From Schmidtea polychroa (taxonomy: Eukaryota): 64,000 bases of DNA. The notes beneath the pieces were generated by a model. The model did not search any database. It saw nothing but the letters and a program-made list of their open reading frames with translations, and was not told the origin of the DNA. Below are positions 1-64,000 of this stretch, piece after piece. Every line of letters begins with the position of its first letter. Within the stretch, counting starts at the first letter, position 1. Where the stretch lies: assembly GCA_044892525.1 (NCBI GenBank), contig CM097887.1, positions 8,246,001-8,310,000 on the forward strand. The letters run 5' to 3'. The translations under genes and the position numbers were made by a program.

Positions 1-81
1 GTTCGATTTTCGTTTTTGTAGCTGGCTACGACTTTCTTGAGTTCCTATTTCTCTCCATCAATTATGATTGTTTTTTTTTCA

Positions 82-1110
82 CTAAGGTTTCCTTATTTGA
101 GTTTCTCCCTTTTTGTAGTGTATCCGTTTCACAGCTCTTTTTACTCGTATTTCGGTGCTCTTTATCATATTCAATTCTTTCTCAATTTCCACTCTCGCTC
201 TTTGCGTTACCATTGTTTGAATTCCTTCTACTGTGAGAAGATTTGATTCCAATGTCTGCAGTTCGATCCCTTTCTTCTCTGTTGACTCATCAGTTCTTTT
301 ATTGGTTGTTGATAATCTTTCTGTACTCGTCCAGCCAACATATTTTCCTGGCTCTGGTTCGGCACAATTTATGTCGTCTCTCCCTGGCACTCAAAAGCTA
401 AATAAACTCTCTGGATTGCTTCCGTATCTTCTAGAGTTGAATGATTTCCTTGCTGCATTTTTATGCCATAGACTTTTTTCCGCTACCGTTGATAATTTAA
501 ACCATTGTCTCTTTATTGTTACCTTCCTTTTAAACAGCACTTCAACTCTGGCGGGATCACGAATTCTCAATAATTCATTCGGGAATACTCCGCTGAATAC
601 TCTACTGAAATCGTGTCCCACTAGAATTTTTCTAGCTGTCAAACCACGGATTTTCCTCATGCTTTGATACTGGCTTTCTTGGTTCCTGCATATTTTCTGT
701 GCAACGAAATTTTTCAGCCTTATTCTTGGGGTTATCAGGGAGTTATCGGGAGTAAATTGATTTCTTCATCTGTTGACATAACTTATGAAATCTGTTTTGG
801 TTCTTAGTCGACATTCCAGTACCATCCAAGAACTTCCTATGGCCGTCCGCATTTTCTTGTGTCACACCTCTTTTGTGATTCTCCTTGAGGATTTGTTTGG
901 CACTGTCTTATATATCGACCCATCATTTTCTAGCACTTTACTGTTCTCTAGAATATGTGGATTTATCACTGTTCTTTTTTTGATTACCAATTCTGTCAGT
1001 TTTGTGTTTAACTTCCACTTCAACTCAATTAAGCATATTCTCATTTCTTCGTTCCCTATTCTCGCCCAGTTTGGAATTTTCATATTTTCTTCTATTCGAC
1101 TTTCTTTTTC
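82..1110 (-). pseudogene. Decayed coding-like remnant of unknown identity (probably retroelement-derived)
   Basis: ORF-track pieces 862-1083, 391-660 and 82-390 lie in one minus-strand frame, broken only by three TGA codons (862-864, ~767-769, 391-393). No recognisable motif. Confidence 0.25.
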
Positions 1111-1512
1111 CCCTATCTAATTCTCATAGTTTTGTGCTTCCATTTGAACTTGCAATAAATGATAACTTTGATGTTTCTGAAATAATAATATTATTATTAA
1201 TACATAAATAAATTACCTGATATTTTACCTCTAATATTTTACTCTGATGCATGAATAAATTGACACCATATATACTACAATAATATTATCAGGCTCTAAA
1301 TAATGACTTATATAGGCCTACCCAATTCCTTTGTATCGCCCATAATTTTATTTAATTTTAATGTATAAAGCTTATAATAATGTAATACTAAAAGTCCTGT
1401 TAATAATACGAAAAATATGCGATTATTATATTCTTATTTAGTCATACTGGTTTGGTCCAATTTGTTTATTCAGTTTTATTTGTTTATTCCTCCAATGGTT
1501 GATGATTTATCA

Positions 1513-1666
1513 NNNNNNNNNNNNNNNNNNNNNNNNNNNNNNNNNNNNNNNNNNNNNNNNNNNNNNNNNNNNNNNNNNNNNNNNNNNNNNNNNNNNNNNN
1601 NNNNNNNNNNNNNNNNNNNNNNNNNNNNNNNNNNNNNNNNNNNNNNNNNNNNNNNNNNNNNNNNNN
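1513..1666. other. Assembly gap (154 N)
   Basis: Run of N characters. Confidence 0.99.
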
Positions 1667-2086
1667 ATATTTTATATTTGTTGTAGATCCTTATATATTT
1701 CGTTTGATTCTAATGATGTTGTTCAAAATGGTTTTTTGATATTGAGGGCTGGTTTGCCAGTCCCTAACTACGAATGATTTGATTCTTAACCCGTCCTCAC
1801 TGGCCAAGATCGCTTGAACATCTATTCGATTGAGTTAATTTAATGGAATGTGGTAATAGTTTTCATTATACTAAATGTTTTCAAGTAACATGGTTTAATA
1901 TTTTTAATGAATAAGTTATTCATATATTTTCTTTTGACCTTAACAGTAACACTACTCGTAATAATCATAGCAATAATTACAAGAACAATAATATCAACAA
2001 GGATGATCTTGTTAATAAATGTAATAATAATAAGACTAGTAATTGCTAATGTTAATGATAGTCATCATAACAATGTCAATAATAAC

Positions 2087-2859
2087 AATTATTTTTCCAA
2101 AATTAGCTCTGCAACAGCAGTCCGAGTTTCCCATGCCCATTCCGTAACTTCATTCTCAAATGCAAGTCACTCCTGGTTGGCGTTCATTTTATTAACTTGT
2201 ATATATAGTTGGCTGTGGGCCCGAAAAATAAGTAATGTAGTATGATTAATTGTCGATGCTCGCACCTGTGTGTGCTTTGTACTGGTTTTGGAGGTTTTTG
2301 TGTGCGCACACAGACGCGGAGAATGGTAAATTATGAAGTTAATTCGCGTCTGTGCGCTTTTTACTTTCTTTGTGTTTGGGTTGTGTGCGCACACAGGCGC
2401 GTAAAATTGTCGCATTATTAGTTAATCTCGCGTCTGTGCGCTTTTTGCTTTGTTGAGTTGGATTGTGTGCGCACGCAGACGCGGAAAAGTGAGAAGATTA
2501 TGTTTTGTTGGATCGATCTCAGAATTCTGGATAGTATCGAGTTTTGGATGTTTTCGAATTGTGAGTTGTTTTCAAATGGTTTTTAAATTCCTGTCCTGTT
2601 GGGAAAATATATAAGGTGATGAGGTTGAAAAGATGTTTCACCTGCACAAGTACCGTCACGGAGAGCCATTAAAGTTATCAGGATTATTATTTTTCCAAAT
2701 TATTTTTCCAAAATTAGCTCTGCAACAGCAGTCCGAGTTTCCCATGCCCATGTCCTGATTCCGTAACTTCATTCTCAAATGCAAGTCACTCTGGTTGGCG
2801 TTCATTTTATTAACTTGTATATATAGTTGGCTGTGGGCCCGAAAAATAAGTAATGTAGT
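2087..2859 (+). repeat. ~155-bp direct duplication (2087-2241 and 2698-2859) bracketing an inserted repeat
   Basis: Near-identical copies of aattatttttccaaaattagctctgcaacagc...gaaaaataagtaatgtagt; the second copy has a small insertion (gtcctgat) and a 1-bp deletion. Confidence 0.9.
2250..2590 (+). repeat. Dispersed repeat with paired CGCGTCTGTG(TG)CGC / GCGCACACAGACGCG inverted motifs (possible BEL/Pao LTR family), copy 1
   Basis: About 2.5 hairpin units followed by a T/G-rich tract; homologous to 5945-6290 (reverse strand), 8629-8665 and 39599-39874. Confidence 0.7.
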
Positions 2860-3403
2860 GTTAAAAACAATCTCACTCATTCAAAAAGAAATTGAAACCC
2901 AAAATAACGATTATGCAAAACTCTGTTTACGCCTAAGACACATCAGAAGAATTTCTTTGTAATTAATCGCATCACACCCTTTATTTGTACAAAACCATTG
3001 TTTGTTAAACCATTTATCGTGTCCAATAACTTGAGATTGATCCATGATTGAATTTGAAACATTGGATAATTGTTCAACACTTTGGCTAATAAATATTTGA
3101 ATTGTGTTGATCCTTGTAAGAGCTCGATTAAATAGAGTATCGTATTCATAAGTTAGCAAGTTTATCTTTTTATCGCTAATGTCATAAATGGTTTCAGATA
3201 ATTTACGAATATCTTTAAATTTTTAGGGAAATTTCATAAACATATCTTGGGGTTCTTCTTCTGTCATTTCATGATTTACAGAAATTAAATCGTTGATTTC
3301 TAATCGTTTTGATAAACTTTGAAAAATTGAATTAATGTCAATTAGAAATTTTGAAATATAAACGAATTCATGAAAATCTTGCTTATCTATGACATTTACA
3401 TTA

Positions 3404-5800
3404 CACTAGAGCCTCGAGTTGCGTTGTCCCAACTTGCGTCCTTTCGAGTTGCGCCAAAAAAATTTTCGATACCCTAATTTTGAGTTGCGTTACTAATTTT
3501 CGAAATGCGTCGAAAAAGTTTTAAAATAAAATTTAATCATAAAATTTAAGCATAACGTCTATATTCAAAAATTAAACTTTAAACCGAAACTAGAATGCCA
3601 TGATTTATTTTTAAATGCAGCTTCAAATGAAATAATTTTTTATTGTGTATTTATTAGTATAAAAGTCTAGTTCTTAGTTGTTTGCATAACTGATAACTTA
3701 TAACGTTTAAGTGTTTCTTGCTTTTTTAATAATAATTGTTTTAAATTCTAAAAACTCAATTACAATATATATACATTTCTCAAAGGTATTACATTTTGTT
3801 TATTGTTTTTTATTATTTTTTTGGTTTGTAATTGATTTTTTGAAATATTTTTATTGCCCTATTGTAGAATAGAATTATGAATCGTAAACGATCGTCAGGT
3901 GAAAATGGTAAAAAATCTACGAAAAGAAATAAAAAAGTAATATCTTTGGACGTAAAACATGATATTTTACAACGTTTCCAAGCGGGAGAAAAAGCGGTTT
4001 TCATTGGCAGAGCTCTCGGGCTAGCTCCAACAACAGTAAGAACTATCTGCAATCGCGATGCAAAACAAATCAAAACATTATATGAAGCAGCAACAGATTC
4101 CCAATTAAAAAGTACTGTCATAAATCGAAATGCATTAATAGTTAAAATGGAATCTCTACTTTTAATTTGGATTGAACATCAAACTCAAAAAAGTATGCCG
4201 CTGAGCAAAATGGTTATTCAAGCCAAAGCCAAATCTATTTACGATGATCTGCAAGAAAAACTTCCAATATCGAATAAAGCAATTTATGAACAATTTAACG
4301 CTAGTGGTGGATGGTTTGAGCGTTTTAAATTTCGCGGAAATCTGCACAACATTTGTTTGAAAGGTGAGGCAGCTAGTGCAGATCTCACAGCAGCAAATGA
4401 TTTTAATAAAATATTGAAGACTGTTATACAGGAAAGTGGCTATAGTTCTAAACAGGTGTTTAATATTGATGAAACAGGTTTGTTTTGGAAACGTCTGCCG
4501 AAAAGAACCTATATAGCAAAAACAGAATCTTCTGCACCTGGTTTTAAAGTAAGTAAAGATCGCCTAACTATACTTCTTGGAGGCAATGCCAATGGTGACT
4601 TCAAACTAAAACCATTGTTAGTTTATCAGGCTGAGAATCCTAGAGCTCTAAAAGGTGTTGATAAAAGAAATTTTCCTGTGCATTGGCGATCTAATAAAAA
4701 AGCTTGGGTCACTGTTTCTTTGTTTGTTGATTGGTTGGTCAAATGCGCCATTCCTGAGTTCAAAAACTATTGCAAACGGGAAAATTTAACTTTTAAAATA
4801 TTGGTACTACTGGATAATGCACCAGGACATCCAACATATATAGATGATCTATCAGATAATGTAAAATTTTTATTTATGCCTCCAAACACAACTTCACTTA
4901 TTCAACCAATGGATCAAGGAGTAATCTCAAATTTTAAGTCATACTATATTCGCCGGACATTTAAACAGCTACTGCATGCTGCCGATGCAAATGAAGAAAT
5001 TTCTATGGCTGTATTTTGGAAAAACTACAATGTATTGAAAGCTGTTAAAAATATTGGTGATTCTTGGGCAGAAGTAAAAATCCTCTTGTATGAATGGTGT
5101 ATGGCAAAAAATATGGCCAGAATGTACAGCAACTTTTACGGAAGTTGACGATGTGCCATTAGTTCGGGCAGAAATAGTTAACTTAGCCCAAGAAGCTCAT
5201 TTCGAAGGATTGGACGAGGCCGATTTCGATGAAATTTTAGATGTAGAAGAAGATTTTGATATTAGTACCGCAGATTTAATTTAAATGGCTCAAAATATTT
5301 ATGAGAATGACGACAATTCCGTAGAAGTACCAGAAGTAAAACAATTAACAACAAAGGGTATGGGGAAAGCAATTAAATTAATATCTGAGGCATTAGAAAT
5401 ATTTGTTGCAGAAGATCCAGATACTGATCAAAGTACAGAGGTTACTCAAGCTGTAGAGGCCTCCATCAGCTGTTATAAAAAAATTTATTTGGATAAAAAA
5501 CAAAAGGCAGTTCAAATAACTATGAATAATTTTATAATAAAACAACCAAAAGAAAAGCAAACGCCAAGTCCTGAACCAACGTATGAATAAGAATCTGAAT
5601 AAATTCTATAAATTTATGTTGCTTCATTATTTACATTATTTTAAAATTCTATTAATGTTTGCATGGATTTCAGATTTTATCGGAACCTATTATATAAAAA
5701 CAAATACAAATGTATACAAAATTAAAATTCGAATTGCGTTGTTTCGAGATGCGTCGCGATTTATTGGAACGCATTAACGACGCAACTCGAGGCTCTAGTG
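3404..5800 (+). mobile_element. Tigger/pogo-family DNA transposon, full length (2397 bp)
   Basis: 21-bp perfect TIR cactagagcctcgagttgcgt; TA target-site duplication at 3402-3403 and 5801-5802; repeated gagttgcg subterminal motifs. Confidence 0.95.
3877..5590 (+). pseudogene. Tigger transposase (HTH/CENP-B + DDE_1, DD32D), one frameshift and one premature stop
   Basis: Motifs FNASGGWFERFK, FNIDETGLFWK, LLDNAPGHP, IQPMDQGVISNFK. A +1 frameshift lies in the A5 run at ~5066-5070 (restores EVKSSCMNGVWQKIWPEC) and an in-frame TAA at 5282-5284. Confidence 0.93.
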
Positions 5801-5944
5801 TACTTCCATTAATAATTTGCAACGATCTTGTTGAGCCACGATCACATGGACGAGTTTCACTGCTGAAAAAACATCTCTTCGCTATATTGCTCATTGAAAT
5901 ACGACATATCAAACATTCATTCTCTTCCATATTTAACTAAGGCC

Positions 5945-6290
5945 GAAAATTCAAAAACAACCCGAATTACCAAAATTATAAATCAATTTTAAAAAACTTC
6001 CAGAATTCGAATCATATTTCCAAAATCGATAGAACAACTCCAAATCACAAAAACTCAAATAATAAAATTCACAATTGTCCGCGTCTGTGTGCGCACACAA
6101 ATCAATCCAAAAAAGTAAAAAGCGCACACAGACGCGAGAACACTCAATTAATCATCACAAAAAAATGACACTGATCGCGTCTGTGTGCGCATACAAACAC
6201 AAACCACATCTCATAATACCAAGCGCACACAGACGCGAATTAACCTCATAATTCACCACTCTATATTCTCATAATACCACAATAATAAAT
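5945..6290 (-). repeat. CGCGTCTGTG hairpin-motif repeat, copy 2 (inverted relative to copy 1)
   Basis: Two hairpin units; its reverse complement aligns by eye with 2313-2590 (ttatgaggttaattcgcgtctgtg vs ttatgaagttaattcgcgtctgtg). Confidence 0.7.
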
Positions 6291-8591
6291 ACAAATTATG
6301 AAGTGATACAGATAAATAAAAGTTACCCATACTTGTTAATTTTCTGCCAAGTGTTGGCATAAAATCATGTGTTTTTTCACCGAAATGCATCGGTATATAT
6401 ATCCTAATTTTGGTTTGCGAGTATGTGTGCTTGCATTGATTCAGTAAAATAAATTTGAATTATTTTAATTATCCTTAATATTGGAGTTCAATTTTATCAA
6501 TTTTGATGGCAATTTTTCGTAAATTATTATTTATTTTATTTTCTAATTTTTATATTTCATTTATTTTTAATTAATTTCGGCGCCATGATGGATATGGGCG
6601 TTTCTAGAATATTCTATGTTGTTTTAGGGATTTTAATATATAATTATTTTGCTTTTTGTTAATTTAGTCATTAAATTTCAATTTTTTTTAGTTAACTTAG
6701 CTAAGTTACTTGGCGGCGATGATGGATTTCGCCATTTTTACGGAATATTCTAGTTTTCTATTTATTTCTATCGTAATTTTTATCTCTAATTCATTTTTTG
6801 CTGTTGTTTTTGTGGAAATTTTTCTAATTTCTATTCCTATCTTTCCTTATCGACATTAGTTCAAATTTGCTTACTTTTGTCATGTATTTTTGTCGCGTTT
6901 GAATTAATTTCATGCGATACTTCTTGCATTTGTTTCATATTAGTTTTATTGTTGGGTTTATTATTTTGGTGTTAAGTGAATTTCATTTAACAGTTTAGTT
7001 GATGTTTGGACGGGTTTGAATTTGACTGGACTTGATTTGCATAATTGTTTCCATGATTTGCATCAATGGAATGCTTAGATAATCGACAAATTGAATTGTG
7101 ATAGAATTCAGCTGCTTAATTGTTTTGTTTTGGGCAAATTTTGGTTGCTGACTAATTCAATAATTTAATTGCTAAAATATCACGGAGGAAAATCAGTATA
7201 ATATGAAACGACACTGTTAGTCAAGTGCCAGTTTGGTGGATGAGTAAACAATTCACAATGAGATGCATGCGAAGGAGAATAAAAAAATAGTTGAAAATTG
7301 AACAAAAAATCAAAGAGTAAGGAAGGAAAAGTCATATTCAAAATCCAGAAAATGTCGTTTCCAACTGAGTTGTGTACTTATCTTATTACCTTATAAATTC
7401 TATAGAAAAATGCAGATCAAATAAAAGTGTAATTGACAATATTGTAGCGAAATTTATTGACGTTTAATAAAGTATTGTGTTGGGTCTTATTTTAATAATT
7501 AAAAACAAATAGCACCAGTGAGTAAAAATCAGTCTTTTCTAAGAGTATTTGTTTTTACATTCTATTAATTAAATTTTTACAGTTTTTAACCAAATTCTCA
7601 TTGAGCATCTCGCGCAAACTATCAAATAAATATTTTCATAACTTTCATTTATAATTTTATCATTGGAAATTTGAACTGAATTTAAGACAATTATTCGTTA
7701 AAATTATGAAAATTTATTTAATTTTCGGTGATTATATTGATAATTTTTACAGGTTATTGATTAGTAATTTGGATTTTTTAAATATAATATTAAGGCTGTA
7801 TTTTAATTTATTTTTTATTATTAATTGATTAATATTTTGTTACTATCAATCTAATTTGTCACTAGTCAATTAATAATTAATAATTGATAATTTCGATTTA
7901 TTTTAATAGATTTCACTTGATTAGGTTGATTAATTTGATAGTATTACCGCCGTCGGTTTTTGGCTGGCAAATTGATTTTGATCATTGTATTTACCCATTT
8001 TACGAGTCTCTCGTAGGAAATGTTTCCATCTCAATGAGGTTACACTTGTCAGCAAGTAATTTCACCCCACGAATAAATTCAATAAGAATAAGAATCAATA
8101 AGTATGATTAATTAAAATATTTCAACAAAATATGACAATATGGAATCGTTCTGATGTAAATCTGTAGAATTTTGTTGGAATTTATTTGTGAAAAATTTTA
8201 TTTTATAGATCCAAGAGTAAAAATTGTTCATCGTAAGCAAGCAGATACATTTCAACAGAATTTATTCATACGTAGATCCAATTCAAGTTGATATTGAAAT
8301 AAGCAAATTATTGATATTAATAACAATAATTTTTGGAAAAGCAATTTCGTTTCAAATAATCAATAATTGCTATTATATCAGCACATTTATATTGGCATTT
8401 CACTTGTTAGTCATAAAGTTTGTTTAAGAGAAATATAGACTCGTGAGATTTTGTTCTAAAATATATACATAGATTGGCGTGTTACCGAATACAAATATAT
8501 TTGTTTATTTTATTAAAAAAGTTGTTGGAAATCATTGACTGTTATTTATAACATATAAAAGATCAGTAGTTACACAAAATATCTATAACAT

Positions 8592-9148
8592 AATACATAG
8601 TAAATATAAAACATGATGTCAATACAACTCGCACACAGACGCGCATTGAGCTCATAATTTACCAATTATAATTAAATGTTAAAAATAAATTTTATTAATT
8701 CGTAATTTTGAACAAAGGTTTTAGAACCTCTAAATGATTATAATAAAAAAGGACTTCCATCTTGTAGTATTATATGAAATAGTTAATAATCTTAAATTGT
8801 TATTATAGCATCATAATCATAACACAATCTTATTTGAAATTCCAAGATTAATAACAAAATAGTTAAAAATTAAAACCCATCACTGAGAATTAATACATAG
8901 TAAATATAAAACATGATGTCATAATTTTAATTCAGTGTTAAAAATAAATTTTATTAATTCGTAATTTGAAATTTTGAACAAAGGTTTTAGAACCTCTAAA
9001 TGGTTATATTAATAAAGAACTTTCATCTTGTAGTAGTAAATGAAAATAGTTAATAATCTTCAATCGTTATTTTAGCATCATAATTATAGCACAATCTTAC
9101 CAGAAATTCCAAGATTAATCATCAACTAATTAAAAATTAAAACCCATG
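8592..9148 (+). repeat. Diverged tandem duplication of ~270-290 bp
   Basis: aatacatagtaaatataaaacatgatgtca...ttaaaaattaaaacccat occurs twice (from ~8592 and ~8892); copy 1 contains a cgcacacagacgcg fragment. Confidence 0.85.
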
Positions 9149-10749
9149 ACTAAACATAAAGATATTTGGATAATGAACCATTATTTGCAATGAACTAGCT
9201 AAACAAAAGATATTAAACAATAAAGATTGATTATTTTTTGTATACTTAAAATTTTTGACTTTTAAAAACTGTATTTATATGAATTATTTTATTAAATAAT
9301 TTATTAAAGTATATAAAATTAATAATATTGAGAATAAATAATAACCAAACAAAATTCTAAAAATGATAAAATTAGTTTTAATTTAGAAATACAAAATATT
9401 CAATAAAAGTTTTATGATGATAATAATGTTTAATAATGAAAGTTTTTATGATAAAACGAAATTGTCGTTGACCTGTCCTCTGTTATCTAATTATAACAAT
9501 ACCAGGAATTAAAACACAAGAAAACATAAATTTAATAGGGCTATATAGTAATAAACGCGGGTATACTTTTCTTTTGACAACCCCCAATAAAACTGTTGAT
9601 AATTATAATTTAATTGGTAATTAATTACATAAAAATTAAGATTACTTAGCATATTTTTTAATATTAAATTTTTATATAAATTTTTGTTTAAAATCAATGA
9701 TTACGTCATAATTATAAAATATATTTCTTGGTGGATGAAATCCCATATCAATTCTCAAATGCAGTCAAATTAATCAAGTCTTTGATTTCTTATGTCTTTA
9801 TTATCGATTTCAACTGAATTTGATGTTATCATTGCAGCTAAACAAAGTTTAGGAAATTAAATTCCAACCCTTTAGTTCCCAATACTACCTGAAAGTTAAC
9901 CGTATATATTTTCTTATATAAAGTACGTTTGAATAAATTTTGCTGCCATATCTCTGCTCACGTCTAGATGACCACATAACTGGCAGCTTAAACGCTTTGA
10001 TCTTACTACTTAGTGTTTGATTTACCTAAGACGTCAGCATGTGCTCAAACTGGTTTTTGAATTCTATAAAAGAAAATTTGGACACTAGTGGGTTAAATTC
10101 AGTTTTGGTCCAACACATTTACCGGTAAGGAGACCTTAGTTCAACATATCTTAAGGCATTAAAAATGAGTCCCATTATCAAATTTCTTTGTGTTGCCGGC
10201 TTTGAGTTCATTCAATGTTTTATGTTTTACATTTTCGTTTGATATCATTAGATTTAATTGCAACAAAAATCAAAATATTCATGGCGTAATGAGAATAGCT
10301 CCACTGTAGGTTGTTGATTTAGAACGATAGCCATATACACTATTCAACATTCAGGGCGTCGAAATCTGATTCCTTTAATTCAAATTCATCCGCAGTGATC
10401 AGACCAATTTCTGAAATTGTGAATGTGTATATTGTAATATTATGTGATTATCTTACAAAATGACAAGAAACTTATTTAGTGCAAATGTTGAGGTGACTAT
10501 ATAAGTCTATCTAATATGAAAACAAAATCGGGCTATTATTATATTTATTTCAAAACACAAAATATTTACCAATTACAAATTCCGTTCAAAAATGATTCCA
10601 CTGAAAAATATTGTGCGTGTTATGTACGTGTTATATGTTGTAATAGCGTGTTGTGTTGCTTGTGAAGCTTTGAACGTTTTTGTTTTGTTCCAAATCACGA
10701 GCAGATTGGGACAAGTACCTCCTAGCCCTCGGGGAAAATATTTTTTCAA

Positions 10750-11450
10750 CGTCAAGGTCAAGGTAAAATTTCTTTTAAATATTATTGGTCTAGCGGGCTC
10801 ATACTTTTTGGCAGCCCAAAAGTTAGTGTTACCACCAATGAATTTTATTAACCGATGACTTATTATAAAGCTCAATGTAAGATCTTTCTAATATGTTGTA
10901 GGTATCATTATTATCATTATTAGTTTTAAAGATATTAACAATTGATGACCAACATCTTTTCAAGGTCATATTTTTCAAATATGAATTTAAAGAGTTACGA
11001 CCAATGGATATTATTTAACGATGGTTCATTCGAAAGGTATTTGCGAGGTGAGTTTGATGGATTATGGTTAACCTTCAAATGGTTAAAAACCATAGAATTT
11101 TTCAAACCTTAAAATATCTATATCAAACAAAAAGTATACTCTGAGTTCATCCGACAAGGATGTCAAAACTATTCTACTATTGGGATTTGCACTGGGTATG
11201 ACAAAGCTTGTAATGTTTATATTAATATTATTAATATTATTTTTTTCAAGGTCATTGATGACTCATTCATGGTCATATTATTTTTCAAGGTAAATATATA
11301 GGCCAAGGTCAAATATGTAGGTCAAGGTCCAAATTTTCAAGGTCATATTTTAAAATATGAATTTTACGAGTTATCGCCAATGGACTTTATTGAACGATGA
11401 CTTATTTTAAAGCCCTGTGTAAGACCTTTAAAATGAGATATATATTATTA
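10750..11450. repeat. Non-coding repeat with recurrent CAAGGTCA motifs (unclassified non-autonomous element)
   Basis: Many aaggtca copies and an internal duplication (ttttcaaggtcatatttt..aatatgaattt..gagtta..ccaatgga at ~10957 and ~11335); a related piece lies at 12120-12310. Confidence 0.45.
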
Positions 11451-11668
11451 TTATTTTCTGATGTGTTTTCAGCTGAGAATTAAATATTTCAATGATTTAT
11501 TAAAATAATTTTAAATGATAAATAATTGACTATTTAAAATAACTTTTAAAAACATTTTTAAATTAAACTTTTGAATTGAAATTTTTAAATTTTTTAACTA
11601 AAAAATTAAACAAGCTTTTATTAGTAAATCATTTATAAATAAATATATTTTAAATATCGAAACTTTAA

Positions 11669-11978
11669 CCACTTGCGCTATGATTTAATTTTCGGTAGCT
11701 GAGCCGCGCTCTACTATATAAAGTATCGTAGGGCATCGACGCCTCACCACTTCAGCGAGCTCAGAGGTTTGACCAGTGCTTAGCGCGAGGGTAGGGTCTT
11801 ACATAAAAGATTTACACGAATATAAATAATTATTCACAACAACAATAAATTTTATTAATCAATAATCTACTTTTGTTTTTGTTTTTGCGACAAATACTAT
11901 CGACGTGGTATACACGTCACTTGCAGTTCTGAAAAAAATCATCAAGACGTGCCTGGCACGTCAATATAGCGCAAGTTG
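11669..11978. mobile_element. piggyBac-type MITE (310 bp)
   Basis: TTAA at both ends (11665-11668, 11979-11982); 13-bp TIR c[c/a]acttgcgctat. Confidence 0.8.
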
Positions 11979-12171
11979 TTAATAAATGGTTTTTAAAATA
12001 TTTTATTCAACGCTGAAAATTTGTTTAGAAATTATACAATATTTCATTAAATAAATACTTGGAATTATGACGTTAACTTTTGAACCGGATTTAAAAAATA
12101 ATTTAGAAGATGTGTTAGCAGCTTCTAATATTATCATTATTAGTTTTAAATATATTAAAGCACGCAGGAGA

Positions 12172-12173
<2 letters not shown>

Positions 12174-12246
<73 letters not shown>

Positions 12247-12259
12247 TATCATTATTATT
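12174..12259 (+). repeat. (TTA)n microsatellite, ~28 units
   Basis: Direct inspection. Confidence 0.97.
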
Positions 12260-12349
12260 TAAATCAAATATTATTATTTTACAAAATATTATTTTGAAGG
12301 TCATATTTTCAAAATTAATTTTAGTGAGTTCCCGATCACGTCTAATGCT

Positions 12350-12987
12350 AAAATGCTTGATGAGATTACGTAGAAAGGCCATCATGGCTTCACAGGTTTT
12401 GTTTGAAATGCTCGCAGCTCATCCCAATTGTTTATAATTATGGGTTTTCCCGTTGGTATTTTAATAAATTTTCTTCTAGTCAGCTCAAGTATCTTTCTCT
12501 CTCATGTGTTTTCCCTATTGTTCTAATTGTCGCCTCACTACTCGCACTAGTTGTTAGTGTGGTTCTGATGGTGGTCATTGTGCTTGTGCTTGGGGTTGTC
12601 TTATTTGAGGTACTCATTTCTTGTTCTTTTATTGCTAAGGTTTTGATTCTCTTGCACCTTTCTTGTGATGTATCTTGTAATGTATTCCACTGTGCACATA
12701 AGACATATTCATTATTTAGGTTTAAATTTACAAATTTTACGCTATGTCCTTTTTTCAAATTCATTAGTGGTTCTCTTTTCTTGTTTGTTCATCAATTTAT
12801 ACGTTGTACCGTAGTACATTTCCAAGTACAAATCTCTTATGGGTATTTTATATAGGTTGAATGCATAAATATCATATGGTGAGACGTTTATTAAGATTTC
12901 CTTATCCCCCATAAATTCTGCTAAATATTTTATATCGCTTGAACTAACACATCCGATAATTGTTAAGAATATTGCCGACATCATCAA
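12350..12987 (-). pseudogene. Extra ORF (env-like position) downstream of a Ty3/gypsy integrase, frameshifted
   Basis: Starts ~24 nt after the integrase stop with a hydrophobic signal-like N-terminus (MMSAIFLTIIGCVSS). It continues through two frameshifts and includes a Thr/Ser-rich tract. Confidence 0.5.
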
Positions 12988-13008
12988 TGCGTTTTGAGAC
13001 CGTAAGTT

Positions 13009-13165
13009 TTATTTATGTGGTTTTTCAACTGTTATTTTTGTTTCTGCTAACTTGCATCTATTTACATGTACTATGATAGGGTCCTCATTCTTGTACTTTT
13101 GTAAACGCAGATTTTCCTGTACTACTTTGACGACCTCGTATGGGCCCTTAAATGGTTTAGCCAAT
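13009..13165 (-). pseudogene. Ty3/gypsy integrase C-terminal fragment (GPY/F motif)
   Basis: Minus-strand translation KLAKPFKGPYEVVKSTQENLRLQKYKNEDPIIVHVNRCKLAETKITVEKPHK*. Confidence 0.75.
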
Positions 13166-14095
13166 TTTAGCCAAAATTTAACAAATAGAAATAAAATTAA
13201 ATTAAATGAAAAATAATGAAAACGAAACCCTTTAAGATTGGAAATAACAATAAAATAGGAAAAATATTAAATAAGATGGCCGTCAGGATTAAGCAGATAA
13301 AATCAGGAAAAAATTAATTAATAATTAACCTAGGAAAATTAAAAGAAAACATAAAAATAATAATTAAAATAGGAAAAAATACAATTTGCACACCCGCTTA
13401 ACAAAAATGGTGAAGGAATTAGTATATATATATATATATACTAAGAACTTGGTTGACTTTCCTAATGTTATTTTCCCACGACACTCGGTAACCCGTTCAG
13501 TTAGCCACAAACTACAGTTCATTCACTCTATTCACTCATTTTGTTCGAGACTTTGCAACTTCATTGCAACCGAGCTTTCCTTACGTAAATTTTATTGATG
13601 TCTATTGATACTTTACGCTTTTATTTTGTAATGTATAATCAAGGTTGATAACATAACTAAATGTATTATTCATAACGTTTTCTCTCTTCTCCACTCAGTA
13701 GTAATGGATGATTGCAATTAAGATTAATATAGGTATGAATAACCATTCTATTCAAAAGTTTTATCATAATGCTTATCGTATGGATGGGACCAGATTGAAC
13801 GGACGTTCGTGATCTGTAGGCACTTGTGCTGATGGACAGCGGATGTCCAGATATTTTGGCACATCAGGAGTGAAAATGAATGTAAATGTAAAGATTTTGA
13901 GAGAGGAATTTGAGATTGAATGAATGGACAGACTGAGGCAGCAGTTAGATCGGAATCGATATACGAGAGATAAAAAGTTCATTTTCGCCAGTCCACTTTT
14001 AGCACAACGAGTATTGGACGAGCTCAAGAATCCCTTCAATACAAGTAGCATGAGTAAAGTCTGGAAAGAGCTAGGCATAAGGGCATCGTCTAAAA

Positions 14096-16824
14096 CAGGG
14101 ATGGCGAACCTTTTTTTGACTGCGTGCCAATAAATATTATTTTTATAAAATGAAAATACATGCGTGCCAATACAAATTATTTTTATTAAATGAAAATACA
14201 TGCTTTTAAAAATTATATATAGATTCATTTCTATAATATGCTGACATGTTTTTTAATGTGATTTTTGTTGCTGAATATTTCTCGATAATGCATCAATATC
14301 CGGATCATAGTTTGACAATTTTAATGAAATACAAGCCTCCCCACATTCATCGGTAAGTCTGTTTCGTACATCAGATTTTATATTATTCATAATCGAAAAT
14401 AGACTTTCACAGCTATACGTTGATGAAAATATTGTTAGAATAGCTAAAGACAATTTCTTCATCGCATGAAATGTTTCTGGGAGCGAACACCATGTCTTCA
14501 ACAACATATTATTCATGTTTTCGTATTCTTCTTCATTTAATCTTTTTTTTTCATTATTTTCTATTTCTTGCCTTAACTCTATAAATTTCAGCTTCCAAAT
14601 AGAACTTGATTGAAACTCTGCCAACTGCATTTCTAAATTCTCCAACTGTAACCAGTCTAATTGATCAATTTTAGCAGTTTCCATATCAAACTTGTCTGGA
14701 TATTTAATAAAGTTAATTAATGGTTGAAATTTTTTGAAATCTTGAAATCTATTAGCAAAATTGTCTTGTATGTCACTTATAACTGTATAAAATTTATATT
14801 AATTTCATAGACTCCATGAATAGAAAATCTTTGAATGTGATCTTTCAACAAAGGAAAATACTTAAAATTATTGTTGTCAATATCGCGTTTAAATATTACT
14901 AATTTGGACTCAGAACCTTCAATAATATCGAACATTACATCAATTGATTTTCCGGGACCTTGCAATTTAATATTTAATTCATTTAAATGGTTGGAAATAT
15001 CCGTTAAAAACATTAATTTGGTGATCCAGTTATTATCAAAAAGTTCAGGAAATTCGGTTTTTTTATCATTAAGAAACATGATAATTTCATCAAAACATTC
15101 TACAAAACGTTGTAACACAAATCCTCTACTAAGCCAGCGTACGTGATTATACATTAACAATCCATGATAATTTGAACCTACCTCTTGTAGAAGCAACTGA
15201 AATTGCCGCTTATTCAAAGCTCGAGCTGCTATAAAATTTATTATTTTGGAAACAATACTTAAAATATCATCAAATGCTGCCAATCCAGACTTCGCACATA
15301 GAACTTCTTGATGAATTATACAATGAAAATTAATAATTGGATGCCCAACGTGTTCTTGAAAAAGAGATACAAAACCAGCTTGCCGTCCTATCATTGAGGG
15401 AGCTCCATCAGTTGTAATTGACACTATTGTTGATGTATCTATCTCAGCTATTTGAAACATTTTTATAACTGCATCACTAATATCTTTCCCAGTTGTTTTT
15501 GCTGATAAGGAAACTAGTGAAAGCAATTCCTCAACTATTTTTTCTCCTTTAGCATAACGAGCAATTATGGACAAGCGAGCTGAAGATGTTACGTCGGTAC
15601 TTTTATCAAGACATATAGAAAATAGCTTTGCTGAACGTATATCATTTATTTTTTTAATATTAATATTTTTATGCATTTTTAATATCCTGTCTTTAACAGT
15701 ATTTCGACTTATACTTAATTCTTCAATGCGCTTAAGTATCTGCTCTTTATTTTGAAAATCTTCAAATAAATGTGGTGCACATTTAATGAAAGCTTCTTTA
15801 ATATAATCTCCATCGCTAAATGGTTTGCTATGAGTATCAATAGTCTTGGAAACCTCAAAACTAGCAGCAACTAAATAATTTGTATGTTTCAAAAATGTAA
15901 TGAATGAGTTTGATTGGAAATTTTTATTTTTAACTTCACGTGCAATATATTCTTTTTGTTCTGAATCACTTTTAGATAAAAGAAATGAATGAGTAGTTTC
16001 ATAATGACGTTTTACTGAGGATGTTCTGCACACTACTGTATTTCCACACAACGCACACAGGGCATTGTTATTGCTTTTCATCATTCCATATTTATCAGTC
16101 CACCAATCTTGAAATGGTCTGTTAGAGCTGGCCTCTGTTTTCCTTTTCTTATTTTCTGACATTCTAAAGTTGAAACATATTATTTATTTATCATTAAAAT
16201 TGTTAATGAATTACCTTTTGAAATCAATTATAATTGTCTTCTAAAAATATAAATAGATATTTTTTATTAGCAAAAAATAATACTAAAATAAGAAAACACA
16301 ATTTTCAATCGCACTTACAGAGTTTTTAACTGAACTGAATTAGAATTAGTGAATTTCAATTTTGGCGAGAATGCAAATATTAAAACAATTTTCAATCGCA
16401 CTTACAAAGTTTTTAACTGAACTGCATTAAAATTAGTGAATTTCACTTTTGGCGAGAATGCAAATATTCATATATATATGTATGTATATATTTGAAAATC
16501 CAAAGCATACTATATTCATTTTAACATTTTTTTTATATTTAAAATTACATGTTCATACTTGTACATACCTATACCTACATACGCAAATAATATAATTATA
16601 TTTTAACGTTATGAATAAAGGCGCCAGAAATCTGGAAGTTCGTTTTTAAATAACAAAATTTATGCATTAAATTTGAATTGAGTTCACAATTTTTTCAATA
16701 TCAAAAATGCATTTGGATTAGTCAGTACATTACATATGTATGAAAATGAAAAATATTATACGTGCCAGCGAAAATTTATCTGCGTGCCACTTTGGGCACG
16801 CGTGCCATAGGTTCGCCATCCCTG
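14096..16824 (-). mobile_element. hAT transposon, Buster/Charlie/SPIN-like, full length (2729 bp)
   Basis: 16-bp TIR cagggatggcgaacct; perfect 8-bp TSD gtctaaaa (14088-14095, 16825-16832); cgtgcca subterminal motifs; 87-bp tandem duplication in the 5' UTR (~16298-16470). Confidence 0.96.
14253..16162 (-). pseudogene. hAT transposase (GTF2IRD2/ZBED8/Buster-like), one frameshift
   Basis: BED-like finger (CALC...KRHYETTH), LDKSTD, ITTDGAPSM, FHCIIHQE, VRWLSRG and STYSCESLFS dimerisation motif. A frameshift near 14790-14800 links to FYTVISDIQDKFANRFQDF. Confidence 0.93.
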
Positions 16825-17421
16825 GTCTAAAACACCTATAATTTAGTCGTAACTCCTTGTAGAAAATCCATAAATCTTGTAAGAGACTGATCGAAACACG
16901 AACTGCACGTTGTAGAATCATAAGAGCATTGACGTAATTCCAGAATAAATTGGAAATCCATGCCTACTCGTGAGCTACTGAAACTTTTGCAACCACGTAA
17001 CGTTACTGTGAGAATGAATATTTGAACGTGAATCCATATAGTTGTCATACTATCAGTAGGCACTCGAACTAATCCACGATAATTTATCGAATCCATACAT
17101 CACTCACAAAGCTGGAGATACCGCCTACCTTCATAATCGTAATAGTAAAATGATTTCGTCGTAAAATACGAACTGCAATAAAATTAGTCGGATATTAGCA
17201 AGACCGGAAATGTCACTCATCAGGCTCGACATAAACATAACGGATTTCAATCCGCCAGTGTTGACATTTGAGCGTTCATAACTGTCGATTCTTATGGTAA
17301 AATCTGAATCTCGAATAGCAGAATGAAATTCAATAACAACTCATAAAGAGTAGTAGGCATAGAGGTCAATGGAATATTCAACATAAACATCTTGAATTTA
17401 TAAATAAACTACGGGACAGAC

Positions 17422-17906
17422 CAGGGGTGGGGAACCTTTTTATTTCCATAGGCCACATTGAAATTTGTCGCCTTCAAATGAGGCCGCAGTCAAAAATTAT
17501 TTTAACATTAATTAATTTCATTTTAAATTTTTTGTTTATATGCAGTTAGTAATTAAAACAATATTTATAATTAGTCTCCAGATTTGAAAAAGCAGCTGTA
17601 CGAAATATTTTGGAAAATGTTTTTTATTTCTGAATCGAAAAATTGATGCAAATAAGTCATCATTTCACAAATGAGTGCTCAATAATCTTATTTATTCGTC
17701 TACATACGTTTTGTATTTATAGGTGTTATTTCGTTTTGTATTTTCGGCGGGATGCTTGTACAGTACGATATATATACAGATCAGTAGTCACAAGCATTTT
17801 TTTTCTAAATCCTCAAAATTCATGGTTTTTTATATAAATTAAGATTTATTTTGATAAAGCTCAGGAGGCCGCATGCAGTCTAAAGGCCGCAGGTTCCCCA
17901 CCTTTG
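17422..17906. mobile_element. Non-autonomous hAT (Charlie-like) MITE, 485 bp
   Basis: TIRs caggggtggggaacct / caaaggtggggaacct (14/16); 8-bp TSD ggacagac / ggatagac. Confidence 0.85.
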
Positions 17907-17989
17907 GGATAGACAATGTGATTTCGAAGGGGAATGCGAGCATATTGTGTATAGGGCATGATAACTACCAAATGAATCGAAAGGGTGAA

Positions 17990-19837
17990 TGTAATAACAT
18001 TAATTCTAGTAAACGGTTTTCAGGTTTTGACTATTAGTTTCTTAACCAACGTTCGATAACATTGACGCTAATAAATTTATTTTAAAATTTTTATCATTAA
18101 TTTCATAATAAAGGGTCGATAATATTAACGAGATTAAATCAATTTCAAATTTTCGCCATTATTTTCTTGATAAAAGATAAAACCCCTCTGCCATCCACTG
18201 ATCAGATTTGCGTTCCTTAGTATTGAGGCACTTTGTTGTGATTGCGTAGGGTAGTGATGAAAAACAGGAATGGAAAGACCACTGAGGGGTATAAATTAGG
18301 GTATAGCAAGTTTGACGAGAGGAAAGGAAAATTTTTTGCAGAGGTATGGGGTATACAATTTGTGTCCTACCAGTTACCCCTGATTTACAATCTATGGGTT
18401 GGGTGGTCGCGAAACTTATCCCAATCTTGATGATGTGTAAATAAAATCCAGGTGACCTGCGTGGAGTGTCGGGCGTCGGATTCATCGATAAATTCATTTT
18501 CTTGTATAGATGTCGGAACCGAATTTGTCAAGGACTGATACGAAGCCGTGTTTCTCTTGCGCGGAAAAGAACGCCACGATGAAACAACTACGTACTGAGA
18601 TTGGGGCTCTTAAGAAACGGGTCAATTTAATGGAAGGAACGTGGTTCTCACCACCACGGATGAAAGAGGCAAACCGGAGTATTTTACGCCTGGAACACTG
18701 TCGAGACAGTTTGCTGAAGGAAAATCGAAGCCAGCGACTCACTTCACCACGTTTATTCCGAAGCCGAGTTACGAAAGCGAGTTGCCGAATACTCCGTCAC
18801 CGAGGATACTAGAGTGTCTAAAAGGTCTTCATGCTCGAGTAATAGAATCGAACTATCTCCGTCACAGACTCCCGATGTCATGTATGTCGGTACGAGTACA
18901 ATTCCAGCTCAGACATCGAAAATGGCACTCTTTCGCTGGATCTTGCAGTTTCGTCAATAACACTTGTTCCTATAATCCGATCAAAACGGAAGCGTCTCAT
19001 GCGTGAAGAACGAACCAAACAAAGACGAGACGAATGAGCTGCTGCGTGGCCGCGCTGTTTGCAGCTCCGATCTCTATCAAGCCCAGATCCGATCCAGTTC
19101 TAGCCGTAATCGATCCACCTTTTTACCGGATCGTACCGACCACGGACACCCCAGTTTTGATCGATTCGCAGTTAGAGATGGATGTTGAGGCTCTAATGCG
19201 AGAAACTGAGGATACTGGATTTTGATCAACCAAATCAGAAGTGTATGCGAAACTTGCACCGTCTCAATATCGTAGATCAACGTAGTGTAATAGAGATTCC
19301 CAGTAGTACAGACTCATCCGGTGTTATAATTCGTGTCGACACATTTGGTTGTGAGTTACTTTGAACTTATGTGTGATGAATATTTCTATCCGTCGAACTG
19401 TGTAAAAGTAAAGTCAATGTTTTATGTAATGTATTAGTTTCCGTTCGTTAAATTATAAGTTTATAGTTCATAGAATTGTCTTTTGCGAATCGATACGAAG
19501 GTGGAATGATGATGTAAATGTGAATAAGATAGTTTGCAATCAACCTCGTTGGACTAGGGGTTGTGAGTGTAGTATTACACATAATTAATATGGATTTAAG
19601 GCCTTCTATCAGCATTCCTGAACCCGTATTGAGAATACAATGAGGAGTAGTTCTAACACAGGAGCTCACCTGCTAATGGATTACCAGCTATTATGTACAG
19701 CACCAATATGGTCTTCACCATGGGTACATGGGTGGTTTAACGGCAACAGTCATCACAAGCGTTTAGGAAGGAGTCTACTTGACTAGCTCGAATACCCCTG
19801 ACATCTGAAAACCAGACACACTCCTAAGCGCCCAACA
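17990..19837 (+). mobile_element. Long LTR (~1.85 kb) containing an ORF; probably a 3' LTR, related to 56401-58261
   Basis: Preceded by purine tract gaaagggtgaa (17979-17989); starts TGTAATAACATT and ends CCCAACA; shares the ORF family and the ccttctatc..gagtagtt..agctcac block with the 56.4-58.3 kb LTR. Boundaries are inferred. Confidence 0.6.
18510..19225 (+). pseudogene. PCFSC/EGTWF-family ORF, copy 1 (frameshifted)
   Basis: KPCFSCAEKNA..MEGTWFSPPRMKE..LEHCRDSLLKENRSQR. Downstream frames recover LHHVY, PDVMYVGTS, KRKRLMREERTKQRR and an acidic C-terminus, all matching 56974-57726. Confidence 0.8.
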
Positions 19838-20273
19838 CTCGGAACGATTATTTCTATTGTCATCAAAATAACTATCCCTATTAGAACTGTTTCTGTTATT
19901 CTCAACTCGATTATCTCTATTTTCAAAACGATTTCTATTATATTCGAAACGGCTATCTCTATTAATTCTGTTATAGTCAGAACGACTGTCAAAGGTATCT
20001 CGATTAACATTATTTTATTTAATATTTTATTTAATATTTTATTTAATGTAACCACCTATTTCTTTAAAACCTCCTTTCCTTTACATCATTCCTTCTAATC
20101 CTTACTATAATATAAGATATACTATATTAACGCTACAAAAATCACAAATGGAGTCTTCCTACTCCTACCCAGCAAGTTTTCTGATAAAATCCATTTTTCA
20201 AATTGTTCGATTCAGCAAGTAATAACGAGCGACCTGACATACGTTGTCTAACAACATCTCCGATGTATTAACT

Positions 20274-20640
20274 TCATTTGAGGTAGGTAAATCGCTGATT
20301 GCAACACATGATTACCTGCCAATACACAATACTCCAACACTCTCTATAAACCTCATGTACCATTGATATTGTGAGTTGCGAGTTAGACAATGAAAAAACG
20401 AAATGGATAGTTTCATTGATTAATTTCGTTATTGATTCTGAATGTCCATATAATATATCAATCTGTTTGGTACCATATAAACTCCATACAATTATAGTAT
20501 CATCCATTCGACCAGTGAATGCAACTCTCTATTTATTGTCAGAAACTTCTGACAAAACAACATTCGAATGACCACTCAAAACAAATTCATCATATTCATT
20601 ATCCTTAGCATTTTTAAAATCCATACCATTTTCCATTTCG
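20274..20640 (-). pseudogene. WD40-repeat gene fragment
   Basis: FVLSGHSNVVLSEVSDNK*RVAFTGRMDDTIIVWSLYGTKQIDILYGHSESITKL matches the GH...D.TI.VW WD40 pattern; one in-frame TAG. Confidence 0.5.
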
Positions 20641-20659
20641 AAATTAATCATCAACGAAT

Positions 20660-21745
20660 TTAAAAATTTTTATTTTTACAAGACTAATCCTGAAAATTGC
20701 CATGAAAGTTTGAGCCATTATGCAGGAACCCAACACGTCTTGAGTGTGTTGAACGAAAAATATTGGAATTTGAAGGCCAAAGTAATGATCAAGCAATGTG
20801 AGACAGAATGCGCAATGTGTAGCAAAAGAAGCGCTAAAGGAATGAGTCAAATAAAGGCACCGTTACCGTCGTTCAGGGTTTCAGAACTATTTAGAGCCTT
20901 TTTTCACTTGGCAGTAAACTTTGCAGGACCATTTGAAAATAAAGTAGGCAGAGGAAAGGTGAGAAATAAAATGTTTAAAGTCACGGGCGGTGCATATTGA
21001 AATGGCATATGGGTTGGATACAGATTCATTCATTCGAGCTTTTATGAGGTTTGCAGCGAGGCGAGGAATGCCAAAATTGATGATTCCAGACAATGGCACA
21101 AATTTTATAGGCGCCACTTCTACAGTAAAGAATTTTGTAATCGACAACTATAAAACTCAAAGAGAGTTGTCGAAGCATCAATGCAGTTGGATCTTCAATC
21201 CTCCATCAGCACCGCATTTTGGGGGAGTTTTTTGAGTCCATGATTAAATCGGCAAAGAGAGCAATGAATGCAATACTGATAAGTGCAGAAGTGACGGACG
21301 AAGAATTGGAAAATGTTTTGACAAGGGCTGAAATGTTGATAAATTCGCGGTCATTAATAGTTCAGGCAATAGACAGCAAGGAAGACGCTGTGCTAACACC
21401 AAATCATTTACTAATTGCCGGATGGAAAGGAGAAGCTGTAAAAAATGTAGAAGTGAAGAAAATGTCAAGTACGATGTTTCTGTGGAAACGAATTCAGGAG
21501 TTAACTGAACACTTTTGGCGACGATGGATGAAAGAATTGGTTCCGTGCTGAAGGCAAAGGGCAAAATGGAATAAGATAGATGATGCTCAGGCAGGGTCAA
21601 CAGTGTGGGTATTAGACAAAAAGAATGAGTATAGAAAGTGGCCAATGGGGACGGTAATCGAAATGATACCTGGAGAAGACGGAAAACCACGCGTGATGAG
21701 AATTAAATGTGAAGGAAAGACTTGTTTTTTAAAATTTGGTAATTT
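20660..21745 (+). pseudogene. BEL/Pao retrotransposon integrase plus C-terminal domain remnant
   Basis: HHCC (CHESLSHYAG...CAMC), FAGPF, RFAARRGMPKLMIPDNGTNF, WIFNPPSAPHFGG.FESMIKSAK, LTPNHLL, FWRRWMKELVP, WPMG.V.E..PGEDGK.RV; contains stops and frameshifts. Confidence 0.9.
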
Positions 21746-22485
21746 GTGAATTTGAAAATAAAAAGATTTAAATTCGTATAAATTATATACCAAAAATAAT
21801 AATAATAATAATATGAGAATTTTTAACACACAAAAAATGACAAAAATGATTAACATTAACAAAAAACGACTTTTGGAAACAATTTCACTCTAATAATAAT
21901 TATACATGAAAAATTACTGGAAATGACATGTCATAAATATCAAAATTCTACATATTTCATGGGGTAAGGTGCCCTTTTATGGGCATCCTGAGGTAAATAA
22001 ATAATGCAGCGGATTGCTGATGCTGCGGGTTGCTAATGTCCAGTTAACAAAGGTTTGCACGAGTAAATAGAGGTTTACTATTTCGTAACGTGATTTAAGT
22101 GCAAAGTACAAAAATTGCGTATTTCATAAAAGTTTCCTGATTGTTTGTTTCCTAACTAACTTTTAGCTGGATTGAGCGGTAAGCATGACATAAATTGTAT
22201 TACCTTTAAAGCATTTTTGTTATTCTTCGCAATGAGCGATAAGAGGCGATTTGGTATGGGCTAATTGTTGCCAGCTACTTTTCCAGGCTACGTTGTAGCT
22301 GCTTAATATGGGCACCCTGACAAGCCCTAATATGAGCAAATGCCCACATTAGGCTCGCTTACCAGAGCTGCTATGAATTAAAATTTTGTTCTTGTATTGA
22401 CAAATTGTATTGCAATTTCATTATGGAAATTGTTTTATTATCAAGAATTCTTTTTGATCTGGTCAGTTTTCTGCGTTTTTAGAAA

Positions 22486-22660
22486 ATGTCGTCTACTAGT
22501 ATTTCAAAAAAATGAGGCGTGTGTTCCGAAGCGATATTCCTGATGTTGTTTAATGTGGAAGCAATATGAAAATGGCAGCCAAAAAGTATGGACTTTCAAG
22601 AGCAACACTTCAAAGACACATCAAGACGCAGGAGGAAGAGGAGCTGGGAAATCTTATCTA
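22486..22660 (+). pseudogene. pogo-like transposase N-terminal HTH_psq remnant
   Basis: MKMAAKKYGLSRATLQRHIK resembles a pipsqueak HTH; upstream ggtaaggtgccc / aatatgggcacc motifs lie at 21965-22350. Confidence 0.45.
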
Positions 22661-22851
22661 ATGTAAATTTTAATTCAAGGATTTTCTTTAATTGTCTATT
22701 CGTTTAACTAAAATAATTTTGTTGACTAAACATCTATCACATGAACGGAATTGTTAACGTCATCTGTCATCACTACTTAGTATCTGTTTTGCTGCTAGCA
22801 CCAAACGATTTAGTTTTAAGTTAATCAGCATTTTTTTCTCTGTTATAGATC

Positions 22852-23367
22852 ATGACAACCAATCCAACTCCGAAACCCGCACTTAAACCATGTTTCTCGT
22901 ACTTGGACAAAAATGCTGCCCTCTGGGCACAAGTAGAAATCAACCTTTTAAAGAAAAAGATCGACTATCTGGAGGGGACGTGGTTTACCCCCATCCAGAT
23001 GAAGGAAACCAAAAAGAAGTTGTTGGGGGTCGAACATTGCCGCAACAACTTACTTGAAGAAAATCGGGCACAGCGTATGCTATTGAAGGAACAATCGCAG
23101 GCGTTGCACAAGATCTACAGGAAGAGATCAACAGGAAGATTGTCAGCCTTCCCGTATTAGAAAAAGATAATGTGTACGGTTTGCAAGTGGTGTGTGAAGC
23201 CCGTTCTCTCTCCCACCATTCCCGAAGTCATCATGACTACGATTAGTCCGGCTCCCGTCATACAACTCAGAGTCAGCAAGGTAACCGAAGCCCCTATAGT
23301 AACCACTAAACCGAAACCGAAACAGTCAACCTGGGTCGAACGCACCAAGCAAAAACCGAGGCCCTAG
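22852..23367 (+). pseudogene. PCFSC/EGTWF-family ORF, copy 2 (in-frame TAG at 23158-23160)
   Basis: ORFs 22852-23160 and 23170-23367 share one frame: KPCFSYLDKNA, LEGTWFTP, EHCRNNLLEENRAQR, CKWCV...PEVIMTT, KPKPKQSTWVERTKQ. Confidence 0.8.
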
Positions 23368-24092
23368 CGATAGCAAGCACTGAGATCCGATAACCATGCT
23401 AAAAATCTTTGGTAAAAAAGAGCCACTGGCGGAAAAGGACCAACCTGTCTCTTCGGAGCAGGTTTTTATTTGAAATAAAATTTATTTAAATCAATGAATT
23501 TTTAAATTTTTTTTATCTTTTATACTATTTTGCAGGAACCATTGAAATGTCCAAGGATCTCCAAATTGCTTGTTGGGAATACGCTGGCCACATTATTAGG
23601 AATGTCAGTCAATATATATATGTATGCTGACAAACTCATCTCAGAACAATTTATTATAAAAAGATTAATCGGAAAACAGCACTGGATTTCCTAAAAGCAT
23701 TTGAAGAAGCTATTATGATATCGCAAAATAAAATTAACCCTTTGACGTTCTGTGGTATATATATGTACCACGTCTTCAACAAAATAGTTCACCAATAAAT
23801 AAACATAATTTGGTTTCGCCCTTTGATAAAAATACTCTCATATGCCTAATGATTATCATTGGAATCTTTGGTGTCTATAAAAACATTGTTTTAGTTAATA
23901 CGATCTCGTTAAATATTTGAAATTTTCAGAATTTTGAGACATTATCTTCTACTCAGATTACTTTAGGTAATCTTTTGTTTTTGAAAACGTTTTTCATATT
24001 ATATTATTTCACAATGATTTAACTAACATAATGACTATTAAAATAACTTAAATACTATTTTTTTGTACTTCAGAGAACTGAAATAACTTGGT

Positions 24093-24094
<2 letters not shown>

Positions 24095-24170
<76 letters not shown>
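24095..24170 (+). repeat. (TA)38 microsatellite inside a piggyBac subterminal palindrome
   Basis: Reads gtgg(ta)38ccacagaacg. Confidence 0.97.
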
Positions 24171-24172
<2 letters not shown>

Positions 24173-24323
24173 ACAGAACGGTAAACATAAATTTAGCGTA
24201 TTATATAGTTCATTATTAAATTACTAAATTGATAGTACTTAGTGATAGCACAGAAATATAATTAAAATGAAAATACATATTTTAACACTTGCTATTTATT
24301 TTTTATGATTTTTATTATAGGAT

Positions 24324-26290
24324 ATGTCAAAAGAAAAAAGAATTGTTCACTCAAGACGAGCCTGTGCTCAAAAAGCAATTTCACTTTTATGGGCGGATAA
24401 TTCTGAGGACGAAATGGAAAACCTTGATGAGGAAGATGTTACCCTGATTGAAAATGACATTGAAATGGGTATCGACGAAACAATAATAGAAGGTATATAA
24501 GCTAGCTACAAATTAAAATCAGCATTTATGGTGACCAAAGTTTTCTTTTTATGTTTTTAGACATAGATGTTGATGAGGAATCTAAAGACTTATCTGATGA
24601 GTCAGGTACATTATTTCGATTTCCTAATATATTTCAATCGAATTCGTATATTTGTTTCTGTTGCCATTTCAGAACGTGATTCAGATGTGTTGCATTCAAC
24701 GGCTTTAAATATAAAATGGCAAAAGAAAAAACGGAGATTGTTGGAATTCCCTACACCTACAAAACTAGTAGATTTCGGAAAAGTGAAAGTGGATATTGAA
24801 CCTGCAACTGCCTACTCTTCATTTGAAATCACAACAAATTTTGAAGATCTTGTAACACTCATTATTGAACAAACTAAATTGTATGCTCAACAACAGGGAA
24901 TTATATTCGATGTAACAAGTGAAGAGATAAAAGCATTTCTGGGTATATGCATAATTATGGGCTATAACAGATTACCAAATCTCCGTGACTATTGGTCAAC
25001 TGACAGAGATCTCCATGTAGATGCAATTGCCGATGTGATGACAGTGAAAAGATTTGAATTTATCCTAAAGAATTTGCACTTTAGTGATAATGCTCTTCAA
25101 CCACATAAAGACAATCCGGAATACGAAATAGCGTACAAAGTACATCCACTAATAAACCATTTCAACAAAGCGTTTCAAGCTGCAATGGAAATGGAAAATG
25201 AAATGTCAATTGATGAACACATGATTAAGTTCACTGGGAAAAGTGCAATGAAACAGTACGTCAAAGGAAAACCCATACCCTGGGGATTCAAAATGTGGGC
25301 CCGAGCATCATCACACTCTGGATATGTTCATGAACTTGACATGTATCAAGGCAAAGTTTATAATGAAGGTCGCCAATTTGGTCTAGGTGGAAGTGTGGTA
25401 ATGCATTTGGCAAAGAGTCTTCACAACACAAACTGTATCCTGGCAATGGATAATTTCTTCTCCTCGGTAGAGCTGTTTTTCTATTTACGTGAAAACGGTG
25501 TTCAAGCTATTGGTACTATCAGAACATCACGAAAACATTTGCCAGATGATGTACGTGCTAACAAGTGTATGAAAGAGGGTGATATTTACTCTTACGTTAG
25601 CACTAATGGCAGTATCTCATCAATAAAGTGGATGGACAAACGTCCTGTCACTATTCTATCCAATTATGAGACTCCTTTTGAAACCACGACCGTTATGAGA
25701 AGACGAAGAGGTACGGCTGGTAAAATGCCTAAAACTGTTCCAAAAATGGTTTCGACGTATAATTCAATTATGGGAGGTGTTGACATTGCAGATCAACGAA
25801 AAGAGGCATATGGAATCGACCGAAGGTAAGCAAAAATTTACAGCCTCTGTGCACATTATAACTCTACATACATTGTTTGTTTTGATTTTTTTACTTAAAG
25901 GTCAAAAGTGAAGTTCTACTTACGCATTTTCTTTGACCTACTGGATATTGGTGTGTGTAATTCCTATGTCATTTTCAAGAAACTAAATGGGGCAACCTAA
26001 TGAAGGCTCTTGACTTTCGCAGATCTGTGGCGCTATCTCTCACTGGTCGTTACAGTAGTCGTCAGAGAGAGACATCCGCCAATCCTCCTTCAAAGAAAAT
26101 TCGACCGAGTAATGCTGCTTGTCCTACACCACAACATTTACCAGTATTCACAGAAGACAGAAAGCGATGCACATACTGCAGCACCTGAAGACATTATTGC
26201 CGCAGCAACATTAAATGCAGTTCATGTGATGTTCACCTCTGTCTGAATGCTCAACGTCAGTGTTATTCACTTTATCATATAATTGACTGA
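24324..26290 (+). pseudogene. piggyBac transposase with three introns (exons 24324-24492, 24561-24605, 24673-25825, 25901-26290)
   Basis: GT-AG introns of 68, 67 and 75 nt keep the frame. DDD motifs SIDEHM, AMDNFF, MGGVDIADQ; C-terminal Cys-rich domain CTYC..CSSCDVHLC..C..YH. One frameshift at ~25990 (G4 run) and an in-frame TGA at 26186-26188. Confidence 0.9.
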
Positions 26291-27649
26291 TTGGATATTT
26301 TGCATATTATCGCTTAGTGGTGTATTTATGTACCACCCCAGGTAGTGTCTAAAAAATAAAGAATAAATTATTTTTTGAAAATAATACTCACTAATGGACT
26401 AAAATCTGTCGATTGATTAATATTTCAAGCGATAAAAATGCCGGAAACGCTTATGAGCGTCAAAGGGTTAAGGTAACTAATAATCAAAATTATTTTTAAA
26501 ACAATTACCAATTAACTCTCCTATTAATGAACTAGCTTTAACTATAAATATTGAAACTTTAAGCGACCTAGATATTTTTGAGCGTAGAAGGGGAAAAATT
26601 AAATGTAATAAGTATTTTGAAAATACCATTACAACCATTAATAATCTAAAGGCTAACCAGATTTATCTTACTGACAATAATATAATCAATAATAATAAAT
26701 TAAGTACCAATAATAAGTATCAATAATAATAAATTAAGGTAATATTAAAGCTAATAAATCTATCGATACCAATATTAACCGACCAATTGTAACCCCGTAT
26801 ATAAAACCTTTAAACCAAAAATTTTTCCAAAATCTATCCAACCTAATACATCTAAACAGATTGAATTGTTACCTGACCAAAAACCACCTTATATTACTGA
26901 TCCTAAATTAACCTATATTGAAAAAAACCCTAAAATACCTGATATTAATAAAACAAATGATATTATAATAAACGATAAACAAATTACTAATAATACTGAT
27001 AAGAAAATAATTGAGCAAACCTCAGCTGACCAAACTACTGAGGAATCTATAACTAAATCTAAACCCAATCCAAGAAATGTAATAAGTTTAAATGAAAAAG
27101 CGAAATTAATTCTTTATTGAAATCTTTAGTACTAAAAAAATATATTAAACATAACATATAAAAGTTATCTTACGGATAAAGCTGTGAGTGTATTTTAAAA
27201 TTACCTATTAGAATCAACTGACACAAGAAAGTGCTCAATTGATAAATTATGGAATATAAAGGGAATTGAACAAATACCTAAACTAAAAGAGCCGCATATT
27301 AATAATTCTCTATCATCTACCTACCAACTCAACCCTAATGAACCTCATATTATTGACTAATGTACCTGAAATTAATAGTACTCGAACATCGAACCCCCCC
27401 CCTCCACCAACGTATTCATAAAATGATTATAAGAAAAAAAACGTACCGCTATTAAATCCATCCTTTTAAGTATTAGGTAAATTTAAAATTAATTATATAA
27501 AATACTGCCTGTTCGGTAATATCTTTTTTAGTTGTCCTCGTCGATATTATAATTATCCTCACTTTAAATAAACTTTCTATAACATATTATAATAATAAAT
27601 ATTATCCTCGCTATATCCATCGCCGAAAGGAGTTTTCTACTCCAAACAC

Positions 27650-28015
27650 TTAAACTATTTTTAGATCCGACTAGAAAAACTAAGTCATCAACGAACAAAT
27701 GGCACAACATTCTATCACTCCAATTCAGTGACATCGAAAGCCCATTTAGGAAACATGAACCTTCTATCGGCATTCAAGAACCTGGATAAAAACGCTAGAG
27801 GAGAGTAGTTTTAAGACAGAAGCTCACATGACATATAGGTTTAGCCGACTCGGTATATCACAAACATGGCTAAACCCATGAGTACCTTGCCGTAATGTAA
27901 GAAATCATTTTTGGGGTTTCGAAAGTTTAGACCAGCCTGAAGGGTTAATTTTCTAAATGAGCTTATCCCTATATTTTCTCATCTGCGCTTCGCCAACTTA
28001 ACGGAAATCCCAACA
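27650..28015 (+). mobile_element. 3' (R/U5) part of an LTR of the same family as 17990-19837 and 56401-58261
   Basis: ccttctatcggca at 27760, gagtagttttaagacagaagctcac to 27827, tggggtttc, and the end cccaaca at 28015; followed by an A-rich leader and a gag-like remnant (LKHRQKQGDSSVNYL at ~29110-29160). Confidence 0.6.
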
Positions 28016-30899
28016 GTAGTAATTTATAAGACACATTTTAACTTTTACATATTTGGGAAAACATTTAATTTGTTTTTTAATAGAAAATAATAATAATTTA
28101 TTTTTCCAGACGAAAATAATAATTGTAGTAACAGCTGTTTTCTCTACAATCATAATAATTTAATAATTCCACTGCTGATTTCGCAAAGGAAAAATAATGT
28201 AATAACTTTAATCAGAACAATAAAAGGAAAAATTAATAATATATTTTTTTACAGTAATAACTGATAACATAACATGCAAAAATAGTAATAATATTTTTCT
28301 TTAATAATAGCTACATAAAAATTAGTATAAATGGCGACATAAAATCATAATTTGTCGCCCAAAATTTAACCTAAGCCTTTGTGAGTTACACTTAAGATGG
28401 AGAGTAACAAAAATTTGCTAAATAAAATTATTTTTTCCTCGGTAAAACTTAAAAAAATTGTAATCTAATAAGAAATGCAAATTCTGTAAAAGATATTAGA
28501 ACATAAATTAGTGTTGGGGTTCAATAGGAGCCAAGATAAGGAAATAAAGATAAGTTATGAAAGAAACAAAGATAAATTAAAAATAGTATTTAAAAATGAC
28601 CTAAAATAGAAAACAATTACTAATATTAGAATCAAAATATAAATAGTAATAAACAATTACTATATTTAAATTTTTAACAAAAATAGTATTTAAATAAAAA
28701 TAAGTAGTAAAAATAGTAATTAAATAATTACTATTAATAAAATAGATTAAATAAAAATAATATATATACCGCTATAAATTTTAGTTTAGCGGACCAACAA
28801 TTTACCAATTACAAACGGACAAAAATCGAAACACTAATTAGACCAATAGATAGTAGGAAAATACAGACAAACGAAATTCATAGCGAAAGAGCGACATATT
28901 TTGATCTGAACTACAGAAATATTATTGATTATATTCATTCGGAATTTCAATAGTTGTGACTTTACTTAGCTATTACAAAACCATTTACGGGTTTATAGCA
29001 ATTGTGGAAACAATCGTTGGAATATTTTCTATTTGGAAATCGGGAGTTATCAACTAAAGAACCAATTCGGTTTTGTGAAATTTAATTTGCAAAATCGGTT
29101 GTTAAAGAATCGCTCAAGCATCGTCAGAAACAAGGAGATTCCTCAGTTAATTATTTGGTAAATTTATTTAGATTTTTTTTAATTAACAAAATTAAACTTA
29201 AAGGGACTTAGCGTCAGCATACATTTTGTAGCTGTCTCGCTTTGATTACAATTAAAGTGTTAACCATTTTCTCGGTTGACACTATCGCGGATAAAATTCG
29301 GTTAATCCCCTATCTTGTTCTTATCACCTATATCAGGCTGTTGGCGCATTTAGGGCCAGCCTTGATCCTTAGAAGTAATCTTTAGGGTGGTTTGTATTTA
29401 GTTTTAAATAAATATTTAAAAGCATATTTGTTATTTATATACAAATTACCTACACGTGTTATAACTAATATTTGTGGAGTCAGATTTACGATTGTGTTAG
29501 TTCGAGTATTTACTCATCGAACCTAACATTAGAGCCCACAAATAATACAAACTAACCCTAGTAAATACAAGTAGGGATATAAAGCAAAGGAAACGCAATA
29601 TTAAAAGGACATCGAGTTAAGTAAAACTCAACATCAAAACTCAACATTTATTTAAAAAATTCCAACTTAACATTTTTTTTAAAAATTTGGAAAATGATGA
29701 TAGATGGCCGGAAATGATGTATATATAGGAGAAAGATATCGGAAAACTTAATTTCTAATTAAAATATTAAATTTAAAGTTAATTAAATTTTAATACTAAA
29801 AAAATAATAAAAATTATAGATTGAAAAATAACTGCAATCACAAAACAAATTTATAATTGTTTAAAAAATTGATTTAATGACAATTTAATCAATCTGACAG
29901 TTTTCAAAAAATATATCCTAAATGACCTGAAATTCATAATAAATACGAAGTTTCAATCAAACATAAAAATATTTATTTTTAACATAAAAATATTTAAAAT
30001 ATTTGATTGGGAAACCTTAATTGATAATTTGTGTACATTTTGTTTAATGAAATTCAAACATTGAAATATATGTAATAAATTGTAAGGTGGAATTAGAGGA
30101 CGAAATATGTTGAGGATATACAAAAATATAAAATAAAAGGAAAATTTTGAACGTTTTTAATGCTATGCTCACACCATTTTGGTAATTAATTCCTTGAAGA
30201 AAGTTGTTCGACATTTCATTAAGTACAATGTAGTTCAAAAGGTATTGGAACACTACTATTATTACCCCAATTTAAAATTTTCCTCTTTACCGACATCAAT
30301 AAGTAGGCTACATTTCATTACAATGTCTTGTATAATTTCTATGCATTTATTCGTGAATATTTATAAATAACTGTTATAAATGTTTCAATAGAATTAGTGG
30401 TTCAGAAGTATTTGGAAAACGTTTGTAATCCCGGGATGCCTTATAGATTACCGGAAAAGGAATTCCGGAATTCTACCAAAATATTCCCATGATTTTAAGA
30501 ATACAGTAATTTTAAACTAAGAATGAATACAAATGAAAAATTTCTAAAATAAAAAAATTACGAATTCCTTGAAAGATTATTCAAAAATTATACAATATTA
30601 TTATACAATATTTATTTTCAATAAGCTTATCTTAAAAATGTTACATGTAAACAGTGATAAAAATTATATTTTAAAAATAAAAACTAAAAATTTAAATTTT
30701 AAAGGGAAGAAGAATCAAATGATTCTGGGTCTGACAACAGTGATTGTGACGGTGACAAATATTATTTCGCAGTTAATATTATTTTAAATGTGTAAACATT
30801 TGATATAACCATCAGTGATGTAATGATTGAATCGGCCAAAAAAATTAGAAAAATATAACTAACAAAAAACGACAGATATTTTCAAAAATATGTAAATTT

Positions 30900-31710
30900 T
30901 GATTTTGGAAAGGTCATTCATTTAAAAACAGATTGTAAAACACGGTGGGGCAGCTTACTGTGCACGTTGGAAAGATTTGATATGTTGTATAAAGGCAATT
31001 GTTGATTTCAATATTAAAAATTTGTTAAAAATGAACCACTATGAAGATTTAGTAAATGTTTTAAGTCCAATTAAAGCAGCAATTTGTCGAAACAATTTGG
31101 TGCCGAGATCCAAATTTAATAACTGCTAATATTGCATTGGAATTTCTGCTGCTAAAGCTGGAACAACAAAATTATGACATCAATCACCGCATATTTTCAG
31201 CTTCAGCTTTTCAGATTAAAGAGAGAACGTTACCAAGCAGTTTAGTACAATATCTTCACAATGATCATAATGATTCAATGAAAATGGCTGAAGTTTTTGT
31301 ATCATTCACAAATAAAAAAATCATAATACTTTTGTTGGATATTTTTTAGCGATTAAAGGCTATCAACTTAACAGGTGGAGTTATTGGAGTAGCTGATGTC
31401 TCTGATGAGATTGAGGACATATTTAATGATGAATTATTTGTAATAATAATGACAAGTCAATGAGTGAGCAATTAAACCACGCCATGAAAAAAAGGTTTCA
31501 AATCAGTTAGAGAATGTTATTAATCGAAATTGGTGGTACAAGAGGACTATTCCAAAAGGTTTATGATTTGTTAACGGCTATTAAGCCCACTAGTGTAGAG
31601 TCTGAACGGGAGTCTTCGACTTCCGGTTTGATATGTTAGAAAATTCAGAGTCGACTCAATGATGAAACGATTCACATATTATGCTTTTGGAGACCATATT
31701 TTCAAAAATT
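30900..31710 (+). pseudogene. Degraded hAT (Ac/hobo-like) transposase C-terminal remnant
   Basis: KTDCKTRWGSLLCTLERF and AIKPTSVESER...SRLNDETIHILCF motifs with many stops. Confidence 0.7.
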
Positions 31711-34700
31711 AAACAAGTTATCCTCTAATAGGAATATACCTTCAATAATACATTTATAATTTTAATATCAGTTTTGAGAACACAATCTAAATCTTCCTAT
31801 TCAAATGAAATAATTTTAAATAAAAGATTATTGGAACACTTCAGAATTATTATTTTGTTTGTATATACACTAATTAGAGCCTTGTACAATTTTAATTTAC
31901 CCCTCTTTTGTAGAATAAAAATATTGACTTGTCAAAGTCATTATTGCATTGATTTATTATCTACTTTGCTTATATTCTATTTAATTGTTTTACTTTCTTT
32001 ACATTGTTGTTTTAGATTCCATATTTAGAATTAAAATAATTGGAAAAAAAAATTGTAAAAAGTAAAAAAATTGGAAAGATTCTCTTTAAAAAATTATGTT
32101 AACTTTGACATTGTTAGTTTGGGTTTCAAGATCTTCTGGATACCTTTCTCGATCTTGTTGGTGTAGATTTCTGTAACAACTTTTTTTATTAATCTTATCT
32201 TTTTAATCTGAAATTTTGTCACATTTGTTGCGATAATTTTCATTCAAATTTAACGGGAAAATTACTCTTCATTACTTTGGAACTGTCTCTGCATTTAATC
32301 TGTCGATGTCCACTTACCGATGTAGACCTGCACATTGAAAAGTGTAACTCTTGAACACGGCTTATTGATTAAGGTGATAGAGAATCCATAGACAGACAAG
32401 GGTAGGATTCGAGTCTGCAAAGAGCAGACCCCGCGACAAATGTGTGGATAACATTACATACCAGCAAGTATAAAGGCATTTATCGATTAAGGATATTTCA
32501 TTTACTTTCATTATGACTATAAATCAAAAATTAATTAATAAAAGTTGTGCCGAAACATCATGTACCTTATATATTGTTTTGATCATATGGTCTTACAAAT
32601 ATTAATATGAAAATTATTGAATTAAAAAAATATCAAAGGTGAAACCAAAAGATAAATATGATAAGTTATTTTATGGGGTTCTTTGCAAAAATAATGATAT
32701 ACATTTTTAACTCCCTACGGCCATAAGACATTAATTTTTCTATAATTTATATAGCGTAATTTGAAACATAAAGATAAAATTATAACAATATTTTCATTGA
32801 CTGGGTACATTATTTACAAAAAATGGACCATCAATTTGGTTACATTTTTCTGTGACTTATAATTGAAATTTAGTTTGAATTCTTAATTAATTTTATAATC
32901 TTAAATTTTTCCAAATGAATTTTTAAATTTGTATTGAGTTTCTAGTTGGATTTCTGTTGGAACTTTTACAAACTTGAACCATCGAAGGTTTCCGATTGTT
33001 TTCGAAATTTAATAAAATTCAGAAACTAAAATTTGTCGTTAAACAGTTCTCGCTTCCAAATCGAACCAACTATGCCAAAAAAGATATGGACATGAAACTC
33101 AACTACCTTAAAATCTTTTGGTTAAATCTCTACCTGAAAAACTGTACATTTTTGATTTTTAATGGATATATTAGAATAACCTGTTTTTGAAAGATCAAAG
33201 ATTACCTCCAATTGAAGAATATATGAATGGCAACAGAATTAAGTCCGATTTCAACTGATTTTTTTCAATCACCTTCGATTAGGCGACTATCACAACATGA
33301 ATATTTGATACACATTACACATTTTATTACACACGTTAACACATGATTATTTGGTAATGCCCACTTGACTACCATAAACCTGATTTATCCCAAATATGGA
33401 GTTATTATGTTTTTTAACGAATATTGATCCAATTTCGAAATTTTTTAATGTTTTGTAAAGGAGGTATCCCTGCAACATTTGGTGGAATTTGGATGTAAAC
33501 TGAGGCCACGTTCAGGTGGATACACATACAAACTTTGAGAAATATATATTAGATATTATAGCATATTTGGGATTGAACCATTCATTATTATGATTATTGT
33601 CACTGTTATTATCGTGATAATTACTATCATCGTTCTTATTATTTACAATAATCTATCATAACAATTTTAAAATTAAATGTCATTTTTATAGAGTATTAGA
33701 CACTGTTAAACACTGTCCAGGATATAATTAGTTTTATTAAATCAGTAACAAATATTTGACTTTTTTATTTACTATTTTGAATTTACTGTTCGAACAGATA
33801 TTTACGCGAATTAATTATTAATTAATATCGCGAATTAAATCTATTTTATTTATTATCAGACAATAATTGACCTTAGACGTTGTGTGAATTCATTATAAAT
33901 CAAGTAGTAGAACCGCCAAATCAAAATAAATAAAGAAATCAATAGTAATGTGCCGACCCAGTGTTCAAGCGATCACGAATCTGAATTTATTCATCATAAA
34001 ATATTGAAGTTAACACTGAAAAATAAGAATTTATCAAATCATTTTGTGTGATTGTAATCAGTAAAGTGAAGACTAAATTGTAATTGTGCTGATCAATAAA
34101 AGTTTATATTATTTAAAATTCGCCGTTGTTGACCCCTTCAAGATTGTAGTCCGATTTATAATTATCAATCTATTATTTCATTGACAAACTCCAAACATAT
34201 TCAATTAAATTTAAAATTCACTTCTCCTTAACATCTTAACATTAACATAATCTAACAATTTTCCTTCCAAATTTCATGCACCTCTCCTACCAAAACTTGT
34301 TTCCCCAATGCTTACATATTCCAAAAATGCGTCAATTGACTTATATGATTGAATCTAATCTTAGAAAAAATAATTACAGTATTATCTGTTGCCACCTTAC
34401 AATCTTGACCACAAAGGAAGGGAGTGCTTCATTAGTTATAAAAAGACCAATTACACAATTCTAAACATGTGCACATATCACACAATCTCTAAAGACGATT
34501 GTGTCAAAATGAAAATTGAAAAATAAATTACAAAGCGAAGACGCTCTATTCCAATGCATAACTCCTATTTTAGCCGCCATTGCTATTAAACGCTTAAAAA
34601 TATGTAATTTCTAACCCATACTAAATCAGCTTTATCAATGTCACACTAATAAACTAATATCGTCCTACATTATATTATCATAAAATTAATATATACACAT

Positions 34701-35064
34701 AATATACAATCTTTGCTCTTCATTTTCATAAGACTATAGATCAATAAACTCAAGTTAAATGTATTCATAGAAAATTAAGAAAGAAATTGCAAATAATAAA
34801 CAAAAATTGGATAAAAGATTTTAATAGAAAATTAGTATCTAAAATAAATTAACAAGAATTTACCATGGAAATAAATAAATTAAATTACCAAAATAACCTA
34901 TTGCAATTTGCAAATCTCTATCAAAATCTGTCATTAAATATATTATACAAATTTTAATATTAGATTTAATAAATTATCTTTTCGCATTATTATGTAAATC
35001 TTTAAAACGAGCGTGAATTAAAAAATTTGTTTAAATTTAAAAAAACGTTTTAATTTAACTCACG

Positions 35065-37170
35065 ATGGATCAAGAGTGGCCAGATTTAACTCTAGCAAAT
35101 CAAGCTAAAGTGTCGAAGAAAAATGTCAAAGCAACTATCGAAAAGGAAACCAAAATCGTAAACGTTAACAAAGAGAAAAAAGAAACAAATTCCGATGCAA
35201 AAACTCAATGCAAACCAGTTGACATAAAGACTGCTATACGGGAGTTCAACGAGAAGTTTGCTTATCAATATGATTTTGATTCTAGTCGGGAATATAAGCT
35301 AAAATCTCATTGTTCAGTGTCAAAAGAATGCGCGAGCACCGGAGCATCAGTCGAAGAATCCTTTAAAAGCATGATGTTTTTGGAAAGCATCATTTGCGTT
35401 CGAATGAATTTATTGTACTTCTATTTTCACGAAGCCAATCTAAGAAAAGACTCATATATGATAAAAAATATGGATAGCAATGGCTGGATACCATTGAAAA
35501 TAGTGATGGATTTCCCTCGTTTGAAGAGAACCAAACCAACATTTAAAGATATTTTCGATGTCTGCCAAAAATTATTGCTACCACCATTTACAATCCAGTA
35601 TGGATCTGTAGGAAATTCCTATTTAGAAATCGATGAAACGAACAGCTTGATCAGAAGAAATGACATGGAAGACTTTGAATCAACATTTAGAGGATTTGAA
35701 ATATCAAAAGAAATTGATTTGAAAATGAGATCAGAGTTGCCATTCCCAAATTACTCATTTTCCTATTTTGAAACCGAATTAGAACCTTTAATAGAAAGAT
35801 TTATACCAGATGTTATACCTCAAATAAAGGTGGAAGAAAATGATGAAAATATAACCTTCGAATTTGGAGCGAACGAGGAAACTACAGTTCAATCTAAGAA
35901 AATTTACCGAAAAAGACGTACAACAATGGAGTCACAAAGCGACTTAGATGAAAGTAATGTTTATTTAATAACATTGAACGGTAAAACTGCGGAATGGCAT
36001 GAAATAAGCGACAGTGATTCTTTTGTCGAACAAACATATCCTGATTCCGAAAGAAGAGATTTGTTGAAGAAAAGTTTGCAAGAAACATTCAACATCAGAA
36101 GCAGATATCAATCCTTTTCCAGTTGTTCGACATACGACAGTAATGATGAATCTGATTCATACTTACCAGATTCTCAGCTTAGTATTGAAGAAAAAATGTC
36201 TTTGATCAATACAAACAACAATCCTTCGGTACTAATTCAAAAAATGAAACCTTTAAGTCAAGAAAATCAAGAATATGACTTCCTGAATGAAGGCGTCATT
36301 AGTTCATACCACAACCCAATTGATATGTTTAATTCCAACTTTTTGCGTATTCCTAACTATAAATCCGACGAATTGGATAAATTATTGGAGAACATTATAT
36401 TTGAATACAAGAAAAGCTATGTTCCGCAGGAGCTGACAAAAACTATAAGGAAACCTAAAATTCGACAGACCATTACAAAAACTAGGAACCATTTGAATTT
36501 TTACGATTCTGAAAACGACGATATTCGATCAATTGATGATCCGATGATGGGATATTACTTGAATAAAAATAGAAGAAAAAGAAATTCATCGTCCAGCAGT
36601 TATAGTCAATATCCCGACTCAGGCAAATTATTGTCAAAGGGTTTAGAAATTCCACATCAAAATCATCCTGGAGAAAAGCTATTATCGGATGAATTTAAGC
36701 TTAATCTTTATTTAGAATTCCGAGAAAGTGCCTTAAAAGATAGAAAATTGACCGGCTGTGGCCGATCTGCTGATATGAATGCTCTATTACGTTTCTGGTC
36801 GTTTTTCTTGAGAGAAAACAGTCAGAAAAAGATGTATCGGGAATTCCAGGAATTAGCTTGGGAGGATGCTGAACACGGATATCGCTATGGTGTTGAATGC
36901 GTTTTCCGCATGTTTAGCTATAAGCTTGAAAACAAAGACAGATTCAATATGGATGAATACAAGGACTTCCAAAATAATGTATTGAAAGATTTGAAAATGA
37001 ATAGCCTGTATGGTTTGGAAAAATTCTGGGCATTAAGGCAATATGGTAATCTAACACTTGAAGCCTTACCTGAAATCGAGGAGAAACTCAAAGAGTATAA
37101 AACTAAAGAAGATTTTCGCAAGAACTTTGTTCCTCCACAAGGATTTTACGGCTATAAACTTCTATTTTAA
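35065..37170 (+). CDS. LARP1: La-related protein 1 (La motif + DM15 cap/TOP-binding domain), intronless, 701 aa
   Basis: La motif [38 protein letters not shown]15 repeats [44 protein letters not shown] and [10 protein letters not shown] closely match LARP1 family consensus. Confidence 0.93.
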
Positions 37171-38724
37171 TCTGTAATATAATACAATATTATTATCTAT
37201 TTGTTGTTTTATTTATCGTTAAAGATAATCGTAATACAAACGCACGTTAATATTTACGCAATTAATGATTACTAAATGTTGATAATATTTTTGCACGTGT
37301 TTTCGTCTTATTTCATTAGTTTATATTTAAACAAAATTTTCTCATTGGTTTCGATTATTTGTATTTTATTGTGAATAATCTCACATTTGTCTTTATCACA
37401 GATGCTTTGTTTTGTAAGGCAGATATTCCGGTTATGGTGGCTTGGATAAGTAAATGAAAGTAAAAATTTACTTGTGGATAATTATCATCATTAATATAAT
37501 TCGGAATGGGATGTTAATTATAATCCATAAACGACATAAATCCCTTGTCACGCATCCTTTGACAGCGATTACGAGATTTTGAAAACACGGCAAATAATCA
37601 AAAATTAACAGTCAGATTTTTTTTCTTCGTGAGTTAATGTAATTTTCAAAATGGCTGGCGATGAATAAAAATCTGTGACTGAAACCCTATATCAACATCA
37701 ATAAATGGCAAACTGCTCAAAGGCTTTCTGAATTTGAAATATGTTTCCGATTTTGAAATCAGCCCAGAAAAAACAGCTTTCTCAAATGAAAATTAATATG
37801 AGAATAAACAACGGACATTATTTTGGAATTATCATATGAAAATATCACAAATATATTAAAATTTAACATTTGTTAACAATTGTCTGGTTTTTTTTCTACA
37901 TATTTTATCGGAATTTTTCAAAAATCAAAATTCAGTGAAATCTACGATGCTGCCAAAGCACAAAATAAGCTTTGAATTTTTATCTATACCTTTCATCTAC
38001 TTCAAATTTTCTTTATTTCAAGTGATAACAGATAAAAACAGATTAGCACTTAATATAAAGGCTGTCGAAAATTATTTTTTTAATCTTTTATCATAATGAA
38101 AAATAGATGCAAAATAATGGAAATGGAGCTTCATTAATCTTAATAATAATATTTTTATATTTATTGTGAATAATCTCACATTTGCGTTTAGCCGATAATC
38201 CAAAATAATCGTATCTGAAAATGCTATTTTAATAGAAATAATAAATGGATCCTTGTCATTCCGCGAAAGAACTGTAAGAGACTAGTGAAATATTTTAGAG
38301 AAAAACTGAATTAAGATTACAAAACTGACAAAAAATATTTGCAAATGGTGAAACAAACATATAAAACAATTCAATGTTAATTATAATGCACAAATGACAA
38401 AAATCTTATGTGGAAAATTCAGCTTATTCTTAAACATTTATCGCCCGTTTTGCCGAATTAATCAATCATTCATAAAATCCTCCAAAATGGGTAGCAGAGC
38501 GTGGTTTCCATCGGGGGGCCACACATAAATACTAGAGATGTCAGCTCAGATATTAAAATATGGTGATATTTGTTTAATTTTTGAATTTGATATTTTTTGT
38601 AAACATTTTTATGTAAAATTAAACATTCTCCTTTCCATAAATTTGAAATTCATGGCGAACGGGAAAAATGCTGCTATGGGCCCCAATACTCTTTAAAACT
38701 GGGCATCCAAAAACTCAGCTATTT

Positions 38725-39495
38725 AAATCCCATTTATACTGTTTATTTGTACGTTTGAAAACTCGAGAAGTGCACATTGAAATGGCATATGGACTGGACG
38801 CCTTTTTACGAGCATTCATGAAGTTCACTATCCGACGAGGAATGCCTAAAATGGTTCTGTCCGACAATGGTACATATTTTGTAGGGGGCTTACAACACAA
38901 GTAGATTCATTTTTAATAGACAATTACAAGATGACGAGAAAATTGAATGACAATGATGTTGCTGGATATTCAATCCACCGCCTGCTTCCTTTTCTAGAGT
39001 TTTTGAATCATTGATAAAATCGGCAAAACTGGCGATAAGAGCAGTCATAAAAGATGCTGAAGTCAGCGATGAAAAATTAGTTAGTGTTTTTTCTCGAGTT
39101 GTTAAAACAGTGCATTGTCAGTAAGGAAGATATTATTCTCACACCGAATCATTTACTGATGGAAAGCCGAAACATGCATAGATGTAGAGACATCTGAGAA
39201 GAAAGCATTGCAATTAAGATGGGGGCGAGTTATAGAATTAACTCAAGCCTTTTGGTTGAGATGGATAAAGGAACTCATTCCTTTTTGGATAATACGTCAA
39301 AAATTGGATCACCCGCCAAAATAATATACAGACGGGAATTATTGTTTGGGTATTGGACAAAAGAATGAGTATGGAAAATGGCTGATTTAGCGGATCGTGG
39401 AAACCATTTCAGGATTAGATGGTTAAGTAGAAGTAGCGAAAATTTTATGCAATGGGAAATAATTTACAAGGCCTGTGGTAAATTTAATGATTGTC
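38725..39495 (+). pseudogene. BEL/Pao integrase remnant, second copy
   Basis: LYCLFVRLKTREVHIEMAYGLD, RRGMPKMVLSDNGTYFVG, FESLIKSAK, LTPNHLL, FWLRWIKELIP; nucleotide similarity to 20990-21700. Confidence 0.85.
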
Positions 39496-39585
39496 GATCA
39501 GGAATAAGATAGTGGGTGAAGCAAGAAATTACAACAAGGGGTATTAAAAGGTCAGAACTACCTGAATGACGTTGACACGGACGTG

Positions 39586-39874
39586 TCAAGGGGGTTGATG
39601 TTTGGTTCTGTTAGTTGATGTTGCGTCTATGTGAGCGTTACTGAAGTTTTGGCTGATTAGGGTACTGTGTGAGCACACAGACGCAAGGTCTCGAAATTAA
39701 TTCGTTTATCTCGAATTCAAGTTTTTAGATTGTTTATTGAAAATTTGTTTTGTCGCTTCAATTTTGGAATTTTTATGGTCAGATTTTAGGTAGTTTCGAT
39801 TTTGCTTGGTCAGTGCTCTTTTGGAAGTGATTTATTTTATGGTTAATTCAAATTGTGGTTCCAAAATTTAAACA
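39586..39874 (+). mobile_element. Putative polypurine tract plus 3' LTR of the Pao remnant (contains the CGTCTGTG hairpin motif)
   Basis: caagggggttga followed by TGTT (39599) and ending AACA (~39874); internal ttgcgtctatgtg / cacacagacgcaa inverted pair. Confidence 0.45.
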
Positions 39875-40317
39875 ACGTTTTCTCGTGGAATTTTGTTATT
39901 TATTTTATATTTGAATAATACGAAAAAGAAAAAATGGAAACAGATATTACTGTCCAATATTTACGGACCAAAAATATATGAGTCAATTGAAAAAGGTTTT
40001 CTGCAAAAAACTTAGTTAAAACACATTCTTTTCATACAAGAATATTATATTGGTCTTTAATATCTTTAAAGGTGGTTTCAGAATCTGAAATTGTTTTTTA
40101 TTTTAAAATAAATCTCAAATTCGAATAGGCATATTTGATCACTCAAATTTACATGTTATAGATGAAATGCTGCAAGAAGTAGAGAAATCTCATATTATCC
40201 ATGCAATATAGACACAGACAATTAAAATGTTTAACCAATATTATTGAACATAGAAAAATGTGACAATTGATTTTTTTTATAAAATCATTCCTACGTACAA
40301 GTGAGATATTTATTATC

Positions 40318-42389
40318 GTAGCACGTCAATTGCGCGGACGCCAATTGCGCGGGTCCAACTGCGCGGTAGGCAATTGCGCGGGTAGTCAATTGCGCGGCCG
40401 TCAACTAATTATTATTAAATAAATTATTAAATGGGCTTACAGTTGCTATGAGGCCTCAATTTGCGCGGCCGTCAATTAATTATTATTAAATAAATTATTA
40501 AATGGGCTTACAGTTGCTATGAGGCCTCAATTTAGGCCATCAGGCCTGCCTAGCCATCGAGCTGCAACTGTCAAGGCGGGTATATAATGCGAGTGTTTTT
40601 TCACAATTGACGAAATTGTAGTCATGTCTTTAGAGTTTGGTAAAAGCGAGAGGGGCAACAAAACTTTAATTTATAAGAATTTCGAATACGTTAAGGAATG
40701 CGAAAATATGTGTGGTACTACCGCATGGCGTTGCAGGTTCAACAAGAAGTTCAAATGTAAGGCTCGAGTTGTAACCGATGACAGTAAAGTTGTTTGTGAG
40801 AAACAACCGGAACACACGCACAGTGGTAACGTCGCAACAGCAAAAGCACGAAAGGCGGTAGGAGAGATGAAAGAAATGATGGGCGCGTTGATGGCTACAC
40901 CTAGTTCCTCACAGGCGTCCGTTTCGGTGGCACTAGATGATCACGTGCTGATGGCTTTGCCTAAACGATCGTTGCTGACTAGGACATTGCAGCGAAAGCG
41001 TCAGAAGATTACGAAAGAAACCAACAACGGTCAAGAGCTACCGGCTATTCCAGGCGATCTTCGCTTTGATATACCTGACCGATTCAGGCATATGATTCTG
41101 TACGACTCAGGACCAGGTGATGATCGAATAATCCTGATGGGCTGTTTAGAGCTTCTAGATGAATTGGCTCGTGCTGATGTATGGATTGCCGACGGGACAT
41201 TCAAAGTCGTCCCGAGCATTTTTTTTTCAACTGTACAGCTTCCATTTCAACTTCTCTTCCGGTATCAACCCTGCTGGTCTGTACTGCCTCATGACGAATA
41301 AGACGGCTGAAACCTACGGACGCGTTTTCGCTGAAATTCGCAACCTCGTTCCTTTGGCTTCTCCAACGACAATTTTGATAGACTTCGAGAAAGCGGTGAT
41401 GAACACAATGAGTCTATCGTACCCGTACGCAAGAGTCACAGGTTGCTATTTTCACCTCTGTCAAAGTGTTATTCGTAAGGTCAACGTGATAGGACTAAAG
41501 ATTACCTACGAGAGTAACGATGAGGTCCGTGGGTACGTTCGATGTCTTTCCGCACTGGCGTTTGTTCCCCCCGATGATGTGGTGGAAGCTTTCGAGTTGT
41601 TGGTTGAAACAATGCCTGCCGATATCGATCATCTGGAAGAGCTCACGTCTTTCTTTGAGTTAACGTATGTCCGCGGACGTCGACGTCGAGGACGGGCCGA
41701 AGTGTATGCTGCAGCGATGTTCCCAATATCTATCTGGAATCAGCACGCCGGTGCATGCGAGGGAATTGCAAGAACAACCAACTCAGTTGAAGGATGGCAT
41801 CACGGCCTTCAGACACTGTTCCAGTGTAGCCATCCGACTGTCTGGACGTTCATGGCAGGATTAGAACGGGACATGAATCTACAAAAGTCAAAGTACTTGC
41901 AAGGGGCAACCGGTTTGGTGCAGCCGTCTCGTAAGACGTATCGTCAACTCAACGATCGCGTTGTAGCAGCTGTAGCAGCTTATGGTCGTACGGACATTCT
42001 GACATATTTACGTGCCATTTCACATCTGTCGCACTGTTAATTAACATTGATATTCATACTTACTAGTATTATTTAAATTGGACTTTTATATTGATATTGA
42101 TATTTGTTTGATTAATTTTGTGATAGTTTATTTAGGTAATATATAACCCACTTGATTTTGCAAAAGTGTGATTTTTGGTTATTTGTGACGAAAAATAATG
42201 AAATAAATACCATATAAATATAAATAACAAAATTTGGAAACAAGGGAAAAATGTAATTAACCACCTCATCAGTTTACTATCCGCGTAGTTGGACCCGCGC
42301 AATTGACGCCCCGTAATTGACTACCCGCGCAATTGACGTCCGCGCAGTTGGACCCGCGCAATTGACGTCCGCGCAGATGACATGGTTTC
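40318..42389 (+). mobile_element. Mutator-superfamily transposon, Phantom type with repeat-array TIRs (2072 bp)
   Basis: TIRs built from 5-7 copies of a ~15-bp (gt)caattgcgcgg motif; 9-bp TSD tttattatc / tttattata; 71-bp internal tandem duplication at 40391-40532. Confidence 0.88.
40624..42040 (+). pseudogene. FLYWCH + MULE DDE transposase (~471 aa), single +1 frameshift
   Basis: FLYWCH (LIYKNFEY...TAWRC...CKARV...HTH), WIADGTFK, LIDFEKA, GCYFHLCQ, RTTNSVEGWH. A T9 run at 41219-41227 needs T8 to restore the frame. Confidence 0.9.
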
Positions 42390-44163
42390 TTTATTATATA
42401 TTGTAAAATTATGCAATTACGCTTTCTCGCACATTTTGAAAACTATACTCATTACCTATGGACACCTTAATGTATATAAGCCAAAAAGGAACTATACTCC
42501 CCTGGTGTTTGAAAATAACAAGATTTCTTTAAATATTATGCAATAGAGATTGTTTATCTCTGACTTTATCAATTCCAAGAAGATTAGAATATAAAACATT
42601 GTTATGAAATTTGATCAACCTTTTGTTTGTCATTGAGGATGTAAAATAGTGTAATTAAAAATCAATTATTCCAATCTTAGATGAAAATTAAAACGAAATA
42701 AAAATCAATTGTTCATTTTATACACAGCTTTGATAAATAATTCTTTCTATAATATTTTATACTTACGAATTTTACATTTATGTTTAATTTTGTACTTTAT
42801 ATTTTATGTTTGTTGTGGTTCTATGAATTAGGCACAAAAACAAAGCGAAAATAAATAAAAACATCAAATTCACAATAATAAGTAAAAGTACAAAAATATT
42901 AATTAAGACATAATATAAATTAATATTTTCCAGGGGAAACTGGTATGGGTGGATGCCGAACAATGAGACGAGTTCAAATATAGTAAAAATAAAGTTAATA
43001 GGGGTCCCTAGAAGGAAATAATTACAAAATACCAAAAATAACTAAAAATTAATTAGCTAATAGAAAACCCGATCAGTGTCAGTAAACCCGAGTGATCAAC
43101 ATTATTATTTAATTAGGTTGAGTTGAATATGCGAATGAGGAAAACCCATGAGAAAAAAGAGCCGATGGGAAAATAAAATAAGACAAATTGCAATAAAAAT
43201 ATTGTAAGAAATTCTATCTATTCATTACAATTGAAATAGGTCACTCGTTTCCTGACGAATGGTTCAAATATATGTTCAGTCAAAATTGAAATTCCAGAAT
43301 AGCCAGATGTGCCGGTTAGGTGTGGTAAAAATCTGGAAACCCTAATTCTGGCAGTAAGATTTATTTTTTGATTGATTATACTTCCTATTTAGTGATATAA
43401 CTGTTTTACAATAAGTGTGGAAATGAAGAAACTGAACAAAATATCAAACCTCACATAAACAATGTAGTCTGTTTAAATTAACCAAAATCATCTCATCAAA
43501 AATATATCAACTTTATTACCCAAACAAAAAAGATAAACATGGATGGCGTCTCTAGATTCCACCTTTAAGACAATTAAGAAATTATAGAATATTTAACAAA
43601 AAGTTCAATTGGCTAGCATGCCAGTAAGTATGGAAAAATATAAACTTATCTAAAAGAATTTTCATTTCTGATAAATTGCACCGCTTTAACAAGATCTTTT
43701 AGATCTAATGTAGGACGTGCAGAGCAATACAATATTGAAGTAATTTCAGTTTAATTTTGTTTGAACGAAATCCTTTTGCACTTTCCACGATAATAGTGAG
43801 TTGAGGCCGCGGTAACAAAGACATTTTTCAAGCTAATCTTTAACATTGAAGGAATTATCAGATAAATTTCGAAATAGGAGGTACATAATTTTATTCTCTA
43901 CAAAACAACCAATGAGGTAAAAAAATCGCAGTCAAAAATATATTTTGTACTTTTATAATCAAATAATTTTCTAAATAAAATGAAGATATCGTAGAAAAAT
44001 AATTTTTCTATATACGAGAAATTTTTATTTTTATAATTTGATGTGTTAGTCAGTCATACGTCAAAACCCAAGACACACCTTTCAACGAGGTTTTCATCAT
44101 GACTAAATGATCTAATCAAAAGGTCATCAACAGTAAAGTTGCAGTTAAAAACATTCTATATAT

Positions 44164-44453
44164 CCTTGGTTCTCAAACTATTTGCAGTCGGGAAGCACTG
44201 AACTCTGAATTATTTTTAGTCGGAACATCTACAATACAGCATAAAACAAGGGGCGTGGTTTCCTAAACTTTTTGAAACCAAAAGAGCAATAAAAAAAGAA
44301 TAATGTTCTCAAAATACTCCATAGCTACAATAATATTTTATGTTTCCAAGAAGTAATTTTAACCCGAAAGATATTTTTATTCATATAAAGCCGAATAGTA
44401 CGAGTAAATTTTACATTTGATTTTTTTCACGGAACACGCTTTGAGAACCAAGA
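44164..44453. mobile_element. hAT-type MITE (290 bp)
   Basis: TIR core cttggttctcaaa at both ends; 8-bp TSD ctatatat / ctctatat. Confidence 0.7.
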
Positions 44454-45120
44454 CTCTATATGATGATATTTAAATAAAATTCAAAATTTCAATAATAAAA
44501 ATATTTTCGTTTTCAATATAATTTTTTTTCTAACTTGCCATCGTGCCAATTTCTTTGTTAAATTTTCGACAATGATTAATAATGTCTTTGTAAATTGAAT
44601 TTAGAGATTTTTAACAACTCATGTCTTTGTTTAATGGAATATATTTTTTGATGATGACTCATACCTCTCTATTCTGCAAAAACTATGACTCAACAATGAA
44701 CCATGTGATGACTCATCGTCTTTGTTCTCCAAAAAAATCATGACTCCTAATGTCTTTGTTCCAAGGACTCACAAATCCCTATTTCTGATGTATGTAGAAA
44801 ATTTTATCTCTACAATAGGAAATCAGGAGTAATCATTTATTATTTATTTCACAAAATAAATAACTTCACTAAAATAACTTCACAATCGATGGCGAATTTT
44901 CATCAAGACTTCATTAGTAGACTTTAAAACTTCCAAAAACCTGATTACCATGTAGGCTAAATTTGTAATTCATAAAGATGTATCACGCGTTATGAAATAC
45001 TTTTTGACTTAAAATATTGCCTGTTAGTAATATTAAAATGTCTCCCATCGTTTTCAATCCAAAATATACCTCATATAATCCATTCAAAATTGAACTAACA
45101 AGGTGATGCTAATAAAATTA

Positions 45121-45885
45121 TCTAATATATATAAATGAAAGCATGTGTGTGTGTTGGTATGTCCGGATATATAAACTTCAACTTAAGGGTGAATGGTAGA
45201 CAAATGTATTCAATTTTTTAAAGTTAAAAACGTAGAAGACCGAATGAACTTTTAATTCGTTCTGTTTACGATGCTAATGAGAAAAAAATGTCAAAATTTT
45301 TATCGGAAAAAATAACATGGAAATTCACTTTTTTGCTCTTTTTTGTCTCTATTATTTCATTTTCTCTTTGTTTTCTTAATAAGTTAGTATTACAAATTAC
45401 CTATCTTTCATTAAATTAATCATTAATCAAGTTATCATCCGCAGTGTGTTCAAATCCAGACGTAAATATATTTTTTAAATACAGTTTCATTTAGAAATTA
45501 TTTTTAATACCCTATATAAGACAACTTAAAATGACTTCTTGTCCCAAGAAGAAACCAAAAATCGTGAATAAAATTTCTGATGCAGAAAGAAAAGCAATTT
45601 CAAAATCAACCGAAAAATAACAACAGAGAATTTACTTACTGTCATGTGGACTAGAGCTGCTACTTCCAGAGCAAGCGGACGCTACTCAGCAGACCCAGAA
45701 AACAATTGCTGACCAGAAAACCAAACAGTTATCGGGATTAATTTGTTAGACCCCTACTTTTCCCATGTCCAGCTATACGTCGCTTGCTCAAGAGTTAGCT
45801 TAATATCACTGTAATGAGCCGTTCGTAAATTTTTTTTAATCTTCCAAATAATCTTCTACCGGGCAGCGCTGGGTAGCCCAGCTAG
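45121..45885 (+). mobile_element. Non-autonomous Helitron (765 bp)
   Basis: Inserted between A and T; 5' TC(taatatatataaa); subterminal hairpin gctggg-tag-cccagc; 3' CTAG. Confidence 0.8.
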
Positions 45886-47048
45886 TAATTAATAAAATTT
45901 CGTGGATTTGCAGTACAAACGAGACAGACAAATATTTTTTTTATGTTTATATTATAAGTAGGATAAATTTAAAAAAATATTAACTTATAAAGACTCATGA
46001 TCGATTGGAAATGTGGTTTTCCGAAATAAATTTTAACAAAGACATGCTAATAGCATTTATTAGTAGAAAATTTTCAAAAAATGTAAATCTTAAACTATAG
46101 GTAAATTTGATTTGATATTTTTATTAAAATTATTAAAATTAATGTTTTGCAGGAAGATATGTTCTGTGTACAGTAATGATGCAGTAATGGAAAGCGTGTT
46201 TTAGAAGTTGATTCTAAGCCAGCGAAAAAGTTATTCTGTGCCATAGATCGGAACCTTTTGCAGAGTCATATTTATAAAAAATTCAAAAAGCAATATTATG
46301 GTCCCGCAATGTAAAAATTTAACTGTTATATTTATTTAAAAAATAAATCTAGTGTGTGTTCTGGATTTGAACCCTCTCGAATAACTGTGTCAAATCTTGG
46401 CTTTATTTCGTATATATTAACTAATCTGAATTCATCGATGAAAAAAACTGTCAATAGACCGAAATCAAGCTTCCTAGAATTTGGATAAATATTTGGAAAT
46501 GAATTTTAGGATCCGAATATAATATTCATTGTTGATTCAATAGTTTTTAAAAGTTCTAACTATGTTCTAACTGAATTTTTGAAAGGGAAAGAATAAATCA
46601 ACAGAAGATAAAGATTAATTATTTTTGATAAAAATCTTGGAAGAAAACTAAAAATTTTCCATCTTTATGTCAATCTAGATTTTATTATTTTTTAAATATA
46701 TACGAGAGCCGAATTTTTCGGGTTAAGAACCGTTATTTAAATTAATGAATTGCAGGAAGATATTAAAACTTGTCCGGCGAATTTTTATAAAACAATTAAT
46801 CGCAGAGTCAGTGCCGCCTTTTACAACCTCCTTGCCACGAACATGAACATAAAATTATATGCAGTGTGACAAGTTGAATTCAACTAAACAAAAAGAAGCA
46901 TTCACTTAAAAAAGGCAGTGCCGAAAATTTGTGAATATCAACAAACATCGATATATTACTGATTTATAGTCTTCAAACTCTCTTTTTAATAAATTCAATG
47001 GAAAAAATAATCAGTGGTGAAATTGGAAGAAATAAAAGTTCTTATAAT

Positions 47049-47970
47049 AATACACAATGCTTTAGCGTGTTTTGCATTAAATACTTTAATTTCCGGTTAT
47101 TTTTTCGATGAAAAATAATTTAATCTCGACGGTCCTGATGGATGTATTGGAGAGATTTTAGCAAAGACCTATTTATATCTTCCAAGCGAAACTTTGAAGG
47201 AGAAAGTCCCATGATTTAGGTAGGTTTCTCTTTCTACTATGTACTTTTTCTGGTGTTTCCATCCAGCAGAATGAACAAACCGCGGTGTCAATATGTTTTC
47301 CAGGAACATCTTATTCCCAATCATCGCAATTCACGCCGTTATCTTTACACTTTTCAGTAAGATATTGCGAGCATTCATGTTAGCAGCAGTGATTTAGAGA
47401 CAAAAAATTCTAGCGCGACGGGTTTATGCGAATAATAGTCAATTCGACATTGTTCCCCAAATGAAAACAGCCATTTTGACAACCTGGAATGGAATTAATC
47501 AAAATACCCAATACACAATGCTTTAGCGTGTTTTGCATTAAATACTTTAATTTCCGGTTATTTTTTCGATGAAAAATAATTTAATCTCGACGGTCCTGAT
47601 GGATGTATTGGAGAGATTTTAGCAAAGACCTATTTATATCTTCCAAGCGAAACTTTGAAGGAGAAAGTCCCATGATTTAGGTAGGTTTCTCTTTCTACTA
47701 TGTACTTTTTCTGGTGTTTCCATCCAGCAGAATGAACAAACCGCGGTGTCAATATGTTTTCCAGGAACATCTTATTCCCAATCATCGCAATTCACGCCGT
47801 TATCTTTACACTTTTCAGTAAGATATTGCGAGCATTCATGTTAGCAGCAGTGATTTAGAGACAAAAAATTCTAGCGCGACGGGTTTATGCGAATAATAGT
47901 CAATTCGACATTGTTCCCCAAATGAAAACAGCCATTTTGACAACCTGGAATGGAATTAATCAAAATACCC
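47049..47970 (+). repeat. Apparently perfect 461-bp tandem duplication (47049-47509, 47510-47970)
   Basis: Both copies start aatacacaatgc and end caaaataccc; no differences seen by eye. Confidence 0.92.
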
Positions 47971-48316
47971 TCCAAGGTCTTATGAACAGCATGCCTGATA
48001 GAATATTTCGAGTTATTCGTAATAAAGGTGTCATTGACTATTACAAATAAATGTTTTTAAAAAAGCTAGTATTTAATCTAAGTTTCATTTTTCAATCACT
48101 TTATTTAAAGAGGGGAGGGCTATAATTATGAAGCGGCTGAAAAATCGCTTTCCCAATAATTTTCCGTCAATAAATGCACATGCGCAAAAATGAATTATTG
48201 TTTTGTTGTAACTCTCATGACTCAATAAAATCCTCATATGAGTGGTAAACGCTGATTTCGTTAAGAAATAAGAATAGGAAAAAATGAAAGGGGGGCTATA
48301 ATTATGATACGCACTG
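47049..48316 (+). mobile_element. Tc1-like transposon remnant with right TIR
   Basis: VIF.DEK.FNLDGPDG, FQQN and SMPDRIFRVIRNKG motifs; right end ggggctataattatgatacgcactg with an inner repeat at ~48112. Confidence 0.7.
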
Positions 48317-51129
48317 TCTTACAGCAATAATGACTGTTACAAATTAAGTTGCTTTTTTGCTTAATGTTATCAATCCAGAAAAAATGCTGTTAACTTTTCT
48401 ACAATTGGCCATTCATTATTATTTATTATAATTAATTAAAGAAATCAGTATTTCTATTGAACGAAAGTATTTATAATATAATAATTTTTTTTATGTTGCG
48501 AAGTGAACGTTTTAACATAAAGTCGAAGCTAAATTATTAAAATATTGGTCTAAATATATATTAATTTTAATACTGGCCGGAAGTTCGCACATTAAAAAAA
48601 GAACGACTAATTTATAACCATTAAAACTGTCGACAACGGGCATTTTTAAAGTATTAAATAAAATTAATAATTAAATTAAAGGACTAAAAAGGGACACAAA
48701 GTTAACACTAATTAATTAATACAAATTTGGAAAATAACAAAAACAAAAATAATAAGAGTGCTGTCATGATGATGACAACAGGAGAGTTGGTTAACTAAAT
48801 GGAGGGACCATAATTGAGAAAGATAAAGGAATTTATGGGAGTGCAAGTATAATCAAATGAAATATGTAAGTGCTTGAGATAAGAAATTAAAAAGAAAATT
48901 ATACAATTAAAACAAAAAACAAGAAGGAAACGAAACAAAAAGAATAATTATTGATAGGATAAATAAAAAACGTACGAAAAAAATTGTACTGAAATAGTCA
49001 TCGGAGTAAATAATATTGTGGTCTAAGAACCTAGAGAAAATCCGTTCGGATACACTTATAAATGCACCTCACCTAGTGTGATCCACTAATAGAGGCTCTG
49101 GCTGTACAAATCGACCAAACACCCTGATTTAACATAGCTAATAATTTAAAAAATATTATTAAGAGAAATACGGTTATTCTGTTTTCAAGTTGCATTAGAG
49201 CGACATAAAAATACATTAATTTCTTAAGTTCAATAAGCTTTATTTTATCTTATATTTTGTTCTATTAGAGAGAAATCTATTATTCAGAAAGTAATATAAT
49301 TTTTAAGATATGAAAATTCAAAATCATAATTTTGAAAACCTTGAAAAACTTGTTATTGAAACAATAAGTAAAAGGATATATAATATATATATTGAGGAAC
49401 CAATAACATGAGGGCAAATACCAGAAAATGCTCATTGTAAAGCAAGCCAGATATAAAAACATCATTCCAAAAAGATTCTTCACTAAAATCCCCGCGGCAA
49501 ATGTGGTGAAATCTATATTGGAAGCATCGATAGTTTTTCACAGCAACGTATAAAGGACAATTATAAAAATTAACACAATATCAATAAGTAAAATTTAAAA
49601 CATATTCTAACTAGAGACAGTGATTTCAAGAATATACACATAAAATATCCAAACTGATTATTTGATAATTATTGATTCACTTTAAATTTTTAAATCCATT
49701 GTTCACATTTTTGCCACTAATTTTAGATATAACAAATATGAATTTTAATGACAAATTTTTATTTCAAATTTGGTTTTATATTTTAGGTTTGCTTGATATA
49801 ATTTTAAATTTTATATATTGCACATTAAATTTTTCATTTCATTCTCGCCGAAGAGTTAGTTAAAAGGCACTAACGACCCGCCACGGGGTATTCGAAATAT
49901 AGACGTATGTAAGCTAATATGGTTCGAAACTCCACAATGGCCGTGCCGCATTTTCCATGCCTGTCGTTGAAGCTGGAAGCACAGTTCAAGTCGCTTTAAA
50001 ATATCGTCCCTATAAGCGCTGCAAGAGCAAACTAAACTCACTTAATTCTTGATAAACCGTTCACAATATATAAAAAGTTCACAATTCTGACCACTACAAG
50101 GAAGAAGAGCAAGTACAGCCGAGAAAAAGTCATGCCAACGACGTCGCGAGATAAATAGAGCAACTTATAGAAACCTAAAGAAGTCTATAAAAAAGAAACT
50201 AGCGTTCACACAGCCACTCCAATGTCCAGTAGAAAACCAATCAATGTAGAAATCTATCTCGACAAAATGAATGAGTTCACGCGAAACTGTGTATAATGTG
50301 CCCGAAGTGTATAATTAAATGTATAACTGGCGTTTATAATTTATTTGATTGAATTAATGTACATTGCGTACCTTGATATCGAAAGACGAGGTTGTTGGAG
50401 TAAGACACAGAATGATAGTTTTGTTTAAATATTAAAAATTAAATAATCAAAATTGTATAATTAATATTCCGTTGAGACATAGCCACAAAACGTATAAAAA
50501 GCACAAAATCATAAAATAAAGAATAACACCAAATAAAAAAAATAGTTTCCGCTTTGCAAAATTTGTTTCAATAGATTTTTTAGAAATAAACCTTTGTAAA
50601 ATTTAAATTTAAAGAAAGTATTTAAATGATTATTAAAACAAATCCTTTATATAACAAATTTAATTTGAAATTTGCAAAGTCAGAATCTTTATAAATTAGA
50701 TGTTGCAAGTGGCATTATCAAAAATCGAACAGATAACGAATAAGCTTTTAAGAGATTTTAGGCTTGAATTTTAGATAAAAAAATAAAAGTAAATACTTAT
50801 TTTCCACATATATGACTGTATATTAAATTGAATGACCTTGTATAATTATAAAACTGTTAATAATTCTGTAAAATGTTGAGTGAGAAAAAAGTGGATTTAT
50901 AGATTGTTTAAATGCATAGATGAAAATGTACACACGCACTGCTCGAAGTTCAATTAAAAGTTACGATTAATCATCTATTAAAATAAAGTAAACAATTAAA
51001 TATATAATTCGCAGCAAAAGGTTTAAACTATCATTTAATTGTTTACCATTTAATTAATGCTACTACCAAGAAATCATCATTTTATACAAAAAGAAAGTAA
51101 TTAAGAGTTAGTAAGAAAACACAAGAAGT

Positions 51130-51874
51130 CGAACTATACCAACATTGGTTTGTATAATGTCCAATTTTCTTACAGCTCTCGCATTGAATAATTCTCAATC
51201 GCTCATTATTTTGTATAGTACGGTTCAATCTGCTCGCACTATTCTCATCTCTCCATTGTGTTGACGGACTTTTCAATCGACGGAGTGTTCTTTTTGACCA
51301 CCAATTGCTCTGAGTTGGTGTTATTGACCTTTCTCTTTATACTCGAATTACTTTTCAGGTTTAATACAATTTTCATAGCCTTTTTGACTAATTCATCGAA
51401 ATTGTCATAATCTACACAGCAAGCGCTGTTTTATTTCTTTGTTAATTCCAGACAAAATCTTGCACTAATTTTCTTGCATTTGTTTCTATAGACTTAGTTG
51501 ATTTGAATCGTCTTCGAATGCCATGCTTGCTAATGTTGACAGATGACAGCCAAATTCACAAACCGTTTCGTTGGGATTTTGAACTCTACTATAAAACCTC
51601 TGGCGCATTAATCTTTTTATATCTCCACCGATGAGTTTAGCTGCTAGGGCATCCTTTAACTTTGCCCAATCATTACCGATACTCTTTTTGTCGATCAGCT
51701 ACCATACTTCTTTCGCTGCCCCTTTAGATATAGAGGTAATATTTGAATCATAATCGATTGAGACCACCCATAGGCTATGGCATACATATAGTAATCACTG
51801 ATAAAGTCAACAAATGCAACGGGGTCACCACCATATGTCTCAACTGACAATTTTTTGGCAACTGGTGAAATCAT
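51130..51874 (-). pseudogene. gag: Ty3/gypsy gag remnant with CCHC zinc knuckle
   Basis: MISPVAKKLSVETYGGDPVAFVDF..., WAKLKDAL, YSRVQNPNETVCEFG, CESCKKIGHYTNQC; several stops; possible PBS tggtgagccggac at 52153-52141. Confidence 0.75.
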
Positions 51875-54800
51875 TATTTTTTTAAACTAGAACTAATAAC
51901 TCCTCGTTAGCCATTATAGGTTCTCTTTTGTTCTGGCTTCGCAAATAATATCGATTCACTTCAATAACTTTAGTCTTTCAACTCACACATAATCTAAATT
52001 GCCAATATTTTAACTTTTCGCTTTAGTTTCAATAAATTTATTCTAGCACAAATATTCCTATCAATACAGATTTCTCTTAAATTCACGATGCAACAATAAT
52101 TAAATTTCTTTTTAATAAACTCTTCCGCAACTTTGATCACGTCCGGCTCACCAAATATCTTGGGTATATTGTAGTTTGTCAGTGATTATAAGGCTGTGTA
52201 GTACTAGTCTGACTCCGAACGTGTTATTTAATAACAATGTAACATATGTATTGGACTTCATCTTCTATTTACCAAAACGCTAACAAGGTAAAGGAAGTTG
52301 AGAACGTTTAAAGAGTAAGTCATCGACAACGAAAATGATAGAACTGAAGTTGAAGATATTGTCGACAACTTAAGCCCTTCCATCAGCAGCTTAGTATTGA
52401 AAAAGAAAATCAGTCAAGCAGTAGTTCCAAGACATGGAGTTCACCTACTAACAAATTTTCATCAACACCATCAATATCAGCTGTAATCAAACTCCGCGAG
52501 TGTGATGGTGAAAACTAATAATCATTTGGTGCTTAAGAGAATAGTTGCTATAGGCAAGGTTTACCTTATTCCTTAATTTACCTTACAAAAATTTGACAAA
52601 AATTCCTCTAGGTGTCAACAAGTAGATGAATTAAATTTGTTATGCTTTCTTAGAATTATTTTTCTTATCACTATTTCTAGTGTTAACTATGACCATATAT
52701 GAATTTTTGTAAAAATGAATCGCAATATAAACGGAAAATGATATTTATGCGGTAGAAAATGTTTTCGATGCCAAATTAATTCAGAGAAGCAAGGCGCATT
52801 CATTTAAATGCTGAGCAGAAAAGTTTATCAATATATCTATGTGAATCACAAGAATTTAATTAAGAAATAAGAAATCTAAAAGTGTCAGATTTTCATGAAT
52901 TTAAATTTAATATCAACGTTCTTTGAAATATAACGCCATAAAAAATAAATGTTTTCAATTTAATTTCTATGATAAATTATTAGCACAACTACCCATAGTT
53001 GTGGTATTTTGTAAAGGAATTTGTGCATTTTTAGGTTGGTATTTCCCATTTATTTGTTTAAATCTACTCATTTTTCATCATTCTTTCATTATTTTCACTG
53101 CCAATTTGTGATAAAAATAATTCAACATTTTGCATGTCAATAAACAAAGGTTAAACATAATGATTTCACAAAAAACTGAAAGAAATAACAACGAAGTGTG
53201 ATACTAATCACAGTGTTTTGTCGCGATTCAATATCATTCCACTTTATTGTCATTTCAAACTGTTACAAATTTAAATGTTTTCGATTGAAACCTTAATATT
53301 ATAGGAATGGTTCGAATTTAGAATCAAAACTTGATTAAAAAATTTGTCATGAAAATGTAAATTTGAATACAAGATCCAACTCGGAAAGCCTGAATTATAG
53401 TATTATATTTATCTTTTGGTTTCACCTTTGACCTTTTTTTAATTCAATAATTTAATTTATAACGATATTTCGGCACAGTCTTTATTAAATGTGTATTTCA
53501 ATCGTCATAGTTATTTTAAATATTATTGAAAATCTGGAATCGAGTATAAAAGGAAAACGGCGGTTTGCGCTAATAACATATATTATAATGAATTTTTCGA
53601 TGAGAAAGGAACAATGATGAATTAGGGAGAGTGATTAGTGGTAACAAAAATATTGTGTGTTGCGAAAAGGAGACAGGGTAAGGAAATTGATGCGTAGAAA
53701 AAATTTTTACCTTTACGGTATAACAAGACGGCTTAACAACATTTAAAGTGGCGCCTTGTACTTCACATGATTAAAATATTAACTTAAGCTAGCATTAGAT
53801 ATTTGCATTTATTAAAAGTACTTATTTTAATAAGTAACTAATCCTTGTATCATTAGTGTGACAGACGTACTACAGTAATTATGGACACGCAGAGTTATCA
53901 TTTAAAAATCTAATTTAGAAATTGTGACTAAGTTATAATAAAAGATCTGTTAACTTTCCCCTCCAAATAAATATAAAGAGATAATTGTAAACAATGTCAT
54001 ATAGAATCAAACCTAATATAATTGTTGGGGTTAGTTGGTTGTCGGTCATTTATCAAATCAATAACTACTATCTGACTCCGATCGTGTTTTATTCAATGTT
54101 GGGCTGAGTCGAAAATTTAATCGTTGAAAAATAAGAAAGTAGGGAAGTAGAACATTAAGAAAAATAAAAATAAAATAAATAAAATCAGAAATAAAATAGA
54201 ATAAGGTATAAGGAAAATAATAATTAAGACATAAGAATTAAAACAAAAAATAAAATTAAGAAAAGATTAAAATAGAACAAGTTGACAAATAAATAAAGAG
54301 GAATTCAAGAAATAATAAGGAAATTAAGGAAATAAATAGAAAAACATATTAAAAATAAAGAAAATAAGGAGAAAACAACCTAAAAACAAGAAAATTATAT
54401 TAAATTAATAGAAATAAGCGGTACTCAACTCTGATTGGTCCGCACAAATAAGAATTTGATATATATACAACTACCAAAAACATTAAATTTACTGTTAACC
54501 CCGAGCATTTCATAGGTAAGAAAAAATGTTTACTGTTTCTACTGTTAACCCCGAGCATTTCATAGACATCTACAACTCACGGAGACTTATTTCAAGGATC
54601 AGCAATACAAGTAGAGCAACAGTTAATTCGAAAAACTTCACAGCAATTCGAACTCAGTCACAGCAATCGACATTCGACGAATTATCATCAGACTAATTTG
54701 GAACGACTAACGTTAATTTTCCGATTCAGCCTAATTCCATAGTAAGGGATTTTTATTTATGATATTGTTTTTCGAAGTTAATAGTAAATATGTATATTTA

Positions 54801-54991
54801 ATGAGTAATTAAACTTTTAAATTTAACCAGACTCTCTTTTCATTTGATCCTGAATAACGATTTTGATAAAGTAAATAATTTAAATGTTTAAAAGTATTTA
54901 TTGGTAACAGGTGAACTCTTACATAATTTTTATGGATATTTATTTTGAAGTGATAGTTTTATGATTTCTAATATTAACGAGAAACGTGGCG

Positions 54992-55109
54992 TTGAGATAC
55001 TCCATGTCATGGTGTGAGGTGCCTTCGGGAGCTCAGCCGGTGGACATGGAGTATTTCAATCACGCAGCTAGATTGGGCCGAAATGTGAAGGCTTCTTCAC
55101 GGGTCCAAT
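54992..55109 (+). other. Two adjacent strong predicted hairpins
   Basis: ttgagatactccatgtc / gacatggagtatttcaa stem with an inner cTTCGg loop (54992-55059), then attgggcc / ggtccaat with an inner gtgaag-gctt-cttcac (55072-55109). Confidence 0.55.
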
Positions 55110-56400
55110 TGCTGAAGGACTTAAAATCTGTCAGAGTACCGAAATATAGACCGAAAGGAAACCTTATGAAATTTTCGAAAATAGGATATGTGCTTCACAG
55201 CGACTGAGGGAGTTCTCCTATTAACTCTGTATTGTCCAGAGTCGTCTTATAAGACATTCATGCCACTTCTGTCTATAAATCCGAACTTACCATGTGGGGG
55301 AAGATACCATTAAACATCCATCGCTGGTTTTTCTAACATATCGAGAAGTTGAAATTGCATTCGGTAGATTTTTGAAAAAGTAAATCTAATTTAGGTCATC
55401 TCTTTCAGATGCGACATCCAAATCTTAGCATATGATGAGGAATTTACAATAAAGGAAAAGTAAAACATAAAACCACAATAATACTGTATTCAATCACATA
55501 TATTAACAAAATCTGGTAATACCCATTGAATAATTTTCATGCTGTCGCGTCGAAATATCCACTACTGAAATATGCTTCATAGAGTCTAGTTGGCTGGTTC
55601 GTAGAGATCTTCCATCGTTCAAAAGCATCCAATATTGAGGAAATTACGAGTCGTAGTAAATAAATCCAACATCATAAGCTCAGATGGGAATCGACACGCG
55701 ATGTAACATTTGCAGTTCGCTCAGTACGGTTGATAGTTACAGATAAAATTTCCATCGAATAGGCACCCATACATACAGACATACTGCTAACATAACTATG
55801 AGTAGCGTCATCCGGTCAGAAATATGCATGAGAAACAGCAGAATCATTCCGAATGCCTCTCACCGCAGGGAATGCCGCCATGTGTCACCCTCTCTAAGAT
55901 TCTTAGTGTGTGAGTAGTAATCAGTGGTCCTATTAGATAATGCTGACATGAGATGTGACTTCCAGATGACTGACTCTTAAATTTCACTACTGATAAAGGT
56001 CATTCGTACCACTAAAAAGATAAGCCAAAATAACCAGTAACCGACTACTAAGATAAGAGACTCTCTAAAGTGCACTCATTAAAGATAATTTTGCTTAAAT
56101 TAAATATTCTAAATAAAAATCGAAATTGTTGAAGGGGTATTTTAATTAATAACCGAAAATTCAAACCAAACTTTATAACTAAACCATAGGAAGTTTCACC
56201 TAAGTGTTGTAGAGGTTTATCGTAATTCTGATTAGATGTTACAAATAATAGTAGTAGCCTTTGAGCCAAATTTAAATTAACTAAAGCATCCACAGGAATT
56301 TTTGGGTTATAAAATAGCTAGTAATATTGTACTTAAATTTCTCATATTCCATGTAAACTACGTATCGCAATAGAAAACTAAATCCGATAACAAATTATTA

Positions 56401-58261
56401 TGTAATTACAATGTTTTTTTACGATGCCATATTTCTACGACGATATCACCGTATGGTATGGATAAGGGGTGATCATAAAATAGTGACGTATAGTTTATAC
56501 GAAATTACGAGTTGTTACTTATTCCGCTACTCGAGGTAAGGGTGCAAGTTTTTACTAGTCGCATTTGGTCCAAAAACCTTATTTTGCATTAGAATAACAA
56601 CAAATAATCAGCGAAATTTAAACGAAGTGTAGTATAGTGTATTTGTAATGAAATAGGTTTATTCACTCCGGCATGAACAAATCCGTAAATTGCCTTTATG
56701 TGCGATAGATAGAAATCCAACTCGAACGCGATAGACGAAAATTAAAATTTTTACAAATAATTTGCATTCGTCAGGGAAGCAATCAGGGCGTTGAGGAATA
56801 ATTTTTGTAAAGGATACGTAAAATATTAGTAATCAAGGGTGAAGGGAAGGATCCTGTTTCATCGACTCGTCTTGTTTTCTTCCAGCACTAAGTATCCAAT
56901 AGCGAATAAACCGTATATCTGATCCGAAATTTTTAGATATAGTCACCATAGTTTTCTTCTTTAGCCATCCATTATGTTATCAAACAACAAATCAGCTTTA
57001 CGTCCCTGCTTCTCCTGCTCAGATAAAAATGCAGTGATTAAAGATCTTCAAGCCCAGATCGGTCGATATAAACGAAAAATCGACGAGCTGGAAGGGACAT
57101 GGTTTAGTCCCGCTCGGATGAAGGAGATCCAAAAGAAGCTCGATCGTAGCGAGCATTGCCGGGACGCGCTAATATCTGAGAGCCGTGCCCAAAGAAGTCT
57201 AATCAGAGAACAATCCGAGGCACTGCATAAGGTTTACGTGCAGGCGGCTACAACCCGAAAGATCGTGCAGATTCCCATCCGAGAGGCCGATGACATCTTT
57301 CCGCCTCATCACAACCTTTCCTCGAATCCATCTCCACCGTTCAAGAGACCGTGCCGAGACTGCGTCGAAACCGAATGGTCCCCCAAGCGTCCAGATGTTG
57401 TCATCACGGGTACCAGTAAGCCCCCCACTGCTAGTCCATCTGTATCAGTCACCCTTCTACAAGTGGCATCTTCAAACAAACCCAAGCGCAAACAACTCTC
57501 TCGAGCAGAGCGCAAGAAGAGACAGCGCGAGCGCGCCACTGCAAAGCCAAACATCCCATCAACAGAGGACTCAACCAACGGTGGTAACTCTCACGTGTCC
57601 ATCGACCTAACAACGGGACCCTCAGCGCGAATCATATCAGCCGCTGGCGTAAGGTGGGAAGAGAACGCTTCCGAGTTTTTCAACCTCGACGAATTATTCG
57701 CCGACACTGAATGGGAGAAACAATAAAACCCCAGTGGCGGTCAGGATGAGGAACAAGGATCCGATCTATGTTGATTATGATGTTTTCTCTTCTTTCGACA
57801 AACATTAGTAAAGTGTACAGCTGAATCCTGGTGTCATAACGTTGAAATTAATAAATCTTGTTGTCTTACACGTTTTCGTTCATGAATAATTAGACTTTAA
57901 TTAAGTGGGTTGAGTAGAGAACCCGCAAGATCTAGTGAGAATTTCCCAATTTGCATTCAGCGAATTCCTGATAGGTGGTTGTGTAAGGAAATGGACGTAA
58001 GCCCTTCTATCGGCAGTCGTGAATGGGAAGTCGAGGCCTCAGCAAGGAGTAGTTTTAAGGCAGAAGCTCACCTGCTTGCTGGCGTCTCGCCTGCATAGTG
58101 CAGTACCAACGTGAAGTGATTCACGGGCACTATGTTGGAAGAAAGTTATGTGGGGTTTCACTCCAGGTTGACAAATCGGTGGCACCTTTTATTCGAGATG
58201 GACAATCAACCCTTAGACCCGCCAACATGGTAGAATGGTCAGCCGAGGTGTGACCCCAACA
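56401..58261 (+). mobile_element. 5' LTR (~1.86 kb) of a complex Ty3/gypsy element, containing an ORF
   Basis: Starts TGTAATTACAAT (cf. TGTAATAACATT at 17990) and ends CCCCAACA just before a PBS; same layout and length as 17990-19837. The left boundary is inferred. Confidence 0.65.
56974..57726 (+). CDS. Intact 250-aa PCFSC/EGTWF-family protein (coiled coil, CxxC, basic tract, acidic C-terminus)
   Basis: Open ATG-TAA frame, GC-richer than its flanks, with motif-level conservation across two diverged paralogues in the window. Confidence 0.85.
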   Translation: MLSNNKSALRPCFSCSDKNAVIKDLQAQIGRYKRKIDELEGTWFSPARMKEIQKKLDRSEHCRDALISESRAQRSLIREQSEALHKVYVQAATTRKIVQIPIREADDIFPPHHNLSSNPSPPFKRPCRDCVETEWSPKRPDVVITGTSKPPTASPSVSVTLLQVASSNKPKRKQLSRAERKKRQRERATAKPNIPSTEDSTNGGNSHVSIDLTTGPSARIISAAGVRWEENASEFFNLDELFADTEWEKQ

Positions 58262-58268
58262 TGATTTT

Positions 58269-58286
58269 TGGGGGCTCAGCCGGGAT
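58269..58286 (+). promoter_or_regulatory. Primer-binding site complementary to tRNA-Pro
   Basis: TGGGGGCTCAGCCGGGAT matches the canonical tRNA-Pro PBS TGGGGGCTCGTCCGGGAT at 16/18 and lies 7 nt after the LTR-terminal CA. Confidence 0.85.
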
Positions 58287-58603
58287 CTACAATCGATCGA
58301 AATTTCTATTAACGAATGCGAAATTCACCGAGATTTTCATAAAAAATTAAAGGGATTTATCACATCGATTTTCTGTTTTCGACCGACCATTGCTTGACGA
58401 ATGCCAATTGACTATTGATTATTAAATTATATTAGGAACTAAGTAGAGAAAATCAAAATGTGGATAATAGAAAAATTAAGGATATATATAAATAAAGGAG
58501 ATAAAGTAGTCAAATTAAATAATTAACAATGGTTAAAGAAACCAATTAACGAATTAACTATTAATTTACTACATATTATTAAAACATTACTTTTCCAACA
58601 GCT

Positions 58604-59089
58604 ATGACAGAATTCGCGAACCAAATGCAACAACTGCTCAAGTTTATCGATATAGAAAACGACTCCCTAACAACACTGACGCATAAAAGAGAAAAAATCA
58701 ACGCGATATTACTGCAAGCAATCGGACAAACACCAGTCGTACCTAATCATCTGATATTAGCCACAGGCCTAAGTCGCCCAGATGGAAAAATAAACCCCGA
58801 AACCGTATATCAGTGGTATCAAGAGAGATTGAACCACCCAGCATTAAATCTAGATTATCAGCGTCTAAAAGACTCACTAAATACAATACCAGATGCAATC
58901 GAACAAAAAATACAGGAAAAAGTTAACCAATTACGAACTTGTATAGCCTGTAAACTCCGTCCTATTCGCGTATTATTCTTGCCGTGTGGACACCTCAGTC
59001 ACTGTGAAGAGTGTGTAAAAGACCTAAAAAGATGCACGATGTGCAAATATGAAATAAAAGAGACCCATATGGTCTATTATGGCGAATGA
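58604..59089 (+). CDS. 161-aa protein with coiled coil and C-terminal IAP/MDM2-type C3HC4 RING finger (putative E3 ligase, no BIR)
   Basis: CIAC-x11-CGH-x3-CEEC-x6-CTMC; a pyrimidine tract and AG lie directly before the ATG; AATAAA at ~59194. Confidence 0.85.
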   Translation: MTEFANQMQQLLKFIDIENDSLTTLTHKREKINAILLQAIGQTPVVPNHLILATGLSRPDGKINPETVYQWYQERLNHPALNLDYQRLKDSLNTIPDAIEQKIQEKVNQLRTCIACKLRPIRVLFLPCGHLSHCEECVKDLKRCTMCKYEIKETHMVYYGE

Positions 59090-59705
59090 AACGGCCGGCG
59101 ATGTAACAGCAAGTATACGATGTTTGAACAAGAATGCATGAAATTGTTGAAGTAACACGTACTGTTAATGATTCAATCTTTATGTTTATGATAAATAAAT
59201 TCGTCTTTAAAAAGTTTTGATGATTAGGACTAATAAAATTTGCATGACGAATGAATATTTGCGTGTTTGTTTTGTTTTATTTTTTTTGTGGAATCAAATG
59301 AAGAGAGGGTTGAATAACGTGGAATTAGTCCCAATATAGACCGCAGGGGTACAAACCGAGCCACCTTCGGGCGGTACGTCTTATTGCAAGAACCCGTTGG
59401 GAGGGGATAACTGATCAACCCAAGTAAGAAGCGTAGGGCGGGGTACCATCGCATATGATGAGAAGTTTTTGCGACATGACTGATCACCATGCAAATGTAG
59501 AAATGGATCATCGCGATCGTCGTGCGTTTTGAGCAAGGGGGGAAAGGGGAAACACTCCCAAGCGGTAAAGATTAAGTCGACAAATTAAAAGTAGACAGAG
59601 AAAATGGTAAACTAGAGTAAAAGAAGAAAAGAGAAATAGAAGCATGCAGAGCGAGGAATATTGAAGCCGAGCTGTCGAATAATCCAGCCGGTCAAGGAGG
59701 AAGAC

Positions 59706-60179
59706 TGAGCTGTTGAATAGTGCCAGCCAGTCGTAAGGTCGAGTTGTGAAAAGTCCAACCGATCAGGAAGGAGGAAGATTGAGCTGTTGAATAGTGCCAG
59801 CCAGTCGTAAGGTCGAGTTGTGAAAAGTCCAACCGATCAGGAAGGAGGAAGATTGAGCTGTTGAATAGTGCCAGCCAGTCGTAAGGTCGAGTTGTGAAAA
59901 GTCCAACCGATCAGGAAGGAGGAAGATTGAGCTGTTGAATAGTGCCAGCCAGTCGTAAGGTCGAGTTGTGAAAAGTCCAACCGATCAGGAAGGAGGAAGA
60001 TTGAGCTGTTGAATAGTGCCAGCCAGTCGTAAGGTCGAGTTGTGAAAAGTCCAACCGATCAGGAAGGAGGAAGATTGAGCTGTTGAATAGTGCCAGCCAG
60101 TCGTAAGGTCGAGTTGTGAAAAGTCCAACCGATCAGAAGGAAGAAGATTGAGCTGTTGAATAGTGCCAGCCAGTCGTAA
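59706..60179 (+). repeat. 74-bp tandem array (6 full units + 31-bp partial) in the retroelement leader
   Basis: Units start at 59706, 59780, 59854, 59928, 60002, 60076 and 60149; a degenerate half-unit lies at ~59668-59705. Confidence 0.97.
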
Positions 60180-60834
60180 AGACCTAGAAAAGCGAGAGAT
60201 AGCAGTTAAGCTACAATGAGATAATATTTAAATTACTAGTGATATGGAATATTAAAGCTAGCTAGAACAAATGGAATGTAATTTTGAAAATTCGAGTTTA
60301 GAGAGGAAATAAACGAGCTCGTGGAAAAGAAAATAAGATTATAAGGAAAAAGGAAAGGGAAGAAGGAAACGAATTAAAGAGATAATAGAAAATAAAGAAT
60401 AGATGAAATGATGATAATGAGTAAAGAGGAAAGTAACTAACTAATTAAAGGGATCCCAGTGAAGTAGAGAAACTCTACGGAATATTTTTTTTGGTTAAAC
60501 CGGGAAAATGCATTTTATTGGTTCCAGAGTAGAACCGAGCGTAATAATAGTGAATATGAAAAGTAAAATAGCGACAACAGCGCAAAAGGATTAGGAAAAT
60601 GAAAGGGGGGTAATAAGCAGAGACCGACAACGACCTATTTTTACTATAATTGATAACGAATAGATAATTATTACGACTTTATAGATAATTGTTACTACCC
60701 CATATAGATAATTTAAAATCGACGGAAAATACGGGCTGATGGGATATTATAAACCGCAGACAGGATTTCACAAAAGATAGGGGAAGCACAAACAGAAACC
60801 TAAAAGGTGTCTGTTTTTGAATGTTGTAGAAAGA

Positions 60835-63800
60835 ATGATGAAGTCGTGTAAGCAAATGCAACACGAGATCATTTTTTCATTTTAGATATCAAGCCAATCC
60901 AGCCAACCAAGACAATCCAGAACCTGCATAAAGGAATTCGAAGAAATCGACAATCAACCAAGGATAAATCCATTCAGAACCCGCACCGAGAGACACAGCA
61001 ACCGGAAGACTCCCGAACGGAAGAAGTATTAGCAGCCATCTGCCAAGGATTAGAAACACAATCAGAACCGAACGCGACCAATTCAATAGCCGCTAATTAC
61101 CAAGAAGCGTAAGAAAGGAATCACGGATAAACCCAATCTTAGATCTTCAAGTAAGCCAGGAGACGTATTATTTTCAGGAGACGAATTACAACAACTCAAA
61201 AGAGGACGATCCATTAAACATCAAAGAGGAATATCACAAGGATCCAGAAGAACCAATCAAGTACCCATATTTGACCAAGAAAATCTCGGATATACCCCTA
61301 GTCGATCTCGAAGTAGAGAAAGTCTGTCCGATATCACTAATAGTTTAGCAACGTCAACCGAAGAATTACCAGCCCAAAGTTTAGTCACATCGTTAGACAA
61401 TTTAAAAGAAACAGACGAACCTAGAACACCAATCATGACGAATGTCGTAAAAACCGACGAGTATAAAGAGAAGTTCAGAGGAGAACCGTTCAACGGAAAT
61501 GCAAACAAGCTAGCAACGTTCATAACTAATTTTGAAGTTTATATCACTGTGTGTGGATGGACACCCGAAGCAATTAGTAAAAGGATGCCGTTGTTTTTGT
61601 GCGATAGTGCATTAGAGGTATATTTAGAAGCTAAAGAGAGAGACACGAAATTAGAAAAGTGGGAAGATATTAAAACATTCCTGAAGAAAACCTTCGGAGC
61701 CAGTAAGCCAATCAACCAGGCGTTGGGCGAACTAGCAAATAGGAAACAAAGAGCAAACGAATCGATAACATTATATGCCAGTGAATTGCGGAGATTAGCG
61801 AAGAAAGCAATGAATGGAAAATTACCCGAAGAAAATCTGATCGGTTATTTCATAGAGGGATTACGCCGAGAAGAAGTAAGAGCCTCAGTAGGTTGTCAAA
61901 TGTGCAAAACATTAGAGGAAGCCATAGATTGGGCTACAAGATGCGAGCTCCACCTTCCAGCTCAAATGAATATTATGCAAGAGGAGGGAAGGATAGCGAC
62001 AGCAATAGCGAAAGCGGATAACGGAGATAACAACAATCAAGAACCGAAAATGAATCAATTTATACCAGGAGCGCACCAAATTTTCAAACCACCACAAGGA
62101 CGATCAAACGGGAATAATGGTAATCGTAACAACCCGAATAATGAGAACAATTTCAATAATCGGCGAAATATGAACGATAACAAGCAGTGCCGAACATGCG
62201 GTAAACCAGGACACTGGGACAGAGATTGTTATAGAAATTCAAATTGTAATCGTTGCGGACGGCGTGGACATACCGAAAATGTATGCCAATTGCGAGGCTG
62301 TTTTAACTGTGGTCAGCCAGGTCACATCTCCAGAGATTGCCGAGAAAGGGGCCAACAACAACGACCACCACAGCGAAATAATAATTATATAGCGAATCCG
62401 CAACGACAAAGTAACCCTAACGAAGGAAAACAAATGAACGTTATGCAGGAAATTTCGCAGATGAAACAGATGATGCAACAAATGATGAGACCAAGACAAG
62501 AATCAGCACCACAACAAACCCAGAATATACGTATGATGAGGAGTACCGAAAATCTCAACAATTATGAAGTGCATCAACATGTACAAGAATGGCAAAGGCT
62601 ACAGGCCGAGGAAGAGAGGATAAAACAAGAACGCAACCAACAACGACAAGAACAACCATTGCGAATAAATATGATGAAGTTAGTAAAAGACATGAAGAGC
62701 CAGTATTGCTACAATTACGGGAAAAGCCCAAGGGTAGTACCCATGACTGAACCAGAAAAAGTAAAGGAAATAACAACGGAAATGAAAACAGAGAATTCAA
62801 CCACGATTTCAAAAGGAAACCAGAGAATTCAGAAAATATTCTGGAAAAAGATAAAGGATAAAATCGAAAAAGAACATAATAAAGCGAAAACCGAGACAGA
62901 AGATGAAAATAACAAGAGCAAGGAACAAACCAGTCAACTAAACCACCAAATGCTACAAGAATCAGAATCAGAAGAAACAACAATATTCGAAAGAAAGAAA
63001 CTAAAGAGAGTACCAAGGATGAGAAACTTGCAAATCAATATGATGAAAAGGACAAAAGATGAAGCATCGTCAGACGAAGAAGAAGATTATGTAAGTAGTT
63101 TGGGTGGAGAAATACTACAGCCGAATGAAATAAGCGAACCCCCAAAAGGGGAAATCAAAGAGGAAGAAAGCGGAAACGAGATAACCAGTGAAAGTGAAGA
63201 CGAAGATATCGAAATAAAGTTGAGAAAAGCAAGGGAGGAAGCGATAAAACAGGTAGCCGAAATACTCCCAGTAGTAGTGAGAAACCAAGAGTTCATCGAC
63301 GTAATACCATTCAGGCGATTCGTGCAAAAAGTGATGAAATTGGAAAGAAACGAGAAAGATCTAATACCAAACGAGGAAAAATCAATTATAAAAAATTATA
63401 TGGAAAAAATGAAGCAGGCCGATACCACGCGGTATGTAATAAAAATTGGAACGAGTAGAGGACTTGAAAGAATGTGGATAAAAAATACAGTCACCGACGA
63501 ACTTTTCGATTGGATACGAGAACATTTGGGAAGTTCGAGAAAGAAAGAATATCTGTATCAATACCAAGGAGAACAGATCAAACCAGATATGCACTTAGTA
63601 GATGCACTAATATGGCCAGGAGAAACGCAAATACTGAAGTTGCATAAAGAAAAACAACCAGCCAACCTTTACGATTGGGCTAAAGATGCCAAGGCAGAAT
63701 ATGATTTTAATATCAAATTGAAATTAGAACAAATAAAACAATGTACTCTGAGACGAAACCTGGATAAGCTGATCAAACAAATTCAAGAACAAGTAGAAGA

Positions 63801-64000
63801 CAACTGGGATTTACTCATCACCAGACGAGCCCCAGCCATGTACGAACTAATGAGCCGGTTGCGAGATACAGAAATGCTCCGAATGAGTGATTGGAGAACC
63901 ATAAATTTGATCCACAAATATGGAAGGTTAAAAGAAACCCAGCCACAGAGGTTGGAAATAACCATATGGTTACCGAACGAAGAAAAACGACGAATAAAAA
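60835..64000 (+). CDS. gag: Ty3/gypsy Gag polyprotein, spliced 5' end (exons 60835-60847, 60886-61108, 61143->64000), runs off the window
   Basis: Capsid-like region (FNGNANKLATFITNFE...GW...RKQRANESITLYASELRRLA) and three CCHC knuckles at 62188-62340. The frame is open from 61090 to 64000 and the first in-frame ATG without splicing is 61435. The ORF track misses it because it has no stop in the window. Confidence 0.9.

Follow-up and report, generated by a model that had tools for sequence, protein, structure and literature searches.

A recent 30.4-kb Burro-layout Ty3/gypsy element with a predicted complex-retrovirus-like mode of expression

Burro/GYPSM1 elements, gypsy-like LTR retrotransposons of giant size, are known from planarians (Jurka 2007; Grohme 2018; both via PMC6431247, section 7). 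That account describes them as longer than 30 kb, with an ORF1 of 4,700-4,900 aa and accessory ORFs bearing ubiquitin and apoptosis domains. Their ORF1 is described there as running from retrotrans_gag and three CCHC knuckles through a ubiquitin-like (Ubl) domain, a Bcl-2-like domain and an in-frame env to protease (PR), RT-RH-IN and ankyrins. The B-IAP protein of Burro1 is reported to protect stem cells (Lee et al. 2026, second-hand via an excerpt of PMC13465017).

The window analyzed here, a stretch of 64,000 nt, covers only the 5' third of a Ty3/gypsy element of 30,401 bp, above the 30 kb given for Burro elements; all features described within the window lie on the + strand. The 5' LTR (54097..58261; 4,165 bp, TG...CA) is preceded by a 4-bp target-site duplication (54093..54096), the right copy of which follows the 3' LTR at G000:C3:8330498, and a 4-bp duplication was found in 11 of 11 insertions checked. 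The 3' LTR (G000:C3:8326333-8330497) is identical to the 5' LTR, and the insertion is very recent. Downstream pol and a matching 3' LTR with target duplication, which the initial annotation had proposed to look for, are all present. Beyond the window follow Ubl domains, a Bcl-2-like region, env, PR-RT-RH-IN and ankyrins, and then five more ORFs 3' of pol, one of which is a RING-TRAF-MATH gene.

According to Pfam, the domain order of the polyprotein is gag-3xCCHC-Ubl-Bcl2(weak)-fusion glycoprotein-PR-RT-RH-IN-ankyrin. The env domain (PF24664, E 1.7e-67, aa 1983-2322) lies in frame between gag and protease, and the protease itself (aa 2512-2603) falls outside the window, in line with the earlier remark that no protease motif is seen within it. 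The Bcl-2 match is below the Pfam cut-off (E 0.064), as is a third Ubl candidate (E 0.23). RNase H and integrase are of the gypsy type, in the order PR-RT-RH-IN, and the nearest RT relatives are Ty3/gypsy proteins, the tree (FastTree) being one of 36 sequences without a named Burro or errantivirus reference; no named Burro protein stood among the 120 RT matches listed. The spacer from PR to RT measures ~220 aa and gave no Pfam match to a dUTPase at E 1, the published Burro assignment having used HHpred. The copy in the window carries a frameshift between integrase and ankyrins, which leaves the ankyrin part out of frame and ORF1 broken. When the 150 best RT matches were counted by hand, 54 lay in a single frame of 4,732 codons and 68 in stop-free frames of at least 4,700 codons.

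The element is of the Burro type by published layout, an assignment made from the description of that layout. The architecture had initially been taken for an undescribed one; it is the known giant Burro/GYPSM1 layout (PMC6431247, section 7) and, since that architecture is already published, the main surprise of the earlier reading is gone. Size, ORF1 domain order, in-frame env, post-integrase ankyrins and accessory ORFs are common to the element and the Burro account (PMC6431247). In contrast, no BIR domain was found here, and MATH lies in the separate RING-TRAF-MATH ORF 3' of pol; in a Dugesia tigrina element MATH is described, in the same account, as likewise lying in an accessory ORF, but upstream (PMC6431247). 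The LTR gene, leader RING gene, swapped front blocks, ACG start and missing purine tract discussed below are unmentioned in section 7. As here, Burro1 is described as a giant planarian element with IAP-derived RING cargo (excerpt of PMC13465017). However, Burro1 has MATH within ORF1 and a BIR(-RING) gene, both absent from the ORFs of the family here. A sister family (L107-L114), with RT-RH 89% identical to that of the present element, fits the description of Burro1: its ORF1 includes MATH, and it carries a BIR-RING ORF of 392 aa. The 161-aa leader RING gene described below is distinct from that ORF and occurs in both families.

A polypurine tract before the 3' LTR is usual, though not defining, for Ty3/gypsy LTR retrotransposons. 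In all five copies examined, drawn from both families, the longest purine run within the 120 nt before the 3' LTR was 5-8 nt and none adjoined the LTR; the 3' LTR junction was the same in 10 of 10 copies. A literature search with a narrow phrase gave no match for a missing polypurine tract.

The initial annotation had described an LTR of ~1.86 kb from 56401 with an intact ORF; the 250-aa ORF (56974..57726) stands, whereas the LTR is the 4,165-bp repeat that begins at 54097. A first intron is predicted at 54516..54565; the sequence immediately preceding its donor recurs at its 3' end. This arrangement, each time with its own sequence, recurs in 10 of 12 LTR versions (in the other 2, no LTR start was located) and would mark the likely transcription start region, giving a U3 of ~0.4 kb. 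A block at 54957..55119, which is 79-92% identical between LTR versions otherwise 65-78% alike, is a candidate RNA element. The LTR gene is preceded by an acceptor-like (Y)nAG ending at 56964 and followed by an AATAAA (57850..57855), the predicted R/U5 poly(A) signal, found in 10 of 12 versions at 126-143 nt past the ORF end.

The LTR protein belongs to no known family. It has a CxxC and a predicted dimeric coiled coil (aa 12-87), after which come a basic Arg/Lys stretch and an acidic-aromatic tail, both kept across versions that are 35-84% identical. Outside its own family, no homologue was found in the protein collection, Pfam or PDB, the best Atlas score being only 0.84, and no counterpart was found in the sister-family LTR. 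Residues 8-118 were predicted to form a homodimer with a score of 0.56 (0.00 for the best control), runs agreeing in at least 93% of contacts and partner pLDDT being at least 73; among microbial proteins, 21 of 30 true pairs but 0 of 23 single chains attain the score mark, as do 7 of 16 animal pairs, and long coiled coils pass it easily. Judged by its composition, the protein may be a dimeric nuclear regulator; the transactivator role suggested in the initial annotation is a conjecture.

Seven nucleotides past the LTR end lies a primer-binding site for tRNA-Pro(TGG) (58269..58286), all 18 bases of which pair with the 3' end, CCA included, encoded by host tRNA-Pro(TGG) genes. It is followed by an A-rich leader (58287..58601; 43-49% A), whose terminal acceptor-like AG stands 2 nt ahead of the RING start codon, and by the RING gene itself (58604..59089); all three features had been recognized in the initial annotation. 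The 161-aa RING protein has a C-terminal IAP-type RING (Pfam zf-C3HC4_3, E 3.7e-11) without a BIR domain, and its structure matches are the RINGs of cIAP/XIAP (E 2.4e-10); the protein collection held no near-length match. An AATAAA at 59194..59199, the gene's own predicted poly(A) signal, is present in 30 of 31 copies at 80-140 nt past the ORF end. A YAG lies 0-10 nt ahead of the ATGs of both the LTR gene and the RING gene in every copy compared, although the flanks turn over. AATAAA, a motif common in AT-rich DNA, was found in 19 of 26 spacers examined, or 22 of 26 counting two family-B leader stretches.

We consider it fairly probable that this recent 30.4-kb Burro-layout element is expressed in the manner of a complex retrovirus, taken together with the protein roles proposed here and the ACG start and block exchange set out below. 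A single promoter near the LTR start would produce a non-coding leader, which would be spliced to alternative last exons for the LTR gene, the RING gene, the gag-env-pol polyprotein and the 3' genes, each last exon being predicted to stop at its own poly(A) signal. The LTR protein, with its coiled coil, basic stretch and acidic tail, would let full-length RNA past the two upstream poly(A) signals, the same kind of action on full-length RNA as that of Rev/Tat-type proteins. The RING protein would act as an IAP-type ubiquitin ligase that targets host death or TRAF signalling. Contigs of three presumed-RNA runs and one other showed no joint at the predicted sites, a sample unable to decide splicing.

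Alternatively, the front genes could be host-directed cargo only, that is, anti-death or immune modulators like Burro1 B-IAP, with the LTR protein taking no part in RNA control. The cargo does consist mostly of ubiquitin/apoptosis modules (the IAP-type RING, RING-TRAF-MATH, the weak Bcl-2 and the ankyrins), stem-cell protection is reported for Burro1 B-IAP (second-hand, excerpt of PMC13465017), and the LTR genes of the two families are wholly different. However, the LTR gene is located within the repeat itself, and its basic stretch and acidic tail are kept across the diverged versions. Furthermore, a regulator would be needed for RNA to get beyond the two poly(A) signals predicted upstream of gag, which argues against cargo alone; we regard the cargo-only explanation as unlikely.

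Positions 61435..62340 encode the core of Gag (Retrotrans_gag) together with three CCHC knuckles (at 62188-62229, 62245-62286 and 62299-62340). The three zinc knuckles had been correctly annotated; the accompanying proposal of a gag coding sequence split by short introns did not hold, as a two-intron coding-exon gag (60848-61142) keeps the frame in only 7 of 30 copies and has many frameshifting indels. Before the first gag ATG lies a coding-type extension of 104 codons (61123..61434) that starts at an invariant ACG. All 30 copies holding the region have this ACG with A at -3 and G at +4, the frame being kept in 29 and stop-free in 28, and the stretch from the acceptor-like site (60885) to 61434 is ATG-free in 29 of 30 copies. 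Substitutions by codon position number 103/51/190 after the ACG versus 72/91/111 before it, counted in nine copies that are not independent, and frameshifting indels occur in the stretch before the ACG. These patterns suggest that the Gag polyprotein probably starts at the non-AUG codon ACG 61123, so that a long form from this codon and a short form from ATG 61435 would be made. Directly downstream of the ACG, 55 nt are nearly invariant, silent sites included, and hold donor-like and acceptor-like sites, and thus constraint at the RNA level could also explain the invariant ACG. In the sister family, a comparable stretch of 103 codons before gag is likewise open and free of ATG, with no ACG in an equally good context; among 150 matches there were no diverged copies of its gag start.

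The extension might instead be reached through an ATG-bearing upstream exon spliced to the AG at 61142 or 61177, with no ACG start. All 14 aligned copies retain the donor-like GTAAGC at 60848 with its upstream ATG, the T-rich acceptor-like AG at 60885 and the acceptor-like site at 61177; in addition, the LTR gene of 9 of 12 versions contains a GT in phase 1 that would be in frame with 61177. However, on reading the sequence, the exon with the ATG at 60835 meets a stop when joined to 61177 and is out of frame when joined to 61142, the two-intron reading fails in most copies as noted above, and the GT in the LTR gene is absent in 3 of 12 versions. We therefore hold this splicing route to be rather doubtful.

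Further along the polyprotein, a Ubl domain had been annotated within the window. Candidate domain A (63427..63660) is a lead only (Atlas 0.88-0.89 to ubiquitin clusters; pLDDT < 50), a single-sequence fold of 63250-63999 being uninformative (pLDDT 34.8), whereas domain B, which begins at 63946 and continues, like the polyprotein, beyond position 64000, does show the ubiquitin-like fold (Z 10.7, rmsd 2.9, 83 aligned). Profile searches of A and B against PDB sequences and each other gave no ubiquitin link.

Codon comparisons indicate that the LTR gene and the RING gene are under purifying selection, with dN/dS ~0.1. For the LTR gene, dN/dS was 0.09-0.10 in the two copies with a measurable large dS; in 15 other copies dS was saturated and dN was 0.23-0.28. 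For the RING gene, it was 0.06-0.20 in 19 diverged copies and 0.17-1.33 among the 10 closest copies, on 1-5 changes only. The diverged copies came from a list ranked by RING similarity, which biases them toward intact genes. Because RING identity ranges over 71-100% in copies whose RT is identical, positive selection had been suspected for this gene; dN/dS ~0.1 led to its rejection. The order of LTR ORF, RING ORF, array and gag is kept in 10 of 10 other insertions, bearing out the expected co-occurrence of modules and speaking against nested insertion, and also in 20 more diverged insertions (the array unit was not found in one, and the pre-gag stretch is missing in one). The accessory-gene set of the initial annotation therefore survives as two front ORFs linked to gag and under purifying selection. 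That both ORFs are functionless passengers or nested insertions is highly improbable: the ratios among the closest copies would allow it, but the order is the same in all insertions examined, dN/dS is ~0.1 where dS is near or above 1, the sister family has a RING homologue of 160 aa in the corresponding position (28% identity, E 6e-21), and the selection test rules out a lack of function unless the codon alignments are wrong.

Two copies whose RT differs at 1 of 477 bases are 36% apart in the LTR gene and 18% apart in the RING gene, and 131 of 210 copy pairs less than 3% apart in gag are more than 25% apart in the LTR gene. In these alignments, the LTR, PBS and RING gene form a block that occurs as deeply diverged versions on near-identical cores, with the switch near 59,320. 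The right border of this swappable block is a GC-richer structured stretch (59320..59570; z -2.7, 3 of 200 shuffles as good), where identity between versions steps from ~75% to 90% or more, and which is a candidate packaging/dimerisation signal. The versions have likely been swapped by recombination; the block would be exchanged whole when reverse transcription changes template near 59,320 from one co-packaged RNA to another. The 74-bp tandem array reported initially (59694..60179; 6.6 copies) is non-coding, with stops in all frames. Its unit holds two hairpins (z -4.15), and 3-9 units are present in the 10 closest copies.

Collectively, with the architecture known, what is added here is selection on the front genes, the diverged front blocks and the ACG start; the LTR and leader ORFs may already appear in the figures or supplements of Grohme 2018 or Lee 2026. 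The evidence from sequence evolution indicates that the front-end genes of Burro are real, and it offers a testable model of how a 30-kb, eight-gene element expresses its genes yet still makes genomic RNA. If true, three unusual traits (initiation at ACG, a cassette swapped between alleles and the lack of a purine tract) would be added to an element family with an existing link to the survival of stem cells during regeneration, and complex-retrovirus-style control would have evolved outside Retroviridae. A broader proposal, which we offer only tentatively and think more apt to fail than to hold, is that the Burro elements of flatworms are complex retroviruses of modular build, in which pressure from the host would maintain several ancient alleles of an exchangeable cassette (LTR regulator gene, primer site and IAP-type ligase gene) as a single gag-env-pol core spreads through the family, with a Rev/Tat-like poly(A) read-through switch, an ACG start and plus-strand priming without a purine tract.

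Among other systems, the errantiviruses of Platyhelminthes with a GAG-ENV-POL order and an HSV/gB-type env share with this element an env between gag and pol and many young intact copies; the excerpt of that account makes no mention of accessory, ankyrin, giant or Burro (PMC13524379). In Ty1, ONSEN and soybean elements, swapped LTRs and recombinant 'clans', as described in an excerpt of PMC6894440, likewise yield mosaic copies through template switching in reverse transcription. Unlike what that excerpt describes, the block here carries two protein genes, its silent sites are saturated, and its versions share a common right border at ~59,320.

With complex retroviruses, the likeness lies in spliced accessory RNAs, a gene in the LTR, a tRNA-Pro primer and a possible non-AUG long Gag, predicted in the present case. 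HIV has Rev and Tat, foamy viruses have Tas/Bel and MMTV has Sag in U3, and the glyco-Gag of MLV starts at a non-AUG codon. The element described here differs from them in having no sequence homology to them, in placing its LTR gene apparently in a very long R region and in carrying an RT-RH-IN of the Ty3/gypsy type.

The window, which spans G000:C3:8246001-8310000, carries at its right-hand end an element that was followed to both of its borders. Its LTR, put at about 1.86 kb in the initial annotation, measured 4,165 bp (54097-58261), and an identical 3' LTR was found at C3:8326333-8330497, giving a total of 30,401 bp with a 4-bp target duplication. The modules claimed in that annotation were present in the order given there, namely a 250-aa ORF in the LTR (the LTR gene, 56974-57726), a primer site, an A-rich leader, a 161-aa RING ORF (58604-59089; Pfam RING, E 3.7e-11) and a 74-bp array (59694-60179). 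They were followed by a frame open from 61090 to the window end, with Pfam matches to Retrotrans_gag and zinc knuckles and three CCHC motifs at 62188-62340. Downstream, the Pfam order was weak ubiquitin (E 0.23), weak Bcl-2 (E 0.064), viral fusion glycoprotein (E 1.7e-67), protease, RT, RNase H, integrase and ankyrins, and beyond the ankyrins lay 3' ORFs of 128, 478 (RING-TRAF-MATH), 368, 239 and 222 codons. A hydrophobic, signal-peptide-like stretch internal to the polyprotein (aa ~1710-1735; L001) opened the env region.

All modules recurred in the same order in 10 of the 10 nearest further insertions (close copies), with 3-9 array units per copy; with pol and the 3' LTR also present, neither an incomplete element nor a set of independent nested insertions was found. 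The LTR pairs of these ten insertions, flanked by 4-bp duplications, had no mismatches in eight copies and one or two in the rest, from which the family is judged to be very young. The exact 20-base LTR end of the window's LTR version occurred 193 times in the 781-Mb genome. In the window's copy the frame was broken between integrase and ankyrins (3,690 + 1,045 codons). Since hand counts among the best 150 RT matches gave a single 4,732-codon frame in 54 and stop-free frames of at least 4,700 codons in 68, this break is copy-specific. The element is a genuine giant, young and present in many copies, and its kind has already been described. Copies one element length apart were seen at G000:C4:46.24-46.29 Mb and C2:177.68-177.72 Mb, a spacing that suggests head-to-tail tandem elements with common LTRs, or assembly duplication.

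Elsewhere in the window, a single open frame of 703 codons on the + strand (35059-37167), with La and LARP1 HEAT domains, is a LARP1-like host gene or retrocopy. Genes of DNA transposons were of the Tc5/DDE_1 (3868-5145), hAT-like (Spin-doc zinc finger; 14780-16183), DDE_Tnp_1_7 (24567-25826) and FLYWCH-MULE (two overlapping frames; 40588-42037) types, and an exact tandem duplication of 461 bp occupied 47049-47970.

The primer site (58269-58286) was complementary at 18/18 bases to the 3' end of host tRNA-Pro(TGG) plus CCA. Its sequence occurred 1,058 times in the genome, and the site was common to a second, sister family (L107-L114; G000:C1:38.50 Mb and C1:26.64 Mb). The matched tRNA-Pro(TGG) genes stood in a tandem array with a period of 475 bp (locus L106, G000:C1:130900600-130903600); because the tRNA pattern matched the genome 2,291 times, the primer tRNA gene appears hugely amplified. 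No purine tract preceded the 3' LTR in either family (L003:5290-5332, which is G000:C3:8326290-8326332, and loci L110, L114, L117 and L120). Its place was held by a conserved 40-nt motif predicted to be able to form alternative hairpins. In these elements the primer site lay 7-8 nt off the LTR end, and the same five bases preceded the primer-site region and the 3' LTR.

The two front genes were compared between the window and 20 diverged copies. Nineteen of these came from the RING match list, a source biased towards intact genes; the remaining copy belongs to a subfamily whose frame runs to 4,811 codons. For the LTR gene, dN/dS was 0.10 and 0.09 at dS ~1 in two diverged copies; in 15 more, silent sites were saturated and dN was 0.23-0.28. 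Two diverged copies carried a damaged LTR gene, one by a stop and one by a deletion. The RING belongs to the cIAP/XIAP type (E 2.4e-10). Its gene had no stop in 30 of 30 copies and a dN/dS of 0.06-0.20 in 19 diverged copies; values for the 10 closest copies were noisy (0.17-1.33 on 1-5 changes). Judged by these patterns of change, both genes are to be regarded as real, and the earlier idea of accessory genes was right and is now backed by selection evidence.

No relatives of the LTR protein were found in the protein collection, Pfam, PDB or Atlas. Constant across its versions were a CxxC, a helical N-terminal half, a basic stretch and an acidic-aromatic tail. For residues 8-118 the prediction was a parallel homodimer, scoring 0.56 against 0.00 for the best control (contacts agreeing at 93%, pLDDT at least 73), by a mark that 21/30 microbial pairs, 0/23 microbial single chains and 7/16 animal pairs passed. 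An AG lay 0-10 nt before the ATGs of both genes, mostly after a pyrimidine run, in all copies printed. AATAAA stood 3' of the RING gene in 30/31 copies, 3' of the LTR gene in 10/12 versions and in 22/26 spacers of both families, a weak signal in such AT-rich DNA. A donor ~410-420 nt into the LTR, followed by a copy of the sequence preceding it, was present in 10/12 versions (one at 574), and its position would place the LTR gene within a 3.4-kb R region. We infer both the expression model and the role of the LTR protein from sequence features such as these.

The front block was mosaic relative to the core genes. Two copies with RT differing from the window's at 1/477 bases were nevertheless 36% apart in the LTR gene and 18% apart in the RING gene. 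Likewise, 131 of 210 copy pairs with gag less than 3% apart differed by more than 25% in the LTR gene, in a sample selected for divergence that proves the existence of such copies and not their frequency. At least three multi-copy front versions occurred within one gag cluster. Near 59,320, just past the RING poly(A) signal and ahead of a structured stretch and the array, identity jumped from ~75% to ~90% or more; the four most diverged copies showed a weaker step. The known way for such mosaics to arise is a switch of template between co-packaged RNAs (PMC6894440).

Regarding the start of gag, the sequence from a conserved acceptor at 60885 to 61434 was ATG-free in 29/30 copies, where ~7 ATGs were expected. 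The 104 codons ahead of the first gag ATG showed coding-type change, the three most diverged copies giving a dN/dS of 0.17-0.25. In nine copies, which are not independent, changes by codon position in this extension were 103/51/190, with indels only of 6 nt; the stretch 5' of it had changes of 72/91/111 and many frameshifting indels. At the border, position 61123, stood an ACG whose context (A at -3, G at +4) was the same in 30/30 copies holding the region, which was missing from 1/31; of these 30, 29 kept the frame and 28 were stop-free. We therefore lean towards initiation of gag at this non-AUG codon. An ATG-bearing exon spliced into 61143 or 61178 would serve instead of the ACG and is a less probable, tentative alternative. 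The sister family had at the same place a 103-codon open stretch and 526 ATG-free bases, with no sequence likeness to the window family and no ACG in good context. The spliced gag of the initial annotation, in its two-intron coding form, was rejected, its frame surviving in only 7/30 copies.

The ubiquitin-like domain proposed for the polyprotein held in part. In a model built from a 6-row alignment (mean pLDDT 54), residues 181-274, a domain from 63946, matched ubiquitin-family folds (Ddi1 UBL; Z 10.7, rmsd 2.9, 83 aligned); the in-window domain at 63427-63660 remains a mere lead, and polyprotein aa 1269 marks the place of a third candidate.

The architecture, at first thought to belong to no described family, has been published for planarian Burro/GYPSM1 elements, which exceed 30 kb (PMC6431247, section 7). 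Their ORF1 of 4,873 aa comprises gag, three CCHC, MATH, Ubl, Bcl-2-like, in-frame env, PR-RT-RH-IN and ankyrins, and BIR and accessory ORFs are listed for them as well. A subfamily of the window's element (L092, L115-L117), that with the 4,811-codon frame, was 96.5% identical in RT-RH, but only 36% in the LTR protein and 41% in RING. The sister family carried MATH inside a 4,791-codon ORF1 and a 392-aa BIR-RING ORF, which fits Burro1 with its B-IAP (PMC13465017); at least 150 BIR matches were present in the genome. The RT-RH of the two families was 89% identical, and they clustered with support 1.0 (FastTree, 36 sequences). Common to both were a leader RING gene (28%), a TRAF gene and three further ORFs on the 3' side; the LTR ORFs of the sister family were unrelated to the LTR gene. 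The window's element has the domain order of Burro/GYPSM1 and, in contrast to Burro1, lacks BIR and an in-polyprotein MATH. Placed against both by their published descriptions, it is a Burro, not Burro1.

Follow-up and report, generated by a model that had tools for sequence, protein, structure and literature searches.

An unnamed, selected protein family encoded in the LTRs of a giant Burro-like retroelement, with a possible role in regulating the element's own RNAs

What is the product of an intact reading frame that lies inside a long terminal repeat (LTR), and what might it do there? The question is raised by a 250-codon frame in a stretch of 64,000 nucleotides from Schmidtea polychroa (contig CM097887.1; the whole stretch is called the window here). 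A preliminary description, made from the letters alone, had assigned the frame to an unrecognised protein family encoded in an LTR and had proposed that it acts as a transcriptional regulator, placed and expressed like foamy-virus Tas, HIV Nef or MMTV Sag. Here, we delimited the element, searched the genome for further copies, and analysed the protein and the signals around its gene. The element spans 54097 to window-equivalent position 84497 (30,401 bp, with LTRs of 4,165 bp) and carries the following features.

54093..54096, plus strand: target-site duplication TCAA, 4 bp; the second TCAA directly follows the 3′ LTR
54097..58261, plus strand: 5′ LTR, TGTTGG...CCCAACA, 4,165 bp
56974..57726, plus strand: LTR ORF (copy 3), 250 aa, unbroken over 250 codons
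58269..58286, plus strand: primer-binding site (PBS), 18 nt, matching the 3′ end of host tRNA-Pro(TGG)
58604..59089, plus strand: RING-finger accessory ORF (Pfam), 161 aa, acceptor at -2, AATAAA downstream
61435..64000, plus strand: start of the Gag(3 CCHC)-Env-PR-RT-RNase H-IN polyprotein, frame open to window-equivalent 72159
window-equivalent 80333-84497, past the window end: 3′ LTR, 26.2 kb downstream, the same as the 5′ LTR at every position

The ORF had rightly been placed in an LTR: copy 3 sits inside a true one (54097-58261) that has an identical 3′ partner and the TCAA duplication, and the proposed comparison of the 5′ and 3′ LTRs of one full element found the ORF duplicated. The polyprotein is a single frame: a Gag that bears three CCHC knuckles precedes Pfam matches to Monjiviricetes_fusion (E 3e-70), RVP, RVT_1, RNase H and rve, with env in frame between gag and PR-RT-RH-IN. 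Further downstream lie ankyrin, TRAF/MATH (both by Pfam) and four unnamed frames, all of them separate ORFs. The element is a Burro-like giant Ty3/gypsy retroelement, as its size, env placement and cargo agree with the part of PMC6431247 that describes Burro/GYPSM1, giant gypsy-like LTR retrotransposons of planarians. Shared characters in that part are a length of >30 kb with LTRs, a three-CCHC Gag, env in frame between gag and protease, and ankyrin, MATH/TRAF and RING cargo. Burro1, known here by that description only, has BIR and BCL2-like domains and carries MATH inside a 4,873-aa polyprotein, whereas MATH and ankyrin are separate frames in our element; Pfam (E 0.001) detected no BIR or BCL2 domain in seven frames plus the RING frame, the Gag part 61435-63000 lying outside the scan. 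Section 7 of PMC6431247, on Burro, names no LTR-encoded protein, and the main text of PMC13524379 mentions neither Burro nor planarians. Among the titles and abstract openings on Burro and on LTR-encoded ORFs, none describes this protein, which Grohme et al. 2018, Repbase or Lee et al. 2026 may annotate.

Several observations accompany the element. A tandem array of 74-bp units (59668-60179) lies between the RING frame and the gag acceptor. The primer tRNA, tRNA-Pro(TGG), has a large tandem gene array with a 475-bp period (G000:C1 from 130901009) and 2190 pattern matches across the genome. A second LTR, 81-85% related, lies at window-equivalent 86822-90761, 2.3 kb past the element's 3′ LTR; its gene copy is open, and the middle of its predicted intron is unalignable to the window LTR. 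At G000:C4:12790027-12813056, three LTR gene copies stand 11.1 kb apart, which suggests a tandem array of shortened elements. Elsewhere in the window, Pfam identified a host frame with La and LARP1 HEAT domains (35059-37170) and transposase frames of piggyBac type (DDE_Tnp_1_7, 24567-25829) and MULE type (40588-42040). Frames 3868-5148 (plus strand) and 13773-16183 (minus strand) resemble, in their motifs, pogo/Tigger and hAT transposases. A decayed integrase-like remnant (20572-21700), with weak Integrase_H2C2 and DUF5641 scores, is probably BEL/Pao, and an exact 461-bp tandem duplication (47049-47970) is either recent or an assembly artefact.

The gene had been counted three times in the window. 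Homologous sequence does start at 18510, 22852 and 56974, but only copy 3 is unbroken; the other two are as follows.

18510..19837, plus strand: copy 1, broken relic in an old LTR remnant; 3′ hairpin at 19597-19732; CCCAACA end with no PBS after it
22852..23355, plus strand: copy 2, broken isolated fragment; no LTR end within 2 kb

In copy 1 the frame shifts near 18737, the first frame ending after 100 codons, and copy 2 meets a stop after 102 codons. The four N-terminal motifs quoted earlier were found in all three copies, LH.[VI]Y of copy 1 in another frame, and the ATG does lie ~1.3 kb before CCCAACA (about 1.29 kb in copy 3 and 1.33 kb in copy 1). The quoted basic-tract pattern holds for copies 2 and 3 but not for copy 1. 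A conserved CxxC followed by P[DE]V did not stand up, as it mixes two frames in copy 1 and is kept neither in family B nor in another species (both below). Because copies 1 and 2 are broken, divergence among the three copies, from which purifying selection had been argued, is no proof of it. A short insertion with terminal inverted repeats (17422-17905) interrupts the old LTR remnant upstream of copy 1.

Selection was instead assessed with genomic copies. A genome search for the gene gave 6987 candidates, of which the best 150 were scored; 148 of these carried no stop, a sample of best matches that is biased to young copies, and many older copies were broken. Among the 30 best matches, 24 formed 12 pairs spaced 25.7-26.2 kb, and in all 11 pairs examined a PBS follows exactly one member. 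Since the copies are paired and only one of each pair precedes a PBS, the gene is present in both LTRs of full-length elements. The unbroken copies fell into two large families, A (that of the window) and B, 34-38% identical, plus rarer types. We then compared 41 distinct unbroken coding sequences (27 A, 13 B and 1 other; broken copies excluded) by pairwise Nei-Gojobori dN/dS, with 178 of 351 pairs usable in family A and 29 of 78 in family B; the unused family A pairs were saturated, had dS >3 or lacked synonymous change. dN/dS was 0.07-0.12 over five dS bins in family A and 0.09-0.21 by dS bin in family B. By region, it was 0.06-0.07 for residues 1-113, 0.09-0.11 for the basic tract, 0.05-0.13 for the tail and 0.21-0.38 for the first linker, the strongest constraint thus resting on the N-terminal domain, the basic tract and the tail. 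Third codon positions held 7206 of 10607 differences between family A pairs, and family A pN/pS was 0.14 in frame but 1.60 and 2.40 when the two remaining frames were read. Choosing copies by protein similarity lowers dN, but it cannot account for 65-84% protein identity at dS from ~1 to saturation. That the open frame has no function and is merely carried by recent amplification would suit a set of young matches chosen by similarity, with older copies often broken, yet this reading is scarcely tenable and already refuted by the dN/dS and codon-position data, the third-position bias and the in-frame pN/pS contradicting it, as does an ORF kept over 35% protein identity and in another species. 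Taken together, these comparisons of coding sequences show that the gene is under purifying selection within families; the earlier claim of selection was right, on evidence other than the three window copies.

The encoded protein consists of two helices (residues 15-40 and 46-99) hinged at GTWF.P, a Pro/Ser/Thr linker, a basic helix at about 166-195 and an acidic-hydrophobic tail. A structure model from a 21-sequence alignment, of low confidence overall (mean pLDDT 62, pTM 0.27), gave confident helices at 15-40 and 46-99 and a helix at 177-189, with the remainder disordered; in this model ~65 residues of disordered linker separate the basic helix from the coiled coil. The basic tract was present in 21/21 aligned proteins. 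Residues 166-195 contain 12 K+R and are in part predicted helix; the tract, which is as Lys-rich as Arg-rich, is Arg-richer in the other species. The tail has 8 D/E within the last 25 residues, where a short helix is predicted, and keeps a hydrophobic-x-x-hydrophobic-hydrophobic pattern (LDELF, IDEMI) that, in an acidic tail, is typical of activation domains. The coiled coil, basic tract and acidic-hydrophobic tail read earlier from the letters were therefore borne out by the alignment and the model.

Homology searches yielded no named relative. With the window protein and 21 members, Pfam returned only sub-threshold coiled-coil matches; a PDB sequence profile gave a single match at E 0.72; word-indexed protein searches at near, shorter and longer lengths gave nothing at E 0.001; and the best ESM Atlas score, 0.84, was not informative. 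A fold search with the low-confidence model found no match at E 0.001 in viral and PDB libraries, and a further fold search found generic long helices only (best Z 5.8), which does not show that the fold is new. The family thus deserves the name unrecognised with respect to Pfam, PDB and fold matches; no known domain was found, no dN/dS near 1 and no loss of the ORF from the 3′ LTR, the three outcomes that the preliminary description had named as decisive against it. A profile search of 1.84 billion representatives did give 16 matches at E up to 0.001, in 14 of which the domain is fused to unrelated Pfam domains, and we read these fusions as gene models into which an LTR exon was spliced by mistake. 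The distant matches are not from this genome (a 94-aa match shows about 40-50% identity). In one of them (P0001), the host part matches exons of a gene in this genome at 73-94%; in another (P0012), the N-terminus has a 73% match to a frame that lies upstream of an LTR gene copy, at a distance of 8 kb. The gene is therefore probably present in similar elements of a related species. Kept in both species were the GTW hinge, the second helix, an N..P..H-like motif, the basic tract and an acidic-hydrophobic patch. The cysteines were not kept, and a zinc-binding role for the Cys/His residues was lowered, as these residues are absent in the other species.

How would such a gene be read? The following signals were located in and behind the 5′ LTR.

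54431..54467, plus strand: predicted core promoter, inverted CCAAT box 54431-54438, TATA 54460-54467; common to both LTR families
54490..54515, plus strand: predicted non-coding exon 1, 26 nt, its putative start 30 nt after TATA
54516..54565, plus strand: conserved donor and predicted 50-nt mini-intron, whose final 26 nt are a copy of exon 1
56951..56964, plus strand: pyrimidine tract and AG acceptor, 9 nt before the ATG
57850..57855, plus strand: AATAAA, 123 nt past the stop, at a distance where a poly(A)-like hexamer is conserved
60868..61434, plus strand: conserved gag acceptor (AG ends 60887) and ATG-free leader of 547 nt

The block CTGATTGG with TATA and AG/GTAA occurs within a few hundred bases of the 5′ end in 16/20 LTRs examined. 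The conserved promoter and exon 1 lie about 0.4 kb from the LTR 5′ end and 2.5 kb upstream of the ATG. Similarity falls off right after the donor in most family A comparisons. In 15/16 LTRs with the promoter block, the end of exon 1 is repeated 44-52 nt downstream; the exact repeat is 25-26 nt long and starts 28-31 nt after TATA in 14/15, the usual TATA-to-start distance, and for this reason we infer a start near 54490. The two exon 1 copies agree within an LTR and differ between LTRs, a pattern suggesting that the spliced 5′ end of the RNA serves to rewrite the repeat. One LTR (L090, near 1373) lacks the repeat, as if it had been removed by splicing or slippage. With a putative start 2.5 kb upstream, the gene would lie in transcribed R or U5, not in U3, and these signals imply that it can be read from the promoter of any LTR, 5′ and solo LTRs included. 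MMTV sag, HIV nef and foamy-virus tas/bel occupy U3 or the region ahead of it, on the upstream side of the promoter elements, and are expressed from the 3′ end of the provirus. The LTR gene shares with them an accessory coding sequence in or beside the LTR, but it lies 2.5 kb downstream of its predicted promoter (relative to a predicted start), and a Tas/Nef/Sag-like position with expression from the 3′ LTR, as first proposed, does not agree with a conserved promoter and exon 1 upstream of the ATG.

The processing signals around the gene were counted against controls. An acceptor lay at most 16 nt from the ATG in 44/54 contexts compared with 286/4450 control positions, and a poly(A)-like hexamer 105-170 nt past the stop in 40/40 contexts compared with 13% in shuffles, the hexamer set having been picked after inspection. 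Since the predicted intron of the window contains 42 ATGs, the ORF could hardly be reached by scanning from unspliced RNA; this long intron also contains four AATAAA. Similar arrangements recur downstream. An acceptor stands at -2 of the RING frame both in the window and in 3/4 other elements. In 4/5 elements, the fifth being uninformative, a conserved acceptor precedes an ATG-free gag leader, which measures 547 nt for the window element and 686-714 nt for three more, and most 3′ accessory frames begin just past an AG and end ahead of an AATAAA. From these signals, it appears that a single promoter and donor serve several acceptor-ORF-poly(A) cassettes in a row, the LTR gene being the first. 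Spliced-leader trans-splicing was considered as the user of the acceptors, but cis-splicing is the likelier in view of the conserved donor. In run contigs X1 and X5-X9, of which X5-X9 are RNA only by guess, neither the window LTR nor L090 had a splice joint; run X6 covers the ORF but also sequence upstream of the putative start, and says nothing on expression. Two pattern searches gave 0 DNA copies of the directly spliced exon 1-ORF form, an uninformative result that is expected if such RNA lacks the PBS.

Two structured RNAs were found in the same LTR.

54985..55114, plus strand: twin-hairpin RNA in the predicted intron, conserved with compensatory changes; candidate response element
58040..58136, plus strand: covarying bulged hairpin and second stem near the LTR 3′ end; common to both LTR families and copy 1

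In the predicted-intron hairpins, 10/50 pairs in family A and 13/29 in family B were changed on both sides, a covariation reached in only 1 (A) and 2 (B) of 500 shuffles and also above slid controls, measured on few, related sequences from which the structure itself was derived. The 3′ hairpin near the PBS had 16/24 pairs changed on both sides across both families. Neither the family A nor the family B profile of the intron hairpins matches the other family's LTRs, so hairpin type tracks protein type, as shared descent alone would also bring about. The upper part of the intronic hairpin (55026-55043) resembles the PBS and may pair with tRNA-Pro. Rfam gave just two chance snoRNA scores on 54000-59700.

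Between elements of different LTR type, the LTR protein is 34-38% identical, compared with 93% for Gag, 89% for Env and 97% for integrase. Relative to the window, one element has a Gag dS of 0.17 and a saturated LTR gene, and another a Gag dS of 0.24 and an LTR gene dS of 1.05. From these distances we read the LTRs as old modules exchanged on similar gag-pol backbones, with unequal synonymous rates as the alternative.

What, then, might the protein do? We propose that it is made early, works in the nucleus as an RNA-binding regulator of transcripts from its own element and shifts their processing toward long RNAs, and we put the probability of this reading at about 0.42. It is favoured because the first cassette is the natural early product, because long RNAs pass many sites, and because the basic helix is paired with a type-specific hairpin. 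The constraint on the N-terminal domain, basic tract and tail, the basic tract kept throughout the family, the conserved donor, acceptors and poly(A)-like hexamer, the ATG-free gag leaders and the covarying intron hairpins also count in its favour. Transcription would start near 54490; splicing would join the short exon 1 to the acceptor at 56964, the first distal one, and the RNA would be cut after 57855, making the LTR protein the default first product of any LTR. As the RING, gag-pol and 3′ accessory frames each come with an acceptor and in most cases with a poly(A)-like signal as well, long RNAs would have to skip or read through several processing sites. The LTR protein would oligomerise via its N-terminal coiled coil, bind the hairpin of its own LTR type with its basic helix and recruit a host factor through its acidic-hydrophobic tail, and processing or export would shift toward long RNAs, as with HIV Rev/Tat or phage lambda N.

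Several points weigh against an RNA regulator. Splicing of the mini-intron would consume the sole conserved donor, so that genomic RNA may need no Rev-type exporter, and the mini-intron itself may license export. Four AATAAA already stand within the long predicted intron, and the hexamers behind the poly(A) count were picked after inspection. The hairpins could be packaging or reverse-transcription signals, and the basic tract, in which Lys is as frequent as Arg, may be only a nuclear localisation signal. Moreover, there is no Rev homology among the family members and no clear export signal in the window protein: Pfam REV matched 0/21 members, although one homologue from the other species, where the basic tract is Arg-richer, has a weak match below threshold (E 0.0013), and CRM1-type export patterns occurred in 0/5 family A/C proteins, including that of the window, in 2/4 of family B and in 4/10 other-species proteins, whose C-terminal parts may be gene-model artefacts.

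The product might instead act on DNA, as a Tas- or bZIP-like transactivator of the LTR promoter in a positive feedback, with a coiled-coil dimer, a basic helix for DNA binding or nuclear localisation and an acidic activation tail, which is the function first proposed but without a place in U3; foamy-virus Tas is listed as a viral transactivator in the relevant passage of PMC3856414. The conserved tail pattern, the low tail dN/dS and the short helix predicted there suit this reading. The long disordered linker between the coiled coil and the basic helix is unlike bZIP, no DNA-binding fold was recognised and the intronic hairpins are left unexplained, and we regard a DNA-level role as unlikely, though a serious contender.

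A counter-defence or host-modulating protein, for example one acting against piRNA or heterochromatin silencing, or a factor that promotes cell survival in the manner of the RING, TRAF and ankyrin cargo, is unlikely as well, a little more so than a DNA-level role. The LTR protein does vary far more between LTR types than Gag, Env and integrase, and Burro1 is derepressed on smedwi-2 knock-down according to a passage of PMC8532177 and is credited, second-hand, with an anti-apoptotic IAP-like region in part of PMC13465017. Nevertheless, selection within families is strongly purifying, not positive, synonymous saturation where Gag dS is 0.17 points to old module exchange rather than a fast arms race, and no host-derived domain was found. 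Very unlikely is a particle-associated nucleic-acid chaperone aiding RNA packaging or the copying of the long stretch from the PBS to the 5′ end. A basic helix with a coiled coil, structured RNA adjoining the PBS and an unusually long distance of about 3.8 kb from the PBS (58269) to the putative start (54490) agree with such a protein, but Gag already has three CCHC knuckles, and the first cassette is where one would expect an early regulator sooner than a late structural component.

The proposed RNA regulator has counterparts elsewhere. Phage lambda N/boxB combines a promoter-proximal early gene, a basic motif, an upstream hairpin and downstream termination signals. HIV-1 Tat/TAR, as outlined in part of PMC7864049, shares with our locus a promoter-proximal early gene, a basic motif, an upstream hairpin in the transcript and downstream processing or termination signals. 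In contrast to both systems, no homology was seen, and the hairpin here lies about 500 nt from the putative start, not at the cap. With HIV-1 Rev/RRE, HTLV-1 Rex and MMTV Rem, as treated in a portion of PMC3856414, the locus shares a small basic protein, predicted here to come from a spliced early RNA, and a structured RNA in an intron, here a predicted one, that long RNAs retain. Unlike Rev, Rex and Rem, the LTR protein has a long N-terminal coiled coil and neither detectable homology nor a clear export signal, and its gene lies inside the LTR of a Ty3/gypsy element, not of a retrovirus.

Overall, an element of a known kind encodes in its LTR a protein family that is real, under selection and unnamed. 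RNA regulators that act in trans count as a hallmark of complex retroviruses. We tentatively suggest, as a possibility somewhat short of an even chance, that a Ty3/gypsy lineage independently evolved a complex-retrovirus-style early/late switch wholly inside the LTR, with promoter, response hairpin and basic RNA-binding regulator gene in R/U5 exchanged as one module among elements whose gag-pol is nearly identical. If so, each type of LTR would chiefly govern RNAs of its own, with solo LTRs as a possible source of the regulator in trans. The regulator logic of complex retroviruses would then have arisen separately in invertebrate Ty3/gypsy elements, and this would account for the ability of a single promoter to serve an interior of 22 kb in which acceptors and poly(A) signals are many. 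Burro elements occur in large numbers, are under piRNA control and have reportedly been linked to regeneration in planarians; an LTR copy whose signals are intact could make the protein by itself and would thereby offer a direct, testable handle on Burro control.

Follow-up and report, generated by a model that had tools for sequence, protein, structure and literature searches.

The window analyzed here, a 64,000-nt stretch of Schmidtea polychroa DNA, holds the 5′ part of a young Burro-like Ty3/gypsy element of 30 kb that carries an env. It spans 54097 to 84498 (coordinates continued past the window end), ~30 kb, and is flanked by a 4-bp target duplication. Its two long LTRs (54097-58262 and 80333-84498) are 4166 bp each and 100% identical. 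The Pfam order in the polyprotein is gag, CCHC knuckles, fusion glycoprotein, protease, RT, RNase H, integrase and then ankyrin repeats, with a RING-MATH accessory ORF behind it. Gag and the knuckles are borne on a long ORF starting at 61090. A single open frame of 4732 codons is found in many copies; in the window copy, this frame stops after 3690 codons, near 72159, short of the ankyrin part. The main features of the element in the window are:

54097..58262, + strand: 5′ LTR, 4166 bp, with 100% identity over 4166 bp to the 3′ LTR, which lies 22 kb past the window end
54516..54565, + strand: 50-nt GT..AG intron-like segment inside the LTR (from sequence), its donor following a short ATG-free stretch, with a TATA-like box upstream
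58604..59089, + strand: accessory RING-finger ORF (Pfam zf-C3HC4_3, E 3.7e-11), with an acceptor-like AG 2 nt upstream of its ATG
59620..60211, + strand: array of a 74-nt tandem repeat, variable in copy number (from sequence)
61435..64000, + strand: Gag (Retrotrans_gag and CCHC knuckles in Pfam), the first part of a gag-env-pol polyprotein that continues past the window end

Burro, or GYPSM1, elements are giant gypsy-like LTR retrotransposons of planarians (PMC6431247), and BURRO1 is expressed, its level rising when piRNA silencing is lowered (PMC8532177). The present element is Burro-like by length and domain order, as compared with the published description of planarian Burro elements. It shares with them the ~30-kb length, the long LTRs and one polyprotein of ~4,700 aa, the succession of gag, CCHC knuckles, a fusion glycoprotein between gag and pol, PR-RT-RH-IN and ankyrin, as well as accessory MATH/TRAF and RING ORFs and tandem repeats (PMC6431247). 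For the BIR and Bcl-2-like cargo described for Burro, the scanned pieces of the element gave no Pfam match at E 0.01.

An exact gag anchor occurs 142 times in the 781-Mb genome searched. For the region upstream of gag, 117 close copies were compared and more distant ones were then added, to a total of 174 (row L239 was omitted from alignment A1). The 161-copy frame and corridor counts omit rows L207, L050 and L123. This comparison, together with RNA folding, gives the following features of the leader:

60834..60873, + strand: predicted conserved RNA hairpin (folding) over upstream ATGs, a donor-like GTAAGC site and the start of a T-tract
60835..60885, + strand: upstream ORF, 16 codons in 161/161 copies, its stop being the TAG of the acceptor
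60848..60885, + strand: donor-like GTAAGC (158/161 copies) followed by a strong T-rich acceptor; “intron 1” of the first-pass annotation
60886..61434, + strand: ATG-free corridor (ATG counts) between acceptor and gag ATG, with a length of 549 nt here and 659 nt in long copies
61017..61112, + strand: remnant of ORF-A, an ORF of 60-62 codons from a conserved ACG, broken here by deletions of 57 nt (near 61026) and 52 nt (near 61052/3; copy comparison)
61052..61053, + strand: junction of the 52-nt GT..AG-bounded deletion, with 1 nt of microhomology (26/117 copies)
61109..61142, + strand: “intron 2” of the first-pass annotation; its 3′ half is Gag-frame coding, starting at an ACG (copy comparison, pN/pS)
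61123..61434, + strand: N-terminal Gag extension of 104 codons, opening at an ACG with A at -3 and G at +4 (copy conservation, pN/pS)

Comparison of the copies indicates that the gag frame is conserved as coding before its first ATG. The motif ACGG lies 104-107 codons upstream of the gag ATG 61435 in 173/174 copies; 170 have A at -3, 170 keep it in frame with gag, and in 161 of the 174 the frame is open (rows L207, L209 and L043 were omitted from these context counts, which cover 173-174 copies). When 19 subfamily representatives are compared, the extension as a whole has a pN/pS of 0.47 (0.36-0.60). Its opening seven codons, which begin at the ACG and lie inside the 3′ half of “intron 2”, have 0.24 (0.07-0.67); the intervals are codon bootstraps that ignore relatedness. 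The gag core gives 0.15, and the other two frames of the extension 1.2-4.7. A count of shared variants, independent of pN/pS, gives p 1e-10 for the extension (rows L050, L060 and L105 were omitted from this test and from the TG-preserving shuffle described below). In 41/161 copies, the gag frame cannot originate further 5′, because an in-frame stop lies at most 10 codons upstream of the ACG. The extension is basic and Ser-rich; neither it nor ORF-A has a Pfam match at E 1. The extension is likely to be translated from a non-AUG start. Non-AUG starts require a strong context and accompany leaky scanning, and a stem-loop downstream of such a start enhances its use, although it is not required (PMC3542737). 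No helpful hairpin is predicted downstream of either ACG (z 0.93 and 0.60).

Between the acceptor and the gag ATG, the window copy has no ATG at all where 6.9 would be expected. The 161 copies have 0.06 ATG per copy against 8.15 expected from base composition, and the corridor is free of any ATG in 160/171 copies. GTG (0.3 vs 3.5 expected per copy) and TTG (1.3 vs 3.6) are also rare. Part of the ATG deficit thus reflects a general lack of TG, since the zero count is not significant against a TG-preserving shuffle (p 0.08). The 6.3 kb from the LTR donor region to 60885 contain 111 ATGs, and therefore plain scanning of genome-length RNA cannot reach gag.

The corridor begins at a highly conserved block. 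Mean identity among subfamily representatives is 95% at 60835-60885 vs 76% in the stretch right behind, and 60848-60885 carries no indel in any of the 161 copies. The hairpin at 60834..60873 has a z score of -4.18 (0/200 shuffles), and its pairing is kept in 97.7% of cells across the copies. Variants common to at least two sequences occur in 0/28 paired columns vs 6/12 unpaired ones (p 2e-4). No compensatory change, i.e. no covariation, occurs across the copies, and the hairpin is predicted to be conserved from folding and from this distribution of variants. No Rfam match was found in 58200-61600 at E 0.5. The upstream ORF keeps its length, its peptide being unconstrained (pN/pS 1.28, with a wide interval), and short stop-start ORFs lie directly upstream of the block. 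A conserved peptide, encoded by the 16-codon ORF or by the sequence shortly after the block, was rejected by copy comparison and pN/pS, and an antisense ORF was ruled out by stops in distant copies. The end of the T-tract and the terminal AG lie outside the hairpin stem and are still kept. The segment 60848..60885 is best read as the acceptor of a putative gag mRNA, and not as a 38-nt intron. Position 60885, where the first-pass annotation had likewise placed an acceptor, is a good one by sequence.

A second large family in the same genome helps to separate what is common in this leader from what is particular. A search with representatives gave, besides generic gag and knuckle matches, P0002 as the best non-knuckle match, which belongs to this sister family; the two families are 45% identical over the N-terminal gag match and have upstream motifs in common. 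In the sister family, a T-rich acceptor is followed by 483-505 nt without ATG in 20/20 copies (7.7 expected), and the gag frame is open for 103 codons before its ATG in 19/20. The pN/pS of this extension is 0.48 (0.25-0.92; 19 copies, row L252 omitted). The ATG-free corridor starts at the acceptor in both families, the last ATGs being no more than ~30 nt from that site. No conserved in-frame ACG was found in the 19 sister copies; all 19 carry ATT and ATA codons in the favourable context (A at -3, G at +4), and one of these would have to serve as the start. By sequence, the leader layout is common to both families, and the start codon is not. If the extensions are real, the N-terminus of the polyprotein would have to be corrected in two high-copy families.

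Ahead of the extension, the ACG at 61017 opens the small ORF-A. It has 55-63 codons in 93 of 161 copies, 43 codons in 28 and other lengths in 35, and is shortened or shifted in 65/161. Among 19 subfamily representatives, its pN/pS is 0.67 (0.52-0.88), whereas the preceding 132 nt show no constraint in any of the three frames (0.92-1.02). The zero stops seen among these representatives partly reflect the choice of open ones, and those in the stop test across copies arise by construction, as only open copies were taken. The coding constraint suggested by these values is weak. Five distant copies have lost ORF-A entirely, and it is therefore dispensable in cis. The encoded product is acidic at its front and has an amphipathic helix that is hydrophobic in part; the structure model is one long helix (pLDDT 81.7, pTM 0.49). 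ORF-A showed no Pfam match at E 1, no Atlas match and no PDB sequence match (best E 0.81). A homologue search of longer proteins found none, and no Burro reference sequence either. We lean towards ORF-A being a real protein, in which case it would add an unannotated small gene.

Deletions in this part of the leader may bear on splicing. Compared with the long copies, the 52-nt segment is missing in 26/117 copies and an overlapping 41-nt segment in 5/117. Both deletions have GT..AG ends and 1 nt of microhomology, where such ends would be expected by chance in ~0.008 of deletions (the product of the GT and AG frequencies of the leader is 0.004). GT..AG ends are not present in the 57-nt deletion or in two deletions, each found in a single copy, that lie outside the tandem repeat. 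Both 52 and 41 nt are near the 45-85 bp peak of short introns reported for Schmidtea mediterranea (PMC13594981). The 52-nt deletion occurs on three flank haplotypes, two of which match undeleted copies on both sides; in one of these two, differences are located 3 nt to the left and 6 nt to the right of the junction. Recombination moving a single deletion between haplotypes is possible, but could hardly account for this last case. Both GT..AG-bounded deletions resemble splice scars; the 52-nt junction is likely such a scar, fixed by reverse transcription, and it is fairly probable that packaged RNA is occasionally subject to cryptic splicing. If so, the occurrence of the 52-nt deletion on three haplotypes would provide evidence, at the level of DNA, for occasional splicing of packaged genomes. 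By contrast, the nearby 38-nt block at 60848-60885 has been lost in no copy.

Taken together, these features point to a spliced leader followed by leaky scanning. A short leader exon would be joined to 60885, taking out the 6.3 kb with its 111 ATGs; we infer that the donor of the intron-like LTR segment 54516..54565 may be its source. An acceptor-spliced LTR leader is favoured because of the 111 upstream ATGs, the start of the corridor at the acceptor in both families, and the AGs before other ORFs, as an AG lies at most 10 nt ahead of the ATG in 5/6 other ORFs of the element that were checked. Entry of the gag mRNA through the acceptor at 60885 is, in our estimate, somewhat better than an even proposition. 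Ribosomes would then cross the corridor, with weak initiation at ACG 61017 giving ORF-A of about 62 aa. Those passing this codon may start at ACG 61123 and make a long Gag polyprotein, and the remaining ones at ATG 61435, giving the short form. By covering the donor-like site and the T-tract, the hairpin might damp acceptor use or serve packaging, leaving unspliced genomes. Translation of gag despite the 6-kb leader and its 111 ATGs would be accounted for by this reading.

The whole reading, from spliced leader to scanning over ACG, ACG and AUG, is evenly balanced between right and wrong. The lack of a conserved in-frame ACG in the sister family and of a hairpin downstream of the ACGs, the weak constraint on ORF-A and the lack of covariation all count against it, and it leaves the conserved GTAAGC, 38 nt ahead of the acceptor, partly unaccounted for. 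In its most complete form, giant planarian Ty3/gypsy elements would express their entire gag-env-pol polyprotein from a spliced, AUG-purged mRNA, on which two ACGs and one AUG would yield a 62-residue helical protein and a long and a short Gag, the hairpin would set the unspliced share, and cryptic splicing would repeatedly remove the small gene from young copies. This full scheme is tentative, and we consider it possible rather than probable.

Of the rival explanations, the one that survives best dispenses with splicing. Here, the ACG start would be reached on unspliced RNA by internal entry, shunting, reinitiation after the 16-codon ORF or an internal promoter, and the conserved block would be a packaging or translation hairpin with incidental splice-like ends. 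The hairpin statistics (z -4.18, variation confined to the loops), the upstream ORF of 16 codons in 161/161 copies and the short stop-start ORFs directly upstream agree with such a route, as does the lack of any splice joint in contigs of runs presumed to be RNA. However, the T-tract and the terminal AG are kept though they are outside the hairpin, and the sister family keeps the acceptor at the same place with only a weak fold (-3.5 kcal/mol). We regard this explanation as unlikely, though it is the most serious competitor.

Less probable still is a real 38-nt leader intron, spliced only on translated RNA. It would alter the upstream ORF (16 codons unspliced, mostly ~31 spliced) and tune reinitiation at the ACGs, with no Gag extension of its own. 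This would fit the GTAAGC in 158/161 copies, the absence of indels from the block and the sister family's GTAA 60-61 nt before the acceptor in 20/20 copies, and the 41-nt GT..AG deletion suggests that introns near that size can be removed. Against this, 38 nt is below the planarian 45-85 bp peak (PMC13594981) and the donor is predicted to be paired. The spliced ORF would vary from 15 to 87 codons across copies, and the segment is lost in none of them (229 intact cores) even though the nearby 41- and 52-nt segments are lost.

Flatworms trans-splice a leader ending in AUG. In a third alternative, an AUG-bearing exon or such a trans-spliced leader would be joined to AG 61142 or to another AG close by, which would supply the extension with no need for a non-AUG start; the AG at 61142 is present in 170/173 copies. 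However, this AG forms part of an Arg codon, 3 copies have lost it, the codons upstream of it are under coding constraint, and the frame arithmetic fails, as neither an AUG at the AG nor the 13-nt first piece of the two-intron arrangement discussed next enters the gag frame. This makes splicing at 61142 improbable as the origin of the extension.

The first-pass annotation had proposed that two tiny introns assemble a 176-codon N-terminal Gag extension, with short Gag from unspliced and long Gag from spliced RNA. In the window copy, both segments are indeed present, GTAAGC..TTTTAG at 60848-60885 (38 nt) and GTAAGA..CTTAG at 61109-61142 (34 nt), and the pieces of 13 + 223 + 292 nt add up to 176 codons, with no stop in the middle piece (“exon 2”). 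The Met-less stretch before ATG 61435 is real, but its assembly by two introns of 34-38 nt is not supported; long and short forms of Gag are plausible. The 176-codon frame is no property of the family, being open only in the window and 6 other young copies (7/161), whereas a coding intron should leave one conserved open frame after its removal. Among the 30 nearest copies, 24 are 1 nt longer at ~60929, an indel of the kind named beforehand as evidence against the model. Long copies carry an extra 57 nt + 52 nt within “exon 2”. The middle peptide is therefore a patchwork that arose through recent deletions, made up of neutral sequence, a fragment of another ORF and a tail that is out of frame. 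Its openness would be an accident of the 1-nt and 52-nt losses in the youngest subfamily.

The expectation for coding introns is in fact reversed, as the 3′ half of “intron 2” is constrained and early “exon 2” has a pN/pS of ~1. “Intron 2” is also variable: 34 nt in 112/161 copies and 33 nt in 40/161, with the donor-like GTA missing in 16/173 and the AG in 3/173. Distant subfamilies with the 33-nt form have an in-frame stop directly upstream of it, and the most distant ones have no donor-like GTAAG there and an in-frame extra codon between the ACG and the AG. A pair of tiny introns is not beyond chance, since of the 19 GTAAG sites counted across the 22-kb interior, 13 are followed 30-44 nt later by a YAG (6 of these 13 pairs sit in one tandem repeat); a strong, long T-tract is found only at the first of the two segments. 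Pattern searches for genomic copies precisely lacking either intron gave 0 matches. A host with very short introns, which the proposal had implied, is not needed, given the 45-85 bp peak of S. mediterranea (PMC13594981).

The proposed junctions were also searched for in contigs of five runs presumed to be RNA. Contigs run straight across both sites, and the matches listed show no joint at either, nor a joint or loose end at 60885; this check is weak, as only one run covered the sites and contigs drop rare forms. One contig from that run skips 815 nt into gag, the skipped segment having CA..AG ends; these ends speak against its being a splice. The two-intron model is not supported by the sequence comparison and is largely refuted for the family as a whole; even as a new trait of the youngest subfamily, where the frame is open and both donors fit the consensus, it is highly improbable.

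By analogy, the proposed design resembles the glyco-Gag of MLV and ORF3a of poleroviruses in its working, although it is a member of neither. In MLV, leaky scanning lets some ribosomes initiate ahead of the gag AUG, at an in-frame non-AUG codon whose context is strong, and the product is a minor form of Gag with a longer N-terminus (PMC5778647, PMC3542737). The element likewise has a near-cognate codon, conserved and in a strong context, and the extension behind it is under coding constraint, with no AUG before that of gag; a stem-loop ~14 nt downstream of the start, which enhances such initiation, is not found here (z 0.93). The two further differ in the start codon, CUG in MLV and ACG here (PMC5778647, PMC3542737), and in the signal peptide described for the MLV extension, where the extension here is basic and Ser-rich, with no Pfam match. 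MLV glyco-Gag is read from unspliced RNA, whereas entry here is likely via a splice acceptor, and the lineages differ, the present one being Ty3/gypsy.

ORF-A recalls ORF3a of poleroviruses and luteoviruses (PMC4422679) and C′ of Sendai virus (PMC3542737), as these are also small ACG-started ORFs with A at -3 and G at +4, followed by leaky scanning to later starts. ORF3a lies ahead of the capsid ORF on a subgenomic RNA and was likewise found by conservation (PMC4422679). These are unrelated RNA viruses, and the likeness drawn here is one of arrangement; many copies of the element, moreover, can do without ORF-A. In the literature covered, which does not extend to the original Burro genome paper or to supplements that may hold annotated Burro ORF starts, neither ACG initiation nor splicing was found to be described for the leaders of Burro elements.

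Hairpins in retroviral 5′ leaders hold the major splice donor beside the packaging signal. The predicted conserved stem-loop with its donor-like GTAAG just upstream of gag is similar, but here a strong acceptor follows directly, and it has no Rfam match at E 0.5. If the ACG reading is true, glyco-Gag-style non-AUG initiation would extend from retroviruses and plant viruses to an animal Ty3/gypsy lineage.

Five distant copies of the element (L233-L237) lack ORF-A, the short ORF opening at ACG 61017 in long copies, in its entirety; it was apparently removed by a deletion between short repeats. Despite this loss, these copies retain both the hairpin-acceptor block (predicted hairpin 60834..60873 and acceptor AG at 60885) and the gag ACG at 61123. 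The hairpin core is present in eight copies inside 0.63 Mb of contig C1 of the whole genome (G000:C1:152885240-153510155), where they form a local cluster or tandem array.

Over the 150 nt of leader immediately preceding the upstream ATG (60835), the codon-rate comparison of 19 subfamily representatives gives a pN/pS of 0.51 (0.31-0.83) in one frame, stops notwithstanding. At window 60690-60790, short ORFs with a stop-start overlap (TGATG or TAATG) are preserved across subfamilies, and a repeat motif, ATAGATAATT, found near the same positions, is common to the element and the sister family.

A skip of 815 nt from the leader to gag was identified in one contig of sequencing run X1, guessed to be RNA (L072:2523-3339, depth 36.8). 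Its ends are CA..AG, and it was not found in the DNA-type run X3.

The window also contains four DNA transposon remnants and an ORF within the LTR:

3868-5145, Tc5/pogo-like remnant (DDE_1)
13776-16183, remnant of the Spin-doc zinc-finger type
24567-25826, piggyBac-like remnant (DDE_Tnp_1_7)
41159-42037, MULE remnant, whose inverted ends lie at 40322-40398 and 42308-42384
56974-57726, LTR ORF of 250 codons, its ATG preceded by an acceptor-like AG

The LTR ORF has no Pfam match. Elsewhere in the LTR (window 54470-54565) lies a 50-nt GT..AG intron-like stretch, at whose 3' end the pre-donor sequence recurs. A second LTR, 81-85% identical to that of the element and apparently with no gag behind it, is located 2.3 kb past the 3' LTR (L033:2822-6765, window-continued 86822-90765). 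The remaining features are a host LARP1-like gene (window 35059-37167), a single open stretch of 703 codons with La and LARP1 HEAT domains, and an exact tandem duplication of 461 nt at window 47049-47970.
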